A stretch of DNA of 64,000 nucleotides from a virus (taxonomy: Duplodnaviria; Caudoviricetes). Under the pieces are notes generated by a model, which was not told the origin of the DNA, ran no database searches, and saw only the letters and a list, made by a program, of their open reading frames with translations. A program made the position numbers and the translations under genes. Positions 1-64,000 of this stretch are shown here, piece after piece (the stretch's first letter is position 1; every line of letters begins with the position of its first letter). Where the stretch lies: IMG/VR virus record IMGVR_UViG_3300006922_000005. One strand, written 5' to 3'.

Positions 1-2059
1 GAATTGCATAACGTTTTTTAGTAATAAACAATCCTTTTTCACCAACAACTTCTCTACCAGCGGCAATAACTTCACCCCTGCTTTTAGGACAGTGAAATGC
101 ATTTCCCATAAACTTTGGAAAAGTTACATTTGCTTCTTCACATATTTGATCATACAGTTGAATTACACTTTCTTTATTCCAAGGAATATCTCCTTTGTCA
201 ATTTCTGCACGTAAACTAGTATAAGCACTAAAGTACACAGAGTCTGTATCACCATATATAATACTTTTACCTACATGATCATACTCGCCTGTAATAATTT
301 CATTTACTTTTGCACTCATATGTTTTGCAATAGCACGACCTGTAAGTGTAGTACTTTGCCCAATTCTATGATCAAAGAATCTACACCCTGGGTTTAGGAT
401 TGCTCCATATAAACTATTTAGGTTAATCTTTTTAACAAGTTGTCTTTTATCCCAAAAAGCAGTTTCAATTTTATTACCTGCATCTTGTGCCGCAACCTTT
501 TTAGCCTGCATTTCTTTACGTTCAGCATACCAACGTTTTAGTAGTCCGGGAATAATACCTTCAAACTCTGTTGTAAATAATGTACCATTAGCACTAACCA
601 TCCATGGTTGATTACTATCAAAAATTAGTTTGTAAACTTCTGCGGCACTTAATGTATCGCTTTCGCCACCTTCCCAATCAATAGTAATTTCAACGTCCTT
701 GCGTTGTTCCATTACATAATCATATTCAAGACTACCAAACTTTCCTTCCCAAGCACCTGCAAATGACTTCTTTTTAAAGTTCATTTGTTCGCCTATAAAT
801 TCTTCTGTATGGTTTTGTTTAAGTTGTCCTATAACTGTTGCTGGATCCATATTCAAACTTCTAATAACAGAAGGATACAGTGAATTCAAATCCATTGATG
901 CAATCCAGTCATGCAATCCTTTCTTAGGATATGCAACATATGCACCAGCCGCCTGCGATGAACCTGGCTCTCTGTGTACTCTATTAGGTACAACATAACC
1001 ACGTCTGTGTGCTTCGTTAATAATTGCTTGTTCTGTAACTGCGACAGCACCCATTGTTGTTGGTAGTAACACTGTGTTTGCATGTGCAAGTTCATTTGCT
1101 AGATCAATAAAGCGTAATTTCTTATCAAGTTTATCTAACAACAGAACGTCTTGTCTGTTATATTCAATAAATGTTTTAAAGTCATTGTTATATAATTGAT
1201 CTAATGTACCTTCATATTCAGTTTTCTTTTCACCTACTTCTAGTTCACCAATAGCATCTAGTCGATAAGTGTGTCGTTCTTCATATGTGTACTTACGATA
1301 TAGTTCAAGACTATCTAAGTGTTGACGTCCTATAAGATCATATGTTTCTTGTTCTCTACCAAACTTTTCATATACTCTTTTCTTAGGATAAGCGTTCCAT
1401 AAACAAAAACGTCTTGTATCTTCTTTACTTAAAACTCTTGTAATTCTGTTAACAGTATACGGAATATCATAACCTTCACTGTTCCAACCTGATAAAATAT
1501 CAGCGTCTTTAATTAAATCTAAAAATGTATCAAGCATTTCTGCTTCTGAGTCAAACAAATATGTATTAGGAAAGTCTTTACATTCTTCTTTTGCTTGTTC
1601 CATTGTAAGTGTTTTAGGAGGAAGTGCTAGTGTAATAAGACTATCAAGCCATTGTAAATGTACTGTAATTGCAGTAATGGCAGTAAAAGGATCTTCTGGT
1701 GAACTATAACCACGTTCAGGATCAAAGTCAACTTCAATATCAAAAAATGCAACGTTTAGATTAGGTGCATCTTGACCTAAATAGTTTTCTTCTAGTAGTC
1801 TGTATACAGGATTGATGTCTGCTTCATATAGTCCGCGATGTTTATTAATCTTTTGTTCCCTAAGAAAGTCTTTCCAACTTTTACAAACAACACGACTTAC
1901 AGGATCACCAAAAGTACTTTTCTGTTTACCTTTGCCGTCGCCATAATAAAACACATATCTTGCGGGGAACTCGCGAAACTCTCTTTCGCCTTTTTTGTTT
2001 CTCTCTACAACCTTAATAATATCTTTATCACGATCCCAGAGTGCGTCTACATAACTCAA
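1..2059 (-). CDS. gp43: Family B DNA polymerase (T4 gp43-like); runs off the left edge; absent from the supplied ORF track
   Basis: Hand translation from a TTG start at 2059 (SD AAGGAG): MSYVDALWDRDK. Motifs: ExoI FFDIEVD, ExoII GWNSEGYDIPY, ExoIII YNRQDV, PolA SMDLNSLYPS, PolB KKINLNSLYG, PolC YGDTDSVY. No stop codon before position 1. Confidence 0.97.
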   Translation of the reverse strand, partial: MSYVDALWDRDKDIIKVVERNKKGEREFREFPARYVFYYGDGKGKQKSTFGDPVSRVVCKSWKDFLREQKINKHRGLYEADINPVYRLLEENYLGQDAPNLNVAFFDIEVDFDPERGYSSPEDPFTAITAITVHLQWLDSLITLALPPKTLTMEQAKEECKDFPNTYLFDSEAEMLDTFLDLIKDADILSGWNSEGYDIPYTVNRITRVLSKEDTRRFCLWNAYPKKRVYEKFGREQETYDLIGRQHLDSLELYRKYTYEERHTYRLDAIGELEVGEKKTEYEGTLDQLYNNDFKTFIEYNRQDVLLLDKLDKKLRFIDLANELAHANTVLLPTTMGAVAVTEQAIINEAHRRGYVVPNRVHREPGSSQAAGAYVAYPKKGLHDWIASMDLNSLYPSVIRSLNMDPATVIGQLKQNHTEEFIGEQMNFKKKSFAGAWEGKFGSLEYDYVMEQRKDVEITIDWEGGESDTLSAAEVYKLIFDSNQPWMVSANGTLFTTEFEGIIPGLLKRWYAERKEMQAKKVAAQDAGNKIETAFWDKRQLVKKINLNSLYGAILNPGCRFFDHRIGQSTTLTGRAIAKHMSAKVNEIITGEYDHVGKSIIYGDTDSVYFSAYTSLRAEIDKGDIPWNKESVIQLYDQICEEANVTFPKFMGNAFHCPKSRGEVIAAGREVVGEKGLFITKKRYAI

Positions 2060-2135
2060 TGTCTTCTCCTTTATATGCCACTTTCGGTTGGCAAAAACCA
2101 GTAATGTTGCTTATGGCCAACTAACCTTCTTCAAC
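2060..2135 (-). promoter_or_regulatory. Structured 5' leader of the polymerase gene (candidate translational operator)
   Basis: Hairpin TGCCA-AC-C(GAAA)G-TGGCA (2076-2093) just upstream of the SD; an upstream GTTGGC can pair with GCCAAC as an alternative. Confidence 0.5.
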
Positions 2136-2145
2136 ACTATTTAAT

Positions 2146-2174
2146 ATTATAGTATCTTACCACTACAAAGTCAA
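2146..2174 (-). promoter_or_regulatory. sigma70-type promoter of the DNA polymerase gene; a TAAATA box follows at 2138-2143
   Basis: TTGACT-N17-TATAAT on the minus strand. Confidence 0.8.
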
Positions 2175-2185
2175 GACTTTTTTTA

Positions 2186-2356
2186 TCAAAATCCAAATAA
2201 CTTCATACCATGATTTGCTATTGCATTTAAGATAATAGCAATGCAAGTAAAAATGTGTAGCAACACCCACCCAGTGCGTATAATTGCCACTCTGTCAGCC
2301 TTATTGTTATCTTCATATGCCTTTGTTCCTATTGCCTTGCACCAAATATCCCACAA
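2186..2356 (-). CDS. Small membrane protein, 56 aa (not in ORF track)
   Basis: TTG start, SD-like AAAGGTGA; MWDIWCKAIGTKAYEDNNKADRVAIIRTGWVLLHIFTCIAIILNAIANHGMKLFGF; fills the gap between genes. Confidence 0.7.
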   Translation of the reverse strand: MWDIWCKAIGTKAYEDNNKADRVAIIRTGWVLLHIFTCIAIILNAIANHGMKLFGF

Positions 2357-2373
2357 ATTTAATCACCTTTCAT

Positions 2374-2655
2374 TTACCACCACATGGCGGCAACTCCATA
2401 TCCAAATACGTTAATAACAGCAAAATATCCTGTTAGTAACATGACCCATGCCGCACCTCTGCGTACTGCGGCGTAGCATTGTGTAACCGATCCTACAAAA
2501 AAGAACGGATATATAATTAGCATATTTGGATCTTTAGCATTAAATGCCAAAGTCAAACTTGCCATAACTGTAAAAACAAAACTTATTAGTTCAAAACCAA
2601 AAGCAACCTGATCACTTTTGTAACTATTGATCCAAAAATCTTTTACCTTTTGCAT
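2374..2655 (-). CDS. Hypothetical multi-pass membrane protein
   Basis: 93 aa with three hydrophobic segments; 1-nt overlap with the upstream gene. Confidence 0.75.
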   Translation of the reverse strand: MQKVKDFWINSYKSDQVAFGFELISFVFTVMASLTLAFNAKDPNMLIIYPFFFVGSVTQCYAAVRRGAAWVMLLTGYFAVINVFGYGVAAMWW

Positions 2656-2918
2656 TAGAGTTTGTCGCGACCAGTAGTAACCATAATAGTTTCTAGGTCT
2701 TCAAACTCATCAACGGCTTTATGCCATTCACCTTTTTGTGCAATTTTAATTGCTTTGTTAATTAAACTTGGCTTAACATCCATTTCTTCTGCTACTGCTT
2801 TTACAGTATCTCTTAAACCTTCTTGTAGGTCTGTAACTTCTTGCAAAACATTTACGCCTTCGTTAACGATCTGAATTAGTTTTGCTTTTTCGTCAGCACC
2901 AAATACTTTGTCACTCAT
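2655..2918 (-). CDS. Small helical dsDNA-binding protein, T4 DsbA/GapR-like
   Basis: 87 aa; pattern LQEVTDLQEGLRDTVKAVAEEMDVKPSLINKAIK resembles the DsbA/GapR helical fold. Confidence 0.55.
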   Translation of the reverse strand: MSDKVFGADEKAKLIQIVNEGVNVLQEVTDLQEGLRDTVKAVAEEMDVKPSLINKAIKIAQKGEWHKAVDEFEDLETIMVTTGRDKL

Positions 2919-2945
2919 GTGAGACTCCTTTTAGTAATTTGTTAT

Positions 2946-2974
2946 ATTATATATAGATTTATGCTAGTTGTCAA
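2946..2974 (-). promoter_or_regulatory. sigma70 consensus promoter
   Basis: TTGACA-N17-TATAAT. Confidence 0.85.
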
Positions 2975-3518
2975 GTAGTTTAAACGGAATTGGCACCGTT
3001 TTGTCTAAACATTTAAACCAAACGTTATTTGGACCTATATGATGGTCGTCTGGTAACAGTTCGTTAACTGCTTTGTTTACACCTGGAAAATCCATATCAT
3101 GCCCACATAACCAACCGTTTGGTTTTAATTTAGGTGTGTAGTATTCAATATCACCTTTTACACTATCATAATCGTGACTAGCATCAATGAATACGAAGTC
3201 TAAACTGCCGTTTTCTATTTGTTCATGTACTGTATGACTATGTCCTTGTATTGCTTTTAGCCTAGGACCATACTTTATTATCATGTTATCTTTATAGAAT
3301 AACTTTATGTCATAGTCAATAGCATACATCTTTAATTTTGGAAATGCTTCTAGTAAATGAAATGTTGTTCTACCGTTTCTTACGCCGACTTCGCAACCCA
3401 CTGTTGGTTGTATTTTTTTAAATAAGTCTGCTAAAAAGTAATCTCTTTTGTTAGGTCCAGTGTATTCGATTGTTCTTTTAATTTTAATTTTATCATTAGC
3501 CAATGTTTTCTGCCTCAT
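2964..3518 (-). CDS. Class I SAM-dependent methyltransferase (Methyltransf_24-like)
   Basis: Motifs VGCEVGVRNG, DFVFIDASHDY and LKPNGWLCGHD. Confidence 0.85.
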   Translation of the reverse strand: MRQKTLANDKIKIKRTIEYTGPNKRDYFLADLFKKIQPTVGCEVGVRNGRTTFHLLEAFPKLKMYAIDYDIKLFYKDNMIIKYGPRLKAIQGHSHTVHEQIENGSLDFVFIDASHDYDSVKGDIEYYTPKLKPNGWLCGHDMDFPGVNKAVNELLPDDHHIGPNNVWFKCLDKTVPIPFKLLDN

Positions 3519-4149
3519 CTTTTGATTTATATGCCCATTCGTCAGTGTGTCCGACTGACCATTTAGGATTGTTTTCTACTGTATAATTTTGTGTACAAAC
3601 TTTAAAGTCTGGCATCTTTCGATCTCCAACTACTAAACTTTGGTCTGTAAAAATAACTCTATTATTAGGTTGTGCGGCAAACTGTCCGTTATCTAATTTA
3701 ATAAAGTTAAAACTTTTGTGTTCTGGATCGTGTTCACTAAAATTTACATTTAGTGTTGAGTGTTGTGTATGACAAGTATCAAGTGTAAACATATATTCGC
3801 CTTTGTGCATCTTTTTATCTTTACCAAAGAATTCACAGTCTGCTAACATAGGCTTTTTAATTAATGTAATATCATAATCAAAACAATCCCATATTTGTAG
3901 TGTGTCTAAAGGTAATTGGTCACTGTGTAAGTAATCATCTTTCCATACAAATGCACTAATAGGTAATTTATCGTACAATGCACCGTATTCTGTAAGTAAT
4001 GTTTCTACGTATAATGCTTTGCCCATTATACTTCTAATACTAATCCAAATACCAGGAGTAACTTCTCCATGCCCTTTTTGGTGGTCATACAGATATTCTT
4101 TTTTCACATAAACTTCAACAGGAGGTAAGTTATGTACTAAGAATGCCAT
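3496..4149 (-). CDS. Conserved-looking hypothetical phage protein
   Basis: 217-aa ORF in an operon context; no catalytic motif recognised. Confidence 0.75.
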   Translation of the reverse strand: MAFLVHNLPPVEVYVKKEYLYDHQKGHGEVTPGIWISIRSIMGKALYVETLLTEYGALYDKLPISAFVWKDDYLHSDQLPLDTLQIWDCFDYDITLIKKPMLADCEFFGKDKKMHKGEYMFTLDTCHTQHSTLNVNFSEHDPEHKSFNFIKLDNGQFAAQPNNRVIFTDQSLVVGDRKMPDFKVCTQNYTVENNPKWSVGHTDEWAYKSKDEAENIG

Positions 4150-4152
4150 ACT

Positions 4153-4308
4153 TTATTTCTTTTGTTTCTTTTGTTTCTTTTTTACATGCAGTTTTGCATG
4201 TGGTACTTTTAAATTTTTCTTGCCATACACATCGCCTATTTTATGCTTGTATGACATATGTGCCGGATCTAATCCGTAGAAGTAATCTGTTACTTCACAT
4301 ATTTTCAT
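4153..4308 (-). CDS. 51-aa basic protein with an M-K-I-C-E-V leader (not in ORF track)
   Basis: MKICEVTDYFYGLDPAHMSYKHKIGDVYGKKNLKVPHAKLHVKKKQKKQKK; TAATG overlap with the upstream stop. Confidence 0.75.
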   Translation of the reverse strand: MKICEVTDYFYGLDPAHMSYKHKIGDVYGKKNLKVPHAKLHVKKKQKKQKK

Positions 4309-4898
4309 TACTCAAACTCTTTCAAAAAACTTGCAAACCCTTTTGTTAGAGATTGTTCTGTTGTAATTTTTCCTGATTTATGATCTTTTTCTAATTCTTG
4401 TCTACGTCTTATTAGTTCTTTTTTAAGTTTAGGATCTTTAGATGTGTTTGGATCCATTTGAATATCTTGTAATGCTTTTCTTTTTGCTCGATATTCTTCG
4501 TTACTCATTTGTTTTAAACCTTCAAGGCTTTCAAACACTTTTGCTAGTGTATTTTCAATTTTTGAAAGTCTACTGTCTACTTCATGCCACTTATCGTTAT
4601 ATGTTTGTTGTGTAGGTACAGTTGATTCTACTATGCGTTGTGGTTGTGGTGCTTGTGGAGTTACACTACTTAACCCTGCTAGTGCGGCCATATCACTTGC
4701 TCTAGTATCGCTTACACCAGGAATATGTTTTCCTTTAATACTTTCTGCAACCATACGTGCATGGGAGTTAGCATCTGTGCTTTGATTATTATTTTGTTCT
4801 TGTAACGCTTGACCGTGTTGTGGAGCGTCTACAGTAAGTCCTTTATTTTCAATTCCTAACTCAGTAAACTTATTTAAAATGCTTTGTAAATCTGCCAT
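4308..4898 (-). CDS. Putative capsid-internal/scaffold-like protein
   Basis: 196 aa, helical and low-complexity; TAAATA 3 nt before the ATG; lies in the leader-bearing cluster. Confidence 0.6.
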   Translation of the reverse strand: MADLQSILNKFTELGIENKGLTVDAPQHGQALQEQNNNQSTDANSHARMVAESIKGKHIPGVSDTRASDMAALAGLSSVTPQAPQPQRIVESTVPTQQTYNDKWHEVDSRLSKIENTLAKVFESLEGLKQMSNEEYRAKRKALQDIQMDPNTSKDPKLKKELIRRRQELEKDHKSGKITTEQSLTKGFASFLKEFE

Positions 4899-4904
4899 AA
4901 TTAT

Positions 4905-5060
4905 TTAAGAGACACTTTTGGATTTAGTGTTTCCTCCTCCTTGTCTTTTTTTACGTCCTGCACAATGAGCCTTTTGTGAGAAACCTTTGGGGTTCGAACA
5001 GTCAATTGACTTTTTATGTTTCTTGCTCCAGGCTTCACTAATAATCTCATAGTACCTCAT
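4905..5060 (-). CDS. 51-aa basic two-Cys microprotein with MRYYEIISE/A leader (not in ORF track)
   Basis: MRYYEIISEAWSKKHKKSIDCSNPKGFSQKAHCAGRKKRQGGGNTKSKSVS; ATGA overlap with 5057..5455. Confidence 0.8.
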   Translation of the reverse strand: MRYYEIISEAWSKKHKKSIDCSNPKGFSQKAHCAGRKKRQGGGNTKSKSVS

Positions 5061-5455
5061 TTCTTTTTAGTGGCAACGTTTTTTGCTTTACCACGTCTAT
5101 TTTTGTTTGGATCTTGTCTACGTTTTCTACTAGCCGCAGACTTCCTTCCTTTTTTACCTAATGATTGTGCTTTACTACGAGGTAAACATTTTGGCTTACC
5201 TTCACTGTTTGAGCCTCTTGCACAGTCACCACGAATTTTTCCATCAGGGCCAAAACGTACCCATTTATCTTTAAACCACTTTTTTAAGTTTTCGTCTATG
5301 GATTCAGAAAATACTAAATCACCACAATTTACACAGAAGTCAACATCTTCATTTTTAACACAATTAGGTACACGTTTTCCGAACATAGTTTTCATGCCCT
5401 TCTTTTTGTAGCCTTTCCAGCATCGTGTTCCTTCAGTGACTTCTATAATACGCAT
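5057..5455 (-). CDS. Basic Cys-containing two-module protein with MRIIEVTE/G leader
   Basis: Modules RCWKGYKKKG..PNCVKNE and LKKWFKDKWV..DC..KPKCLP..RKRR, separated by an acidic SESIDE/N spacer. Confidence 0.75.
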   Translation of the reverse strand: MRIIEVTEGTRCWKGYKKKGMKTMFGKRVPNCVKNEDVDFCVNCGDLVFSESIDENLKKWFKDKWVRFGPDGKIRGDCARGSNSEGKPKCLPRSKAQSLGKKGRKSAASRKRRQDPNKNRRGKAKNVATKKK

Positions 5456-5862
5456 TAATCTTTATCCCAACTCTTACTTACTTTATCTGTATGTATTGGT
5501 CCACCACCGGCCCATGTTCTACAAGTTCTAGCACTGTGACATTTAAATTTGTGCATCCAGCAATAACCTAAATATCCATCTTCATCTTCTAGTTCACCTG
5601 GCATACATTCAAGCATACCTGGACTAATATCAAAAGCGGCACAACTATTACATAAAGTTTTTTCTGCGGCGTCTACACTTGTTTTCCAAAACTTTGCAAT
5701 CTTTTCATAATAGTCACCTGGATGTTTTACATTCAATGGACCATACTGAATATGTTCTGCTTGTATAGCGGCATTACGATTCTTAGTATTAAGTTCTAAA
5801 TCTTGTGTTGCTAGTGGGCAACCTTTTTCACCTGCTTCTACGATTGCAATTAAGTTTCTCAT
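5455..5862 (-). CDS. Cys/His-rich probable Zn-binding protein with MRNLIAIVE/A leader
   Basis: CxxC (CNSC), C, YCWMHKFKCHSARTC. Confidence 0.7.
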   Translation of the reverse strand: MRNLIAIVEAGEKGCPLATQDLELNTKNRNAAIQAEHIQYGPLNVKHPGDYYEKIAKFWKTSVDAAEKTLCNSCAAFDISPGMLECMPGELEDEDGYLGYCWMHKFKCHSARTCRTWAGGGPIHTDKVSKSWDKD

Positions 5863-6461
5863 GATTTACTATTTCCCCAGTTCTTAGCACCTTTTTTACG
5901 ACACTGTACTAGAGCACCACTTGCATATGCACTTGGCCATACTTTGTAACGTGCTTTAACTTTATGATAACAAGCATCTTTTTCACCAGCGGCTTCGTCA
6001 AATTGTGCTTCTGTCATAGTCTGTGCTGATTCAACAAATACTTCTACCATGTCATCGCCATTACGCAATGCACCTTTTTTAACTTTTACGTTTTCTTTGC
6101 CGTATTTTTTTGTTGCTTCTTCTGGAGACATTGAAGTTTGTTTCCAACGCTTCTCTGCTTCCTTTACTACTGATAATTTTTCTTCTAGTGATTCAAAATA
6201 ATCATCTTTTTGATCTTTCATACTCATCATACGTTCACGTTCTTTGGCTTGCATACGCTCGCCTTCCATGTAAGCATGAAGTGTTTTTACTTTTTCGTGT
6301 ACACCACTGAATTTGTTTTGAAACCACTCAGGGAATGTTCCACCCTTGTGTACATGGTCATGAATTTCTTCTACTGCGTATTTGATGTATGCAACCTGAT
6401 TGGCAAGCATTTCATCTTCGTACTTTGATGCTGGCTCATCGTACTTGTCTTCATTAATCAT
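5859..6461 (-). CDS. Modular acidic/basic protein, putative capsid-internal
   Basis: Ends in the basic module DACYHKVKARYKVWPSAYASGALVQCRKKGAKNWG after MTE/AQFDE/A; SD AGGAG and TAAATA upstream. Confidence 0.7.
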   Translation of the reverse strand: MINEDKYDEPASKYEDEMLANQVAYIKYAVEEIHDHVHKGGTFPEWFQNKFSGVHEKVKTLHAYMEGERMQAKERERMMSMKDQKDDYFESLEEKLSVVKEAEKRWKQTSMSPEEATKKYGKENVKVKKGALRNGDDMVEVFVESAQTMTEAQFDEAAGEKDACYHKVKARYKVWPSAYASGALVQCRKKGAKNWGNSKS

Positions 6462-6499
6462 CGATTGCTCCTATAATGTGTTTTGTATTATACGAGTAT

Positions 6500-7069
6500 T
6501 TATCGTTTTAGTGGTCCGCCGAAGATAGATGTGTCTTTCATATTAAGAGCATTATCTGTTGGCTTTTGCTTTTTTGCTTTAGGAGGATTAGGTAAACCGC
6601 CTACTAAACCGTATTTTTTACGTGTTTTTGCGTCACCTATTGCTAAATGCGGACTTGCAACTGAGGCAATGTTACCTGCACTAGTTGCTCCTGCTGTTGC
6701 TGTTTCTTCAACTTGTTCTAATCCTTTAAATATATCGCTAGATTCTTGACTAAGTTTGGCCGCAATAGCCATTTGTCTACGTTTTGCTTTGCTTTTACCT
6801 TTAAATTGCGGAGCATCGCTTTTGTAGAAATCTTTAATAACATCACCCATTTCAGTATCTTTAGTAATCTTTTCAGATACAAAACTTTCAAACTGTTGTT
6901 CCATAGGTGTTTTTTTGTATTTTTCTTTACGTGGGATAGTCTTAGTTTTATCTTTATGAGAGCCAGATGCGCCACTTTTACGTAGTGCTTCCATATCACG
7001 CCAATTAGGATCACGTGATTTACTTGGTTCTAATTTTTTTACTGCTTCTACTAAGTCTTTTAAACGCAT
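6500..7069 (-). CDS. Modular protein with MRLKDLVE/A leader
   Basis: Lys-rich modules separated by FESFVSE/K and VEE/T; TAAATA-N5-ATG. Confidence 0.7.
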   Translation of the reverse strand: MRLKDLVEAVKKLEPSKSRDPNWRDMEALRKSGASGSHKDKTKTIPRKEKYKKTPMEQQFESFVSEKITKDTEMGDVIKDFYKSDAPQFKGKSKAKRRQMAIAAKLSQESSDIFKGLEQVEETATAGATSAGNIASVASPHLAIGDAKTRKKYGLVGGLPNPPKAKKQKPTDNALNMKDTSIFGGPLKR

Positions 7070-7074
7070 ATTGA

Positions 7075-7080
7075 TATTTA
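7075..7080 (-). promoter_or_regulatory. Late promoter box TAAATA (representative). Others on the minus strand: 4902, 6497, 11587, 14137, 19428, 22159, 25920, 29820, 32060, 35077, 42000, 43656, 49389, 49736, 53692, 56262, 61332, 61787; plus strand: 22222, 42038, 58148
   Basis: Matches the core of the T4 gp55 late promoter TATAAATA and recurs in front of structural, lysis and cargo genes. Confidence 0.75.
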
Positions 7081-7269
7081 CCTATCTTTAAGAATATTTT
7101 TCATAACATTAGTTGCTGTATTAGTAAAGCATCTTGGAGCAATACTATGTACTAGTAGTGCAGGTACTAGCAGTTGTAATTTTACTGCTGTTTTAATTGC
7201 CTTCCTCATATGCTGTAATCCTGTTTCACCTTGTTCTTCTAAGTGTAGTTTACATTGTTTACTTAACAT
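7078..7269 (-). CDS. Small hypothetical protein
   Basis: 63 aa; HLEEQGETGLQHM...LLVHSIAP; tight operon spacing. Confidence 0.7.
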   Translation of the reverse strand: MLSKQCKLHLEEQGETGLQHMRKAIKTAVKLQLLVPALLVHSIAPRCFTNTATNVMKNILKDR

Positions 7270-8057
7270 TACGCCGCCTCTCTTTCTTTTTCTTTACTAG
7301 CAATCCACTTCATCATATTTGTAGCAGGGTTTGCCAAGTACCATCCAACGTCACTATATGTTTTAAATTTACTTGCTAATAGATCTGCTGATATAGATGA
7401 AAAGGACCTTCTATTTTGTACAGTTATTAATTCTTTAACTTTTTTACCACCAAACGTACTTAAAAAAGATTGTAAGTTTAGCATATAATAGAAAGGTGTA
7501 TCTAATATAACTTCACCTTTGTGTTGACTATAACTAGGAATACCTTTTTGATAGCCACTTAATATTTTTTGCATTTCCTCATCTGGTAAATCTTCGCGAC
7601 CTTGCCCACGGACTAATGTTCCGCCTTGGTCATCATATGCTCCTTTTTGAAATTTTGGATCATATCCTTTGAAGCCACCCAAGTCGTCTATGTCTGGGTT
7701 CCAATAAGCAGTAAAGTCACCACCTGGAATTATTATATGATTTGTACCAAAATAGTCACTAGTACTACTAGGTGCTACTGTAGTTGTTTGTGCAGGACTA
7801 ACAATGTTTAAATCGTTAAGCACTGCTACCTGTATAGGATTGTGATTTCCCATTACGCTTTTTCTTGCAGGGTTATCTACCTTTTGTATTAGATTTTGTT
7901 TAGCACCGCCGTGGTATGTGCCTGTGTGCATTGCCCTATAAAGAATAGGTTGGTTTCCCATTTTACTACAAAGTTCAGCGGCAACTTTTAAACGCTCTAT
8001 AGCATGTTCTGTATTATTAGTTGGTGTAACAACTTCTGTTACTTCGCATATCCTCAT
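7269..8057 (-). CDS. Possible ADP-ribosyltransferase-fold protein with MRICEVTE/V leader
   Basis: Ordered motifs ILYRAM ... SSTSDYFG ... KGEVIL fit the R-S-E ART signature; function inferred only. Confidence 0.45.
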   Translation of the reverse strand: MRICEVTEVVTPTNNTEHAIERLKVAAELCSKMGNQPILYRAMHTGTYHGGAKQNLIQKVDNPARKSVMGNHNPIQVAVLNDLNIVSPAQTTTVAPSSTSDYFGTNHIIIPGGDFTAYWNPDIDDLGGFKGYDPKFQKGAYDDQGGTLVRGQGREDLPDEEMQKILSGYQKGIPSYSQHKGEVILDTPFYYMLNLQSFLSTFGGKKVKELITVQNRRSFSSISADLLASKFKTYSDVGWYLANPATNMMKWIASKEKEREAA

Positions 8058-8761
8058 TTCTTTTTGCCACTCTTCATATTAGCACACCAGTGATACATCT
8101 TTGCTTTTTCACCACTTGCTTTTTTAGCCTTTGCTCTTAAACTTGTAACTGATCCGTTACAACTAGCACCCGACTTCTTTACTCTGCCTGGGCGACTCTT
8201 GCCCTTTTTTTTACCGTCTGCGAAGTTTTCTTTTACTTTATTATTATCTAAGTGTAATAGTATTGTTTTAAAACTTCTTTCAAACTTATGATCTTTGTGT
8301 TTGACTCCAATGCCTCCCGCGGCATTCCATTTGTCAATATTTTGTCCAAAGTCATCTATCAGTATGTTGGGAGTACCATCACTTTGCTGTGCGTACTTGG
8401 CTTTGTTTCCTGTGATGATTACTGATTTAGGTGGAAACTGTTTAAGATTGTTTTTCACCCACATACGTTTATGTGGTTCTGATCTAGGATCGTCAGCCAA
8501 AGGCGAACTTAAAATAGTATAACTGCCTTTATGTTTTTGAATCAAAGCCAAAAGTTTTCCTGCGTTAGGAGTAGGTTCGAGATCTAACCAAAAGTTGTCT
8601 GCATCTCTAATTGCTTGAAGACCTGCATCGATATCTTTAATATCACGAAAGTCTTTTGCACCCATAAGTTTTGCCCAAGCACCAAAGAAGTCAACAAGGA
8701 CACCGTCCATGTCTACGTAGATTTCAGGTTTTGAATTATTACTGATTTCAAATAATCTCAT
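8054..8761 (-). CDS. HAD-family 5'(3')-nucleotidase-like domain with a C-terminal basic module; MRLFEIS leader
   Basis: IYVDMDGVLVDF (DxD), ILIDD; then VKE/NFADGKKKG...MYHWCANMKSGKKK. Confidence 0.8.
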   Translation of the reverse strand: MRLFEISNNSKPEIYVDMDGVLVDFFGAWAKLMGAKDFRDIKDIDAGLQAIRDADNFWLDLEPTPNAGKLLALIQKHKGSYTILSSPLADDPRSEPHKRMWVKNNLKQFPPKSVIITGNKAKYAQQSDGTPNILIDDFGQNIDKWNAAGGIGVKHKDHKFERSFKTILLHLDNNKVKENFADGKKKGKSRPGRVKKSGASCNGSVTSLRAKAKKASGEKAKMYHWCANMKSGKKK

Positions 8762-8973
8762 TTACGTCCTCTAAATCCTTTAAATCCTGCGCCAGTCATA
8801 TAAGGTCTTGAAAACCATAATTCAAACCATTCTTTGTCACCAGGTTTGACACCTAACTTACGTTCTTTATCTTTTAGTTCTTGTGCAGTATGTGACATGT
8901 TTTCTAATGTTTGATGATTATCATTTCTAACAATATCTACACCTGCTAATTTTTTTAACTCATCTAATGTCAT
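8758..8973 (-). CDS. Small hypothetical protein (MTLDELKKLAG leader)
   Basis: 71 aa; ATGA overlap with the downstream gene and a 4-nt overlap (ATAT-type junction) with the upstream gene. Confidence 0.7.
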   Translation of the reverse strand: MTLDELKKLAGVDIVRNDNHQTLENMSHTAQELKDKERKLGVKPGDKEWFELWFSRPYMTGAGFKGFRGRK

Positions 8974-9836
8974 ATTAGTTTGTACGCTTTCATCATTTTT
9001 TTAAGAGTACCTTTTTTAACATCTTTAGTTGTGTTTTGCTTTGTAATAATTCCAACGCCGGCGGCTTCTGTACTTTTTATTGCATCTTGTTTAAATGCTT
9101 TATCTACGCCAATTTTACTTGCCATGGCTCTACGTTTTTTAAGTTTATCTGCAACACTTAATTCTTCTGGTTCAGGTGGACGTCTTTTAACAGTGTTTCT
9201 TTTTGGAGTTCTAGTTGCAAACCCCATTATCTCATTTACTTCAAGACCCATTCCTTTGCGTACTCTAGCAAACATTTGTTTAGCAAGAGTTTCATTTCCT
9301 GAAATACCTTGTGCAAAACTAGTAAAATCATCGTCAGCGGCAAACTGTCTTAGTTTACTTGCACTCATACCTTGTACACCTTCAGCATCAGGATCACGTT
9401 CTCCACTGCTTACTACTTTTGCATTTGCAAACGTAAAAGGAACTTCACCTTTAGTATCTGGCTTATTATTGTACTTGTCAATTAAATCTTGATATTGTTG
9501 CACTCTATCACTTCCTGCAACAAGTATAACATTATCATAACCTTTACCTTGTAGATGTTGAAACATTTGAATAATAGTTTTTACACTAGTATTTTTATCT
9601 ACAGGTACATTAAACATTTCTTGAGCAAAATGTAATTTTTCTGCAAATGATAATGGATCTGTTTTTGGTTTTTGTGTTTTAGTTAAAAACAAAATAGGAT
9701 CACCCATAAACTTTTGTGCATGTTGATTAACAACATCTATAACTTTTTGGTGACCTATAGTTGGCGGATTCATTCTTCCCCAAGCAACTACTGCTGTCTT
9801 CTTTGGTTGTGCTTCAAGCAGTTCGTTGAGTAGCAT
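8970..9836 (-). CDS. Cytidylyltransferase-like (HIGH-superfamily) nucleotidyltransferase with MLLNELLE/A leader
   Basis: WGRMNPPTIGHQKV, VAGSDRV, GERDPDAEGVQGMSASKLR. Confidence 0.8.
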   Translation of the reverse strand: MLLNELLEAQPKKTAVVAWGRMNPPTIGHQKVIDVVNQHAQKFMGDPILFLTKTQKPKTDPLSFAEKLHFAQEMFNVPVDKNTSVKTIIQMFQHLQGKGYDNVILVAGSDRVQQYQDLIDKYNNKPDTKGEVPFTFANAKVVSSGERDPDAEGVQGMSASKLRQFAADDDFTSFAQGISGNETLAKQMFARVRKGMGLEVNEIMGFATRTPKRNTVKRRPPEPEELSVADKLKKRRAMASKIGVDKAFKQDAIKSTEAAGVGIITKQNTTKDVKKGTLKKMMKAYKLI

Positions 9837-10196
9837 TTAAGCCTCCTTGGTATCGTATGCGCCGTCTTTAATGTGTGGTAGGTGTTTTTCCGCTAGTTTG
9901 TGACATATACTAGACATTAACTCTTGTGTGTAAACTTCTTCAGTCTTGCCAGATATGTTATAAGTTTCGTTGTACTTCATACAACCTGCTGTAACCATTG
10001 CTTCAAAGTATGGTGCAACTTCTTCAATTGAATCTTTTTCAACAATATTTTTTCTTTTTAGATCTGCTATAGCAGGTAAAAAGAATTCTTTATGGATTGA
10101 ATCGTCATTATCAATGAAGAAACTAATATCATCTATTAAGTCGTATTGTGGAGTACTATTATCGCTGTCTGCTGTAAAAAGTTCTTTTAATAACAT
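9837..10196 (-). CDS. Acidic hypothetical protein (MLLKELF leader)
   Basis: 119-aa ORF in the cluster. Confidence 0.7.
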   Translation of the reverse strand: MLLKELFTADSDNSTPQYDLIDDISFFIDNDDSIHKEFFLPAIADLKRKNIVEKDSIEEVAPYFEAMVTAGCMKYNETYNISGKTEEVYTQELMSSICHKLAEKHLPHIKDGAYDTKEA

Positions 10197-10202
10197 GTGT
10201 AA

Positions 10203-11564
10203 TTACCATTTTCTACATGACCAGTAACGTGCCTTAGTCTTAGGACCAGGATTGTCACAGTTGTGTCTAGCACGGAAACTTCTACGTCTTGCTGGATTAG
10301 ATTTTTTAATTCTCATATCCGGATCACCAAAGTTAACTTTAACTACATTACCTTTTGGATTCTTAACGTATACTTTAAACTTTTTAACATCACCACGCAT
10401 TGGTTTGTTTAGTTTAACAGTACGTCCTTGGTATTCTGCTTCTACAACATTTTCGTCATTTTCTTCAATCCAACCAAATGCTTCATAAAACTCATCTCCA
10501 TTAAATGATACATCAGTCTGTCCTTTAAACCATTCTGTTGCTTCTACATCTTCTGAATAAAAATCTAATTGAGGATCTTTAAATAATCTTTTTGCAAGTT
10601 GTGGATCTTTAGAAAATGATTTTTTAAATCTTCCTATTAGTTCTTCTCTTGGTGATGTATCTAAACTTGCTGGCATCATATGGTCAACAACATCTTCGAT
10701 GTCCATGTCTGGGTTATCAAGAATCGCTTTCACATACTTTTGCATATCTTTTAAATCTCTAAGGTATGGCATTATCATATCTATGTCGCCACCTTCTTCT
10801 CCAGTGTCGCCACCTGCTTTGTAAGTTTCTATATCTTGTCTTGCAGTTTGAAGATCAGTTAGTAACGTTTTGTAAGTCATCTTTACAAATGGTAATACTT
10901 CATCATAGGTTACACTATCTCTGTCGAAGTCTGATTCATTTGTTGACTCGTCTACTGGAGAAAATGACATGTGGTCTTTACATTTACTACACACTGCGTT
11001 GCCGTCTTTGTCTATTTCGCTATCTGCAGGTGCACCACAACAGTCACTTAACATGTCTGGTTCATCTTCTGATTCACTTACATCTTCTGTTGATTCCATT
11101 TCAGATGCATCAGGTGCATCACTATCTTTGTATGTACTTTGATCAGCATCTCTTTCAATATCCATACTGCGTATTGCATGTTTAATAACTTCAAAAGCAA
11201 GTGTCTGTTCTTCTTTAGACATAGTGCCTTTTTCTTTTTCGCTGAGTTCACCAACGAACATACTTAATTCTATTTGTGCATCTGACGATGGTTTAATACG
11301 TTGTGCAATTTCACCTAGTAATCTGCCTGGAGAGCGTTTTAGTTCGTCTTGATATAATGCAAGTCTTACTTTTGGATCAGTTAGGTCTTTGCCTTTGAAT
11401 GCTACATTGTTAGCAATGCTGTATTCGTTTTGTGCTGGTGTTGGGGGTGTAAAAGTAATATCCTTTACATGATTAATTGCATCGCTAAACTTCATTCTCT
11501 CCGGTTCTTTTTTGGCTTCCGTATTGAAAGAATCAAGTTTGTTTATTAGTGTTCTGAAATCCAT
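10203..11564 (-). CDS. Large acidic protein with a C-terminal highly basic Cys-containing module; putative capsid-internal polyprotein
   Basis: Acidic body with a CC-x13-CxxC motif; ends VVE/AEYQGRTVKLNKP...FRARHNCD...ARYWSCRKW; TAAATA (11587-11592) plus SD upstream. Confidence 0.7.
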   Translation of the reverse strand: MDFRTLINKLDSFNTEAKKEPERMKFSDAINHVKDITFTPPTPAQNEYSIANNVAFKGKDLTDPKVRLALYQDELKRSPGRLLGEIAQRIKPSSDAQIELSMFVGELSEKEKGTMSKEEQTLAFEVIKHAIRSMDIERDADQSTYKDSDAPDASEMESTEDVSESEDEPDMLSDCCGAPADSEIDKDGNAVCSKCKDHMSFSPVDESTNESDFDRDSVTYDEVLPFVKMTYKTLLTDLQTARQDIETYKAGGDTGEEGGDIDMIMPYLRDLKDMQKYVKAILDNPDMDIEDVVDHMMPASLDTSPREELIGRFKKSFSKDPQLAKRLFKDPQLDFYSEDVEATEWFKGQTDVSFNGDEFYEAFGWIEENDENVVEAEYQGRTVKLNKPMRGDVKKFKVYVKNPKGNVVKVNFGDPDMRIKKSNPARRRSFRARHNCDNPGPKTKARYWSCRKW

Positions 11565-11608
11565 AGTTATACTCTCCTTATGTGAGTATTTATTATAGAA
11601 TGGATCAT

Positions 11609-11842
11609 TTAGCGGTGCTGTTTGAATACTACCTTATGTGGTGGCTTTGCTGTAAATTCATAGCCGAATTGATTACCTACAAAATATCTGCCCTTCCAAA
11701 CCAAGCGTACACGCACTGTATTAAGGATTACGTCCATGTGCTTATCTTCTTGATATGAGAACAAATCTGCTTCAACTACTTGCTCATTGTCTGTACACGT
11801 TACTGAAATTGTTTTTGGTAGTTCTTCTCTGTATTGAGCCAT
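11609..11842 (-). CDS. Hypothetical protein
   Basis: 77-aa ORF with SD GGAG. Confidence 0.7.
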   Translation of the reverse strand: MAQYREELPKTISVTCTDNEQVVEADLFSYQEDKHMDVILNTVRVRLVWKGRYFVGNQFGYEFTAKPPHKVVFKQHR

Positions 11843-11870
11843 TTATATCTCCGTTGTTGAAAATGTAGGT

Positions 11871-11898
11871 ATAAAAAAAGACCCCCGAAGGGGTCTTT
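11871..11898 (-). terminator. Rho-independent terminator with a C(UUCG)G loop
   Basis: Minus strand AAAGACCCC-TTCG-GGGGTCTTT followed by TTTTAT. Confidence 0.9.
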
Positions 11899-11912
11899 CT
11901 TCAATGTGTTAC

Positions 11913-12170
11913 TTAGGCTACTTTTGTAGCAAGTGCTTTGTAACCAGCCGCAATTACTTTACGACTTGCAGTACCTAAACGATACTTGTTAGTTACTCTA
12001 CCCTTTGTATCAGTGTGAGTGTTCAAGTAGATTGAATAACCTGAAAACCTTAGTGCCTGAATTACTGCGGCCGGGTTACCTGCACCAAAACGTGACTTGA
12101 TTTGTTTTGCTGTAAGTTCGTTGCCGTTTGAAAGGGCTGTTAGTACTTTTGATTGAATTGTGTTTGACAT
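11913..12170 (-). CDS. Winged-helix-like DNA-binding protein
   Basis: VLTALSNGNELTAKQIKSRFGAGNPAAVIQALRFSGYSI ... KYRLG; has its own promoter and terminator. Confidence 0.6.
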   Translation of the reverse strand: MSNTIQSKVLTALSNGNELTAKQIKSRFGAGNPAAVIQALRFSGYSIYLNTHTDTKGRVTNKYRLGTASRKVIAAGYKALATKVA

Positions 12171-12220
12171 TATTTTCTCCTAGTTGTCTATGCGAAAACT
12201 ATTTTCACATTCACTTGTAT

Positions 12221-12249
12221 ATAATACAGTCTAATAATAAGTTTGTAAA
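12221..12249 (-). promoter_or_regulatory. sigma70-type promoter
   Basis: TTTACA-N17-TATTAT. Confidence 0.65.
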
Positions 12250-12265
12250 GACTTTGTTTAGCCAA

Positions 12266-12285
12266 AGTGGCGTCGAAACGCCACT
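12266..12285 (-). terminator. UUCG hairpin, probable terminator or stabiliser
   Basis: AGTGGCGT-TTCG-ACGCCACT with only a short U tail. Confidence 0.65.
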
Positions 12286-12298
12286 CTGTTTATCCAAT

Positions 12299-12610
12299 TT
12301 ATGCCGCTTGGTTGATTACAGTTTTGTTAGTGCTTGATAACAAGTTAACTAATTCTGATTTCATTGCCATTGCGCCTTGTAATGATGTAGTACCTAGTAC
12401 TCTTACATTAAAGTCATAACCAGCATCTACTAATTTTCTAGTAGCAGTTGGTCTAGTCATTTTTAGATTTGCAAATTTAATTGCTCCACCGTTAACTGAT
12501 CCGTTAACCATGTATTTGTTTGCTTCTTCAACGAACACGCCAACTTTTGAGTTTACGTTTCCTTTTTGAAATTCTCTAGTGTATACAACAAATTGTTTTG
12601 TTCTAGCCAT
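12299..12610 (-). CDS. Hypothetical protein (start revised to MARTKQF)
   Basis: SD AAGGAG before the ATG at 12610; the ORF-track start at 12682 overlaps the promoter. Confidence 0.7.
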   Translation of the reverse strand: MARTKQFVVYTREFQKGNVNSKVGVFVEEANKYMVNGSVNGGAIKFANLKMTRPTATRKLVDAGYDFNVRVLGTTSLQGAMAMKSELVNLLSSTNKTVINQAA

Positions 12611-12670
12611 TTCTATCTCCTTGTTTAGATTATTAAAAAAGTGCTTAATTAAATTAAACATACTATATAC

Positions 12671-12699
12671 ATAATACAACAAATCGTTGTAAAAATCAA
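12671..12699 (-). promoter_or_regulatory. sigma70-type promoter (divergent pair)
   Basis: TTGATT-N17-TATTAT. Confidence 0.6.
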
Positions 12700-12726
12700 G
12701 TTTTTATTTTACCAAAATAAAAGTGG

Positions 12727-12755
12727 TTGACAAGAGTGGTAAAACCAACTATAAT
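12727..12755 (+). promoter_or_regulatory. Perfect sigma70 consensus promoter
   Basis: TTGACA-N17-TATAAT. Confidence 0.9.
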
Positions 12756-12787
12756 ATAAGTATAGTTAGGCAAAAGGAAATCCAAAA

Positions 12788-13471
12788 ATGCAAAAAGAAA
12801 TTCCAATTAAAGATGCTATCAATCTGGCTGTACAAGCATATAATATTATCGGGTCGTATAGAAAAGAAAATACTTGGGAATATATCAAAACAGAAAACGG
12901 TTCATTAGAGTCAGTTACTGCAAAGAGTAATAAACAAATGATGAAAGACTTTTATGATACTGGTGATTTCTTTATTGATGGTAGTTGTCAAGATATGACC
13001 AATGACATTTATAACCATTATCAAGGTTTGATATTTAAAGTGTTATCGGATTCTTCAAATGACTTTACAGACCGTATATACCAAATTATTACAAAAGATA
13101 CAGTTACACGCAAAGACTTAGGGTTCATTGCTCCGTTGCCTTCACTTTACGAACAAGAAATACAGAGAGAGTTATTTGTTAAAGAAATAAGTAATTCAAC
13201 ACACATTGGTACTAAAGGTGCTAAAGTATCTGTACGTGCATTGTTACACGAAGCACGTTATATTAGAACACGTGACTTTCATGTTTATACTTTTATAAGT
13301 GACGGTAATTTGATTACACATTTTAGTAGTAAACATCCTACTGATTGGAAAGTTGAAAAGTTAGTTGAGGGTAATGAATATAACTTAGATTTCAAAGTAA
13401 AAAATCATAACCAAAGCAAATGGTATGACTGTAAAGAAACTTTAGTAAATTATCTTAAAATTAGCGACTAG
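12788..13471 (+). CDS. Hypothetical early protein, possibly with a C-terminal OB-fold-like region
   Basis: 227 aa behind a consensus promoter and SD AAAGGA. Confidence 0.7.
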   Translation: MQKEIPIKDAINLAVQAYNIIGSYRKENTWEYIKTENGSLESVTAKSNKQMMKDFYDTGDFFIDGSCQDMTNDIYNHYQGLIFKVLSDSSNDFTDRIYQIITKDTVTRKDLGFIAPLPSLYEQEIQRELFVKEISNSTHIGTKGAKVSVRALLHEARYIRTRDFHVYTFISDGNLITHFSSKHPTDWKVEKLVEGNEYNLDFKVKNHNQSKWYDCKETLVNYLKISD

Positions 13472-13748
13472 AGTCGTCGCCACCGCTTACTTCAATATCA
13501 AAATCTTTTGGAATGGCTTTCGCAACAACATTAGCCATTTCTTCTGCTGTAGCATCGTCGATATCATTGTTTAGTGCAACTTCGTATACATGCATACCTT
13601 CTGTAGTGTATGACTCAAACATAATGTCGCCTTGAGTGCTTTCATTTAAACTTTCGTTTACAGTTGAAGCCATTGCTCCTGCAAACACTTTTAAAAAAGC
13701 ATCGCCTTGATCTTCATTAAAAATAAATCTTATAAAATGTTCGTTCAT
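13461..13748 (-). CDS. Acidic hypothetical protein
   Basis: 95 aa, translationally coupled to the upstream gene. Confidence 0.7.
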   Translation of the reverse strand: MNEHFIRFIFNEDQGDAFLKVFAGAMASTVNESLNESTQGDIMFESYTTEGMHVYEVALNNDIDDATAEEMANVVAKAIPKDFDIEVSGGDDSSR

Positions 13749-14131
13749 TAGTAGTTTACCTTAATTGAATTGATACGTCCGTTTGAGTATGTTGCTATTG
13801 CTCTTAACCAAACAAAGTTACCTGTAAAGTTAGCAACAAAGTCAGTATCGGTATCTGCACCTGTTGTATATGTTGTTCCTGCAATATCAAACCAGTCAGA
13901 TCCCGCAGGCGAAGTGGCTAACGAAGCCTGCATTTTGACTTCTCCTGAAAAATCTGTAATACTGTAATGTACAGTATGTAGACCATCTCCACCTTTATAG
14001 TATCCGTCACCTTTAACTTTATCTGAAGTTAAAACTGTTTGTGTACTATCTGCTTCAGGTGTTTGTGCTACGGCCGAAATTGTTGTTCCGTCCTGATCGA
14101 TAAATTGTAATGTTGTACTGTTCGCTGGCAT
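13748..14131 (-). CDS. Putative virion structural protein (beta-rich)
   Basis: Thr/Gly/Ser-rich 127 aa; TAAATA-N5-ATG late start. Confidence 0.55.
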   Translation of the reverse strand: MPANSTTLQFIDQDGTTISAVAQTPEADSTQTVLTSDKVKGDGYYKGGDGLHTVHYSITDFSGEVKMQASLATSPAGSDWFDIAGTTYTTGADTDTDFVANFTGNFVWLRAIATYSNGRINSIKVNY

Positions 14132-14139
14132 ACAGTTAT

Positions 14140-14418
14140 TTATGTAATTTTAATCTTATAGGCTTTTGCTAACCTAGTAATTCCCATACCTTCAACATCA
14201 TTAATATCCGTTAATTTAACGTTGTATTTGTGGTCTCTACCAGCATAGTCAAGTTCCCATGCAACTATACCTTTCTCATTAGCAATAGTAACATCAATAT
14301 CTTTAGGTACTTCAACCACTTGACCTCCAATACCGTTTGCCTTTACAGTAGCATTGATTGTTGTACCGTGTTTGATTATTTTACGTTTGATTAGTTCTTT
14401 AATTATTTTATTGTTCAT
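14140..14418 (-). CDS. Hypothetical protein
   Basis: 92-aa ORF downstream of the clpA operon. Confidence 0.7.
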   Translation of the reverse strand: MNNKIIKELIKRKIIKHGTTINATVKANGIGGQVVEVPKDIDVTIANEKGIVAWELDYAGRDHKYNVKLTDINDVEGMGITRLAKAYKIKIT

Positions 14419-15130
14419 TTAGTTCCGCCTCTGTTATATATTCTTGTGTGCTTCTAATTGTATCGCCTAAATACATTTGTAACAACAGCAACATTTGTGA
14501 ATCTGTTGAGTACAAAAATCTTCCATCGGAATAGTAGCAATTTTCAATTAATTTTTTTGATGCTTTTAATTCGCCTGCATAGTTTTCTACCCATTCTTCA
14601 AACCCTGCTTGACGTACTAGTTTTCCTCTTAGATGTATTTTAAACCTGTATTTGTCATATGGTAAACGTTCACAGATTACATTGTTTGGGTTATTAGTAA
14701 AGTAATCTTCTTGCTTTTTGTTTTTAGGCCAAATCATTTCGTATAAATGATCTTTAAATGTGCCACAGAAGTTTTCCCATACTATTTTATCGTTTGTAAA
14801 GAAGCCAAGTTTATCACCTTCATTACGAATCTTATGTTCTTCGTGAATGTAATATTCTTGAATCCAATTGTATAACTTATACAAGGTAAATCTATTTTCC
14901 CATATTTCTTTATGTGATCTATGCCTTCCATCGTTTATACCTAATGATAAAGAACTGTATGCATAGTTTAAGTCGCCTATGCCTTTCCATTGTTCCATCC
15001 GTTCTGCATTAAACAGTGATTCAATATCACTACGTTTAGCATATCGAATAAAACTAGTTCTTGGTGTCTTTACAACTGCTTTGTACTTGTACTTTTTATA
15101 AAAAAGTTTAGTCGTGTGCGAGGTCTTCAA
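14408..15130 (-). CDS. Hypothetical protein
   Basis: 240-aa ORF overlapping the end of clpA. Confidence 0.75.
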   Translation of the reverse strand: MKTSHTTKLFYKKYKYKAVVKTPRTSFIRYAKRSDIESLFNAERMEQWKGIGDLNYAYSSLSLGINDGRHRSHKEIWENRFTLYKLYNWIQEYYIHEEHKIRNEGDKLGFFTNDKIVWENFCGTFKDHLYEMIWPKNKKQEDYFTNNPNNVICERLPYDKYRFKIHLRGKLVRQAGFEEWVENYAGELKASKKLIENCYYSDGRFLYSTDSQMLLLLQMYLGDTIRSTQEYITEAELNEQ

Positions 15131-17381
15131 CTTGGGTATCCTTTCCTAACGTTGGCATAAATTCCTTTATATCTAACGTAATATTTTCACCCTCTAAATC
15201 AACAGTAACATGTCCACCGTTAACCAACTTACCAAACAGTACTTCTTTACTCATTGGCTTTTTAATTTGATCATCAATAACACGTTGCAATGGTCTCGCA
15301 CCCATTTTTTTGTTGAATCCTTTTTTAACTAAAAACTCTTTAACTGTATCAGTAAGTTCAATAAGTATACCTTTGTCTGCTAACATATCGTTAACTTCTT
15401 TAATAAACTTATCTACAATTAGCATCATAGTTGATCTTTCTAGTTTATCAAACTTAATAATACCATCAAGTCTGTTTCTAAATTCTGGTGCAAAGAAATC
15501 TGTTACTGCATTGTCTTGTTCTCCTGAACGATCCATGTCACCAAATCCAATACCATTTTTCTCCATCTCTCTAGCACCTAAGTTAGATGTCATAATAACA
15601 ATAGCATTACGAGCATCTGCTTTTTTACCATTTGAACCTGTAACAAATCCATTGTCCATTAATCCTAACAACACATTTGAAACATCTTTGTGTGCTTTTT
15701 CAATTTCGTCTAACAATAGTATACAATTAGGATGTTCTTGTAGTTTAGTAATAAGTTGACCTGCGTCTTCTTCAAATCCTACATATCCTGGAGGTGCACC
15801 TATAAATTTAGCAACTGAATGTCTTTCTTGGAATTCACTCATATCAAAACGTACAAGTTCAGTACCCATTTCACTTGCAAGTACTTTTGCTGTTTCTGTT
15901 TTACCACAACCAGTAGGACCAACAAATAAGAATGAACCAACGGGTTTATTAAGTGATTTTAGTCCTGCTTGTGCAATAAAGATTTTATCAAGTAGTCCGT
16001 CTATGGCTTCGTCTTGCCCATATACTCTTGTTTTCATTCCACCTTCTAAATCTTTAAGTGTTTCAGTTTCTTTTGATGCAATTTGTTCTAATGGTAAGTT
16101 TGTCATTTTACTTACTTCAAAAACAACCTGATCATGATCAACTATACCGTTTTCTTCATCTTTAACTTTAAACCTAGCACCAGCACGGTCAATAATATCA
16201 ATTGCTTTATCTGGTAGTTTCTTATCTGCCATATACTTTTCTGAATATGTTACAGCACCATTAATTGCTTTGTCGGTAATTGTTACACCGTGATGTGCTT
16301 CATAATACTTTTTAAGTCCGTGTAAAATATCTATAGTAACTTCTGCTGTAGGTTCGTCAACTGTTACACGTTGGAATCTACGCATTAATGCACGATCCTT
16401 TTCAAAGTGCTTACGATATTCTTCCCATGTAGTTGAAGCAACTACTTTGATAGTTCCTTTACCTAATGCAGGCTTTAACATATTAGCCATGTCATTTGAT
16501 TGTCCACTACCGCCTGAACCAGCACCACTCATCATATGTGCTTCGTCAATAAACAAGATTGCTTTTTCTTTTTTCTCTAATGCATGGATAACCATTTTTA
16601 AACGTTCTTCAAAGTCACCTCTATATTTGCTACCTGCTACTAGAGCACCGATGTCTAATGAATAAACTGTACTACCTTTAATAAACTCTGGTACATTATC
16701 ATTTGCTATTTCAACAGCAAGTCCTTCAGCAATAGCAGTTTTACCTACGCCAGGATCACCAACCAACATTACATTTGCTTTTTGTCTACGTGCAAGAATA
16801 AGCACAGTTTCTTCAATTTCGTTAGCACGACCAATAACTGGATCAATCTTACCACGTTTTGCTTTTGCAGAAAGGTTTTCACAGAATGATGAAATAATTT
16901 TTTCTAATTGTGACATGCTGTACTGTTCACTTGCCGCTTCTCCAACTATTTGCTCTGCTTCAATAAAGTTACTAAACTTTTCAGAGTCAATACCATGCTT
17001 CCGCATACAGAATGCAGAAAATGATTTCTTTTCTTTTAATAATGATAAAAACACATCAATTGGATCTATTGTAGTTCTACCACTGAATAGCGTTTGTGTA
17101 AATGCTCTATTAAGCATACGTTCCATTGCTTGTGTTTTCTTAGGACGTCCTTTAAAATTAGGTACAACAATATCCTGAAGTTTATCTTGAATAAACGCTG
17201 ACAAGTCTTCTTTGATAGCATTTGTATCTGCACCAAACTCCGCTAGTGTTTTTGAAAATTCTTCATCACAAACCAATGCCATAGCAAAGTGTTCAATGGT
17301 TACATATTCATGTTCACCTGTTTGAGCAAGTTTGATTGCTTCTTCAAAAATTCCTTCTAACTGTTCATTAGGTTCAAGCAT
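15108..17381 (-). CDS. clpA: ATP-dependent Clp protease ATP-binding subunit ClpA
   Basis: N-domain HEYVTIEH; Walker A GDPGVGKT and GPTGCGKT; Walker B LFIDE and LLLDEIEK; IGF docking loop (NGIGFG). Confidence 0.95.
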   Translation of the reverse strand: MLEPNEQLEGIFEEAIKLAQTGEHEYVTIEHFAMALVCDEEFSKTLAEFGADTNAIKEDLSAFIQDKLQDIVVPNFKGRPKKTQAMERMLNRAFTQTLFSGRTTIDPIDVFLSLLKEKKSFSAFCMRKHGIDSEKFSNFIEAEQIVGEAASEQYSMSQLEKIISSFCENLSAKAKRGKIDPVIGRANEIEETVLILARRQKANVMLVGDPGVGKTAIAEGLAVEIANDNVPEFIKGSTVYSLDIGALVAGSKYRGDFEERLKMVIHALEKKEKAILFIDEAHMMSGAGSGGSGQSNDMANMLKPALGKGTIKVVASTTWEEYRKHFEKDRALMRRFQRVTVDEPTAEVTIDILHGLKKYYEAHHGVTITDKAINGAVTYSEKYMADKKLPDKAIDIIDRAGARFKVKDEENGIVDHDQVVFEVSKMTNLPLEQIASKETETLKDLEGGMKTRVYGQDEAIDGLLDKIFIAQAGLKSLNKPVGSFLFVGPTGCGKTETAKVLASEMGTELVRFDMSEFQERHSVAKFIGAPPGYVGFEEDAGQLITKLQEHPNCILLLDEIEKAHKDVSNVLLGLMDNGFVTGSNGKKADARNAIVIMTSNLGAREMEKNGIGFGDMDRSGEQDNAVTDFFAPEFRNRLDGIIKFDKLERSTMMLIVDKFIKEVNDMLADKGILIELTDTVKEFLVKKGFNKKMGARPLQRVIDDQIKKPMSKEVLFGKLVNGGHVTVDLEGENITLDIKEFMPTLGKDTQVEDLAHD

Positions 17382-17889
17382 TAATTAATCCTTTTTTAAT
17401 ATTTTTTCTAGCACGTTTACTAGCCATATCCCATTTTAAATTTGAAACACGGTCTTTAAACACTATGCCATTTAAATGATCACACTCGTGTAGATAACAA
17501 CGAGCATCATATCCTTCTATTCTTCCTACTTGTTTTTCTCCGTTTTGATCCCAAAACTCTGCAACAATCCAAGTTGGTCTTTTAACTTGCACAAACACTC
17601 CAGGAAAACTTAAACAACCTTCAATATCTAAAACTACATCAGTACTAGAATCTAATACAGTAGGATTAATAAAGATTTGTGCTTTATCTTTGTGTTGTTC
17701 ACTGCCCATAGTAAATGCCGCAGTTTCAATGCCAACTTGACATGCACTTAACCCTACACCCTTGTTAGCAAATTGTGCTTCTAACATTTTTTCTTTAAGT
17801 TCAATTGGATCCATAATTGGATTTTCAAAGTCAAATGCAGGCATTTGTTTGTTTAATACTTCTGCTGGATATTTAATTATTTCTAACAT
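17374..17889 (-). CDS. def: Peptide deformylase
   Basis: GVGLSACQVG, EGCLS, HECDHLNG. Confidence 0.95.
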   Translation of the reverse strand: MLEIIKYPAEVLNKQMPAFDFENPIMDPIELKEKMLEAQFANKGVGLSACQVGIETAAFTMGSEQHKDKAQIFINPTVLDSSTDVVLDIEGCLSFPGVFVQVKRPTWIVAEFWDQNGEKQVGRIEGYDARCYLHECDHLNGIVFKDRVSNLKWDMASKRARKNIKKGLINA

Positions 17890-17897
17890 ATTATATA

Positions 17898-18758
17898 CTA
17901 TACTTCCTTTTTAGTTTTTGTCAAGATCCTCGCTCGCTCAATTAGGTCTTTATGTGCATCATTTATATTCTTAGGAACAGTTCCCTTTACTTTTATGTAT
18001 AACGTTCCGAGGCCAGGGGCATTCACTATTGGCATACCCAATTCTTTCATACTAAAAACAGTACCTGGTTGTGTTCCTTCAGGAACGTTTAATAAAAATC
18101 CTTGATTAAAGTGTTCTATTTCGACCTTACAGCCTAGTATTAGTTCATATACAGTTAACACTATTGTTTTGTGTAAATCACATCCTGTACGTACAAATCT
18201 TGGATCTTTAGAAATACGAGCCGTAATTGTTAAGTCGCCTGGTGGAATATTTGGAATACTATCATCGCCTAGTCCACGTAACTTTATTGACTGTCCGTTT
18301 TCAATACCTGCTGGCATACGTGTATCAATTGTTTGTTTACGTCCACTTGGTAATGGTATTTCAAATACTACATTTTTTCCTTTGTATGCATCTTCAAGTG
18401 TTAGATCATAATTAATATTTAAAGTTTTATTTCTTTGTTGACGTTGTTGTCTACGTTGTCCAAACATGTCTCCAAATTGACCACTCATATCTCCACCAAA
18501 CATTTGAGAAAATATATCATTAATATCTCCCATATTATTTTGTCCTGCTTGTTGTGGATCAGCAGTTCCATACTGATCATACATGGCTTTCTTTTGTGGA
18601 TCTTTTAATACTTGATATGCTTCGTTAATGTCTTTGAACTTGGAATCATCACCGCCCGTACGATCAGGGTGATGTTGCATACTTTGTTTCTTGTATGCTT
18701 TTTTAATATCTGTGGCAGATGCGCCGCGGGAGATGCCCAAAGTGTCATAGTAGTTCAT
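17898..18758 (-). CDS. dnaJ: DnaJ/CbpA-type co-chaperone (no Zn finger)
   Basis: J domain with HPD motif, G/F-rich linker, C-terminal VPEGTQPG...GTLY. Confidence 0.93.
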   Translation of the reverse strand: MNYYDTLGISRGASATDIKKAYKKQSMQHHPDRTGGDDSKFKDINEAYQVLKDPQKKAMYDQYGTADPQQAGQNNMGDINDIFSQMFGGDMSGQFGDMFGQRRQQRQQRNKTLNINYDLTLEDAYKGKNVVFEIPLPSGRKQTIDTRMPAGIENGQSIKLRGLGDDSIPNIPPGDLTITARISKDPRFVRTGCDLHKTIVLTVYELILGCKVEIEHFNQGFLLNVPEGTQPGTVFSMKELGMPIVNAPGLGTLYIKVKGTVPKNINDAHKDLIERARILTKTKKEV

Positions 18759-18765
18759 AGTATTA

Positions 18766-18794
18766 ATTATATGACAGAATCAAACATCTGTCAA
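18766..18794 (-). promoter_or_regulatory. Perfect sigma70 promoter of dnaJ-def-clpA, containing an internal inverted repeat
   Basis: TTGACA-N17-TATAAT, 7 nt before the ATG; TGACAGA-N8-TCTGTCA at 18772-18793. Confidence 0.85.
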
Positions 18795-18797
18795 GTG

Positions 18798-19121
18798 TTA
18801 TTTTTTACTTTTAGATGTACCAGTATAAAGACCAAACCATGCCGCACCAGCACCAACTACGATACTAATTAAACCTGATTGTTCCATAGTAGGAGCAGGT
18901 AAGTTCATATACCAAATTACACATTTGTATAATAATACAATGTAAACAGTTAAGAATAATCTTGGAAAGATTCTCCAAGCATCAACTGCTCTTGCCATAT
19001 GTATTAATTTTGCGTATGGATTAACACCTAAGTCTTTTATACTTGTGTCTACTTCCAAATCTACTGTAATTTTTTGTTTAGGTTCTGCAACCTTAACTTC
19101 TTGTTTTACTTCATCAGCCAT
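18798..19121 (-). CDS. Two-TM membrane protein, holin-like
   Basis: WRIFPRLFLTVYIVLLY and LISIVVGAGAAWFGLY; located at the end of the lysis cassette. Confidence 0.55.
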   Translation of the reverse strand: MADEVKQEVKVAEPKQKITVDLEVDTSIKDLGVNPYAKLIHMARAVDAWRIFPRLFLTVYIVLLYKCVIWYMNLPAPTMEQSGLISIVVGAGAAWFGLYTGTSKSKK

Positions 19122-19402
19122 TATTTCTTACCCTCTAATTTTTTGATTCGCTTTTCCAATTCGTCTATTTTTTTGGTTACATATGGATATTTTTTACGCC
19201 ATGCATCTTTTGGTTGCTCTAACCAAGTCCAACCATAACGTTCTACTAAAAAATCCACAATACGATCAAAATGACCATACAACCAAAGACCAATTCGTGT
19301 GCTTTTGAAATACGTAGAAAACGCAAGACCAAACAAAGATCCAACTAATGCTGTGTAAATCCACAGACGATCGCTCGCCATTCTTTCAATCATTTCCCAC
19401 AT
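19121..19402 (-). CDS. Membrane-anchored hypothetical protein
   Basis: N-terminal TM segment; TAAATA at 19428-19433. Confidence 0.7.
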   Translation of the reverse strand: MWEMIERMASDRLWIYTALVGSLFGLAFSTYFKSTRIGLWLYGHFDRIVDFLVERYGWTWLEQPKDAWRKKYPYVTKKIDELEKRIKKLEGKK

Positions 19403-19452
19403 AATTCGCTCCTTTGTATTATATGAGTATTTATTCTATCCAGAGTGTTTTA

Positions 19453-19842
19453 TTATTGCTTGTCTGATTTTTCTGACTCTTTAGGCTCGTAGTACTCTCT
19501 GTACTGCTCTAAAGTCATGCCTTGTTGGATCATATATGCACGGATTTGTGCAAAGTTCTTAGATAATAACTCGTAGTCGTCATCACTTAACCCAAATAGC
19601 ACAGGATCTTTGCCCTGCTCTTTCATTTTAGCAAATACTTCTTCTGCATTTTTGCTAGTAATGATAGTCCATTTAAGTTCTTCTAGTTGCGGAGTTTCTG
19701 GATTAGGGAGATCTAAAGGTACTCTTTCAACCTCTGTCTTAAACACGTCTAACTGCCTTACTGAACTACAACTAGTAAGGAACGTAGTTAGGATTAGCAA
19801 TGCTAGGACACTCAGAATTGATCTGTGATTTCTTAGTTGCAT
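19453..19842 (-). CDS. Lipoprotein, o-spanin (Rz1-like)
   Basis: Lipobox LTSC, Pro-rich segment, overlaps the 3' end of the i-spanin. Confidence 0.65.
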   Translation of the reverse strand: MQLRNHRSILSVLALLILTTFLTSCSSVRQLDVFKTEVERVPLDLPNPETPQLEELKWTIITSKNAEEVFAKMKEQGKDPVLFGLSDDDYELLSKNFAQIRAYMIQQGMTLEQYREYYEPKESEKSDKQ

Positions 19843-20257
19843 TTATCTCTTTCTCCGTTAGTGGCGCACCCATAGCAATTTCTACACATCTCATTGCTTT
19901 TTTGGTAGCACTGTTTATAACACGTTCAACTGAACTACTGCGTTCTTCAGCAAGTTTGCCAATGTCACGTACTTTACCTTGACCGTTAATTTTATTAAAG
20001 CGTTGGTCAAGTGCTTTAAATTCTTTTGATAAGATTTTATTTTGCTCATCAAGTACTTTGTTAGCCGCCATTATTGATTTAAAATCATTAGCCTGCTGTG
20101 CAATTACTGCCTTTTGATCAGCAACACTTTCTTCTAACTTTAAGTTGTTTGCTTCTGATGTTGCTAAGTCTGCTTGTAAATTTTTTACGTATATAAATCC
20201 ACCGCCAGCACCTGCTAACATCATTAATACTATTGCAATTTTAATTGAACTAAACAT
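19772..20257 (-). CDS. i-spanin (Rz-like); start revised to MFSSIK
   Basis: N-terminal TM, long coiled coil and two Cys; lies downstream of the endolysin. Confidence 0.65.
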   Translation of the reverse strand: MFSSIKIAIVLMMLAGAGGGFIYVKNLQADLATSEANNLKLEESVADQKAVIAQQANDFKSIMAANKVLDEQNKILSKEFKALDQRFNKINGQGKVRDIGKLAEERSSSVERVINSATKKAMRCVEIAMGAPLTEKEINATKKSQINSECPSIANPNYVPY

Positions 20258-20393
20258 TATCTTTATCTTCTTTTGTAATGTAACGAGGATAATCACACAC
20301 TACTATTTCAATAGGTTTATTATCCCCGTCAGTAAATGTTTCAATTAATCTACCTTCGTGCTTTCTTCCGCAGTTTTGGCAGTATTGACTCAT
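20250..20393 (-). CDS. Small CxxC protein, 47 aa (start revised to MSQYC)
   Basis: YCQNCGRKH...VVC; ATGA coupling to the endolysin stop. Confidence 0.6.
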   Translation of the reverse strand: MSQYCQNCGRKHEGRLIETFTDGDNKPIEIVVCDYPRYITKEDKDNV

Positions 20394-20902
20394 ACCATTG
20401 TTAAAGCAAGTTCTGTAGTTTCTGTAACTCTGCGAGTCCAACCTCTACCAAAAGTATCAAATGTAGATAACTTTTCGTAGTAACCTTGTCTTGCTTCTTG
20501 AAAGTTTTTAATTGTGTCTTCAACACCGTGCTTACTTACATAGTCATTTAAACATTTTAATGTGTTTGGTCCAATACCGCCATCAGCAGTAGTACCAATT
20601 AATGTTTGTAAGTATTTTGCACTTCGACCTGTACCTGCATTAACACCAAAGTCAAATACACATAGATCTAAACCTGCTGGTAAGTCATCGCCTTTAACAC
20701 GATCCCAGTAGTTCTTTTTATAAATGGGAGCAACATCTTCAACTAAAAGATCTTTCATATCTTTAGTTCCGCCCCAATCTTCGTAAACTCTTTTTGTAAC
20801 ACCCAAGTTAGTTTCGCCACCTGGGTCTTTTGGGTGGTTTACATAACCGCCTTCGTGGTGTAGAATTGTTTCTAAACACTTGTCGTAGTTTACACTTGCC
20901 AT
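20390..20902 (-). CDS. Endolysin, glycoside hydrolase family 108 with peptidoglycan-binding domain
   Basis: HEGGYVNHPKDPGGETNLGVT (EGG motif) and FGRGWTRRV. Confidence 0.92.
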   Translation of the reverse strand: MASVNYDKCLETILHHEGGYVNHPKDPGGETNLGVTKRVYEDWGGTKDMKDLLVEDVAPIYKKNYWDRVKGDDLPAGLDLCVFDFGVNAGTGRSAKYLQTLIGTTADGGIGPNTLKCLNDYVSKHGVEDTIKNFQEARQGYYEKLSTFDTFGRGWTRRVTETTELALTMV

Positions 20903-20904
20903 TG

Positions 20905-21624
20905 TTATATCCTTTTTAATATTTTCGTTCTGTTACCATTAGTAAAGAACAGGTTTTCACCTAGTTTTTGTATGTTATAGTTACCCATAAACTTTGTTAA
21001 GAACATCACTTCTGAAATTGAAGTTTCGTCCAAACTAACAGCACCGGCATATTTGGTAAGTAATTCTTCAGTTGACCCTTCTTCAACTACTTCCATTCTA
21101 ACTTTGCCCGAAGCATGTCTTCCAAACTCAATAATATTTTCTTTAACAAACTTTTGTTCTGTAACACCTTTGTTAAAAAATCTATCTAACTCTGTTTGGT
21201 TATACTCGTTAATCATACTTTCGTATGTGTTACCATCTAAGGGAATATCGTTTTCAGCGTCTTCAATTGTAAACGCTTTACTTTCTACATTCTTATAATA
21301 TCTATATTTCCATTCATCAATGCCTGCTAATTTTGAAACATCATCTAACAATGCACCTATATTTTTAGGTAAATGTCTATCTCTTTCAATCTCAACAAAT
21401 ACATCATATTTGCCTTTACGATTTTCACCTGTACTAATATCAGCATCAAGTACAAAATCATATCCTTTTTCAATAAAGTTCATTAAGTCCTTTGCAGGCT
21501 CTTGTGTTAGAACTTCAAATGCTAATACAGAAATTTCTTTATCTTGACCCATTTTAGATTTATATGAATCAATTGTAAAGATCTCGTTAACGAAAGTCTT
21601 TAAATCGTTAGGCTGTAGGCTCAT
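20905..21624 (-). CDS. Hypothetical late protein
   Basis: 239 aa in the late operon upstream of the endolysin. Confidence 0.75.
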   Translation of the reverse strand: MSLQPNDLKTFVNEIFTIDSYKSKMGQDKEISVLAFEVLTQEPAKDLMNFIEKGYDFVLDADISTGENRKGKYDVFVEIERDRHLPKNIGALLDDVSKLAGIDEWKYRYYKNVESKAFTIEDAENDIPLDGNTYESMINEYNQTELDRFFNKGVTEQKFVKENIIEFGRHASGKVRMEVVEEGSTEELLTKYAGAVSLDETSISEVMFLTKFMGNYNIQKLGENLFFTNGNRTKILKRI

Positions 21625-22141
21625 TATTAATTTCTCCTATATCTGCATCTTGTTCAGCGTCTGGAATTATATCTGGTTGTGTAGTTGTTTGTTCTAATCC
21701 AGCCATTACATACTCATCAGTTTCTCTCATGTAACCTTTGTACATATCAAACATTAATTGTTTTGGCATGTCAATGCTTACAATCCAAATAGGATGCTGA
21801 TCAATTTTACCCTTTTTAGTTCCGGGTCTGTAATCATCTGGTGACTCAATTTTGCGAGGTTTTGTTAAAAAGTCTTTTTTGTATGATACTTTACAACCAT
21901 AATCAAGTAGTCTTTTTCCTGCTGTAGGATTAGGCATTTCTTCTCTAGGCCACATAAACGAACACTCTACTGTGTGCCTATTTACATTAGGTCCTGAAAT
22001 AAGTTCACCGCTTTTCCAGTTCTCAAACACATACATGTCTAGTTCGTCAATAACACGCTCAAAGTCCTTTAATACACGCATATGCGTATTAGACTCATAT
22101 ATGGTCTTTACATTTTCTATAATTTTTACAATATCATACAT
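21608..22141 (-). CDS. Hypothetical late protein
   Basis: 177 aa; TAAATA at 22159-22164 plus SD GGAG. Confidence 0.75.
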   Translation of the reverse strand: MYDIVKIIENVKTIYESNTHMRVLKDFERVIDELDMYVFENWKSGELISGPNVNRHTVECSFMWPREEMPNPTAGKRLLDYGCKVSYKKDFLTKPRKIESPDDYRPGTKKGKIDQHPIWIVSIDMPKQLMFDMYKGYMRETDEYVMAGLEQTTTQPDIIPDAEQDADIGEINNEPTA

Positions 22142-22272
22142 ACTTTAGTCTCCACTATTATTTATCGAATTAAGAGGATGATCAAAAATAAACACATCAG
22201 TTTATTATTTGTAATACATGTTAAATACTTTTGCAGTCGGACAAAGTTCTAATTATTAAAAAGGAGGACAGT

Positions 22273-23001
22273 TTGTCAAGAGCAAAACGCAAAGAACGCA
22301 ATAGGGAGCGTTCGCAATCGGGTAATATAACATATATTAATCCAGTCCCTAACAAAAGACGGCAAGTAGAGGTTCTACCCAGGAACCTAAGCCAAGAGAC
22401 TTACCTAGAGACACTTAAAGACTATAAGAAGCACATAGTATTTGCTATTGGACCAGCAGGTACAGGTAAGACCCTTATTGGTGTACAGATGGCTATTAAA
22501 GCATTCCAAGAAGGAAACGTAGACAGAATCGTAGTGACAAGACCCGCTGTAAGCGTGGACGAGCAACACGGCTTTCTACCTGGAACTTTAGAGCAGAAGA
22601 TGGAGCCATGGACAAAGCCTATATTTGACGTTTTTAATGAATACTACTATCAAAAAGAAATCAGCGGAATGCTACAAGAGGGGGTGATTGAAATATCGCC
22701 GTTGGCTTTTATGCGTGGTAGAACTTTTAAGAAAGCGTACATTATAGCAGATGAAATGCAAAATGCTACACCAAGTCAAATGAAAATGTTATTAACTAGA
22801 ATCGGCGAAGGTAGTCGAATGGTAGTAACAGGAGATTTACAACAAGCAGATAGAATGAAATCTAATGGTTTGTTAGACTTTACAAATAAAGTAGAGTCTA
22901 GAGATAATCTTAATCATATTGGCGTATGTACATTTGGAACGGGAGATGTTGAAAGACACGAAGCAGTAAAAGAAATACTAGATATATACGGCGAAGATTA
23001 A
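22273..23001 (+). CDS. phoH: PhoH-like ATPase (start revised to TTG 22273)
   Basis: [40 protein letters not shown]; SD AGGAGG; TAAATA at 22222-22227. Confidence 0.95.
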
Positions 23002-23336
23002 ATTTCCTTGTAAGGTAATTTTTTGAAAAGTTTAGTTTTGTCCGACTGTCCACTATACTTTTCATACTCAGGCATTGGATCTTTAGCGTTGGTTATGTTT
23101 GGCCAGTTTGCTTCTTCGGCAAAGTACAAGTTGTGTTTGAACCACGGATCGTCTTCATCGTCGGTCTGATATATTGCTTCTTCTGGACATTCAGGTATAC
23201 ATACTCCGCAATCTATACATTCGTCAGGATTAATTACTAACATGTTTTCACCTTCGTAAAAACAATCTACAGGACACACATCTACGCAAGTTGTGTGCTT
23301 ACACATTATACATTTACTATCAACCACGTGTGCCAT
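22998..23336 (-). CDS. fdxA: 7Fe/8Fe ferredoxin (FdxA type)
   Basis: [43 protein letters not shown]. Confidence 0.92.
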
Positions 23337-23337
23337 A

Positions 23338-23943
23338 TTATACCTCTTTAAAATTCATTGACATAACAATTCTGTTATCGTTATTTACTTTTTTATCTAC
23401 TTCGTGTTCAGTAAAACTTCTAAATATAAGCAGTCGTCCTGATAACGGGTAATACCAATGCGAAGGCGATGTAAGTTCATTAAAGTGATGTTCTTCACCG
23501 TTTTGCTTAGGAGTAATCTTTAATGGATTATTCATATCATTAAAGTAAGGACCTCTAAATGAAATAGGTACATCTGATGTATAACCTTCTAAATAAAAAC
23601 TTGTGCTAATTGTACTACCAGTGTGCATATGTGCAGGATTGTAACTTCCTGCTTTATAGTCTATACACCAAGATTCAAAAGGTTGATACTGTCCTGGAAA
23701 ATTGTGTTCATTTGCATAGTCTTGAACTCTATTTGTTATCCACTCTGTAAGTTGATTAAATTTTTCATCTTTATGTATTTGATAATATTTCAATTCAGAA
23801 TCATCATCACTAGGTATTGTTTTTAATATTTCTTTATAAGGGTCTTGTATATCGTTAATAAAAGGACAATCTGCAATACCAATTACTGTAGGAAATAATT
23901 TTTCTAAATATATACCTTGATGAAATCTAGTAATATTATCCAT
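23338..23943 (-). CDS. Putative 2OG-Fe(II) oxygenase
   Basis: HMH...ISTSFYL...[14 protein letters not shown]...RIVMSMN jelly-roll pattern. Confidence 0.75.
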
Positions 23944-24189
23944 TTAAAGTACCCAATTATATATCCCTCTTATCGCAAGTAACAAATACATACCTTCCAT
24001 TAATGCTCTGGGTGTATCTCCATCTTTAACGCCAAAGTAAATCCACATTGAACAACTTACTGTGGCTACTGCCCAACCAATCCATTGTACACTAGGATTA
24101 CCTCCGCTTAAAAGGAAAGCACTGATCATTGCTAATATAAAGCCTAACCAACGCCACCCATTAATATTCTGATAGTATCTTATCTTCAT
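23944..24189 (-). CDS. Small three-TM membrane protein
   Basis: 81 aa, hydrophobic. Confidence 0.7.
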   Translation of the reverse strand: MKIRYYQNINGWRWLGFILAMISAFLLSGGNPSVQWIGWAVATVSCSMWIYFGVKDGDTPRALMEGMYLLLAIRGIYNWVL

Positions 24190-24395
24190 TATTTACGCTT
24201 AGATGCCTTTTTCTTTTTACCGTTGCCTTTTTTGTATTCTTTGTATTCTTCGCCTGTCATTCCTGTTGGGATCTTTTCAATCTTTCCACCGTTGGCTAAG
24301 AATTTTTTAATTGATTCGTCAAGTTGTGCTTGTCTTTTTTGTGGCGCCTCTGGATCACTCACAGAGTCGTAGGCACGATTTATTTCATTTGGCAT
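24189..24395 (-). CDS. Small basic hypothetical protein
   Basis: KKFLANGGKIEKIP motif and Lys-rich tail. Confidence 0.7.
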   Translation of the reverse strand: MPNEINRAYDSVSDPEAPQKRQAQLDESIKKFLANGGKIEKIPTGMTGEEYKEYKKGNGKKKKASKRK

Positions 24396-24406
24396 TGTAC
24401 TCCTTT

Positions 24407-25327
24407 TTATAGCCGTGCTAGTTTTACCAACGTAGCACTCATGTTTATTTCCGGATCAGCGACAAATGAATGATCAACTAATCCTTGTTTAATTATTAAT
24501 ATTGCTTGATCTTGTTTATCATCTTCTTTTGTAAACACTTCCAAGTTATCATACATCCAACGGAAAATATCTTCCATCTCTTCAGGCCTTGCCTGTGTAC
24601 AAATTAGTTTACGTGCTTGTGCAATGTTACCTGCTTTAAATAGTTCAACCATTTCTACTTTGTAATCACTTTCTCCTGTATCGCCTTTTTGTGGCGGAGT
24701 AAGTTTACCTGTTGTACTATTCATTTGACACATGTTAATACATTTTCTCATATCAGGATATGTTGCTTTAACAAATGTGTCTAACACATCTAAATCAGGT
24801 TCTACACCTTCTTCTAATAGTATTGTTGCAATACGTGCAGTAAATTCTGTTTGATCAACGTTTGTAATATGAAAGCCTTGACATCTTGAATGTAGTGCAG
24901 GAATAATTCTGTTAGGATAGTTACAAGTTAAAATAAATCTACTTGTAGTATGATGCTCCTCCATTACACCACGTAGTGCCGCCTGTGCGTTTGGCGACAA
25001 GTAATCAGCCTCATCAAGTAGTACAACCTTAAAGTCACCAAATGGAATCATCTGTACAAAGTTTACAATCTTGTCACGTACATCTTCTACACTGTTTGTT
25101 CTACTAGCATTAATCTCTAGTAGATCATATTCATTTATTTCTAATTCATTACACAATACTTTAGCAAGTGTTGTCTTACCAATACCTGCATGACCACTGA
25201 ATAACAAATGCGGAATACTTTTATCTTTTACCCAACCGTTTACTTGATCTCTTTGTGCTTGATCTCTAAACACATAGTCACCTACTGTGCTTGGACGATA
25301 CTTTTCTACCCATAGTTCTTTAGCCAT
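24407..25327 (-). CDS. gp44: Sliding-clamp loader AAA+ subunit (gp44/RFC-small-like)
   Basis: LWVEKYRP, GHAGIGKTT, LEINAS, VVLLDEAD, SRC motif. Confidence 0.92.
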   Translation of the reverse strand: MAKELWVEKYRPSTVGDYVFRDQAQRDQVNGWVKDKSIPHLLFSGHAGIGKTTLAKVLCNELEINEYDLLEINASRTNSVEDVRDKIVNFVQMIPFGDFKVVLLDEADYLSPNAQAALRGVMEEHHTTSRFILTCNYPNRIIPALHSRCQGFHITNVDQTEFTARIATILLEEGVEPDLDVLDTFVKATYPDMRKCINMCQMNSTTGKLTPPQKGDTGESDYKVEMVELFKAGNIAQARKLICTQARPEEMEDIFRWMYDNLEVFTKEDDKQDQAILIIKQGLVDHSFVADPEINMSATLVKLARL

Positions 25328-25733
25328 TTTGTTCTATCCTTTTGCGTAATCCACTTGTACTAAATGAATGTTGTCTTTTATTATAATAAATTTCTATGCT
25401 TTTGTCAACACATAATTGCTTTCCTGTAAAGTCTTTTGTCCGATATTCTTCGCCAATAAAACGTTTGTTGATGTCATACGTTAATAGTATGTCAAGCAAA
25501 TCTTGTTCTGTAGCATATGGAATAATTTCGTCAATGTACTTGCAACCTTCAAGTTGTACATATCTTTCAAATACACTTTGAATAGGTTTATTTTTTTCTG
25601 GTCTGTCAAGTGTAGGATCAGTTTGCAATCCTACCATTAGATAGTCGCAGTTTGCTCTTGCTTCTTTAAGCATAGCAACATGTCCGCTATGGAAAAGATC
25701 AAAAGATGAGAATGTAATTCCTTTAACAATCAT
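25320..25733 (-). CDS. Glycerol-3-phosphate cytidylyltransferase (TagD)-like
   Basis: FDLFHSGH, RQHSFSTSGL. Confidence 0.85.
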   Translation of the reverse strand: MIVKGITFSSFDLFHSGHVAMLKEARANCDYLMVGLQTDPTLDRPEKNKPIQSVFERYVQLEGCKYIDEIIPYATEQDLLDILLTYDINKRFIGEEYRTKDFTGKQLCVDKSIEIYYNKRQHSFSTSGLRKRIEQNG

Positions 25734-25739
25734 ACTACA

Positions 25740-25768
25740 AATATACAGTTATTTTATAGTCTTGTCAA
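25740..25768 (-). promoter_or_regulatory. sigma70-type promoter giving a leaderless start
   Basis: TTGACA-N17-TATATT, 6 nt before the ATG at 25733. Confidence 0.8.
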
Positions 25769-25913
25769 GTTTTTTTATATTTTTATTTGCCGAAATAGAA
25801 TCTCTATATTCTTCTGTGTTACGTAGATGCGGGTACTGATATTTTGTAGGTACAGTACCCCAACCTACAACACGATCCCAATCTCTTTGTGTATAATACT
25901 CGTTCTTTTGCAT
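25749..25913 (-). CDS. 54-aa hypothetical protein (not in ORF track)
   Basis: MQKNEYYTQRDWDRVVGWGTVPTKYQYPHLRNTEEYRDSISANKNIKKLDKTIK; TAAATA-N6-ATG. Confidence 0.6.
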   Translation of the reverse strand: MQKNEYYTQRDWDRVVGWGTVPTKYQYPHLRNTEEYRDSISANKNIKKLDKTIK

Positions 25914-25932
25914 CGCAAGTATTTAGCGGTAC

Positions 25933-26511
25933 TTATTTAGAGTAAGTACCGGTGATGATATTATAAACGTCTTTCCAGTTGTCTGCTCTTTGTACATCTG
26001 GATTGTCGTAGTCTAGGTTCCATTTGTGTGATATAATAATAGGTTTGTGTCCTGCACGTAGTCCTGCGTCACAGTTAAGTGGTTTATCTTCAATCCACCA
26101 ATGTCCTTTATCATACTCTGCAAGTGCTTCGTCTTTGTCAGCACCTGTTCCAATGCATAATACACGATCAAATGTACCTGCACCAAATACTTGTTCTAAA
26201 TTATATGCACGTAATTTACCAGAACATTCATCTTCAGATAAACTAGTAATAGCATCGAAAGTATAGTTAAGTGTTCTTAATTTTCTTACCCACTCAACAC
26301 TATCACGCAAAGGTTTTAAGTAACCAATCCATGCACTTTCGTTAAACTGTTTTACTAAAATATCGCATTGTTTTTTGCGTTGGAACCCGTAACGTACATA
26401 TTGACTATATACATCAGGCTTCTTTACACGAAAACCTTGTTTAGCCATCCATGCATCAAATGCAGGTTCCCAATCTAAAACTACTCCATCAACGTCGATA
26501 AGTATTTTCAT
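25933..26511 (-). CDS. HAD-family 5'(3')-deoxyribonucleotidase-like
   Basis: ILIDVDGVVLDW, WIEDKPLN. Confidence 0.8.
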   Translation of the reverse strand: MKILIDVDGVVLDWEPAFDAWMAKQGFRVKKPDVYSQYVRYGFQRKKQCDILVKQFNESAWIGYLKPLRDSVEWVRKLRTLNYTFDAITSLSEDECSGKLRAYNLEQVFGAGTFDRVLCIGTGADKDEALAEYDKGHWWIEDKPLNCDAGLRAGHKPIIISHKWNLDYDNPDVQRADNWKDVYNIITGTYSK

Positions 26512-26930
26512 TAAAGGTCACCGTCTTTTCGATTCTCTGAATAGTGTACATCAAACTCTCCACCTGGGTAGCGTGACTTTAATTTGTTTACGTTTTCTTC
26601 AATTACTTCGTTAGGGTCCAAACTAAGAGCCCTGCAACTAGTAATCCAGTACCACATAATATCGCCAAGTTCTCGTTTACAATGAAATATAGTTTCATCG
26701 TCCATAGGTTTACCTTGGAAGATACATTTTTTAACAATTTCAGCAAATTCGCCTCCTTCACTTGCAATGCCAATAGCACCTGTCATAAGCGATGCAGTAT
26801 TGACTTTCATCTTACTTTCAGTTGTTTCAATATCAATCATACGATTGTACATCTGCATACTTGACATTGATTCATCACTGGTAACTTGTTGTACAAAATC
26901 TTTGTACTTATTTAGATCTACGTTTTTCAA
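26511..26930 (-). CDS. mazG: MazG-like nucleotide pyrophosphohydrolase
   Basis: GIASEGGEFAEIVKK, KRELGDIMWY, NVNKLKSRYP. Confidence 0.9.
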   Translation of the reverse strand: MKNVDLNKYKDFVQQVTSDESMSSMQMYNRMIDIETTESKMKVNTASLMTGAIGIASEGGEFAEIVKKCIFQGKPMDDETIFHCKRELGDIMWYWITSCRALSLDPNEVIEENVNKLKSRYPGGEFDVHYSENRKDGDL

Positions 26931-26944
26931 TTTATTCCTCGTTT

Positions 26945-27337
26945 TTATCTAGCGCCAAAGTCTTCTGGTCTGACTTGGTCGGGTGCTGTGTTAAACTCAT
27001 CGCCAATCTTGTGATCTTCTGGCTTTGAATCGCTTACAGCAATTATAGCATCAACATCTACTCTATGTAAAGTGATGTCTTCACCATTTATATCTAATTC
27101 CATTTTTCTTGTCCAACGACCATGTTCAACTAAGATATAATCACCTACGTTATATTCTTCTTTGTTCGTAGGACCTTTTGCATGAACTTTTGCCCAACGA
27201 GGATAAACTCCCCTTGCAGTACCGTTATCATCTCTAATAATAATTCCACCTTTGGTTTTCTGTTCACCAAAGTATAAGTCAGTAACTAAAACGTGATCGT
27301 GGATTGGTCTAATTCCGCCAGTCTTAATTCTTGCCAT
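26945..27337 (-). CDS. groES: GroES-like co-chaperonin
   Basis: IRPIHDHVLV, EQKTKGGII, VHAKGP, VGDYIL. Confidence 0.85.
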   Translation of the reverse strand: MARIKTGGIRPIHDHVLVTDLYFGEQKTKGGIIIRDDNGTARGVYPRWAKVHAKGPTNKEEYNVGDYILVEHGRWTRKMELDINGEDITLHRVDVDAIIAVSDSKPEDHKIGDEFNTAPDQVRPEDFGAR

Positions 27338-27798
27338 TACTTTTCTCCTGTAGCGTCTGATATGCCTCTGCGTCTTGATCTTGCTCTTTTGACTGCTTCG
27401 ACACCTTTGTCTAATACTTTTTCTTCTACTTGTTCTGCTTGTTCTGTTGCTTCTTGTTTTACAGGAACTTCTTCTACAGCAGGTTCAACTTCATTAACAA
27501 TAGAACTTGGTTGAGTATCTTCAATAGTCATTGTTTGTGAAGGTGGATTGTTTGGTACTGATTGTTGCTGTACAGGTTCAGTTGTTGGAACATCTGCATC
27601 AGGTGTTGCTTTTGGATTTGATTCGTAATATGAACTTACAATTTGTTCACGTGTACGTACAATTTTGCCACCAGCGCCAAGTTCGTCGCCTCTAGCATTT
27701 ACTTTCATATTACCTACTGCTGGAGTAAGTTCGTTTTGAGAACGTAATTTGTCCATGTCGACTGAACGTCCGTTCATTGTTCTATATGTTCTTCCCAT
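27337..27798 (-). CDS. Hypothetical protein with a disordered acidic C-terminal half
   Basis: 153 aa, SD AAGGAG. Confidence 0.75.
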   Translation of the reverse strand: MGRTYRTMNGRSVDMDKLRSQNELTPAVGNMKVNARGDELGAGGKIVRTREQIVSSYYESNPKATPDADVPTTEPVQQQSVPNNPPSQTMTIEDTQPSSIVNEVEPAVEEVPVKQEATEQAEQVEEKVLDKGVEAVKRARSRRRGISDATGEK

Positions 27799-27821
27799 AT
27801 TATTCTCCTTTGTATAGGTAG

Positions 27822-28391
27822 TTATCTTAAAAATTCTGTGGGATCTAAATTGTATTTTATAGAGTTTACTTTGTGTACTTCTAACAAATACAAGACATAA
27901 CTGGCTACACTAGACCCACGTCCAACACCCCATACGATATTGTTTTCACGTAGTGTATCCACCATGTATTTAAGGAATTGTAAAACGTCCATCATAGCAT
28001 GTGACTTGTATAAGTCTAACTCATACTCTACACGTTGTTTTTCTTCAGGTGTTTCACAACGTCCTAATACATAATCTTCTATATCAAACTGTTTATACTC
28101 TTCTGGCATGAACCAATTTAATCTATTATCTTGATCATATCCATCTTGATCTACAGTCGTATCAACTACTGACGATAATCTTGTAATATCATCTCTATTA
28201 CTATCTATAATTGCGTTGTACTTGTTTGCTAGTTCTTCTGGAATAATACAATGTTTAATGTTATCAAATTTGTTTTGATAAATTAGTTCAACAATGTTAC
28301 TTTCGCTAACAGATGATTGACCAATACTAGTTGTCTCGGCCACCGTCGATGACTGTTGGTTTGAAACTGTTTTTCTTTTCTGCGAGTTCAT
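27822..28391 (-). CDS. Stand-alone fragment resembling DNA polymerase III alpha (DnaE); real start probably the GTG near 28343
   Basis: RVEYELDLY...MVDTLRENNIVWGVGRGSSVASYVLYLLEVHKVNSIKYNLDPTEFL; ends before the PDIDxD catalytic motif. Confidence 0.7.
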   Translation of the reverse strand: MNSQKRKTVSNQQSSTVAETTSIGQSSVSESNIVELIYQNKFDNIKHCIIPEELANKYNAIIDSNRDDITRLSSVVDTTVDQDGYDQDNRLNWFMPEEYKQFDIEDYVLGRCETPEEKQRVEYELDLYKSHAMMDVLQFLKYMVDTLRENNIVWGVGRGSSVASYVLYLLEVHKVNSIKYNLDPTEFLR

Positions 28392-28953
28392 ATCCTAAAT
28401 CTTTCCAACTTGCGGCACCTGTCCAAATTGTTTTTGCATCAATGCGTTGATCAAATGTTGCAGTGTCATCTCTAAACCACCACGGAACAATTTTATCATC
28501 AATCCAATCTGTAACTTGTAAATGTTTGTTTTCATAACTGTTGCTGTCTATAGTATATTTTACACTATCTCCTAGTTTGCTGTCAACCGTTATGTTGCCA
28601 AAATAGAAATATTTTCCTGCAATTGATTCAATTTTTTGGTATAATGTTACAGCAAGTAGTTGATCATATGGTGCTCCAGGTAATAATATTTTATTAACTG
28701 GCATTTTAAACCATATTGATTCTGTTTTATTTGTTGGAGAAAATACTACTGAGTTTTCACAAAGACGTTCAATAAGATATTTGATTTTATCAAATCCAAT
28801 ATTTTGCTGTGATATTTCTTTAGACTTAGGTATAAAACTTATTTCTAAGTTATATCTATTAGGATATACAACATCGTCAACTACAACCGTAGCATCAAAA
28901 TGTCCTTTCCAACTAAAAAAGTTTAGTGTTTCGTCTTGGTCTTTACTGTACAT
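28327..28953 (-). CDS. Hypothetical protein
   Basis: 208 aa in the operon. Confidence 0.75.
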   Translation of the reverse strand: MYSKDQDETLNFFSWKGHFDATVVVDDVVYPNRYNLEISFIPKSKEISQQNIGFDKIKYLIERLCENSVVFSPTNKTESIWFKMPVNKILLPGAPYDQLLAVTLYQKIESIAGKYFYFGNITVDSKLGDSVKYTIDSNSYENKHLQVTDWIDDKIVPWWFRDDTATFDQRIDAKTIWTGAASWKDLGYELAEKKNSFKPTVIDGGRDN

Positions 28954-29194
28954 TAATTAATTCACCTAGATCCTTACCGTCGTCTTTGCTTTGTGTTTGT
29001 TGTTCACGCAACTTGTCGTTGCTTCTTTTACGTTGTTCTTCACTATACATAGTTAGTGAATTTTGTAACTGAAATAACACAGACTGGTTCGGTATTCTAG
29101 ATGCAATTAAATATTTTTTTTGTAAACCTGAAATGGTTTCTTGTAGTTCATCATCCGATAAAGAGTTGGGATCTTTTGCTAACGGATTAAACAT
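28943..29194 (-). CDS. Small coiled-coil hypothetical protein
   Basis: 83 aa in the operon. Confidence 0.7.
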   Translation of the reverse strand: MFNPLAKDPNSLSDDELQETISGLQKKYLIASRIPNQSVLFQLQNSLTMYSEEQRKRSNDKLREQQTQSKDDGKDLGELINVQ

Positions 29195-29196
29195 TA

Positions 29197-29787
29197 TTAT
29201 TCAAACTTGCCTTTGTAGTAGATAAAGATATTAGCACCTTGATCTGGTGACCACAATTCAAAAATATGTTTTGTAGTATTATTTCCATCTGTCATATCAA
29301 AGTCGCTTGACAAGTTTAAGTTAGTTGAGTCGGTTAAAATGTTTCCTGAAGGTGTACTAAAGTTTAAAAACTTTTGACTTGTGTTGTTGGATCTTACTTC
29401 TAATGTCATATGGCTTAGTGCATTAGCAGGTCCCCAATTTTGTACAACTACAGTGTTTGTACTTGGCTTTTCAGTAGTACAAATTAATCTACGATAATGT
29501 CCTGCTGTAAAATCTACATTAGTTTCACCTGCAAGTGTTTCAGCACTTGGTGCCGCTAATCCACTATCTTGTAAAATTACTTTTGAAATAGTGTTATCGT
29601 TAAAATCGTTATCTGCTTGTTTACTTGGTGCAGTACCTTCAATAGTACTAATTGCACTTTTCGCACTGTCTATTGCAGTTTTGATATTGCTAAAATTATC
29701 TCTAAACCCTTGCGAATCATTATCTTGTCCTGCTACAGGATAAAGAGCGTCAATACCACCTGTGTTTATATCGTTACTTGTTGCCAT
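29197..29787 (-). CDS. Putative virion structural protein
   Basis: YPVAGQDNDSQGFRDNF N-terminus; late TAAATA at 29820-29825. Confidence 0.6.
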   Translation of the reverse strand: MATSNDINTGGIDALYPVAGQDNDSQGFRDNFSNIKTAIDSAKSAISTIEGTAPSKQADNDFNDNTISKVILQDSGLAAPSAETLAGETNVDFTAGHYRRLICTTEKPSTNTVVVQNWGPANALSHMTLEVRSNNTSQKFLNFSTPSGNILTDSTNLNLSSDFDMTDGNNTTKHIFELWSPDQGANIFIYYKGKFE

Positions 29788-29788
29788 A

Positions 29789-32041
29789 TTAAATTACCTT
29801 CCTTTTTGGGAATACAATGTATTTATCGCCTGCTTCACCTTCTACACTATCAATTGTGAGTCTATCAACTTCAAAGTTAATAGTCTTAAAATCAAAGCCA
29901 CTATCTTGTATATTTTCAAGTACAGTTGCACCGTATCCGGGTTTAGCGTAGGCAATTGGTACAGCCTTAGTGTATCCTAGGGCAGTTCCTGTTGTTGTTT
30001 GCGTACTATTCATCCATAATGGAATGAATTTCTCGTTGATATTTATAATAGTACTATCACCATCAGGATAAAGTTCCTTTAGGCGCTTTTGCATATTGCT
30101 AACACTATTTGGATATAAGAACCGTTTTACTAGTTGATCTATTGTAATAATGTTTGTACTTGCTTTATACTGATTAGTATCTACTGTTAAGTCTTTACTA
30201 TTTTTAGTGATGTCTATTTTACTTGCTACACTGCCGTTTATCTTTTCAGCATCGTCAAATATATCTACATAAAGAATTTCATATATTACATTATTATTGT
30301 CATCTCTTGCTGTTGCAATTTTAACATCACCAAACTTAAAAGTTTTTCTGTGGAAGTTTCTTACTAGTGCTGGAACATATTCTTCAACTTTTAAAGTTTC
30401 AATACCATACTGTAATAACATCTTAATTTGATTTTGTGTACCAAAAGCAGGATCATTAGGTCTATATAAAATATTATCTGGAAAGATAGTATTGTTAGTT
30501 ATGAAGTCATAATAATACTGACGTTTAGGTTTTGGTAATAATGGTTGTAAAAATATATTACTGTACTGTGTAAGTGTATCTGCTGTTACAGCAATTCTAA
30601 ATTGTTTTTCTACAGCACTTTGCTGATAATAATCTCTAGCCTGTACAGTAAATCTAAACTCTCTATCAATTGAAGTAGTTCCACCGTCTAATGTAAAACT
30701 GTTTAAACCAAAGTTTGTTAAATCAACAGTAGTTAATCCATCACCAGCACCTGCCGTAGATTCAAACTGACTAATTTTTCCAATTAGTTCTCCGCCACCA
30801 CTTAAAATAATTCCTGGTGGTAGTACTCCGCTTAGAAATCTATATCTTACATCTGCATTAGATAAAATTGTAGTTGCATCTATTCTTAATGTACTTGTTT
30901 GGTTTGGACTTAATGTACCAATTAACTCTGGTGTTGTAAATGTAATTGTGCTATCAACTTCACCTTGAATCTTTAATATAAACTGACGTGAATGAATTAC
31001 TGATTCAGTAGAGTAAATGTCTTGTCTTTTAATTTGTATTGTAAATGTGTATGTTTCTGTTACTGCAGGTTGATATGGAACCTTACCAAACAACACACCA
31101 TTAGTTGCATCTAGTGTCATACCCGGGGGTAAAATACTAGCACTTGAATCTTCGTTATTAATTAATTCGTATGTAACAGCACCACTAAATTGATTAGGAT
31201 CATATACTTCAAGTGGTATAGTAATAAAGTTATTTGCTCTTTTTATTCCTAGGTTACCTGTTGTTAACCATATAGGAGTTCTCAAATATGTAGCACTTGA
31301 AATAAATGTTTCTGTGTCTGCTTGAATTGCTAGTGTATCAGATCTAAAGTTTTGTTCGTTAACTACAAAAATTCTAAATCTTCTTCTTGCTCTTGTAACG
31401 CCATCACTAACAGTAACAAAAAATTCATAAAATCTATTTAGGTATTTTGGAGCACCACTACCGTCATCGCCTCCTCCATAATCAAAAGGAAACTGATCGT
31501 ATTGTTGTCTATCGTAATTAGTACTTGATGCTTTGTAATCAACAGTAAGTTCTGCTTCAATTATTCCACTTAATTTACCATCTTTAGATAATGTTAAACC
31601 TGGAGGAAGTTCTCCAAATAAATCATCTAAGTAATATTCTAAAGTTTCTCCTGCTGTTAAGTCAGAGTCACCTGCACTTAACTGAAAATCTACGACACTT
31701 CTATTTAAAATAAATTGTTCGCCTTGTGGACCAATTGGCAATGTTCCTTCTGGAGTTAACCAAAACGGAGCATCTTCTCCTTCAACTGTTATTGTAAAAG
31801 TTCTATCTATACTTCCTTCAGTGTTCGATGCACGTATTACAAATTTACTTGTTTGTGTATCTGATACCTCAAAAGGTGTACCTATAATTCTATTACTTTC
31901 AAGACGCAATCCACCAGGGAATGTTCCGCTTTGTAAAGAAAATGTAGTAGCATTAGTAGCGTCTAAGGTGAAAGATTGTGTTGTTCTTTCTTGAATCGTT
32001 CCTAAACTACCTGCTGAAGTTGTCCATACTGGTTTAGCCAT
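29789..32041 (-). CDS. Baseplate wedge-like structural protein with repeated Ig-like (He_PIG-type) segments
   Basis: Repeated LPPGLTL/FPGGLRL/LPPGMTL/LPPGIIL...G.LSG; late TAAATA at 32060-32065. Confidence 0.65.
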   Translation of the reverse strand: MAKPVWTTSAGSLGTIQERTTQSFTLDATNATTFSLQSGTFPGGLRLESNRIIGTPFEVSDTQTSKFVIRASNTEGSIDRTFTITVEGEDAPFWLTPEGTLPIGPQGEQFILNRSVVDFQLSAGDSDLTAGETLEYYLDDLFGELPPGLTLSKDGKLSGIIEAELTVDYKASSTNYDRQQYDQFPFDYGGGDDGSGAPKYLNRFYEFFVTVSDGVTRARRRFRIFVVNEQNFRSDTLAIQADTETFISSATYLRTPIWLTTGNLGIKRANNFITIPLEVYDPNQFSGAVTYELINNEDSSASILPPGMTLDATNGVLFGKVPYQPAVTETYTFTIQIKRQDIYSTESVIHSRQFILKIQGEVDSTITFTTPELIGTLSPNQTSTLRIDATTILSNADVRYRFLSGVLPPGIILSGGGELIGKISQFESTAGAGDGLTTVDLTNFGLNSFTLDGGTTSIDREFRFTVQARDYYQQSAVEKQFRIAVTADTLTQYSNIFLQPLLPKPKRQYYYDFITNNTIFPDNILYRPNDPAFGTQNQIKMLLQYGIETLKVEEYVPALVRNFHRKTFKFGDVKIATARDDNNNVIYEILYVDIFDDAEKINGSVASKIDITKNSKDLTVDTNQYKASTNIITIDQLVKRFLYPNSVSNMQKRLKELYPDGDSTIININEKFIPLWMNSTQTTTGTALGYTKAVPIAYAKPGYGATVLENIQDSGFDFKTINFEVDRLTIDSVEGEAGDKYIVFPKRKVI

Positions 32042-32067
32042 TTTATATCCTCTTACCAGTATTTACC

Positions 32068-35058
32068 TTAACTATCAAACTGACTTACAATCCACCAACT
32101 TGAGTTATACCATACTAGTGTTACAGCGCCGTATTCTGAGTTTTGTGAAACGTTTAAAGTACCAACTGACCCGTTAATTGTTAAGTTAACAATTAGATAT
32201 CTGTCAACAAATGTAGCGCCACCGTTTACACTAAATTGTCCTCTGCTTACAACTTTGATTGTTTTCATTTGTCCATCAACTGAACCTGCACCTAAGTCTC
32301 CATAAGCCTGATCAGCACCTACTGCTGTCCAATCACCTGTTGAAACAAATGTGTTAGTAGAAGTTGTATCAATTGTTTGTGCTGAAGCAGTTCCTGCAAT
32401 ATTTAAAACTTGATTGCTTATATGTGATAGTGTTCCATCAATTCTTACATCACCATCTAAGTGAATATGTCCTGCACCCTGTGATGTAATTTGTAAAGTG
32501 TTACCTGAAGGTATTGAAATCTGTGTTCCTGCAAGAGTTAAACTACCAACATCTGCTTTTGTTGTAGTAATAGCATTGTTTACACCGTCAACAATTAAAC
32601 TAGAATCATCAGCAAATACACTACCTGTTAAGTCGCCGTCAACTGTTCCTACTGTGCTTGTTGCTGTAATACCTAATGCGTTTACAAAACTTTGTGTTAC
32701 TCTTGCATCTACTTTTGAATCTGTAAAGTAAAGGTTAGTTGAACCTTCTGGCAAATTATCAGTAGTATTATTAGTTAATGATACTTTGTTAGCAACTCCA
32801 TCTACTAGTAATGTACTATCATCACCAAACACACTACCTGTTATGTCGCCTGTAATTGAAGGACTTGCTGTATGTGTAATCTCACCTGATGTAGCATCGT
32901 ACATCAATATAGTTGTACCAACTGCACTTCTAATTGGTTTAATTTTTAAACTATTTGCTGTGGTGTTGTCTAAAGTAGCGCCTGAAGCATTAATTACAAT
33001 TGAGTTTGCGGCTTGATTAGTCATACCTGCTTCATATCCAATTGCAACTGCATAATCTGCTTGTGTAGTTTCACCTGCCTGCATACCAATTGCAATTGAG
33101 CGTATCCCTTGGTTTGTTTGACCTGCTTCGTCACCTATTGCTACTGCACCAGTACCTTGTCCTACTTCACCTGCATCATCACCAATTGCTATTGCTTCAT
33201 CGCCTTGACTTGTTTTACCAGCAGTATATCCAATTGCTACTGTATTGGCACCTTGACTAGTTGAACCTGCTAGTCGACCAATTGCTATTGCACTGTTACC
33301 TTGTGTAGTATTACCTGCATTATTACCAACTGCTATTGCGTAGTCGCTTTGTGTTGTTGCTCCTGACGAATCACCAATTGCTACTGCTTTTAATCCTTGA
33401 TTTGTAAGACCCGCTGATGTACCAATTGCTACTGCAAATCCATTTTGTCCAGTTAGTCCTGCACTATTACCAATTGCAACGTTAGTTGAACTTACTGTTA
33501 AACTTGCTGTATCAATATTACCAACAATTTTATTATTGTTACCATCAACTAGTAATGTACTATCATCTCCAAATACTGAACCTGTAAAATCACCATCAAG
33601 TGTTACAAATTCTAATGCTGTTCCACTTGATGCAACTCTAACAAATTTGCCTGCGTCTGCGGCTGATCCTGCATATGAAGCCGGTGTGTCTGTTAAGCCA
33701 ACGAATGTAGATGAACCACCTCCGCCACCTCCGCCAGCACCCCATGCTAATTCTGTACCTGAAACTGGTACAACTAAAACTTCGCCTGCGTTACCAATTG
33801 TTCTTGGAAACTGGTATGCGTTATAGAAATCAACAGTACCTGTACCGTTAGCATCTAATGTTAAATTTTTATTTGAAACATTTGTTTTAATTCCTGTTTC
33901 ACTAATTTCAATATCATTAAGTGTAGCAACACCGCTTGAATTAAATGTAAAGTAAACTGGTTGACTTGCTGGTGGTCTTCCTGTTTCGAACGGAAGTAAT
34001 GCAACTTGATTAACTGTAGCATCTACAATACTTGCACCAACAGCACCTAATCCTAATGCATTATTATCACTGTCATTAATTGTAAATGATATTGTTGAAC
34101 CAGCACCAGTTGTATATGTTTGTCCACCGGACAATGCTTTGTTAACTACTGTTTCTACGTTAAGAGCATTTAATGCAATGTCACGGAAACTTGTTACTGT
34201 AATTAAATCTACAGGTAAATCAACACTTGTTTGTACTGTTAATGGACTAGGCTTAGTTCTATATGCTAAACCAAACTCACTACCTAACTGTCCTTGTACA
34301 CTAATATCAGCAGTATCAATAATAATTTTACCATCGCCACTTATTGTTTGTGCATTTGTATCAAGTGTTCCTGTAAGTTGTCCTTGAATTCCGCCGTTAA
34401 TATTTCCTAAAATCGTTTGTCCTGAACCTAATGTAAGTCCACCGTTAGCAGTAATTAATCCACCAAACTGTGATGTTCCTGTAATTACAGCATTAGTGTT
34501 TACGGTTAAGTTATCAGTAGTCATTGAGTCTGAATCAATTGAACCAATAGATGTAATTGTACTACCGGATCCACCAATAATACTATTACCTAAGATACTA
34601 AGGTCGCCGCCAAGTTGTGGAGTAGCATCATCCCCAACTTCAAATGCTCCTGTAATTACAATATCATTTCCGCTTTTAGTAACAACAATATTTGCATTAC
34701 CACCTTTTATTCCAACTAGTTGTCCTGATGAACTAGCAGTTAGTGTATCGCCATTATCTACTTGAATTGCTCCAAAGTCGTTGTCTGCTAAATTTGTTGT
34801 GTTTATGTATACGCTGTTACCATCAGATGTAAGTGCAATAGTACCATCACTGTTTCTTAATGATTTAAATTCTAAATTCTGTGCAGTTTTTACTTTAAAT
34901 ACACCTTCACCTATACCTAGGTTTGAAGCAGTATTAGTTTCTCCTCCAACAGCAAGTAATTCTGTAAAGTTATCGTTAACTTTATCAAACGCTGTTCTTA
35001 GATCGTCACCTGTACCATCATTTGGATTAGTACCTATATTAATTGTTTGTATTGCCAT
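32068..35058 (-). CDS. Tail fibre/adhesin-like protein, 996 aa
   Basis: N-terminal INIGTNPNDGTGDDLRTAFDKVNDNF module, G/T/S-rich body, YadA-head-like repeats. Confidence 0.8.
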   Translation of the reverse strand: MAIQTINIGTNPNDGTGDDLRTAFDKVNDNFTELLAVGGETNTASNLGIGEGVFKVKTAQNLEFKSLRNSDGTIALTSDGNSVYINTTNLADNDFGAIQVDNGDTLTASSSGQLVGIKGGNANIVVTKSGNDIVITGAFEVGDDATPQLGGDLSILGNSIIGGSGSTITSIGSIDSDSMTTDNLTVNTNAVITGTSQFGGLITANGGLTLGSGQTILGNINGGIQGQLTGTLDTNAQTISGDGKIIIDTADISVQGQLGSEFGLAYRTKPSPLTVQTSVDLPVDLITVTSFRDIALNALNVETVVNKALSGGQTYTTGAGSTISFTINDSDNNALGLGAVGASIVDATVNQVALLPFETGRPPASQPVYFTFNSSGVATLNDIEISETGIKTNVSNKNLTLDANGTGTVDFYNAYQFPRTIGNAGEVLVVPVSGTELAWGAGGGGGGGSSTFVGLTDTPASYAGSAADAGKFVRVASSGTALEFVTLDGDFTGSVFGDDSTLLVDGNNNKIVGNIDTASLTVSSTNVAIGNSAGLTGQNGFAVAIGTSAGLTNQGLKAVAIGDSSGATTQSDYAIAVGNNAGNTTQGNSAIAIGRLAGSTSQGANTVAIGYTAGKTSQGDEAIAIGDDAGEVGQGTGAVAIGDEAGQTNQGIRSIAIGMQAGETTQADYAVAIGYEAGMTNQAANSIVINASGATLDNTTANSLKIKPIRSAVGTTILMYDATSGEITHTASPSITGDITGSVFGDDSTLLVDGVANKVSLTNNTTDNLPEGSTNLYFTDSKVDARVTQSFVNALGITATSTVGTVDGDLTGSVFADDSSLIVDGVNNAITTTKADVGSLTLAGTQISIPSGNTLQITSQGAGHIHLDGDVRIDGTLSHISNQVLNIAGTASAQTIDTTSTNTFVSTGDWTAVGADQAYGDLGAGSVDGQMKTIKVVSRGQFSVNGGATFVDRYLIVNLTINGSVGTLNVSQNSEYGAVTLVWYNSSWWIVSQFDS
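32598..33582 (-). repeat. Three dispersed copies of a TGSVF(G/A)DDS(T/S)L(L/I)VDG module
   Basis: Copies near 32600, 32810 and 33555. Confidence 0.85.
33001..33480 (-). repeat. Ten tandem 16-aa (48-nt) repeats (V/I)AIGxxAGxTxQxxxA, beta-roll/YadA-head-like
   Basis: Counted directly, from VAIGNSAGLTGQNGFA to VAIGYEAGMTNQAANS. Confidence 0.9.
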
Positions 35059-35079
35059 AATAGTTTCCTACACCTTTAT

Positions 35080-38000
35080 TTACAGTCTTCCAACCACAAC
35101 TTCGATGGTTCCAATATCTGTTGAATTATAATCTTGCAGTGCTTTACCGATAACACTCCCTAATTTTGGATTGTCCGTTGCAACTCCAACTCCTGGAACA
35201 TCACTTGTTACAATCATATCACCTTTTGTAATATTACCTACTACTTTACATGGTACACGACCTGTTAATGCTACAGTAACAACAAAGTCTCCTGCTAGGT
35301 CTGCATTCATTAAGTGTGCTGGATTAGTTGAAACTACTCCTGCAACTTTAGTAGTCATCATTTCGTTTGCTTTGGTAACTTCATTTTCACCGCCAAACAT
35401 AATAACTGTGCCTGGCTCATAAGTATTATCACCTAAATAATTCTCTGCCAAGTCAGCAAATCTAGCACTTGTTGCAGTACCTTGGAATAAAGTTGCATAT
35501 ACATTAGCATATTTGTTACCTGATGTTCCAAGATCATATGTATTATTTGCACTTGGTCTAATAGCACGACCAATCAATGTGCCTGTCATTGTATCACCAT
35601 CAATATCTACATAGTCTGCATCGTGATTGTGATTAACTGATGTACTAATATCTGCGGCACCGCTACCATCAAAGTCAACTGTACCTGTTACTGCGCCTGA
35701 TACTGATATTGCTCTTGCTGTTGTAAGTTTAGCCGCACTACCTGCAAATGATGAGTTAGCAACAACTTCTGCTATTGTAAGTGCTGTTGCTCCTGCATTA
35801 TTTTGAATTGTAAAGTTTGTGGCTGTATCTTTTTTCTTAATGACTTCTGCATGTAATGTTGTACCGTAAATATCATTCCAAAATTTTGTACTAGATCCTA
35901 AATCAGTTGTGTTATCTACTTTAGGTTCTAAATTAACAACACGTAAAGTAGTAGCATCGTTCATACTTACTGTGCCGTCTTTCATTAAAGCACCAGCAGT
36001 TTTTACGTTTGCATAATCTGTTACATCTGCACCATCTTCAACATTAGCAATAGTTCTTACCTGTGCAGGTGTAAGTGGACTAACTGCCGACGCCGCACCT
36101 CCGCCTGCAGGTACACCTAAAATACTTGATGCCGCTTGGTGTACAATTTTGCTTAATGGAACACCGTCTGTTAGACCTGTTGAAGTTTTTAAAGTAACCC
36201 AACCTGTGTCAATTGTAAATTGTGAATCATCAAACGCCGCAAGTCCACTTGATTGTTGTATCATACGTGAGTTTGTAACAAAGCCACCGCTGATATAAGG
36301 TGTAAATCCAACTGTTCCGTTTACTGCACCTGTTAGTGCTTGGTCAGTGTAAATTGTAAAGTTTGTATTATCAACTTTACTAATATAATAAAAGTTTGTG
36401 TTAAGTTCAATTGTACCTGCAATATTGTTAATACCAATTAAGTCTCCATTAACAAGATCGTGTGCAGATGAAGTAGTAATTCTAATTGGGTTACTTAAAG
36501 TAACACCACTAATTGCTTTACCACCTGCGTTAGCACTTGCTCTTGCAGTTGCAAGTTCCATGCTTAATTTAGATTGTTGTATTCCAGCAATTTCACTAAC
36601 ATCAGGATCTTTAATAGAACCTGTTGCTAAACCAACTTGTATTGAATTACCTGCTCTTATAAATCTAATGTCACTACCTGTGCCTGTTGGTTCACCAAAT
36701 GTTCTTGAACCACTAACTGCATCAGTTGTAGTATCAAGTGCAGTATTAACCATACCAACAATTGGATTACCTAAACCGTCTACAGTGTTTGTTCCTGTAA
36801 ACATTAATAAATCTGTGTTAGCAGGATTTCCTGTAATAGTTGTACCTTCTAATCCACCAATACTGTTTTGTGTATCTACATATTGTTTTGTAACTGCATC
36901 ACTTCCATCAACTGGATCACGTAACGATTTAATTCTATTACCGTTCATGTCAATTGATCCACTGTCAACAGTACTATCATTTAACATTACAAATGCTGTT
37001 ACATCAGTTCTAACACTGTCTGTAAAGTCACCTTTGAATACACTGTCTGCATATAATTTGTTAATTGCATCAGTGTTGTTTGTTCCTTGGAAAATGTTTG
37101 TAATTTTGTTAGCGTTTAGATTAAGTTCGCCATTCATTCTGTTCCAAGCAAGGTTAGTGCCGTTGTAGCCTGCTCTATTTAATAATCCAAATGTACCACC
37201 AGCCGCCTGTGAACCTGTTGTACTTGGCTCTGGAAAATCACTTCCGTCTTCGTGCTGTCCAATAATACTACTGTTAATATATTTGACTAAAGTTGATTCT
37301 GTTGGTACAGCATCATCTGACTGTCCTTGCATTTTTCTATCAGTTGAAAACTCGTCAATTGATGTACCTTTTGTAAATTTTAAACTGTCAACGTTTGTTA
37401 AACCAATGTTTGCATTAAGTTCAACTGAACCATCGCCTTGGTTAACACGGAAGAACTGTCCAACTCTAAAGTTACCATCTTGGTCTGTACTTGCATAGAA
37501 TGTTCTACCTGATCCAACTTCAACTGCTTCGTTTGCTTGGTCTGCACTAAAGTCTGGTTTACCTTCAGGTGATCCATAAACGTTGTTTGGATAGTTACTG
37601 TCAATATAGTTACCCCAACCAATGTTTAGGAAGTCGTGTCCTGTTGCTCTCATAGTAGAAATACGTGTTGTAACAATTGACGTTGTACCACTTGATAAGT
37701 TTGGTGGAACACGTAAATCTAATAAATGTTCTTGTACATTAGAAACTGTACCAGTTGGTTCTTGTACGTCAAATCTTTCTACGTTTAGAATTCTAAATAC
37801 TTGTGCGTCAATACCTACACCAGCAAATTTTAATGCACTACTTGGTAAAACTCTTGGAGCATCTGTAATACCTGTTAGTAGAACTTTTTTACCAATTGTA
37901 AGTGTAATGTTAGCATCATTTGGAATCTGTGTTCCTGTTCCAATGTTTAGTGCTGATCCTAATGATAGTGTTGCTTTACCACCAAATATTGCATCAGCGC

Positions 38001-41000
38001 CTGATCCACTGTATGTTCCGTCTATTACTGATGTTGCATCAAAACCTGTACTTAAACTTGAGTTTGTGTACATAAAGAATTCTGTAGTTCCATTACCACT
38101 AGTAACATCAATATAGTATGCTCCGTCTATTGTAGTAAAACCGTTTCCGTCAAGTCCTTCAATTACTACAACTGAACCATGTCTAAATCCGTGTGCAGAA
38201 CTTGTTGTAATTTTAGTTGCACTACCTACGTTAATACTAGCAATTTCAAATCTAGCACCTGTGATTTCATTTACTACATATTCTGTTGTGTCACTGTTTG
38301 TTGAGTATGCTGTTAATTCAATCCTTGAATCTTCAAAAGGCAAATAATCAAAGTCTTTAATTTTTATTTCTGTATTACCTGATTTGTTAACAGTACCGCC
38401 TACTGTATCTGCTTTAACAATCTGTGTATAATCTGGATCTGGTGAACCAGTTGCTTGTGCGTTAACATGTCTAAAGAATGTTACACCACTTTGTAAGTTT
38501 TCGTTTGGATCACTACCTTCTGCTTTTAAACCAATACGTCCATAACAACTTGAACCGTTAAGTGATCTAATTTGTCCACCGTTTCTTGCCCAATAAGATG
38601 TATCACAATAATAAGTGAATACAGATACTGCTTCAATTAGTCCTGCGTTAGTTGCAATTAATCCAAATCCGTCTGAGTTGATTTGTGTATAGTCATTACA
38701 AGTCATGGACTTGTTACCAGCAGTTTCTAATCTAATTTCAGTTGTTTGTGGAATGTTACCTGTTGAGTTAGATGTTGTTCTTGCTATAATTGTTGTTGTA
38801 CTTGCAAGTGTAAGAGTTTGTTTAAATGTACCTGCACCTAGTCCGTCATCAACTGGTGCTGTTGCTCCAACTACTCTATGTGTAAATTTTTCAAAGTCAC
38901 TTACACCAGTTACAAAGTTTCTTGAATCTTGGTATAAGAATGTTGTTGGTAATTGTATTTCTCTTGTTAAACCTTGTAGTGTAATAGTAGATCCACTTGC
39001 AGGGTTATCAACTACTGTACCATATTGTACACCAGCATTACCGTCAACATATTGACCACCACCACCTTGTCCTGAGAAACTTGAAACTGTTTGTACATAA
39101 GGTGATTTAGTTAAAATTTGTCCTTCTGGATCAAGTACGTTAATAAAACCTTGATGTCTACGTAAACTTAAATTACGTAGTATTGTAGCATTGTTCATTA
39201 AGAACAAATCCATATGTTGGTTTAGTTTCTTAAGTTCAATTACTGTATTGTTATTAATTGTTGCACCAAGTGTTGTAGCCGTTGTTGTATTGATGTCAGA
39301 GTAAATATTACCTCTCCATCTACTAGTATCTCCAACAGCATCTGGATCACTTGCCCAATCTTTAACGTAATATGTTACAGAGTTACTAACAAAGTATAAA
39401 CCGTTAACTGGAGGATAAGCAACATCTTTGATTGTAATTTGATTACTACCAATTTGGTTAACTGAACCACTAAATGTATCTGCACGTGAATACTGTGAGT
39501 CATAGTGATTTCTAAATCTTGATTCTTTTGGAAGTGCTGTTCCGTTATATCTTAATAAGTCACCTTTTTCATATGTTAAGTCGATTGCACGTGAAGGAGG
39601 TCTAACGCCAACTAATGGTTGTATAATTGTACGTCTAAACTCATCACCTTTAAGTGAAACATTTTCTGGCAATACAATTGGAAAGTATTCTTCGTAAAGT
39701 CCTGACTCAACAAAAATTGTAATTTCAGGTAATGGAATATTTGTTTCTCTACCTTCACCGCCTGTTTTTGTTGGAGCAACACCTGTACCGTTTGTAATCA
39801 CATTGGTAATAATGTCCATCAATGTACCAATAGTAGTAGACGCTCCTGATTCTGCAATAATTGCCGCATCAATAAATTGTTCAAATCCACTTTGATTACT
39901 AAATGTACCTTCAAATGTTGGTAATGATCCAAGTCCTGAATTAATAACAGTTGTAATACTGTTCATTAAGTTGTTTACTTTTGTACTTGCCGCACCTTCA
40001 CCGTTGTTTGAACTTGTGTATTGTGTATATGTTGATTGTTTACTACTTGTATATGACAAGTTTTGTAAAACAAAGTTTCTTACTAGGTCTTTAGCAAAGT
40101 CTAGTGCATCAACAGTTTGTGCTTGTTGCCCAGCAACTTGACTTGTTGCACCGTCCCAATAGTTTTGTGCGTTATCTCTTGATTTAGTGTTACCACCAAA
40201 TTTTAAATCAAATGCAACGCCTTCTAAAATTAATTTTGTATCACGTCTACATTTAGATTCATTGTATGTAAAGCCTGTCCAAATACCTACATTGTTTGTA
40301 ATTTGATCATTAATATATGCAATAGTTTCTTCAGCAACAAAATCTAAGTTTTGTGTAATTAAATCATGTGCATAAGGATTTCTAGTATTGCTTGGAGCAA
40401 CATATGCAGTGTTTGTTAAAACATTTGTTGTAATTAAATTTTTAGCAAAGTTAATTGCCGCTACTGTTTCACTTTGTTGTCCTGCAACTCTTGATGTAGC
40501 ACCATCCCAATAACTTAATGCCGCATCAACAGTTTTTGAATTACCTACATAAGTTAAATCAAAACTTACAGCATCAATAATTAATCCTAAGTCTCTAAAA
40601 CACTTGTCTCTATTAAATGTAAATGTATCTGCAAAATCATCTGTGTTGTCGCCATCGTTGATTTCGTTTTCAATAAATGCAAGAGTTTCTTCTTGAATAA
40701 ATCTTCTGTTGTCAACAAGTAATTTATTAGCCAGTACGTTTGTTAAATCTTCAGTACCGTCTGCCGCTAGATTAACTGTGTATGGTCCAGGTTTCTTAGA
40801 AGGAACTTTCCAATAAACATCTCCTGTAAATAGTCCTTGATCTTTAAGAACTATATCACCTTTTATAATACGTTCTGCATAAAAACATGCTTCACGTACA
40901 GAGTTAAATGCATATGATTGAGCACGACCAATTTGATTTTCATCAGCACCTGCCGCTTTCATCTGTGCTTCTGTTCTACCTGACTTACTTACAAAAATAT

Positions 41001-41667
41001 TGTTTGTACTTGTAAAACTATTTTTATCTACATAACCTTTTGTCGCCGCTTGTAATGATGGATCTGCAAATGATGGTGTCTCACTTAATAATAGTGGACC
41101 AGTCATTGTGTCACCTGCTAGAGCAACTTTTGAATCTGTATACTTTTTGTTTACTGCTTCATCTGCTAGTGTAGGAACTCTTGGGTCACTACCATTTCTT
41201 AAAAGAATTTGTCCAGTAGCAGTATCACCGCCACCTGCTAAAAAGTTAGTATCAACATAATCTTTAGTTGCGGCATCTCCTGTTTTTAACGGAGTACCTA
41301 AGTTTTCAATTAAAAAGTTGTTAGCATCTAAGTTACCACCAAGTTCCGGACTTGTATCACGTACAACTTCTGTACCTGTATTTCTAATAATAATTTTTGT
41401 AGGATCAGTAGCATTGTCAATAGTAAGGCCTTCACCTTCTAATAGTTTTTCTACTACTGCATCACCAGTTGTATTAGTTGCTAAAATTTTGTTTGCTGTA
41501 ATTGCTGAAGGAGTATTATCTAAGTTTTGAAAGTTTAAACCACCACCTAGTCCTAGTGCCGCATAAATTTCAACAAAGTTGTTATTAACTTTATCAAAAC
41601 CTACTCTAATACTATCACCGGTAGCGTCATTACCCGTAGTACCAATGTTTACTTCTTTACGTGCCAT
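35080..41667 (-). CDS. Very long tail fibre/virion structural protein, 2195 aa
   Basis: Same N-terminal module as 32068..35058; repeated DAATKxYVD and ITTSSAH(G/D) modules; C-terminal ADLAE...GTV...VAGVVSTNPAHLMN...VALTGRVPCKV chaperone-like domain. Confidence 0.8.
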   Translation of the reverse strand: MARKEVNIGTTGNDATGDSIRVGFDKVNNNFVEIYAALGLGGGLNFQNLDNTPSAITANKILATNTTGDAVVEKLLEGEGLTIDNATDPTKIIIRNTGTEVVRDTSPELGGNLDANNFLIENLGTPLKTGDAATKDYVDTNFLAGGGDTATGQILLRNGSDPRVPTLADEAVNKKYTDSKVALAGDTMTGPLLLSETPSFADPSLQAATKGYVDKNSFTSTNNIFVSKSGRTEAQMKAAGADENQIGRAQSYAFNSVREACFYAERIIKGDIVLKDQGLFTGDVYWKVPSKKPGPYTVNLAADGTEDLTNVLANKLLVDNRRFIQEETLAFIENEINDGDNTDDFADTFTFNRDKCFRDLGLIIDAVSFDLTYVGNSKTVDAALSYWDGATSRVAGQQSETVAAINFAKNLITTNVLTNTAYVAPSNTRNPYAHDLITQNLDFVAEETIAYINDQITNNVGIWTGFTYNESKCRRDTKLILEGVAFDLKFGGNTKSRDNAQNYWDGATSQVAGQQAQTVDALDFAKDLVRNFVLQNLSYTSSKQSTYTQYTSSNNGEGAASTKVNNLMNSITTVINSGLGSLPTFEGTFSNQSGFEQFIDAAIIAESGASTTIGTLMDIITNVITNGTGVAPTKTGGEGRETNIPLPEITIFVESGLYEEYFPIVLPENVSLKGDEFRRTIIQPLVGVRPPSRAIDLTYEKGDLLRYNGTALPKESRFRNHYDSQYSRADTFSGSVNQIGSNQITIKDVAYPPVNGLYFVSNSVTYYVKDWASDPDAVGDTSRWRGNIYSDINTTTATTLGATINNNTVIELKKLNQHMDLFLMNNATILRNLSLRRHQGFINVLDPEGQILTKSPYVQTVSSFSGQGGGGQYVDGNAGVQYGTVVDNPASGSTITLQGLTREIQLPTTFLYQDSRNFVTGVSDFEKFTHRVVGATAPVDDGLGAGTFKQTLTLASTTTIIARTTSNSTGNIPQTTEIRLETAGNKSMTCNDYTQINSDGFGLIATNAGLIEAVSVFTYYCDTSYWARNGGQIRSLNGSSCYGRIGLKAEGSDPNENLQSGVTFFRHVNAQATGSPDPDYTQIVKADTVGGTVNKSGNTEIKIKDFDYLPFEDSRIELTAYSTNSDTTEYVVNEITGARFEIASINVGSATKITTSSAHGFRHGSVVVIEGLDGNGFTTIDGAYYIDVTSGNGTTEFFMYTNSSLSTGFDATSVIDGTYSGSGADAIFGGKATLSLGSALNIGTGTQIPNDANITLTIGKKVLLTGITDAPRVLPSSALKFAGVGIDAQVFRILNVERFDVQEPTGTVSNVQEHLLDLRVPPNLSSGTTSIVTTRISTMRATGHDFLNIGWGNYIDSNYPNNVYGSPEGKPDFSADQANEAVEVGSGRTFYASTDQDGNFRVGQFFRVNQGDGSVELNANIGLTNVDSLKFTKGTSIDEFSTDRKMQGQSDDAVPTESTLVKYINSSIIGQHEDGSDFPEPSTTGSQAAGGTFGLLNRAGYNGTNLAWNRMNGELNLNANKITNIFQGTNNTDAINKLYADSVFKGDFTDSVRTDVTAFVMLNDSTVDSGSIDMNGNRIKSLRDPVDGSDAVTKQYVDTQNSIGGLEGTTITGNPANTDLLMFTGTNTVDGLGNPIVGMVNTALDTTTDAVSGSRTFGEPTGTGSDIRFIRAGNSIQVGLATGSIKDPDVSEIAGIQQSKLSMELATARASANAGGKAISGVTLSNPIRITTSSAHDLVNGDLIGINNIAGTIELNTNFYYISKVDNTNFTIYTDQALTGAVNGTVGFTPYISGGFVTNSRMIQQSSGLAAFDDSQFTIDTGWVTLKTSTGLTDGVPLSKIVHQAASSILGVPAGGGAASAVSPLTPAQVRTIANVEDGADVTDYANVKTAGALMKDGTVSMNDATTLRVVNLEPKVDNTTDLGSSTKFWNDIYGTTLHAEVIKKKDTATNFTIQNNAGATALTIAEVVANSSFAGSAAKLTTARAISVSGAVTGTVDFDGSGAADISTSVNHNHDADYVDIDGDTMTGTLIGRAIRPSANNTYDLGTSGNKYANVYATLFQGTATSARFADLAENYLGDNTYEPGTVIMFGGENEVTKANEMMTTKVAGVVSTNPAHLMNADLAGDFVVTVALTGRVPCKVVGNITKGDMIVTSDVPGVGVATDNPKLGSVIGKALQDYNSTDIGTIEVVVGRL

Positions 41668-41670
41668 ATT

Positions 41671-41994
41671 TTAAACTCCGAAACTTTCCCCACATCCGCA
41701 ACTGCTTGTTGCGTTAGGATTGCTAATATTCATATAAGAACCAAAAACTTCTTTCTTAAAGTCTACTGTTGTACCTGCTACAAACATTAGACCTGCTCCA
41801 TCAATGGCAAAACTACCATTGCTTAATTCTATTACTTCATCGTCTTTGTTTACTTCGTTAACAGCATGCCATTCATACGTAAAACCAGCACATCCGCCGC
41901 CCTTAACGCTTAATTTAACGTACTTTGTGCCTTCCTTGGCAATTACGCTTTCCATGTGTTCTTTTGCTGAATCTGTTACATTTACGATGCTCAT
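41671..41994 (-). CDS. iscA: A-type Fe-S carrier (IscA/SufA/HesB family)
   Basis: VKGGGCAGFTY, NPNATSSCGCGESF. Confidence 0.93.
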   Translation of the reverse strand: MSIVNVTDSAKEHMESVIAKEGTKYVKLSVKGGGCAGFTYEWHAVNEVNKDDEVIELSNGSFAIDGAGLMFVAGTTVDFKKEVFGSYMNISNPNATSSCGCGESFGV

Positions 41995-42051
41995 GTCAAT
42001 ATTTATGTTAAAATTTTATAATCCGAATGTAAACGAGTAAATACAACTGAA

Positions 42052-42339
42052 ATGTTTATTAGAGTCGAAAACAGCATTACACATTACTATCGTAAGAGTA
42101 AAAAGGGTAAGTTTCACCCTTATAAACGCATGAAACAAATAGCAGTATTTGTTTGCGATGAGTGTGAAAAAGAATTTAAACGTGAAAAAGGTAAAGTAGA
42201 CCCTAAACGTTTAAGCGACAATTACTTCCATGTATGTGAAAACTGTGATCCTAAGAGATTTGCACAAAAGAAAGGCGTTCAAAAACGTCTTGTGTGGAAT
42301 ATGCCTGCTGGTAGTAGTTTAGATATTAGTAAAATTTAA
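42052..42339 (+). CDS. Hypothetical Zn-ribbon-like protein
   Basis: CDEC and CENC pairs; TAAATA at 42038-42043. Confidence 0.7.
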   Translation: MFIRVENSITHYYRKSKKGKFHPYKRMKQIAVFVCDECEKEFKREKGKVDPKRLSDNYFHVCENCDPKRFAQKKGVQKRLVWNMPAGSSLDISKI

Positions 42340-42704
42340 AAGTCTAAAGCAAGTTGCCATTCTTCTGCAACGTTATCTTTGCTCCATTGCGGAAGCATAG
42401 TAGTAACTACTTCAACATTATTAATTTTATCATGTGCTTCAAGTGTAAGTTTTTTCACTTGTTTAAGAAGTTCATCAGCAAACGGACACCATGCACTAGT
42501 GAATGTCATTAATACATGTAATGTACCGTCTGCTGTGATTTTAAGATCATATATCAACCCTAGGTCGTATATGTTTATAGAAATTTCAGGATCAAATATC
42601 CCTTTTAGAGCATCAATTACTGATGAACGTACTTCATCACGTAGTACAGGATCTTCTTGTACATTGTCTAAAGTTTTTTCAAAGGCATTTGATTCGACTT
42701 GCAT
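42336..42704 (-). CDS. sufT: SufT/MIP18 (DUF59) Fe-S assembly protein (start revised to MQVESN)
   Basis: IFDPEISINIYDLGLIY, MTFTSAWCP, PQWSKD. Confidence 0.85.
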   Translation of the reverse strand: MQVESNAFEKTLDNVQEDPVLRDEVRSSVIDALKGIFDPEISINIYDLGLIYDLKITADGTLHVLMTFTSAWCPFADELLKQVKKLTLEAHDKINNVEVVTTMLPQWSKDNVAEEWQLALDF

Positions 42705-42868
42705 TAGTCTTCTTTTTTCCAAATAGTCCATGCACCATATGCAATAGCCGCATATGCCGCTAGTTTTGCAAAAGGTCCTGCAATAAGAACAATAACTCCG
42801 ATTGCAATAAGAGCCGCTCCATCTAGTGATGTACGCTCTTCAAGTCTTGCTTTAATCCAATTTTTCAT
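42704..42868 (-). CDS. 54-aa two-TM membrane protein (not in ORF track)
   Basis: MKNWIKARLEERTSLDGAALIAIGVIVLIAGPFAKLAAYAAIAYGAWTIWKKED; SD AAGGGGA; TAATG coupling to sufT. Confidence 0.75.
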   Translation of the reverse strand: MKNWIKARLEERTSLDGAALIAIGVIVLIAGPFAKLAAYAAIAYGAWTIWKKED

Positions 42869-42879
42869 TTGTTTCCCCT

Positions 42880-43086
42880 TTATTTCTTTGTTGCTTTTTT
42901 CTTTGCAACTGTTTTCTTGGCCGCTGTTTTTTTAGCAGGCGCTTTTTTCTTGGCCGCTGGTTTTTTAGCAGGCGCTTTTTTCTTTGTAACTGTTTTCTTC
43001 TTAGGTTTCTTCTCTTTTACTTCCATTTCTTTTGTAAGTACAAGAGTTTCTTCTGATGAAAATAGTCGTGTTAACCATCCAAACAT
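42880..43086 (-). CDS. Histone H1-like Lys/Ala/Pro-rich protein
   Basis: Tandem KKKAPAKK(P/T)AA repeat (33-nt unit); amphipathic MFGWLTRLFS N-terminus. Confidence 0.7.
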   Translation of the reverse strand: MFGWLTRLFSSEETLVLTKEMEVKEKKPKKKTVTKKKAPAKKPAAKKKAPAKKTAAKKTVAKKKATKK

Positions 43087-43095
43087 CTTATTCTC

Positions 43096-43650
43096 CTATT
43101 TGTCTGTTAATATAATTACCCCGCAGGCTAGTCTTTCACCTGCGTTTCCGGTTTTGAGTGATTCTTCATCTCCGCCTTTGCCAAGATCGTCCTCATCTGA
43201 ATGAACTACAATACTACGACCCACTACACTTCGTTTGCCTATAAGGTCAATACGTTCTGCAATGATGGTGAAGTCGGCTATGCCGTCTGTGTTCGCTGTA
43301 ACATTTTCTAAATCGCCAACGTGACCGTTCTGTAATCCGCCGTGATCTACATTATCCGGATTGTAGTGGCCACCAGCAGTTTCACAGCCATTTGTCAAAT
43401 CACCAAATTCGTGTATATGAAATCCATGTTTGCCCGGCTCAAGTCCTGTAATACGTCCTACAATTACAGTGCCTTCACCTTCGTTCATTTGTCTTAATAG
43501 AATAGTACCTTTTACTGTTTCACTTTGTTCTAGTTCGCACATGGCTGTAACATGTGATTGTGATTCAGTTAGTGCTGATAAGTGGTTGCACTGGCACTCA
43601 GTGGCCTTCGTTCTAAAGCAACGTTTATCTGATATCTCTTGTAATTTCAT
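43096..43650 (-). CDS. sodC: Cu/Zn superoxide dismutase with an N-terminal extension
   Basis: [18 protein letters not shown]...[35 protein letters not shown]. Confidence 0.95.
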
Positions 43651-43658
43651 ACAACTAT

Positions 43659-43817
43659 TTATTGTTCTTTTTTATACAAGTCCCATAATTTATACTTGTT
43701 TCTCCAAGTGTTCATCTCTGATGCTAACTTGTCGTTATGTGGTATAAACTTTAGAGGTTCTTGCTCGAGTACTTTCCGGATTGGACTGCTCTCGAATAAA
43801 ATCTCGTCCTCGCTCAT
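43659..43817 (-). CDS. 52-aa hypothetical protein overlapping the 3' end of uvsE (not in ORF track)
   Basis: [52 protein letters not shown]; its TAA is part of the sodC late promoter. Confidence 0.5.
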
Positions 43818-44847
43818 AACAATATTTATGCAAATTAATACTTGCTAGATTTTTTGCTTTGCTTTCACACATGATATCTGCATATGGTAAAAATGATAAT
43901 GCCCAGTCATTAACAGCATTGTTAGGATAGTAGTCACTGTGGGCTCTTAGTTTGCCTTTCTTGTATCCTGCTTCTAATAGTGCAGGCATGTTAGGCATAG
44001 TATCGTGTGCAAACCCTTCTGGCAGTGCTTCATCTCTGCTGTATGAATAATGTATCACAGGACGCACACCACGCCACGAATCAATTACACGAGCAAATCT
44101 ATCGTCAGTGGGACGCATATATTCACCTTCACGACACCAGTGGTGGTGTATGTCCAGTACGAGGGCACAGGTGTCGACCAACTCGAGACTGTCCATGATA
44201 CCCCATTTGTTTTCATCGTTCTCAATCGTAATGCAGTTTCTCGCTTCTTGAGATAATCTTGTGTTAACTGCGTGTTTGATACCGGCTGGACCTTGTCTGC
44301 CTGATATATGGACATTGCATTTGAAGTCCTGGAAGGTCTTGCCGTATCCCATCCAGCGTATGACATCGGTGTGATATTCAAATTCTTCTACGCTCCTATT
44401 TACTATTTCCGGATTATCTGAAGCAAGGACTGTAAATTGGCCTGGGTGCATTGAGAGTCTAACATCGAGGGCTCTTGCTGTTTCTCCGACTTTCGCAAAT
44501 TCTCTCGACGCATATTCCACCACGTCAGGCTTACGCCAATAATAACTCCAATCGTGCTGGGTATAAACAGGAAGTACATCACTACCCAATCTGACCATTC
44601 TAAGTTCATCTGGCAATCCTCCTACATACTTGATAAGATTGTGGTACGCTTCAATATTGTGTACCATGATATCCCACAAGCGTTCTTCAGCAACATCTTT
44701 AGTTTGTCTATTAAGCCACTGAACTGTTGTACTACGAGTATTTAGTGGCCGCTGAATTTCTTCTAGTAGTTTTTTCTTTTGTGTTTGATCTGGATGCATG
44801 TACTTACATGCAAAGCCTAAACGTCTAACAGTTCCAGTCGAATTCAT
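43735..44847 (-). CDS. uvsE: UV-damage endonuclease UvsE/UvdE
   Basis: RLGFACKY, RLSMHPGQF, CNVHISG, ITIENDE, LVLDIHHHW, HYS, HSDY, DIMCESKAKN. Confidence 0.92.
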   Translation of the reverse strand: MNSTGTVRRLGFACKYMHPDQTQKKKLLEEIQRPLNTRSTTVQWLNRQTKDVAEERLWDIMVHNIEAYHNLIKYVGGLPDELRMVRLGSDVLPVYTQHDWSYYWRKPDVVEYASREFAKVGETARALDVRLSMHPGQFTVLASDNPEIVNRSVEEFEYHTDVIRWMGYGKTFQDFKCNVHISGRQGPAGIKHAVNTRLSQEARNCITIENDENKWGIMDSLELVDTCALVLDIHHHWCREGEYMRPTDDRFARVIDSWRGVRPVIHYSYSRDEALPEGFAHDTMPNMPALLEAGYKKGKLRAHSDYYPNNAVNDWALSFLPYADIMCESKAKNLASINLHKYCYERGRDFIREQSNPESTRARTSKVYTT

Positions 44848-45559
44848 CTTTTAGTATCTTCCAAGTTTCTTTGTAGTTCTTTACATTATAGCAGTGACCA
44901 AGGTCCTTGTCAATGATTACTTTTTTCAAAGGATAGTCATTTCCTTCTTTGTGCATTGCATCACCAAAGAAATGTAATATATCATTAACAGGATCAAAAT
45001 CTTTTATAATTTGGCTTTTATCAAAACCGTTTGGGAAAATATCCATTCCAGTTTCGCCACCTACTACTGCTTTTAATCTTGGAAAATAATTATTGAACGC
45101 CGTTGCAATAGTATTTCGTTCATCGTGCTTTGTATCATATTCTACATATAGTTTTCTTTCGCCTAATGTAGCATGACGTCCTACAATACTAAAGTTAACC
45201 ATGCCTGGTCGTTCTTCAATATGGTTACCTGTACGTAATGGAAATGTACTTTCCTCTAGTTTAGACTCTAACCAATGTCGTGTATCTTTAGGTAATATCC
45301 AAGAACTTGTATGAATATTTTTTTCGCCTTTGTATATATCACAGCCACTGCAATTATATACAAGTTCAGCCATGCCGTACAGTCTATCGCCTATTTGTTC
45401 AACTGTTTTAGGTCTATCACTACCTGTAACAAGGTATACATAATTAGTTTTACAAAAATGAAAAAAGAACTTTTCAAACTCAGGATCAATCTTCCCTCTA
45501 CTAGGAGTAAGTGTTCCGTCTACATCAAAAATAAATCTGTTTACAACTGTCATGTCCAA
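44825..45559 (-). CDS. HAD-IIB phosphomannomutase-like (eukaryotic PMM type)
   Basis: FDVDGTLTPSR, VTGSD, GNHIEERPGMVNFSIVGR, FFGD...GNDYP. Confidence 0.85.
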   Translation of the reverse strand: MDMTVVNRFIFDVDGTLTPSRGKIDPEFEKFFFHFCKTNYVYLVTGSDRPKTVEQIGDRLYGMAELVYNCSGCDIYKGEKNIHTSSWILPKDTRHWLESKLEESTFPLRTGNHIEERPGMVNFSIVGRHATLGERKLYVEYDTKHDERNTIATAFNNYFPRLKAVVGGETGMDIFPNGFDKSQIIKDFDPVNDILHFFGDAMHKEGNDYPLKKVIIDKDLGHCYNVKNYKETWKILKDEFDWNC

Positions 45560-46428
45560 TTATTCCTTACCCACGGATCTTCACACATATGAGGATTTGG
45601 GTCACCGTGAAAGACACAAATACAACATTGACTAGGTGGTACTACATCTTCTACTTTACTAAATTTTCTATTACCTTTTGCACCGCTTTGTAAAGATCTA
45701 TCTTTACGTATTTCCCATTTCCAACTTTGTATCCATTCATCAGGCCAAGTTTTGGCTGTACCTTTTGCCGCTGTCCATAACCAGTCTTGATCTCCAAAGT
45801 GTTTTTGGATAATTGCTTTTGGATCTTTAATAAAGTCTGTCCATACATGATTGAGTTGACCTAACTTAAATCTAATTACAGAACTATTATACTTTTCCCA
45901 TTTAGGTTGCATTGCTCTTGTAAAATCTCTGATAACACACCAATCATCTGTTTCGTATTCAAACAATTTATTTAGGTTACCACTAATAACTACATCAAGA
46001 TCCATATATAAAATTGTACTATCTTGTGCTAGAGGTAAATTTGCACTATACATATATGGTTTACACCACCAACCTGAAAGTTCTTTTGGTAACTCTAAAC
46101 ATTGAATGTCTTTATCTAAGCCTCTAGGATCATCTGTAAGACAAACAAACTTAAAAGGAATAGTTAGGTTACGTTTTACCATACTGTACAATACATTTAC
46201 ATATTGACTAGAATATTTGTTACCGTGTTTTAAACATAATACATAATTTTGTTTATGTAATTTATCAGGTGCACGTTCTCCATAAAGTTCTTGCCAATCT
46301 TTTGTTTTTTGTTCTTCACTAGCAATGCGTAACTTGGCTTCTAATTTATCTTGCTTTTCTTTTCGACGCTTTTCACGAATAATTTTCCACTGTTCTTTTG
46401 TGTATTGTGATTTGTCTAGTTTTGCCAT
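45550..46428 (-). CDS. Glycosyltransferase (GT-A, DxD) with a charged N-terminal extension
   Basis: GWWCKP, LYMDLDVVI, YNSSVIRF, GDQDW, VFHGDPNPH. Confidence 0.75.
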   Translation of the reverse strand: MAKLDKSQYTKEQWKIIREKRRKEKQDKLEAKLRIASEEQKTKDWQELYGERAPDKLHKQNYVLCLKHGNKYSSQYVNVLYSMVKRNLTIPFKFVCLTDDPRGLDKDIQCLELPKELSGWWCKPYMYSANLPLAQDSTILYMDLDVVISGNLNKLFEYETDDWCVIRDFTRAMQPKWEKYNSSVIRFKLGQLNHVWTDFIKDPKAIIQKHFGDQDWLWTAAKGTAKTWPDEWIQSWKWEIRKDRSLQSGAKGNRKFSKVEDVVPPSQCCICVFHGDPNPHMCEDPWVRNNWT

Positions 46429-47087
46429 CTATCAATGTCCTCGGGAGTGTTTATTTCTACTCCATTAAAATCAGCATGTAGGCATCCTATATCCCAACCT
46501 GCTTTAAGCCAGCGTAATTGCTCTAACTTCTCAACTTGTTCTTCTTGTTCAATTTCGTAAGTATTATAAAATTCTAATACGTTGCGTGAGTATCCGTATA
46601 TACCTAAATGCCAATGTCCGTATCCTGTAATACCTCTACCAAACCATAATGCTTTATCGCCTGATCGAATCATCTTAACACTATTAGGATCGTCTTGCAT
46701 TTCTTTGGGCATGTCTGTCCACAACGTAGTTATTTGATAATGTTGCAAATGCCATATGCATCGCTCTATCATTTGTAATGTTACATCAGGCATATCACCT
46801 TGTACATTTACAAACTGATCATACTCGTCTAGTAATGCACTTTTCTTAACTGCACCTGCAATTCGTTCAGTACCATTTTCATAATCATCATTGTCCATAA
46901 TACAATTTGGACCAATAACATTATAAATGTCTTGATGATCAGTAAGCACGTATGTTGGTATCTTAGACGCTGTACAAGCGTCATACACTCGCTTTATCAT
47001 AGGAACACCATTAAGCATAGCAAGTGGTTTACCAGGAAAGCGTGTGCTACCGTATCTAGCCGGTATAAGAATAGCGGTGGATTTCAT
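46416..47087 (-). CDS. kdsB: CMP-KDO synthetase
   Basis: IPARYGSTRFPGKPL, GTER, VNVQGD, HLGIYGY, EKLEQLRWL, INTPED. Confidence 0.93.
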   Translation of the reverse strand: MKSTAILIPARYGSTRFPGKPLAMLNGVPMIKRVYDACTASKIPTYVLTDHQDIYNVIGPNCIMDNDDYENGTERIAGAVKKSALLDEYDQFVNVQGDMPDVTLQMIERCIWHLQHYQITTLWTDMPKEMQDDPNSVKMIRSGDKALWFGRGITGYGHWHLGIYGYSRNVLEFYNTYEIEQEEQVEKLEQLRWLKAGWDIGCLHADFNGVEINTPEDIDRWQN

Positions 47088-47862
47088 CTACTACCTTTTC
47101 AAAGTCTTTTAAATGTAATGCGTTTGGACCATCACTAGGTGCATTGTCTGGATCATGATGAACTTCTAAAAAGAAATTTCTGACCCCAAGAGCACTCCCA
47201 GCACGAGCCAACCCAGGCACATAATCACGATTGCCGCCGCTACTAGTCCCGTGTCCTCCGGGTTTTTGGACAGAGTGCGTAACATCAAACACGACATCAG
47301 CATCAATATTGTTGAGCATATAGTCAAGACCAGTATAATCCACCACAAGAGTGTTATATCCAAAACTAGTTCCCCTTTCAGTTATCCAAACTTCTTTTGC
47401 ACCTTCTGTTTTTGAAAGTATATTATCAACGTCCCAAGGTGCTAGAAATTGTCCCTTTTTAATATTTACAATCTTTCCTGTTTTACATGCCGCCTGTACT
47501 AGGTCAGTTTGTCTACACAAGAATGCAGGGATTTGTAATACATCTACAATGTCATTATAGTATGCACCTATTTTAAGAATTTCATTTATGTTGTGTACAT
47601 CAGTAACTATCTTAAAAGGATTTTTTACTTTGTCTTTAATAATTGCAAAGTCATCCATAGTTGTTTTAAGACCTAAGCCTCGAATACCCTTTAGATTAGA
47701 ACGATTTGCTTTATCAAAACTTGCTTTAAAAATATATTCAATACCATATTTTCTACAAACACGACTACACTCTACAGCAATTCGTAAACTCTGTTCTAGT
47801 GTTTCATGTTGACATGGTCCTGCTATAATTCTCAATGGTTTCTCCCTCCATCGAACACACAA
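47056..47862 (-). CDS. kdsA: KDO-8-phosphate synthase (real start probably the TTG at LRIIAGPC)
   Basis: IAGPC, FKASFDKANRS, LQIPAFLCRQTDL, NIKKGQF, ERGTSFGY, DVTHSVQKPG, EVHHDPDNAPSDG. Confidence 0.95.
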   Translation of the reverse strand: MCVRWREKPLRIIAGPCQHETLEQSLRIAVECSRVCRKYGIEYIFKASFDKANRSNLKGIRGLGLKTTMDDFAIIKDKVKNPFKIVTDVHNINEILKIGAYYNDIVDVLQIPAFLCRQTDLVQAACKTGKIVNIKKGQFLAPWDVDNILSKTEGAKEVWITERGTSFGYNTLVVDYTGLDYMLNNIDADVVFDVTHSVQKPGGHGTSSGGNRDYVPGLARAGSALGVRNFFLEVHHDPDNAPSDGPNALHLKDFEKVVDEIHRYSYTG

Positions 47863-48161
47863 ATAAAATATAAATCATCATGCATACCTGCATGTACACG
47901 ATGGAATACACCGTCTTTGATTAATACTGTATCACCTGGTTGTACTTTAATTGTTTCATCATCAAGTTCCATTTTACCAACACCTTCAATAAACATATAC
48001 ACTTCTTCTTGTCCGTCGTGTTTATGTCCTCTAGTGCTTTTTCTTCTGTTTAGTCTAGTACTTGATACAACTAAATTATTAAGTTCTGTATTGTCTTTTA
48101 CAATATAGTTTTCATCTTCTTTAACTATTTTGCCTCCGACTCTCCAATGTGTATATCTCAT
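47832..48161 (-). CDS. Cupin-domain protein (start revised to MRYTHW)
   Basis: GHKHDGQEEVYMFIEG...GVFHRV. Confidence 0.85.
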   Translation of the reverse strand: MRYTHWRVGGKIVKEDENYIVKDNTELNNLVVSSTRLNRRKSTRGHKHDGQEEVYMFIEGVGKMELDDETIKVQPGDTVLIKDGVFHRVHAGMHDDLYFICVFDGGRNH

Positions 48162-48162
48162 A

Positions 48163-48633
48163 TTATGCCTCGAGTATAGATCTTCGAGCCTCATAAATTG
48201 CTGAATTAGCACCGTGTTCTGCACACTCAACTCTTACAACATAACAACGATTGTTGCTTTGTTCTCTAATCAGTTTGTCTGCAAAGTTAAAGGCATGTTC
48301 AGCAAACTTCTCTGCACCAACACCATCAAAGACTCTAATCTCTGCAAGGTCAAGTGCTTCAAGTTGTTCCATTACATCCATGTGCGGATCTCGTTTGTCA
48401 ACTGCTACTTTATGATCAAAGTTATCTTCAAGCCATGCTTTGATTTGTTTTAGTCCACCAAAGTCTACTGCCCAATTTTTATTGTCTAGTTCTTTGCAAC
48501 CAAATGTAAATGTAAATGCTAGACTATAACCATGTAACAGATGGCAGTGTGAATGATCTGCGTTAGGTTGTCTGAACACCGCTGATAAACCAATGTTGTG
48601 TCCGTAATGTTTTGTACTATAATGTATTCCCAT
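48163..48633 (-). CDS. queD: 6-carboxy-5,6,7,8-tetrahydropterin synthase QueD/PTPS
   Basis: HCHLLHGYS, VDFGGLK, FDHK, AEKFAE, VECAEH. Confidence 0.88.
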   Translation of the reverse strand: MGIHYSTKHYGHNIGLSAVFRQPNADHSHCHLLHGYSLAFTFTFGCKELDNKNWAVDFGGLKQIKAWLEDNFDHKVAVDKRDPHMDVMEQLEALDLAEIRVFDGVGAEKFAEHAFNFADKLIREQSNNRCYVVRVECAEHGANSAIYEARRSILEA

Positions 48634-48750
48634 AATTTTCTCCTACTTGTATTATTTTATGGGCGGCAGAATTAGAAGGGTTGACGCCAAGTCCTTGATG
48701 TATGTATATATGCCAATTTACCTGTTGGTGAAAATTTTCTATAAACATAG
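48634..48750 (-). ncRNA. Candidate cis-regulatory RNA in the ~115-nt queD leader
   Basis: Stem AAGG/CCTT whose loop GGCG can pair with downstream CGCC (H-type pseudoknot); ACTTG can pair with CAAGT next to the SD AGGAG. Confidence 0.4.
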
Positions 48751-48754
48751 CACT

Positions 48755-48782
48755 ATTATAGCAGATTATTTGTTTTTGTCAA
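48755..48782 (-). promoter_or_regulatory. sigma70 promoter of the queD operon
   Basis: TTGACA-N16-TATAAT with an extended -10 TG. Confidence 0.8.
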
Positions 48783-49383
48783 TAAGTTTTTTTAAATTTT
48801 CGTAATTATCGATAAAAAAATTATCAAAATGATCCCATTGTTCTGGTGGTTCCCATTCGTCAGGCTGTATTTGTAAAAACTTTATATTAGGATAGTGTTC
48901 AAACAGTTTAGCAGTTTGATATATCCAATAACTAGGATCAGTAGCAGGCTTATCTTGATTGTTATAATTATCTGTGCTTTTATATACGTTATTAAATGTG
49001 TTATTATTACCCCATAAATCAAATCCTAGCATCACTACATACTCAGGTTGAATAGTACATGCCAAGTTTAATGCATGTCCTCCACTTCCCCAATGCCACG
49101 GATCGTCTTGTCGCTTTTCGCCTTGGTATGGAAGTTCTGGTAAGCACAATACATTACGCCAAAAACTAAATTGCTTGTACCAATCGCTTCTAGTGTGTAC
49201 AGGATTTTCGTATGAATTGTTTACTGCTTCTTGTACCATACGTCTGTCACAGCAAACTAATTGATCTGGATGAAAGTCTCTATGAACAGCATTAGTTCCA
49301 ATAGTACTTCCTAACCATTCCAATGTATACAGGTCAAAATTCTTACGGCTTTCCCCGTTGCCTATAACGGTAACATACTTCAT
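48766..49383 (-). CDS. Hypothetical protein, Rossmann-like GNG motif (MptE/DUF115- or glycosyltransferase-like)
   Basis: VTVIGNGESRK, IGTNAVHRD, MLGFDL; TAAATA-N5-ATG. Confidence 0.6.
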   Translation of the reverse strand: MKYVTVIGNGESRKNFDLYTLEWLGSTIGTNAVHRDFHPDQLVCCDRRMVQEAVNNSYENPVHTRSDWYKQFSFWRNVLCLPELPYQGEKRQDDPWHWGSGGHALNLACTIQPEYVVMLGFDLWGNNNTFNNVYKSTDNYNNQDKPATDPSYWIYQTAKLFEHYPNIKFLQIQPDEWEPPEQWDHFDNFFIDNYENLKKLIDKNK

Positions 49384-49391
49384 AAGTGTAT

Positions 49392-49730
49392 TTACTTGCC
49401 GCGAATGTCTTTGACTAAGTTTTTAATATCACGTATTTCGGATAATACGGTTTGAACATTTAATTCTGCTTTTGCTGTTCTGTCTGCAATAGTGCCAATA
49501 GTATGTACTGTCCAAAACCACCATGTAACAGCCGTCATAGCAAATACACCTGCACCAATGCCGGCAATAATTTGCCAATCGATTGATCCAAAGTACCATA
49601 ATACTATTCCGATTATAATATATAAGATAGGCGATACCTTAGCGTACAAGTCCCACCATCGTACATCACGTTTGATCTTATCAGGCTCGTTTTGAAAATT
49701 TTTAAAAATTATTGTCTTATTATTGCTCAT
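49392..49730 (-). CDS. Two-TM membrane protein, 112 aa (start revised to MSNNKT)
   Basis: TAAATA-N5-ATG at 49730; the longer ORF-track start overlaps the upstream gene. Confidence 0.7.
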   Translation of the reverse strand: MSNNKTIIFKNFQNEPDKIKRDVRWWDLYAKVSPILYIIIGIVLWYFGSIDWQIIAGIGAGVFAMTAVTWWFWTVHTIGTIADRTAKAELNVQTVLSEIRDIKNLVKDIRGK

Positions 49731-49773
49731 ATCAATATTTATCTTTTCTAATAAAATTATTAATATGGCAGTA

Positions 49774-50871
49774 TTATGTTCCGATAAATCCCCATGGTGA
49801 CCAGTTACCCGGTGTACCACTGGCTGTACATACCCAACCAATGGGAGCAGTATTTTTTGGATTTTCATTCCACACTGTGTCACCTTTGTTCCAGTGTCCG
49901 TTAGTTGGCGGCTTGTCCGCAACCATAAACAAACGATTTTGAAAACGTATGTTACCTGCAACTTCTAAATCCTCTGAAGGATTTTTTACACCAATGCCTA
50001 GTTTACCGTAAACACGATGTGTACTGCTAGTATTGCCTTCTTGACCAATTGTAACATCACCATTAAAACTTACTTTAATACGTGCTTGGTCATCTGTTAT
50101 TATACGTAAATTTTTATTATTATATGTTCCAATTTTAGCATCACCATCCTCAGCATCAATAATAATATTAGTGTCATTAGCAAAGTTATATACTGCTAAA
50201 TCGCCTGCAGGTTTATCTGTACCAATACCTAGTCTATCTAAGTTGGGATCAAAGAACAATGTTTCAGCAACACTTAGACGTCCTGCAACATTTAAATTAC
50301 GTAAAGTGCCTACTTCTTGTAAACTACTTTTACGAACAGTTCCGCCTAGTGTATCAAATGATAATACATCATTGCCGTCAATCATAAACGAACGATCTTT
50401 ATGTATGTCTATAGGTTCGGTAGACCAAAATCTATCTGGATTGTTTTTGTAAATGAATTGTTTACTATATTTGCCACCACTCCATAAGAAGCCTGTGCCA
50501 ACATTTGATTTACGTTTGTTTTTGTGTGTGAATTCTATAAACTGACGTTCTGTTTTTTCATCAGCAATAAGTTCTTTAGTAACAAGACTGTCAACTTCTA
50601 GTGTACCTTTTACATGAACATTACCAACAAAGTCTGCGTTACCTTGTACTTGTATATCGCCCATAAGTGCATTAGTTTTAATCTTATCAACAACAACAAA
50701 TCCGTCCATTATAGTTAAAACAGTTGCAGTTGCTTTGTCTAGTATACCTACAGAACTAAAATCTTGTAGTGGGCCACCTTTGATCCATTCCCCGTTAAAC
50801 TCGCCTGATTTTAAATCAAGTTGTTCAACTCTAATCCCTTCGGGTTTGTCACCAAAAGTGGCCACAGGCAT
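49774..50871 (-). CDS. Putative virion/fibre-like protein
   Basis: beta-repeat-like RLGIGT..P, KLGIGVKNPSEDLEVAGNIR; C-terminal GWVCTASGTPGNW. Confidence 0.55.
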   Translation of the reverse strand: MPVATFGDKPEGIRVEQLDLKSGEFNGEWIKGGPLQDFSSVGILDKATATVLTIMDGFVVVDKIKTNALMGDIQVQGNADFVGNVHVKGTLEVDSLVTKELIADEKTERQFIEFTHKNKRKSNVGTGFLWSGGKYSKQFIYKNNPDRFWSTEPIDIHKDRSFMIDGNDVLSFDTLGGTVRKSSLQEVGTLRNLNVAGRLSVAETLFFDPNLDRLGIGTDKPAGDLAVYNFANDTNIIIDAEDGDAKIGTYNNKNLRIITDDQARIKVSFNGDVTIGQEGNTSSTHRVYGKLGIGVKNPSEDLEVAGNIRFQNRLFMVADKPPTNGHWNKGDTVWNENPKNTAPIGWVCTASGTPGNWSPWGFIGT

Positions 50872-51098
50872 TAAACTATCTCCTCGACTATTCCTAGCAC
50901 TTCTGCTAAAAATAATACTGCTCCTCCGAGCATTAATAAAAAGCCTGAATCAGCAATAAAAATATCAGTGTACTCATTTGCTGTCCATAAAATATATCCT
51001 GCAACTGCCATTAGGCCTGATGCTATAAATCTAAATATACTTTTTACAATACTAACTGCAAAGTGTCCTTTGCTAGGGTCTTTGTTTGCTATATTCAT
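50871..51098 (-). CDS. Small two-TM membrane protein
   Basis: 75 aa, hydrophobic. Confidence 0.7.
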   Translation of the reverse strand: MNIANKDPSKGHFAVSIVKSIFRFIASGLMAVAGYILWTANEYTDIFIADSGFLLMLGGAVLFLAEVLGIVEEIV

Positions 51099-51100
51099 AT

Positions 51101-51694
51101 TTAATCCCTTCTTTCGAAGATCTCATCAATTAGACCATAATCAAGTGCTTCTTGTGCAGTCATAAACTTATCACGTTCCATGTCATTACTTAATTCATCA
51201 AATGTTTTTCCTTTAGAATTATGTTTTTCATAAATGTGTGTAAGTTCTTTTTTCAACTTAATAATTTCTTCTGCATGAATTTGAATATCAGTTGCTTGTC
51301 CACTAGCACCACCACTTGGTTGATGTATCATGTGTCTAGCATGTGGTAACATATAACGTTTACCTGGCTCTCCTGCTTGTGCAAGTAGACTACCCATTGA
51401 ACATGCTTGTCCCATTACGTAAGTCCACACAGGTGATTTGATGTATTGCATAGTATCATATATTGCCATACCACTGCTTACTACACCCCCTGGTGAATTA
51501 ATATAAAAGTTAATTGGTTTATCACGGTTTTGTGATTCCAATAAAATCAATTGTGCTGTAACTGTGTGTGCTACTGCATCATGAACTGGACCGTTTAGAA
51601 AAACAATTCGTTCTTTTAATAGTCTTGAAAAGATGTCATATGCTCTTTCGCCATTCTGTTCTTTTTCAACGACCATTGGGATTAGGTTACTCAT
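51101..51694 (-). CDS. clpP: ATP-dependent Clp protease proteolytic subunit
   Basis: [41 protein letters not shown]. Confidence 0.96.
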
Positions 51695-52953
51695 TAATAT
51701 ACTCCTATCAGTATTGTTTCTGGGTTTATTCTACCATTCATCATAGTAGGGGTTGTTGTAAGTTTCTCAATCCAGTTTTCAAACTTTTTACGTGTATTGA
51801 GATTCTTGACTTCTTGTAATTGCTCCATAGGTTTTCGTAGAGTCCACCATACGCTTTCTTTTTCTTTATAGCGTTGTAGTGTTTGACCTTTAAGAGCCAA
51901 TCCACTTCCTTCTCTACCAGTTCCTGTTGGATCTTCCATGTTAGTATAGTATATTCCAAGTTTTCTATTCTTGCTATTAAACACAACAAGACATGTTGCT
52001 CCAATTAGTTTGTGTGGAAGAATACTTGAAATTGCGTATTTCTCATCGGAAATTTTATATTTTAGTTTTTCAGTAAGTTTTTCAGGTGACTTTCTGCTTA
52101 TTTTTCTAGGCTTTCTATTTGCTTTACTTTCTGCAATAATAGCATCACATGCACTAATAATAGAAACCATAAAGTCGTATAGTTTTTTAATATCTTTTTT
52201 GTCGTAGTGTGCATATGCTTCTTTTAGTTGTTTAGCATAATCTTTTTCTTGTTCTGAAAACTTAGAAGTATCAGGTGGATTTAATAATTCATTGTATTCG
52301 CTAATTGCTAATTCGTAAAATGCAGTTATATTTCTAGCATGTGGTTGTTTACATTGTAGTTGACGCAACTTTTGTAGGGGTTTAATCGCCTTAAAATCTT
52401 TAATCTTTTTATCTGTAAAATCATCTAATGCTTGTTCAAAGTCTCCTACCATTATAGCAACTTGATCTCTTATACGTTCTTGTATAGTAGGTTTGTGTAC
52501 TTTATCTTCTTTCTTTTGTTCTTCTTCTTTTTCTTCTACAATGTCTTGTGCAATATTAAGTATTTCACTTAACCATTTATTAATGTATTCTGAATGAGGC
52601 TTTGGAGTTCCCATTGTACCTGGAAGACTTTCCCAGTATTCATTATACTTTTGATGTACATTTGGCATACCTTGTTTTGTTAGATTACAAAGGCAACCTA
52701 ATGTACTATTAAATCTATTCTCAGGTGCTTTAGTAAGAATGTTATATTGGTCTTTCCATTCGTCACTAGTCTTTACCCAATCTAATGTATATCTTTTAAA
52801 ATCGCTATTCTTCTTTTCTAAACGATAATATTGAAATGCATGATCCTTGCATCTGCTAAAGTAGGCACCATCCCACTCTGCACTGTCCTTAAAATCAGGT
52901 ACGGATGCACTCTTCGGTCTTTTAACAAGTTGTTTTCTTTTTGCCATCAGCAT
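51694..52953 (-). CDS. Large helical hypothetical protein
   Basis: 419 aa behind a sigma70 promoter. Confidence 0.8.
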
Positions 52954-52979
52954 AAAACTCCAAATAAAGTATTGTTTAA

Positions 52980-53008
52980 ATTATATATAGTCTTTTTAAA
53001 AAAAGCAA
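52980..53008 (-). promoter_or_regulatory. sigma70-type promoter
   Basis: TTGCTT-N17-TATAAT. Confidence 0.65.
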
Positions 53009-53050
53009 GAGGTTTTATGAGTGAAATTGCTCAATTGTAAGGATTTGTTA

Positions 53051-53290
53051 CTATTTGTCGAAGTAAAACTTAGAACCCCATGAAGATTTAATCTTGTTGA
53101 GGATTGATGCATTACAACCAATAACCTTCTGTGTTGAATTACTATCAATAACAGTATTGTATTTGATCCAAGTCCAGAACTGAACAAAGTCTGCGTCAGT
53201 TGTTTCAGGCTTTGCTACTACTTTATATCTGTTGATTACAGGTATTTCAATAGTAAGTTTGCCTTTGTTGGTTTGTAATTGTGCTTTCAT
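53051..53290 (-). CDS. Hypothetical protein
   Basis: 79 aa. Confidence 0.65.
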   Translation of the reverse strand: MKAQLQTNKGKLTIEIPVINRYKVVAKPETTDADFVQFWTWIKYNTVIDSNSTQKVIGCNASILNKIKSSWGSKFYFDK

Positions 53291-53686
53291 TTATGTTGCT
53301 TTGCCTTCGCTAGACACAGGACCAAAGTTTGCACCTGGCATCACAATACATGCAAAATCTGGAGCAGGCATTATAACAATCGAAACTGAAAAGGTTTTTG
53401 GGTTTGCCCAAATAACCATTGGTCCTCTAAGAAACTGCCCATTTGGTAAACCCCATGTAACTAATGCTTGTGCTGTCGGTATTTCACCGTGTTTTCTCAG
53501 TAGTGCTTCAACAATCTCAGCAGGTCCGCAATCAACCAAAATAGGTAACTTCATTACCTGTGCATTAGGTTGTTGTTGAGGAGTTGGTGTTTCCTGTGTT
53601 TCCTGAGCAGTTAATTGGGTGAACATTGCACCGGAAAGCAATATTGCTCCGATGGTTAATCCTAAAGTTTTTAATAAGTGTTTCAT
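53291..53686 (-). CDS. Secreted/periplasmic protein with signal peptide and two Cys
   Basis: MKHLLK + hydrophobic core + AQE; TAAATA-N5-ATG. Confidence 0.7.
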   Translation of the reverse strand: MKHLLKTLGLTIGAILLSGAMFTQLTAQETQETPTPQQQPNAQVMKLPILVDCGPAEIVEALLRKHGEIPTAQALVTWGLPNGQFLRGPMVIWANPKTFSVSIVIMPAPDFACIVMPGANFGPVSSEGKAT

Positions 53687-53698
53687 AATGTTATTTAG

Positions 53699-53788
53699 TG
53701 GCGGAAGGACTGGGATTCGAACCCAGGGAAGAGTTACCCCTTCGTCGGTTTAGTAAACCGGTGCTTTAAGCCGCTCAGCCATCCTTCC
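53699..53788 (-). tRNA. tRNA-Ser, anticodon ACT
   Basis: GGAAGGA/TCCTTCC acceptor, G73, encoded CCA, long variable arm GAAGGG-GTAA-CTCTTC, T-loop TTCGAAT, anticodon arm CGGT-TTACTAA-ACCG. Confidence 0.92.
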
Positions 53789-53794
53789 ACAAGT

Positions 53795-53887
53795 CTAACT
53801 TATGGTGATCATCCACGGCTCTCCGTAGATTAAAACATGTATACTATTAACAACGAGTGCAACTCCTAACATTTCTAAGTATCCCAT
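53795..53887 (-). CDS. 30-aa hydrophobic peptide (not in ORF track)
   Basis: MGYLEMLGVALVVNSIHVLIYGEPWMITIS; TAATG coupling. Confidence 0.45.
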   Translation of the reverse strand: MGYLEMLGVALVVNSIHVLIYGEPWMITIS

Positions 53888-54123
53888 TACCTTTTTTCTT
53901 TCCTTATATTAACTTCTTGCTTGTGTACTACAAACTTTTCTATTTGAGACGGTTGTTTCACTAACCATCCGCCTTCATTAACAACAAAGACATCCCCAGG
54001 TTTGTATAACCAGTGGTCTTTAGGCTTACCTTCTTTACTAAACCCCATTACTTCTCCGGGCCAGTCTCCTGCAATTCTAAAGTTTTTACCAAATTGTTCT
54101 ACAGTGTAATCAAGCCACATCAT
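53887..54123 (-). CDS. Hypothetical protein
   Basis: 78 aa, ATGA overlap. Confidence 0.7.
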   Translation of the reverse strand: MMWLDYTVEQFGKNFRIAGDWPGEVMGFSKEGKPKDHWLYKPGDVFVVNEGGWLVKQPSQIEKFVVHKQEVNIRKEKR

Positions 54124-54308
54124 AGATCAATCTCGTTTATTTGTATACAAATTGCTTGGGTTGACAGATTAAAGTTTCCATTTCCTTTACCTACTTGTTC
54201 ACTTAACATATCCCTCATACGAAAACATTCGTCCATAGTTCCTGGTAAGTCAACAACTGTACTAAAGGCCAATCCTGCTTCTATCCATATATAAACTAGA
54301 TACCACAT
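54120..54308 (-). CDS. Small hypothetical protein with two Cys
   Basis: 62 aa. Confidence 0.65.
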   Translation of the reverse strand: MWYLVYIWIEAGLAFSTVVDLPGTMDECFRMRDMLSEQVGKGNGNFNLSTQAICIQINEIDL

Positions 54309-54469
54309 TAAACAGTTTCCTTGCTTGAGTGTATCAAACCGTAAACTTCGATTAAGTTACTGATTTGTGTAGCAAGGTGTGGCCATTTTTCTGTAAGTGT
54401 TTCTGCAAAACTATTACGTTCTTCAATTGACATTCTTGCGAATTGTTCAACTAGTGTATTAGTATCCAT
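54308..54469 (-). CDS. 53-aa hypothetical early protein (not in ORF track)
   Basis: MDTNTLVEQFARMSIEERNSFAETLTEKWPHLATQISNLIEVYGLIHSSKETV; SD AAGGAG; TAATG coupling. Confidence 0.7.
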   Translation of the reverse strand: MDTNTLVEQFARMSIEERNSFAETLTEKWPHLATQISNLIEVYGLIHSSKETV

Positions 54470-54495
54470 TTGTTTACTCCTTATTGTGTAAGTTT

Positions 54496-54524
54496 AATAT
54501 ACTACAAAAAGTAATGTTTGTCAA
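54496..54524 (-). promoter_or_regulatory. sigma70-type promoter
   Basis: TTGACA-N17-TATATT. Confidence 0.8.
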
Positions 54525-54528
54525 CCTA

Positions 54529-54810
54529 TTATAGATATTCAACTTGTCCTGTAACTGTGTACATCTTTTTAAGAATTGATTCCACATCACTTTCAGTCAA
54601 AAAACCCTTCACAGTATCACCTTCTTCAGTGATGCCTGGCATTTCTACTTGTCCGTCACCTTTGAAGACAGCAATCTCATATAAGCCTTGGCGTCCGCCA
54701 TAACTTACTTCATTCTGTATAATTGACAGATCATATCCACCAAAGCGTACTTTGGCTTGTATGCCTTTAGGAATTAATGTTTCATTAAATGTTATATCAT
54801 TAAAAGTCAT
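54529..54810 (-). CDS. Hypothetical protein
   Basis: 93 aa; SYGGRQGLYEIAVF. Confidence 0.7.
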   Translation of the reverse strand: MTFNDITFNETLIPKGIQAKVRFGGYDLSIIQNEVSYGGRQGLYEIAVFKGDGQVEMPGITEEGDTVKGFLTESDVESILKKMYTVTGQVEYL

Positions 54811-55225
54811 TATCCTCTTCTCCTTCGTCTAGATCTTCTCTTAATTGTTTTAGTTGTTCGGTAGTCATATTATTAACTTCACCGATACTTTTTTGTAATT
54901 TTACTGCATCTGGATGATCTGCATACACACCACCTTTTTCAAAATCACGTTCGTCTAGGATAGGACCTTTAGAGTCACTATCACGCATCATCTGAGTAAA
55001 TTCTTCAAGTAAGCGATCTTTAATAAAAGTTTCTAAATTCATACTATTCTTTTTATGACGATCACTTTCTATTTCTATATCTAAATCACTGACAATAGGT
55101 GTATGTGCATCGCACCACATCATTGGTAATCCGTCTTCACCATAATAAACTTCTACAATTTCATACCAAAACAAATCCGGAGAATCTTTTTGGTAACGGC
55201 GCATTATTCTAAAGTTCCAAGTCAT
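54800..55225 (-). CDS. Hypothetical protein
   Basis: 141 aa; MTWNFRIMR N-terminus. Confidence 0.7.
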   Translation of the reverse strand: MTWNFRIMRRYQKDSPDLFWYEIVEVYYGEDGLPMMWCDAHTPIVSDLDIEIESDRHKKNSMNLETFIKDRLLEEFTQMMRDSDSKGPILDERDFEKGGVYADHPDAVKLQKSIGEVNNMTTEQLKQLREDLDEGEEDNDF

Positions 55226-55374
55226 TTTGTTATCTCTCTAATTTTTAATTTATAATCGTACATCGAGTTGTGTCCATTAAATTTAATAAGACAGTCTGTT
55301 ATGGTATAGTTTTTCCATCGTACTGTTTGTCCTGATGGGTATGTAACTTCGTATGTTCTTACTACGGTATCCAT
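55222..55374 (-). CDS. 50-aa hypothetical protein (start revised to MDTVVR, downstream of tRNA-Leu)
   Basis: The ORF-track extension overlaps the tRNA. Confidence 0.55.
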   Translation of the reverse strand: MDTVVRTYEVTYPSGQTVRWKNYTITDCLIKFNGHNSMYDYKLKIREITK

Positions 55375-55398
55375 TAAGTTTGTCCTATATAGTTGCGT

Positions 55399-55485
55399 TG
55401 GTACGGACGGCGAGACTCGAACTCGCACGAACATGTGTTCTCAAGATTTTAAGTCTTGTGTGTCTACCTATTCCACCACGTCCGC
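55399..55485 (-). tRNA. tRNA-Leu, anticodon TAA
   Basis: GCGGACG/CGTCCGT acceptor, A73, CCA, CAAGA-CTTAAAA-TCTTG, long variable arm. Confidence 0.95.
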
Positions 55486-55547
55486 GGCTAACGCCTTTAA
55501 TTAATTTGATTGTATTGCTCCCTAGGGAAATGTGTTACTGTTTATAT

Positions 55548-55576
55548 ACTATACTATCGAATGATATAGATGTCAA
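55548..55576 (-). promoter_or_regulatory. sigma70-type promoter for tRNA-Leu and downstream genes
   Basis: TTGACA-N17-TATAGT. Confidence 0.8.
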
Positions 55577-56256
55577 CTATTTTGTATATAAAAATATGTT
55601 TTTTTGAGCAATTTTTTTATGACAGGATGTCTTGTGTTAAAGTTCCATGCAGTTAGATATCCTACTAGGTTAGGTGAAAGTAAGTTTCCTAGTTTGTCAC
55701 GAAGTTCAGTTGTATTGTTTGCTTTTCGTAACATATCTAATGCTTGTTCTTTATCTGCGTGTCTTAGCAGTTCGCTTGAGATATTCTTTGCAAAGGCTTC
55801 TATCTCATCTTGATTACCTAAATACTTTTGTTCTCTATCAGTTGCACGAAAACCTTTTTGTGTCGCAAAGTCTCTTTTACGATATTGTTTACTGTGAATC
55901 ATTTCATGTTCAAGTGCATCAATAACTCTAAACTTAACTTCTTCTATAGTATCTGCTGAAAACTTTATACCATCTTTGTTTTTTGGATTAAACAACAAAT
56001 CAATTCTATAAGGATCTAATTCATCTTCATCGTCCCATGGATCATATGTTGCATTAAGATTCATGTCATTAACATCAACGTTGTTAGTGTAGTCTACTGA
56101 TACTTTTTCAACTCCTAAACTTGCTATTAGGCTTTTTAACTTTCTAGCAATATACTTAGGTTGAAGATTATCTCTAGTAAGATACGTTAGAAAAGGTTCT
56201 AGTATCTTTGCTAGTTCTGATCTATCTTGAGGTTGTTGTACTTCATATAAACGCAT
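55573..56256 (-). CDS. HExxH zinc-metallopeptidase-like protein with MRLYEV leader
   Basis: LEHEMIHSKQ ... YLGNQDEIEAFA; TAAATA-N5-ATG. Confidence 0.6.
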   Translation of the reverse strand: MRLYEVQQPQDRSELAKILEPFLTYLTRDNLQPKYIARKLKSLIASLGVEKVSVDYTNNVDVNDMNLNATYDPWDDEDELDPYRIDLLFNPKNKDGIKFSADTIEEVKFRVIDALEHEMIHSKQYRKRDFATQKGFRATDREQKYLGNQDEIEAFAKNISSELLRHADKEQALDMLRKANNTTELRDKLGNLLSPNLVGYLTAWNFNTRHPVIKKLLKKTYFYIQNS

Positions 56257-56264
56257 AATGCTAT

Positions 56265-56753
56265 TTAATCTAATTTGTATTCAAAATTTTGAGATACATC
56301 ATTTATATGTACTTGTTTTGCACCATTCTTAATATGAAAATGTGTTGCCATAGTTGTTAATGGTGATAGTGTTACTAGTCTACTAAACTTATGTGCCTTT
56401 GCCCATTCGCCTAGTTTTTTAATAATTTCTTTACCTGCACCTTTTTTTCTAGACCATACAGTGTATGCAACAACAATTTCTCCTCGTTGCCCGTCTTGGT
56501 TAGCAACCTGTGACATGTAATCCATTTCTCTAACTGTATGCGGTACTTCGGGACATAATGCAGTACAAACGATTGCTTCTATTTCTTCATTATACTTTAG
56601 ACCAAATATTTTTCGGCCGTGCATTATTCTAAAACCTAGTGTAAGTTCCGGTCTAACAGGATCCTCACTTACATCAATGTCGTCTAGTTCAACTAGTTCA
56701 GAACCTTTTACCCACTTAAAAAAGTCTTCGACACTGTCTTTAATTTTTAACAT
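56265..56753 (-). CDS. Possible GNAT-fold acetyltransferase
   Basis: AYTVWSRKKGAGKEII (acetyl-CoA loop-like), FHIKNGA. Confidence 0.45.
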   Translation of the reverse strand: MLKIKDSVEDFFKWVKGSELVELDDIDVSEDPVRPELTLGFRIMHGRKIFGLKYNEEIEAIVCTALCPEVPHTVREMDYMSQVANQDGQRGEIVVAYTVWSRKKGAGKEIIKKLGEWAKAHKFSRLVTLSPLTTMATHFHIKNGAKQVHINDVSQNFEYKLD

Positions 56754-56946
56754 TAATAGTATCTTCCTTCTTTGTTATTGACCATGCACCATGATCAAGT
56801 TCTTCCCATAATAGAGTGTCACCATCATCCCAACCCATTTGATTAAGACTTTCAGGTGGCAGATCTAAAAAGAGTTCTTTTGTTTTTCCGTTTTCTCTTA
56901 CTTGAACGATCCAACTGTTTGGACCTGTTTTCTTAGGATAGGACAT
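56740..56946 (-). CDS. AbrB/MazE-like small DNA-binding protein
   Basis: LFLDLPPESLNQMGWDDGDTLLW. Confidence 0.6.
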   Translation of the reverse strand: MSYPKKTGPNSWIVQVRENGKTKELFLDLPPESLNQMGWDDGDTLLWEELDHGAWSITKKEDTINVKN

Positions 56947-56956
56947 CCTGATCTCC

Positions 56957-57523
56957 CTATAATATTTCGTCTGCTATTCCCATGTCAACCATTTGTTTAG
57001 CAGTGTAGTATTGGTCCGAAGGATTTTTAATAAACTTTGTACGAACCTCTTGCATTGACATGCCTGTTGCTTCTTTCAATATATTTAAGCATCTAATTTC
57101 ACAGTTTTGATTTTCTTTCATCTGTGCTCTCATGTCATGCATTTTGGAATTCATTTCATCACTGTGTTGATGATTCATGCTACCTGCATTTTTACCAATA
57201 TATCGTTCACCTTCTTTACCACTTGCAAAAATTAAAAAACCTGCACTCATAACAGCACCAATACCAACAGTAGATATATTATGGTAACTGTATTTCATTA
57301 CATCAATAAGTGCAAAGGCTTCGTATAAATCTCCACCATATGTATTAATGTATAGTTCTAAAGTGCGTTTGGGTTTTTTCTGTAAGTTTGCCGATAATAT
57401 CCATTTAATACAATCGCCAACATTATCTGTAGTAATTTCTCCGTGTAGATAATATACGTCATTATCCAGAAGACTTTTGTCAATTGTTTCACTAAATGTT
57501 AAATTATCATATTTAGAAGGCAT
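56957..57523 (-). CDS. clpP: Second, divergent ClpP-family protease
   Basis: LYINTYGGD, AVMSAG (Ser), MNHQ (His), SDQY (Asp). Confidence 0.8.
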   Translation of the reverse strand: MPSKYDNLTFSETIDKSLLDNDVYYLHGEITTDNVGDCIKWILSANLQKKPKRTLELYINTYGGDLYEAFALIDVMKYSYHNISTVGIGAVMSAGFLIFASGKEGERYIGKNAGSMNHQHSDEMNSKMHDMRAQMKENQNCEIRCLNILKEATGMSMQEVRTKFIKNPSDQYYTAKQMVDMGIADEIL

Positions 57524-57529
57524 AATAGT

Positions 57530-57558
57530 AATATACGTATATTTAGTTTAAAAGTCAA
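57530..57558 (-). promoter_or_regulatory. sigma70-type promoter (leaderless) with an embedded TAAATA box
   Basis: TTGACT-N17-TATATT, 6 nt before the ATG; TAAATA at 57540-57545. Confidence 0.7.
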
Positions 57559-57570
57559 CATCTTTATTGT

Positions 57571-57696
57571 CCAAGTACGGCCCCCATCCCGCCTACTCAG
57601 TGATCTGGCTCATTATGAACACGGAGTACCTACCAAACTACGCTCACGGATCCCCAGATCTTTCCTTATGTGTAGCATCATATTGTGCTACGGTAT
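57571..57696 (-). ncRNA. Candidate structured non-coding RNA directly 3' of tRNA-Arg
   Basis: 50% GC over 57571-57690 (counted); stems GTAGCA/TGCTAC, GATCTGG/CCAGATC and AGTA-GGC/GCC-G-TACT; no credible ORF. Confidence 0.5.
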
Positions 57697-57773
57697 TGGC
57701 CTGCCCGGCAGGATTCGAACCTGCAACCTACTGCTTAGAAGGCAGTTGATCTATCCAGTTGATCTACGGGCAG
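57697..57773 (-). tRNA. tRNA-Arg, anticodon TCT
   Basis: CTGCCCG/CGGGCAG acceptor, CCA, ACTGC-CTTCTAA-GCAGT, GCAGG-TTCGAAT-CCTGC. Confidence 0.95.
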
Positions 57774-57778
57774 TAACT

Positions 57779-58039
57779 TCAATTATACTCCCTATAGTTC
57801 TTGATAGACCATTTTTCAACAACAGGTAAACCATTCTCATCTTCGTCTACTGCGACATAGGCCACAGTCTTTTTAACTGTACCATAACGGTATCCTTGAC
57901 CAACTACATCGCCTACCCAGATCTTGTGTGGGTAGTCGCACCATGTATCGCGATCATTCAGTGAAAATTCAAAATGGTTGCCCACTTCTTTTTCAACAAA
58001 TGCTCCAATTGGGTCTTTAGTGTGAGTCCAGTAAGCCAT
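57779..58039 (-). CDS. Hypothetical early protein
   Basis: 86 aa, SD AGGAGG. Confidence 0.75.
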   Translation of the reverse strand: MAYWTHTKDPIGAFVEKEVGNHFEFSLNDRDTWCDYPHKIWVGDVVGQGYRYGTVKKTVAYVAVDEDENGLPVVEKWSIKNYREYN

Positions 58040-58075
58040 ATAGGCCTCCTATTGCTGTTTTCTAACTATGTACTT

Positions 58076-58104
58076 ATAATAACACCACCCTATATAGAAG
58101 TCAA
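58076..58104 (-). promoter_or_regulatory. sigma70-type promoter
   Basis: TTGACT-N17-TATTAT. Confidence 0.7.
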
Positions 58105-58178
58105 CCACTAATTGCAATTATGTGCTAATATTTTTCCAATCCGGCGATAAATATCTATATCGAAGCGAGGATGTGTAC

Positions 58179-58457
58179 ATGGATTTTTTAGCGTTTGTTG
58201 GCGAAGTTGGTTTCCCTATTGCAGGAGCAATAGCCGCGGGATCATTTGTCTTCTTAACGTTAAAATTTATCCTAGCATCAGTAACAGGGTCAGTACAAGG
58301 TCTTAAAGGTATTATTGGTGCATTAGATAATCGTGTTCAAACTATGAACAACGACCTTGTTAAAATAGATGCATTATTAAGTTATGTATTAAGTATTAGA
58401 CCAAACGTTGATCGTATTGCGGCCAACGAAGGAAAAGAGGACGCTCGGCGTGATTAA
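58179..58457 (+). CDS. Single-TM coiled-coil membrane protein A (start revised to MDFLAF)
   Basis: VGFPIAGAIAAG TM then LDNRVQTMNNDLVKID; SD GAGG; TAAATA at 58148-58153. Confidence 0.75.
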   Translation: MDFLAFVGEVGFPIAGAIAAGSFVFLTLKFILASVTGSVQGLKGIIGALDNRVQTMNNDLVKIDALLSYVLSIRPNVDRIAANEGKEDARRD

Positions 58458-58463
58458 AACAAG

Positions 58464-58793
58464 ATGACAACAGAATTAGCAAATGCAATTAAAGACTTTG
58501 GGTTTCCGATTGTTGCCGCTATGGGATTAGGTTATTTTGTTTATTATGTATGGAAGTGGGTAACCACTGAAATTAAACCTGTGCTAGGTGAAGCACAATC
58601 TACACTTATAAAATTAGTTGATCGTATTAGAATGTTAGATAATGATATGATTAGACTGAACACAAAACTATCAATGGTGTTAGAATACAAAGACGAGATA
58701 GAACAAGCCTCCGGGCAAAAACTAGACATAGACGATATTCTAACTAGGAACAAAAGTTTTTCTGAGGGGTTTGATAGTACGGGGAAAAAATAA
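58464..58793 (+). CDS. Single-TM coiled-coil membrane protein B, paralogue of A
   Basis: FGFPIVAAMGLG TM then LVDRIRMLDNDMIRLN. Confidence 0.75.
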   Translation: MTTELANAIKDFGFPIVAAMGLGYFVYYVWKWVTTEIKPVLGEAQSTLIKLVDRIRMLDNDMIRLNTKLSMVLEYKDEIEQASGQKLDIDDILTRNKSFSEGFDSTGKK

Positions 58794-58898
58794 ATGTCAG
58801 AAGAACAAAAAAACTATTTTGCTTTGACTAAGTACATACTGATAGGATTAATATTCAGTATTGCAGTTGGAGTTGTAGTTTGTTATATGTGTTACTAA
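58794..58898 (+). CDS. 34-aa single-TM peptide (not in ORF track)
   Basis: MSEEQKNYFALTKYILIGLIFSIAVGVVVCYMCY; ATG immediately after the upstream stop. Confidence 0.45.
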   Translation: MSEEQKNYFALTKYILIGLIFSIAVGVVVCYMCY

Positions 58899-59251
58899 CA
58901 TTTTTATTTTTACTTTTTGCTAAACATGCAATTTGTGATTTAGCAATTCAACGACTACTTCATTCAAATAAAGAAAAGTATCTTAATCAACAAGCACATA
59001 TTCACTACTTACATCACGGACTAGGTAGTTTGTTTGCAGGACTTGTTATTGATATTAAGTTCGCTTTTGTAATTTTTGTTTTAGACTATCTAATTCACTG
59101 GCACGTTGATTATTGTAAGACTCTTGTTCGTAAGTATTATGATCTGAAGGAAAAAGATTTGCAGTTTTGGGTATTGCAGTCTGCGGATCAGGTTCTACAC
59201 TATTTGACGTATATCCTATTTGCTGTTTTAGTTCTGCAATTCTACGCTTAA
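58880..59251 (+). CDS. DUF3307-like His-rich membrane protein
   Basis: KHAICDLAIQ, HYLHH, DYLIHWHVDYCK, DQVLH. Confidence 0.75.
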   Translation: MLYVLLTFLFLLFAKHAICDLAIQRLLHSNKEKYLNQQAHIHYLHHGLGSLFAGLVIDIKFAFVIFVLDYLIHWHVDYCKTLVRKYYDLKEKDLQFWVLQSADQVLHYLTYILFAVLVLQFYA

Positions 59252-59274
59252 TTTGCATTACACGATATTCTATA

Positions 59275-61326
59275 TCACTTACCTGTTGCAATAAAAACTC
59301 CATTCCAATCTTTTGGTAAGTCTTGTGTTTGCTGGAATTCACAACGTTCGATCCACATCTTATAATATCCTTCCATCTTACCATCAAAGTGTCGCATTAA
59401 ATTATTGCAAAGTTTAATTGCTTCTTTAAAGTTTTGATTTCTATATTCTTTATGCATACGAATATGCATCTCTTGACTTTTTGTTATTGCATGTGTAACT
59501 TCAATATTTAATACTGTGTATATTGCGAGGCCAACACTCTTACCTTTAACTTGTAGATCATCTACTTTTAAGTAAAAGAAGTCGTCTTTTGTTGCTTCAT
59601 ATGTCGCTTCTCCAACAAGTAATAGACATCCGTATTCTTTACACTTGCTTTCAATACGAGCGGCTGTACTGACTGAGTCTCCAAGGACATCGTAACTGTG
59701 TCTTGCTGTACTGCCCATCTCGCCCAAATAACCAAGACCAGTATTAATACCAGCCCCCATCCCAACGGGTGGCCTGCCTTCGCTAGTAATTTTTTCATTA
59801 AACTTCTCCACTGCGGTTAACATTTTTAATCCTGTTTGGATTGCACTCTTAGGATGATGCGGATCGTCTAGTGGTGCACCGTGAATATGCATACTTGCAT
59901 CACCAATATATTTAATAACCATACCATCTGCATCTAGTATAGGTTGCGTAATTGCATCCATATAACTATTCATAATTTTAGTTAGGCCTTTTACATCATC
60001 TCCAAAACTTTCACCTAATGGTGTAAATCCTCTTAGATCGGAGAAGCAAATTGAAACTTCTTTTTTCATACCGTCTTTGATTAGTGCTGGATTCTCTTGT
60101 AGCATACGTACTACTGTTGGAGATGCGTATCCTGCGAACTGTTTCTTAATTGCTTGTTTCTCAAAAAATTCAACTACAAATCGATTAAACGTTGCATGAA
60201 ACCCTGTAATAACAGTTACAAGTACGAACCAACTCCAGTCCCATAGCATTAAATGCTTCGTAAACGCAATATAAGCACCGTACACTGGCGTTATAGAAGT
60301 AATGAGTATCATTGCCCCAACGGCCCAGTAAGGAGCACGTACGGCTACTAATATTAACAATAAGCCACCTACGATTGTTGCTATCCATTCTACAAATGTA
60401 GCATAATCGAAACGTACAATAGTGTCTCCATTTATAATAGTTTGGAGGCTAGTAGCAATAGGCATGTGTCCAAATTGTTCTCCACGTGGAGTGGCTATCA
60501 CATTGGCTAACCCTTCTGCTGTAATTCCTACAATTACTGTTTTACCTGCTAACATACTATAGTCATCTTGTGAAGCACTAACAGTTTCAAATTCTTTATT
60601 ATAACGTAACCATATTCTACCATATTGGTCAGTTTTAATTGTTGCATATTTTGGAACACGCATTGCAGTAATTCCGCCTTGTTGTGTTTTAACTTGATAA
60701 CTTGGATCACCAACAGCAACACGAATAGTTTCCATAGCAACACTAGGATATGTTTCATCACCAACTCTCATTATAAGAGGTACACGCCTTACGACACCAT
60801 CTATTTCTGGTACTGTTGATATTACTCCAACACCGTCTGCGTTTAATCCTAACAATTCAATTGGTCCTAACATACCTGGCCATTCAAACAACCAAGGCAT
60901 AGGATCGCCTATTTTAGCAACACCTCTTGGTACTGCATTTTTATTAACACCTTGTGTTGTTCCTGTTTGAGCAATAATTACACCATTACCTGCTAATGCT
61001 TCGGCAAGTTCCATATCTCCGCCTAGTCTATCTTCTTCAGAAAATAGTATAGGCATTACAATAATGCCAGCACCTGACTCACGTAACTTCCAAATTATAT
61101 CTGCAAGTGTTTTTCTGTTCCACGGCCACTGTCCGTATTTCTCAATTGACTTTTCGTCTATTTCTAAAATAGCAACATCTTGTGATACAGTAGGAATATC
61201 ATACTGTTGTATAATATCAAAACTTTTTAATCGTAGTGTTTCTTTAACATAAGGATCAGAAAATCCTATAAAAGAAAGTACTGCTAAAGTGACTAAAGCA
61301 GTTGCCCAATGTGTAATATATTTCAT
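59275..61326 (-). CDS. CHASE2-domain class III adenylate/guanylate cyclase
   Basis: CHASE2 GQWPWNRK..LA...D, DGVVRRVP; three TM helices; cyclase FSDLRGFT, KYIGDA, YDVLGDSVSTAARIE, VKGK. Confidence 0.92.
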   Translation of the reverse strand: MKYITHWATALVTLAVLSFIGFSDPYVKETLRLKSFDIIQQYDIPTVSQDVAILEIDEKSIEKYGQWPWNRKTLADIIWKLRESGAGIIVMPILFSEEDRLGGDMELAEALAGNGVIIAQTGTTQGVNKNAVPRGVAKIGDPMPWLFEWPGMLGPIELLGLNADGVGVISTVPEIDGVVRRVPLIMRVGDETYPSVAMETIRVAVGDPSYQVKTQQGGITAMRVPKYATIKTDQYGRIWLRYNKEFETVSASQDDYSMLAGKTVIVGITAEGLANVIATPRGEQFGHMPIATSLQTIINGDTIVRFDYATFVEWIATIVGGLLLILVAVRAPYWAVGAMILITSITPVYGAYIAFTKHLMLWDWSWFVLVTVITGFHATFNRFVVEFFEKQAIKKQFAGYASPTVVRMLQENPALIKDGMKKEVSICFSDLRGFTPLGESFGDDVKGLTKIMNSYMDAITQPILDADGMVIKYIGDASMHIHGAPLDDPHHPKSAIQTGLKMLTAVEKFNEKITSEGRPPVGMGAGINTGLGYLGEMGSTARHSYDVLGDSVSTAARIESKCKEYGCLLLVGEATYEATKDDFFYLKVDDLQVKGKSVGLAIYTVLNIEVTHAITKSQEMHIRMHKEYRNQNFKEAIKLCNNLMRHFDGKMEGYYKMWIERCEFQQTQDLPKDWNGVFIATGK

Positions 61327-61362
61327 ATTTGTATTTATTTGTGTTTAAGTTGGTGCTAAAGT

Positions 61363-61782
61363 TTATGATATATTGCACCAATACTGTTCTGCACCAGGCT
61401 GTAAAGACTCACAACCTCGTAGAAGTAATTCTAACATCACAGGTAGGTCTTGGGCAATACCAGTTATCATAGCAAGAAAAATAAACAGGAAAAATAGTAT
61501 AATAGGACTTAATAAAATTAACCACCAATAGGTTCTAAGTATTCCGTGTCCGTGTTCAAGTCTGTATTCTCTTTTATGAGCAAACCATCGTACTACTATT
61601 TTGATTATTGATTTAATTCCTCCAACAAACCAATCGCCTATAAAGTGTCTAATGATTCTAACAACAATAAGTATTGGACTTGAAACTACTTCCCATATCA
61701 AAAGTAATGCATCAACACAAAGATCAACAACGTGATCAATAGTCCACCATTCTTTAAAACGTTGCCATCTACTCTTGTTCAT
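61363..61782 (-). CDS. Membrane protein
   Basis: Two hydrophobic segments; TAAATA-N4-ATG. Confidence 0.7.
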   Translation of the reverse strand: MNKSRWQRFKEWWTIDHVVDLCVDALLLIWEVVSSPILIVVRIIRHFIGDWFVGGIKSIIKIVVRWFAHKREYRLEHGHGILRTYWWLILLSPIILFFLFIFLAMITGIAQDLPVMLELLLRGCESLQPGAEQYWCNIS

Positions 61783-61792
61783 AACGTATTTA

Positions 61793-63238
61793 TTATTGCT
61801 GAACTACAGTGGTTGTTCCACAACCATTTGCGTTAACACAGGTTTGACTTATTGAGTATGTTTGATTAGTTGAACCTTGTTGTGTAAGGTCAAGTGTTGC
61901 ACTAAACCCTGACATAGATACTGAAGTGTTGTGCTGTCCACTTCCGTCTTGTGTTATGTCAACTGTTTGATCACTGCCAACAGCAATTTCTGCATAGTGT
62001 GAACCTGCACCTTGTTGATATAAGTCTATATCATTGTCATCACCTTGTACACTTAGAAATGCTTTTTTATCTCCGTCATTGAGTTGACTTGCTAAAACAT
62101 TATTGTTGTCACCATCTAAATCTAATGCAAAGAAGTGTCCATTAGTTCCTATACCATTGTTGTGATTTTGTGTAATGCTTGTTGTATTAGTGTCACCATT
62201 AATACTAAACTCAAGTCTATTATCGTCTGCACCTGACGTACTACCTTGATCAGCAGTTGTTGTATTAGAGTCGCCTGTAATATTAAACAACATAACATTA
62301 TTGTTGCCTTTTTGTTTGAGTGTAGTAGTGTTATTGTTTCCTACAATCTCTGCATGTATCAAACTGTTTGTTGTACTACCACCGCCTGCAATAAGATTGT
62401 CATTGCCATCTTGTACAATAGTTAAATCGTTGTTGTCTCCTACTTGCTCAATGTATACGCCGTTGCCACTGTGTGTTACTGCTCTTGATGTTGTTATCTG
62501 TGTAGTCTGTGCGTTGCTTATGCTTGATGTATATGTGGTTGTTGTTGCAACTAATCCTTCTTCTTGCAAGGCTCGATACAACAAATCATTCATGTTAGAC
62601 GCATATTGATGAGTTGAAAGAAACTGACCATAACCAAATGTTACATAAACTGAACCACCATTTGAACCATAATCCCATTTGTGCATAATAGGAATATTAT
62701 TATTACTAGATGAGTTAGCGGCTACAGTTTCACCACCAGTTACATTGTACATATATTTGTCTGAACCTGGTAAAGTATTTTCACTAGTTGTACTACTTGC
62801 ATAGTCACCTTTTCTTACTGAATAGTAACAAGTATTGCATCCGCCACCTTGAGTAAAACTACCTACGCCCATCTTAGTTTCAATCAGTGCTTCTATACTG
62901 TTATTTCTGTTGGTTGCTCCGTTGGATCCTACTATAAGTAATTTGCCGCCGCCACTTACATAAGTGTCATACACTGACTTACAGGTACTACCACAGTTTG
63001 AAGTGCCTGTCATATCAATAACTAAATCCTGGCCTGATACATCACTTGAACTAGTTGTGCCACTTGTGCTACCTGAAACAGTAAAGCCTGCATCTTCAAG
63101 TTCGCTTTTTAGATGTGTATATTGGTCTGAAGTAACACCATTTCTATAATATATAAAGGCATCATTTGCAGATGCTTGTATAGGCAATACTAATAATAAA
63201 AATAATATACTACTGTACTTGAATAATGTCAATTTCAT
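61793..63238 (-). CDS. Secreted protein with C-terminal curlin-like (CsgB-type) repeats (start revised to MKLTLF)
   Basis: Signal peptide ending ASA; repeats such as IEQVGDNNDLTIVQDGNDN, QKGNNN, QGDDNDIDLYQQGAG, QQGSTN. Confidence 0.75.
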   Translation of the reverse strand: MKLTLFKYSSILFLLLVLPIQASANDAFIYYRNGVTSDQYTHLKSELEDAGFTVSGSTSGTTSSSDVSGQDLVIDMTGTSNCGSTCKSVYDTYVSGGGKLLIVGSNGATNRNNSIEALIETKMGVGSFTQGGGCNTCYYSVRKGDYASSTTSENTLPGSDKYMYNVTGGETVAANSSSNNNIPIMHKWDYGSNGGSVYVTFGYGQFLSTHQYASNMNDLLYRALQEEGLVATTTTYTSSISNAQTTQITTSRAVTHSGNGVYIEQVGDNNDLTIVQDGNDNLIAGGGSTTNSLIHAEIVGNNNTTTLKQKGNNNVMLFNITGDSNTTTADQGSTSGADDNRLEFSINGDTNTTSITQNHNNGIGTNGHFFALDLDGDNNNVLASQLNDGDKKAFLSVQGDDNDIDLYQQGAGSHYAEIAVGSDQTVDITQDGSGQHNTSVSMSGFSATLDLTQQGSTNQTYSISQTCVNANGCGTTTVVQQ

Positions 63239-64000
63239 TTTGTCCATCTCCAAGTTGATAATCTCTGTATTCGAAATCATTTTGTTGCATATTAATATTA
63301 TAACCATACTGTTGATCTAAACGTAATTCATAAAAGTTTCCTAATCCATCATCACGTCTTAATACCCAGTCAGGGTTTTGATCATACAGTTCTATTCCTG
63401 TTTCAGGATCTTTACCTAACTGTATACCTTTTTGTCTCGAGTCTAATGCTCCACGCATTAATCTTGCTAACTGTTGATTAATTAAATCTAATACGTTTGC
63501 AAGAAAGTTTTGTTCTAAAAAATCTATGTCTAAGTCAGTCATCCAAATATCTTTAGTTTGTGAACCAAGATAGTCTGAATTAAGTTCGTCAAATTCTAAA
63601 AAGTCAAATCCTAAAAAGTCTGCAAGTTTCTCTGCTCTTATTCTTTCTTCTTCGTCTGATATTTCTACAGGCTTACGAATGATTAATAAGTTTCCAATTA
63701 AACTTTCGTCAATGTCTAACATTAAAGGTTTGAGAGGATTATTCTTTGATGTTTCAACTACTGTTGCCTGAAATGCTTGATTAAGAATTACAGTACCAAC
63801 ATCAGAACTTACTTCAATTTCTCCTACAACACAGATTGCTGTTTTTCCATTACCGGAGCAACTAGGTAATAATATAATTGTTGAACTTCCTGTTTCATCT
63901 ACAGTCATTGAAAAGTCTGTACCACGTACACCAATTACTGCCGTTGGAGTTTTAATCTTTACATTCTGTCTAGAGTTCTTAGCAATTTGTCCAGATGCGT
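63210..64000 (-). CDS. FecR-domain protein (start lies beyond the right edge)
   Basis: The frame stays open to position 64000: ASGQIAKNSRQNVKIKTPTAVIGVRGTDFSM (TPTA-IGVRGT-F FecR motif). Confidence 0.8.
   Translation of the reverse strand, partial: ASGQIAKNSRQNVKIKTPTAVIGVRGTDFSMTVDETGSSTIILLPSCSGNGKTAICVVGEIEVSSDVGTVILNQAFQATVVETSKNNPLKPLMLDIDESLIGNLLIIRKPVEISDEEERIRAEKLADFLGFDFLEFDELNSDYLGSQTKDIWMTDLDIDFLEQNFLANVLDLINQQLARLMRGALDSRQKGIQLGKDPETGIELYDQNPDWVLRRDDGLGNFYELRLDQQYGYNINMQQNDFEYRDYQLGDGQNEIDIIQVQ

Follow-up and report, generated by a model that had tools for sequence, protein, structure and literature searches.

Short N-terminal capsid-targeting sequences (CTSs) are known from the internal proteins IPI, IPII and IPIII of phage T4, alongside the propeptides of Alt and gp24 (the CTS/gp21 system: Mullaney and Black 1996, as reviewed in PMC9026906 and PMC5694885). 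Giant phages of the phiKZ/SPN3US type have ejection proteins with long N-terminal propeptides that are cleaved at A/S/G-x-E (PMC5694885). Here we describe a leader of comparable design in a 64,000-nt stretch of DNA (the window) from an uncultured jumbo phage of marine origin (~350 kb), a member of the PA5oct/RaK2 group.

As in T4, the leader is a short peptide at the extreme N-terminus in which Met is followed by a basic or polar residue, a hydrophobic pair three apart surrounds an acidic residue, and the end reads (L/I/V)-x-E. Its carriers are likewise unrelated to one another in other respects, are for the most part basic, differ from one relative to the next and are encoded outside the head module, and some of them are enzymes (Alt in T4). 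By contrast, it has 8–9 residues rather than 10–19, and its second hydrophobic residue mostly doubles as P3 of the putative cleavage site (I-T-E, versus F-I-A-E in T4), although one leader, MRYYEIISE/A of 4905–5060, has the h-h-x-E spacing of the T4 tag. T4 has three IPs and Alt, whereas ~10 or more genes are tagged here, in one operon-like block and scattered; the candidate cargo comprises SodC, a nucleotidase and a nucleotidyltransferase (a deaminase and a GH19 enzyme in relatives), different enzymes have in common a recurrent basic C-terminal tail module, and the carrier is a ~350-kb PA5oct/RaK2-type jumbo phage. The phiKZ/SPN3US systems resemble the proposed one in having many head-internal proteins, targeting by an N-terminal propeptide and cutting after Glu by a gp21-related protease, but their propeptides mostly exceed 100 residues and have a small P3, whereas the present leader is very short with an aliphatic P3, as in T4. 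The same motif also starts the PA5oct-type post-portal protein (phrog_13986; EST35_0150), as MILRELF, MLLNEFF or MLLREFL in marine relatives; this is a conserved head-module gene, in contrast to the variable cargo here, and it matches T4 gp67 by position only.

The block and its gene content

The nearest cultured relative of the source phage is PA5oct (clamp loader 56% identical), and members of the PA5oct/RaK2 group encode a T4 gp21-type (S77) prohead protease. The block (4153–11564, minus strand) consists of 14 co-directional, tightly packed genes (Table 1). Its position is conserved among relatives and its gene content is hypervariable: in the relative G012, the same slot (between the homologue of 2655–2918 and the ClpA-like gene) differs in content from the window and holds a dCMP deaminase, a GH19 hydrolase, a peptidase-like protein and a cytidylyltransferase-like protein. 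A locus that keeps its place while its genes are swapped recalls the IP genes of T-even phages, which are likewise variable. Within 5859–6461, bases 6030–6316 are 75% identical to the Pelagibacter podophages Aegir and Kolga. The counterpart of 10203–11564 on a variant contig (L027) begins MKLNDIYKK, and homologues of 9837–10196 begin MRIDEF or MKINEF.

The first-pass annotation had placed these genes under TAAATA boxes, which are late-promoter-like. This was overstated, since a box lies at most 45 nt upstream of only four block genes (4308, 5859, 6500 and 10203), as well as of sodC and 55573–56256, the remaining block genes being coupled to the preceding gene. The proposed enrichment of leader genes under TAAATA did emerge in G012 (TAAATA-N3–7-ATG in 6/15 versus 19/540, p = 1.7e-5). 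Early read-through into the block may also occur, because an early promoter lies at 12733–12706 and a minus-strand terminator is absent between it and the block.

Table 1 Genes of the block (upper 14 rows) and distant genes matching the leader pattern. A slash follows the Glu of a putative cleavage site.
Position	Strand	Product	Leader or N-terminus	Other features
10203–11564	-	453 aa, acidic; first gene of the unit	No leader; MDFRTLINKL	Basic Cys-containing C-terminal module (phrog_7595); upstream TAAATA box at 22 nt, plus AAGGAG
9837–10196	-	119 aa, acidic	MLLKELF	Position 8 not Glu
8970–9836	-	Cytidylyltransferase-like enzyme, 288 aa	MLLNELLE/A	Catalytic domain from residue 17, then ~85 aa basic tail
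8758–8973	-	71 aa, basic	MTLDELKKLAGV	
8054–8761	-	NT5C/HAD 5'(3')-deoxyribonucleotidase-like enzyme, 235 aa	MRLFEIS	54-aa basic tail
7269–8057	-	262 aa; widespread phage family, function unassigned	MRICEVTE/V	
7078–7269	-	DUF6356 protein, 63 aa	No leader	Start overlaps stop of 7269–8057
6500–7069	-	189 aa, basic	MRLKDLVE/A	TAAATA-N5-ATG right at start
5859–6461	-	200 aa	No leader	Basic Cys module phrog_727/phrog_3477
5455–5862	-	135 aa, Cys-rich	MRNLIAIVE/A	Loose leader variant
5057–5455	-	132 aa, very basic (pI 10.3)	MRIIEVTE/G	phrog_727 modules
4905–5060	-	51 aa, basic	MRYYEIISE/A	
4308–4898	-	196 aa	No leader	TAAATA box 3 nt ahead of ATG
4153–4308	-	51 aa, basic	MKICEVTD	
43096–43650	-	Cu/Zn superoxide dismutase (sodC)	MKLQEIS	TAAATA-N5-ATG
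47832–48194		Cupin, sugar-gene context		Third distant strict-pattern match
55573–56256	-	227 aa, function unassigned	MRLYEV	TAAATA-N5-ATG

A leader on unrelated proteins

The observation of a shared leader was confirmed, all N-termini quoted in the first-pass annotation being found at their minus-strand places. The strict pattern M-[RKL]-h-x-[ED]-h starts eight of the 14 block genes, with x-E next in most, and MRNLIAIVEA is a loose variant; the full leader can be written M-(K/R/L)-(I/L/V)-x-(E/D)-(I/L/V/F)-(x)-x-E. Four block genes are without it. The start MTLDELKKLAG of 8758–8973 was rejected as a leader and matches another motif, [DE][IL][KR][KR]LAG[LIV], which forms the end of the family's gp22-like scaffold protein. 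Asp replaces the terminal Glu in MKICEVTD; in T4, Asp at the cleavage position stops processing and leaves targeting unaffected (PMC9026906). The terminal Glu is missing in MRLFEIS, MLLKELF and MRLYEV (three to four window leaders in all), which counts against the T4-like reading.

The leader is enriched over chance. Across the window, the strict pattern, which was defined post hoc after inspection of the data, occurs at 10 of 99 called N-termini (an ORF set that omitted 4153–4308, so that seven of the block's eight matches were counted) versus ~0.25–0.35 expected from composition, and after 1 of 417 internal Met residues. A profile built solely from relatives' leaders scored at least 5 bits at 7/99 window N-termini versus 0.14% of internal positions, with orthologues common to training and test sets. 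On related contigs, the leader occurs on non-orthologous proteins from 18 BLAST families (for example MKIRDIINEQ, MKVFEITETA and MMKIQDLFEV). The C-terminal tails of leader proteins are also basic, their last 30 residues having a net charge of +5.5 versus +0.13 (p = 5e-5), and the median pI is 9.55 versus 5.8.

The leader is an add-on to enzymes whose relatives are without it. The PA5oct homologue of the cytidylyltransferase-like enzyme (190 aa) has neither leader nor tail, and the window's second HAD paralogue (25933–26511) is without a leader; the tail of 8054–8761 is ~40% identical to that of a dCMP-deaminase-domain protein in G012. Outside the block, the leaders reported earlier on sodC and 55573–56256 are both real, while the match at 47832–48194 may be chance. 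In SodC, the Sod_Cu domain (residues 46–179) is preceded by MKLQEIS, a Cys-rich stretch and LTE/S, and a hydrophobic signal peptide is absent. Bacterial SodC is reported to have a Sec signal at the place where phage copies have the leader. A comparable leader is retained in most of the 71 phage SodC copies examined; its commonest form is M-[KR]-h-x-[ED]-h (for example MKITELTQ, MRLYEVTK and MRALEFTE), and a conserved L-(S/T)-E site usually comes next. An in-virion role for the nucleotide-metabolism enzymes in the putative cargo is not obvious, which counts against packaging.

Members of the 262-aa family (7269–8057) conserve Glu8 in at least 90% of 56 divergent sequences with a mean column identity of 18%. 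They differ in tag version and include the T4 type (MKTFKHF, MKTFREF and MKTFSEF); P0118, which starts MKTFREF, is encoded by a T4-like contig that also carries Gp44_lid, gp62, RegA and DNA polymerase B. In the AlphaFold model of 7269–8057 (pLDDT 89), residues 1–5 are disordered and outside the fold.

The leader in T4 and in relatives

As a control, the core profile was run over 204 T4 ORFs and placed gp24 (MAKINELLRE) first, Alt third, alt.-1 fourth and IPI sixth; the N-terminal propeptides of the proteins so recovered are removed by gp21 (PMC5694885, PMC9026906). Among 460 PA5oct ORFs, the best match to the leader profile was EST35_0150 (MKINDIITEG, 17.1 bits; runner-up 7.6), which directly follows the portal gene, has a structural-protein annotation from ESI-MS/MS and lies two genes upstream of the S77 protease. 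In 80 related head loci (951 ORFs), only six ORFs reached at least 4 bits, all of them the small post-portal protein; BLAST gave 44 hits to its homologues in these loci, and those aligned from their start mostly begin M-x-L-x-E-(L/F)-(F/Y/L). The complete 374-kb genome of G012 encodes an S77 protease, and its leader ORFs number 10 versus 0.9 expected. The link from leader to head module and protease is drawn from relatives rather than from the window's own genome.

Other observations count against the cargo reading. PA5oct has the protease and a ClpA-like gene, yet its leader ORFs are few, and EST35_0075, among the three that score best, is absent from its detected virion proteins. In one G012 leader protein, the leader is followed by a Tat-like RRGFL stretch, which would point to export. 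The earlier proposal of a T4 CTS-like address with an (L/I/V)-x-E site is partly supported: the T4 substrates, the post-portal protein, the S77 protease and the T4-type tag in the 262-aa family favour it, while several leaders lack the terminal Glu.

Weighing the possible roles of the leader

Proteins in head-core position are the best profile matches in relatives, and many products of the block are tiny, strongly basic and without an enzyme domain, as would suit a leader that brings core- or scaffold-like, DNA-condensing parts into the prohead, to be degraded, expelled or kept as filler rather than delivered as effectors. We regard this as unlikely: the same leader sits on folded enzymes (SodC, the cytidylyltransferase-like enzyme and NT5C; the deaminase and GH19 hydrolase of G012), and the locus varies among close relatives in the manner of arms-race genes, whereas conservation is expected of structural filler. 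A further candidate reader of the motif is encoded 4 kb upstream of the block, where a gene for a ClpA-like AAA+ unfoldase (15108–17381), accompanied by DnaJ and peptide deformylase genes, keeps its position in relatives and G012. ClpA in this phage subgroup has been suggested to be a translocase or assembly aid (Iyer et al. 2021, PMC7824862). The leader might single out its carriers for timed degradation, for unfolding or for translocation instead of scaffold docking, much as short N-terminal motifs are read by cellular Clp unfoldases. That role seems very improbable given that PA5oct has its ClpA-like gene without an expanded leader set and its top match is a head-module virion protein, that one member of the cargo family, on a T4-like contig, has a CTS of T4 type, and that the conserved h-x-E end suits a Glu-specific prohead protease.

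There is only the slightest chance that the motif has no targeting role and results from constraints on translation start in AT-rich mRNAs (coupled or leaderless) or from a first helix that is generically amphipathic. Most block genes have no Shine-Dalgarno sequence and start across the stop of the gene before, several leader genes have TAAATA-N5-ATG starts from which leaderless mRNAs are predicted, and the motif codons are AT-rich. However, codons vary synonymously at the leader's conserved positions, and the constraint therefore acts on the protein; chemically similar residues arise from unrelated codons. About 90% of the N-termini in this genome also lack the motif, those of other TAAATA-N5 genes included, N-terminal composition predicts 0.35 hits, and the motif is kept at 18% column identity across phages of differing GC content.

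We consider it fairly probable that the leader is the propeptide of a capsid-targeting system like that of T4, but with a far larger cargo rich in enzymes. Packaging of the leader-bearing proteins in the virion is probable, because their tag is shared with the head-core protein of relatives and resembles that of T4. Core binding, cleavage, virion presence and injection are the steps that we infer by analogy with T4. Two aliphatic residues, three apart, would dock the new protein onto the scaffolding core during prohead building, and the gp21-type (S77) protease would then cut after the Glu of (I/L/V)-x-E, freeing the mature protein inside the shell. The Lys/Arg-rich C-terminal tails carried by most of these proteins could hold them on the packaged DNA, with which they would exit at infection. 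With a similar and reasonable degree of likelihood, the block serves this marine jumbo phage as a hypervariable locus for internal or cargo proteins.

N-terminal leaders and promoter elements of the block

The block, a putative capsid-cargo locus, comprises 14 tightly packed genes whose stops and starts overlap or abut. In 8–9 of these, otherwise unrelated proteins share a short start of 8–9 residues at the extreme N-terminus, termed here the leader; its strict form, M-[RKL]-h-x-[ED]-h (h, hydrophobic), is found in eight genes, a looser version is seen in one, and the leader is missing from four. All of the N-termini quoted in the first-pass annotation were found in the block, and the two distant genes to which it had ascribed the same leader, sodC and a gene near 56 kb, do carry it. 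The 71-aa protein, whose MTLDELKK-type start had been listed as a member, instead has another motif, MTLDELKKLAGV. A terminal (L/I)-x-E-type site is seen in MRYYEIISE, MRIIEVTE, MRNLIAIVE, MRLKDLVE, MRICEVTE and MLLNELLE; MKICEVTD has Asp in place of Glu at the leader end, and MRLFEIS, MLLKELF, MKLQEIS and MRLYEV are without the h-x-E Glu at position 8–9. A cupin gene also matches the strict pattern; with a profile score below 0 and sugar-gene neighbours, it was taken as a chance match.

The proposal that the leader occurs above chance was borne out. The strict pattern, which was defined post hoc on data already seen, is present at 10 of the 99 N-termini of the window versus 0.25 (composition) or 0.35 (N-terminal composition) expected, and follows 1 of 417 internal Met residues. 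A position profile trained solely on 33 leaders from related contigs, some of whose genes are orthologues of window genes, reached at least 5 bits at 7/99 window N-termini versus 0.14% of internal positions.

The same annotation had placed the block genes under TAAATA boxes throughout; only four have one nearby. Neither an excess of sigma-70-like sites nor a minus-strand terminator was found within the block. Late expression of the block is predicted to be likely, and no more than likely because an early-type promoter lies upstream. Early-type promoters stand back to back in the region around it: the plus-strand one is a perfect TTGACA-17-TATAAT, and the minus-strand one reads TTGTCA-16-TAAAAT, with a TG upstream. 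In the window, TAAATA stands exactly 5 nt before ATG in 10 cases, all on the coding strand (2.1 ± 1.4 in shuffles), and called genes start at eight of these sites. This arrangement is also common before phage sodC genes and in the complete relative G012, in which the anticipated enrichment among leader genes was confirmed (TAAATA-N3-7-ATG at 6/15 versus 19/540, Fisher p = 1.7e-5). With T4-type late-promoter geometry, transcription at TAAATA-N5-ATG would start at or next to the A of the ATG, and the genes concerned would have putative leaderless late mRNAs.

Coordinates and N-termini of features in the window, related genomes and T4
Feature	Position	Strand	Source	Start or motif
Block	4153-11564	-	window	
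Block genes with strict leader	at 4153, 4905, 5057, 6500, 7269, 8054, 8970, 9837	-	window	
Gene with loose leader	5455-5862	-	window	MRNLIAIVEA (N-terminus)
Podophage-like stretch	6030-6316		window	
262-aa protein	7269-8057	-	window	MRICEVTE
Nucleotidase	8054-8761		window	
71-aa protein	8758-8973	-	window	
Early-type promoter upstream of block	12733-12706		window	
Back-to-back early-type promoters	12706-12755		window	
ClpA-like, deformylase and DnaJ genes	15108-18758	-	window	
Second HAD enzyme	25933-26511		window	
sodC	43096-43650		window	MKLQEIS
Cupin	47832-48194		window	MRLEDLY
Distant leader gene	55573-56256		window	MRLYEV
TAAATA-N5-ATG sites	7067-7080, 14129-14142, 41992-42005, 43648-43661	-	window	
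TAAATA-N5-ATG sites	49381-49394, 53684-53697, 56254-56267, 61324-61337	-	window	
Main leader cluster	102.8-111.3 kb		G012	
Deaminase-domain protein	102847-103512		G012	
GH19 hydrolase	103509-104144 (L230 8509-9144)		G012	MRATEFVTEM
S77 protease	365714-366352		G012	
Scaffold-end motif	8758-8973	-	window	
Scaffold-end motif	364578-365699		G012	
Scaffold-end motif	10429-11538		L110	
Scaffold-end motif	EST35_0153, EST35_0203, EST35_0235		PA5oct	
G-x-G-x-I-T-K module	8970-9836 (C-terminal tail)		window	
G-x-G-x-I-T-K module	11816-13762		L017	
G-x-G-x-I-T-K module	SodC fusions		L281, L314	
Block after structural genes	1-7855		L027	
IPII, IPIII			T4 record	MKTYQEFIAE
IPI			T4 record	MKTFKEF...ITE
Alt			T4 record	MELITELFDE
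gp24			T4 record	MAKINELLRE
gp22			T4 record	MLKEQLIAE

Leader genes and their locus in related phages

Sequence comparisons assign the source phage to the PA5oct/RaK2 jumbo group, whose head module is T4-like. GC content of the window is 35%, its clamp loader shares 56% identity with the one in Pseudomonas phage PA5oct (the nearest cultured relative), and 16 window proteins have syntenic PA5oct homologues. Related IMG/VR fragments of 52–111 kb are rated 15–31% complete, and the genome is therefore estimated at ~350 kb. The family capsid protein is present in >600 IMG/VR contigs and is ~67–72% identical to the capsids of PA5oct, Serratia BF, Yersinia fHe-Yen9-04, Erwinia pEa_SNUABM, Vibrio phage 2.275.O and Sinorhizobium Phosso. 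Between Vibrio phage 2.275.O._10N.286.54.E11 and the marine relative G011, capsid protein identity is 70%. No S77 (gp21-type prohead protease) gene was found in the window or in the related contigs G001–G008, and S77 and Gp23 searches of G001–G009 were negative. Three of these contigs (G006, G007 and G008) run out, before any head gene is reached, in a variable island whose genes include radical-SAM-like ones (names assigned by eye); G010 and G011 contain the head module and have few genes in common with the window.

The leader was found on otherwise unrelated proteins of 18 BLAST families in relatives. In contigs at 78% and 48% identity the locus is kept with partly different gene content, and the replacement genes are tagged too (MKIRDIINEQ, MKIHDIISEA, MMKIQDLFEV, MKVFEITETA, MQVNQIVELD, MRLREITEGV). 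Whole-genome leader scans were run on PA5oct and on G012, which is 374 kb long, rated 100% complete, and has both an S77 protease and leader clusters in the same genome; 10 of its ORFs reached at least 5 bits versus 0.9 expected. Its main cluster occupies the position of the window block, between homologues of window gene 2655-2918 and of the ClpA-like gene, and consists of different genes, encoding a dCMP deaminase domain, a GH19 hydrolase, a metallopeptidase-like protein and an 808-aa DUF6321 protein, together with a protein whose weak resemblance to cytidylyltransferases falls short of the Pfam cut-off. Conserved map position, the same flanking genes, differing contents and a retained tag are common to G012 and the two contigs, a trait also of the T-even hypervariable internal-protein locus, in which the tagged genes at one map position vary from relative to relative.

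Several further features of the locus were observed. The G012 GH19 hydrolase joins a putative head tag with an export-like signal, its leader being followed by the Tat-like DRRGFLRGLAGAGAMA (RRGFL plus an Ala/Gly-rich stretch). Just upstream of the window block, genes for a ClpA-like double-AAA+ protein (757 aa), peptide deformylase and DnaJ are grouped; the position of the ClpA-like and DnaJ genes is kept in L003, L017 and G012, and PA5oct also has a ClpA-like gene. In L027 (ENA ERZ27249141 k141_106753), which encodes an identical 262-aa protein, the window's upstream genes are replaced by structural genes directly preceding the block, among them those for tail sheath, tail tube and a gp4-like head-closure protein, indicating either a rearranged relative or a chimeric assembly. 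The sole megablast match of the block was to 287 nt of Pelagibacter podophages, within a 200-aa gene and at 75% identity to Aegir and Kolga; this jumbo phage and SAR11 podophages therefore exchange small basic Cys-modules (phrog_727, phrog_3477). PDB sequence searches with two small basic block proteins gave no match.

Comparison with the T4 capsid-targeting sequence and head module

In T4, gp21 cuts propeptides off after Glu (PMC9026906, PMC5694885). For IPIII, targeting depends on residues 4 and 7, which are hydrophobic and three apart, and processing on residues 8 and 10; Asp at the cleavage position stops cutting and leaves targeting unaffected (PMC9026906). At the level of sequence, each of the 33 training leaders has one of I/L/V/F/M at position 3 and again at position 6. 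When 204 T4 ORFs were ranked with the marine profile's core, allowing shifts of up to 2 residues, gp24 came 1st, Alt 3rd, alt.-1 4th, gp61.1 5th and IPI 6th.

The best match among 460 PA5oct ORFs was EST35_0150 (MKINDIITEG) at 17.1 bits, the second scoring 7.6. This 73-aa protein, annotated as structural by ESI-MS/MS, is encoded directly 3' of the portal gene, with the S77 protease two genes further on. By annotation, EST35_0150 and EST35_0230 are ESI-MS/MS virion proteins with leader-like starts, and EST35_0075, with such a start, is not. Across 80 related head loci, 76 of which contain an S77 protease, the only ORFs at ≥4 bits encode the small post-portal protein (phrog_13986). Its homologues in those loci (44 BLAST matches) start mostly MILRELF, MLLNEFF, MLLREFL or MKLLEFF, nearly identical to the cargo leaders MLLNELLE and MLLRELFE. 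N-termini of h-x-E type are also found on the family protease, both scaffold-like proteins and the capsid protein.

The 262-aa protein allowed the leader to be followed across a family. Its orthologues drift through MRICEVTE, MKIREVTE, MKINEITE and MKVNEITE, with the pattern kept and Met1 and Glu8 invariant. A profile search recovered at least 136 cluster representatives; over 56 members at 18% mean column identity, Glu8 is ≥90% conserved, on a par with presumed core residues. Most of the 56 carry varying versions of the general leader, and some have the T4 form (MKTFKHF, MKTFREF, MKTFSEF). P0118, the member with MKTFREF, is encoded on a contig of 56 kb that also has Gp44_lid, gp62, RegA and DNA polymerase B, and this contig is therefore assigned to a T4-like phage. 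These comparisons suggest that the marine leader may be a functional counterpart of the T4 capsid targeting sequence (CTS), the strongest comparative argument being this family with its different tags. In an AlphaFold model from a deeper alignment (pLDDT 89.3), residues 1–5 are disordered and outside the fold; a model from 24 close homologues (pLDDT 45) was discarded.

Searches with the 262-aa protein returned no Pfam or PDB sequence match, and tblastn with it and two T4-tag family members found none in cultured phages. Hints of an ADP-ribosyltransferase fold, as in T4 Alt, are weak: an Atlas feature score of 0.87 to Arr and DarT clusters, and fold matches to PARP-1 (Foldseek probability 0.08), AvrPphF (Z 3.4) and DUF4433 (probability 0.14). 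With no significant match to a solved structure and only uncharacterised AlphaFold DB matches, this idea is a weak lead.

Architecture of the putative cargo, and interpretation

Comparison of homologues shows the leader to be an add-on to the putative cargo proteins. The cytidylyltransferase-like homologue of PA5oct (190 aa) has neither the leader nor a ~85-aa basic tail, and the second HAD enzyme of the window begins right at its catalytic motif. Bacterial SodC usually begins with a Sec or Tat signal peptide, in which a basic N-region precedes some 10–20 residues of hydrophobic core. In window SodC the N-terminus is extended by 45 residues, with LTE at 27–29 and, by inspection, no hydrophobic stretch of a Sec/Tat-type signal. 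Of the related phage SodC genes, 71 were examined and most have a leader of the same type, after which a C-P-R-T-K-A-x-x-C-x-C stretch and an L-(S/T)-E-(S/A) site are common; 35 of the 71 have TAAATA 3–7 nt before ATG; SodC was not found in five related contigs searched.

Block proteins have a median pI of 9.55 versus 5.8 for the rest of the window, and a net charge over the last 30 residues of +5.5 versus +0.13 (p = 5e-5). According to a review, a basic character and DNA contacts made by Lys are also found in the internal proteins of T4. Residues 168–235 of the window nucleotidase are ~40% identical to residues 155–219 of the G012 deaminase-domain protein, both ending ...W-(C/M)-A-N-M-K-S-G-(K/R)-x-K-K; being common to such different proteins, this tail looks like a transferable module. 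In L017 the same ending is also seen on a 486-aa ORF with the cytidylyltransferase-type leader MLLRELFE. Another short module, G-x-G-x-I-T-K-Q-N-T-T-x-D-V-x-x-G, is seen repeatedly in unrelated proteins, either behind the leader or in the tail. Separately, the gp22-like scaffold protein of 4/4 family members examined ends in [DE]-[IL]-[KR]-[KR]-L-A-G-[LIV]. This motif occurs again in two PA5oct proteins that mass spectrometry detected in virions and at the start of the window 71-aa protein; it might serve as a second address peptide, one that binds the capsid.

Taken together, these data make it reasonably probable that the leader belongs to a T4-type system of capsid-targeting and cleavage propeptides, with cargo larger in number and kind and encoded at a hypervariable locus. 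Targeting into the head that is not followed by delivery seems unlikely, and a role as a tag for the adjacent ClpA-like unfoldase is more doubtful still. We consider an effect on translation, or of a generic helix, highly improbable. Codons at the conserved leader positions are many, synonymous as well as non-synonymous: position 2 is encoded by AAA, AAG, AGA, CGT and AGG, and positions 5 and 8 by GAA and GAG. Their usage is close to that of the whole genome, so it is the peptide, not the RNA, that is under selection.

An extension of the targeting and cleavage reading, which we regard as possible and put forward tentatively, is that abundant marine jumbo phages have a modular two-tag system turning arbitrary enzymes into DNA-delivered virion cargo, swapped fast as an arms-race locus. 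An 8-residue N-terminal propeptide would dock the protein on the prohead and a transferable basic C-terminal tail would anchor it to DNA; the enzymes so far would include superoxide dismutase, nucleotidase, nucleotidyltransferase, deaminase and cell-wall hydrolase domains, and the set would be exchanged rapidly at one conserved genomic position. In the open-access literature searched, no such tag is described for jumbo or marine phages: the CTS is reported for T4 alone, and long propeptides for phages of the phiKZ type. Neither the PA5oct omics paper nor a jumbo-phage comparative paper mentions such a tag.

If the tag acts as in T4, it would provide a simple sequence rule for listing packaged, first-acting proteins in uncultured ocean phages that form a very large, abundant group, and the 8-residue tag might be used to load foreign proteins into large capsids. 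The putative payload is unusual in combining SodC and nucleotide-modifying enzymes with small basic Cys-modules, and would point to roles in early takeover of the host or in anti-defence. If true, short T4-style capsid targeting would extend beyond T-even phages, and the tag would be a general loading signal of the PA5oct/RaK2 jumbo group, serving a much larger and more enzymatic payload.
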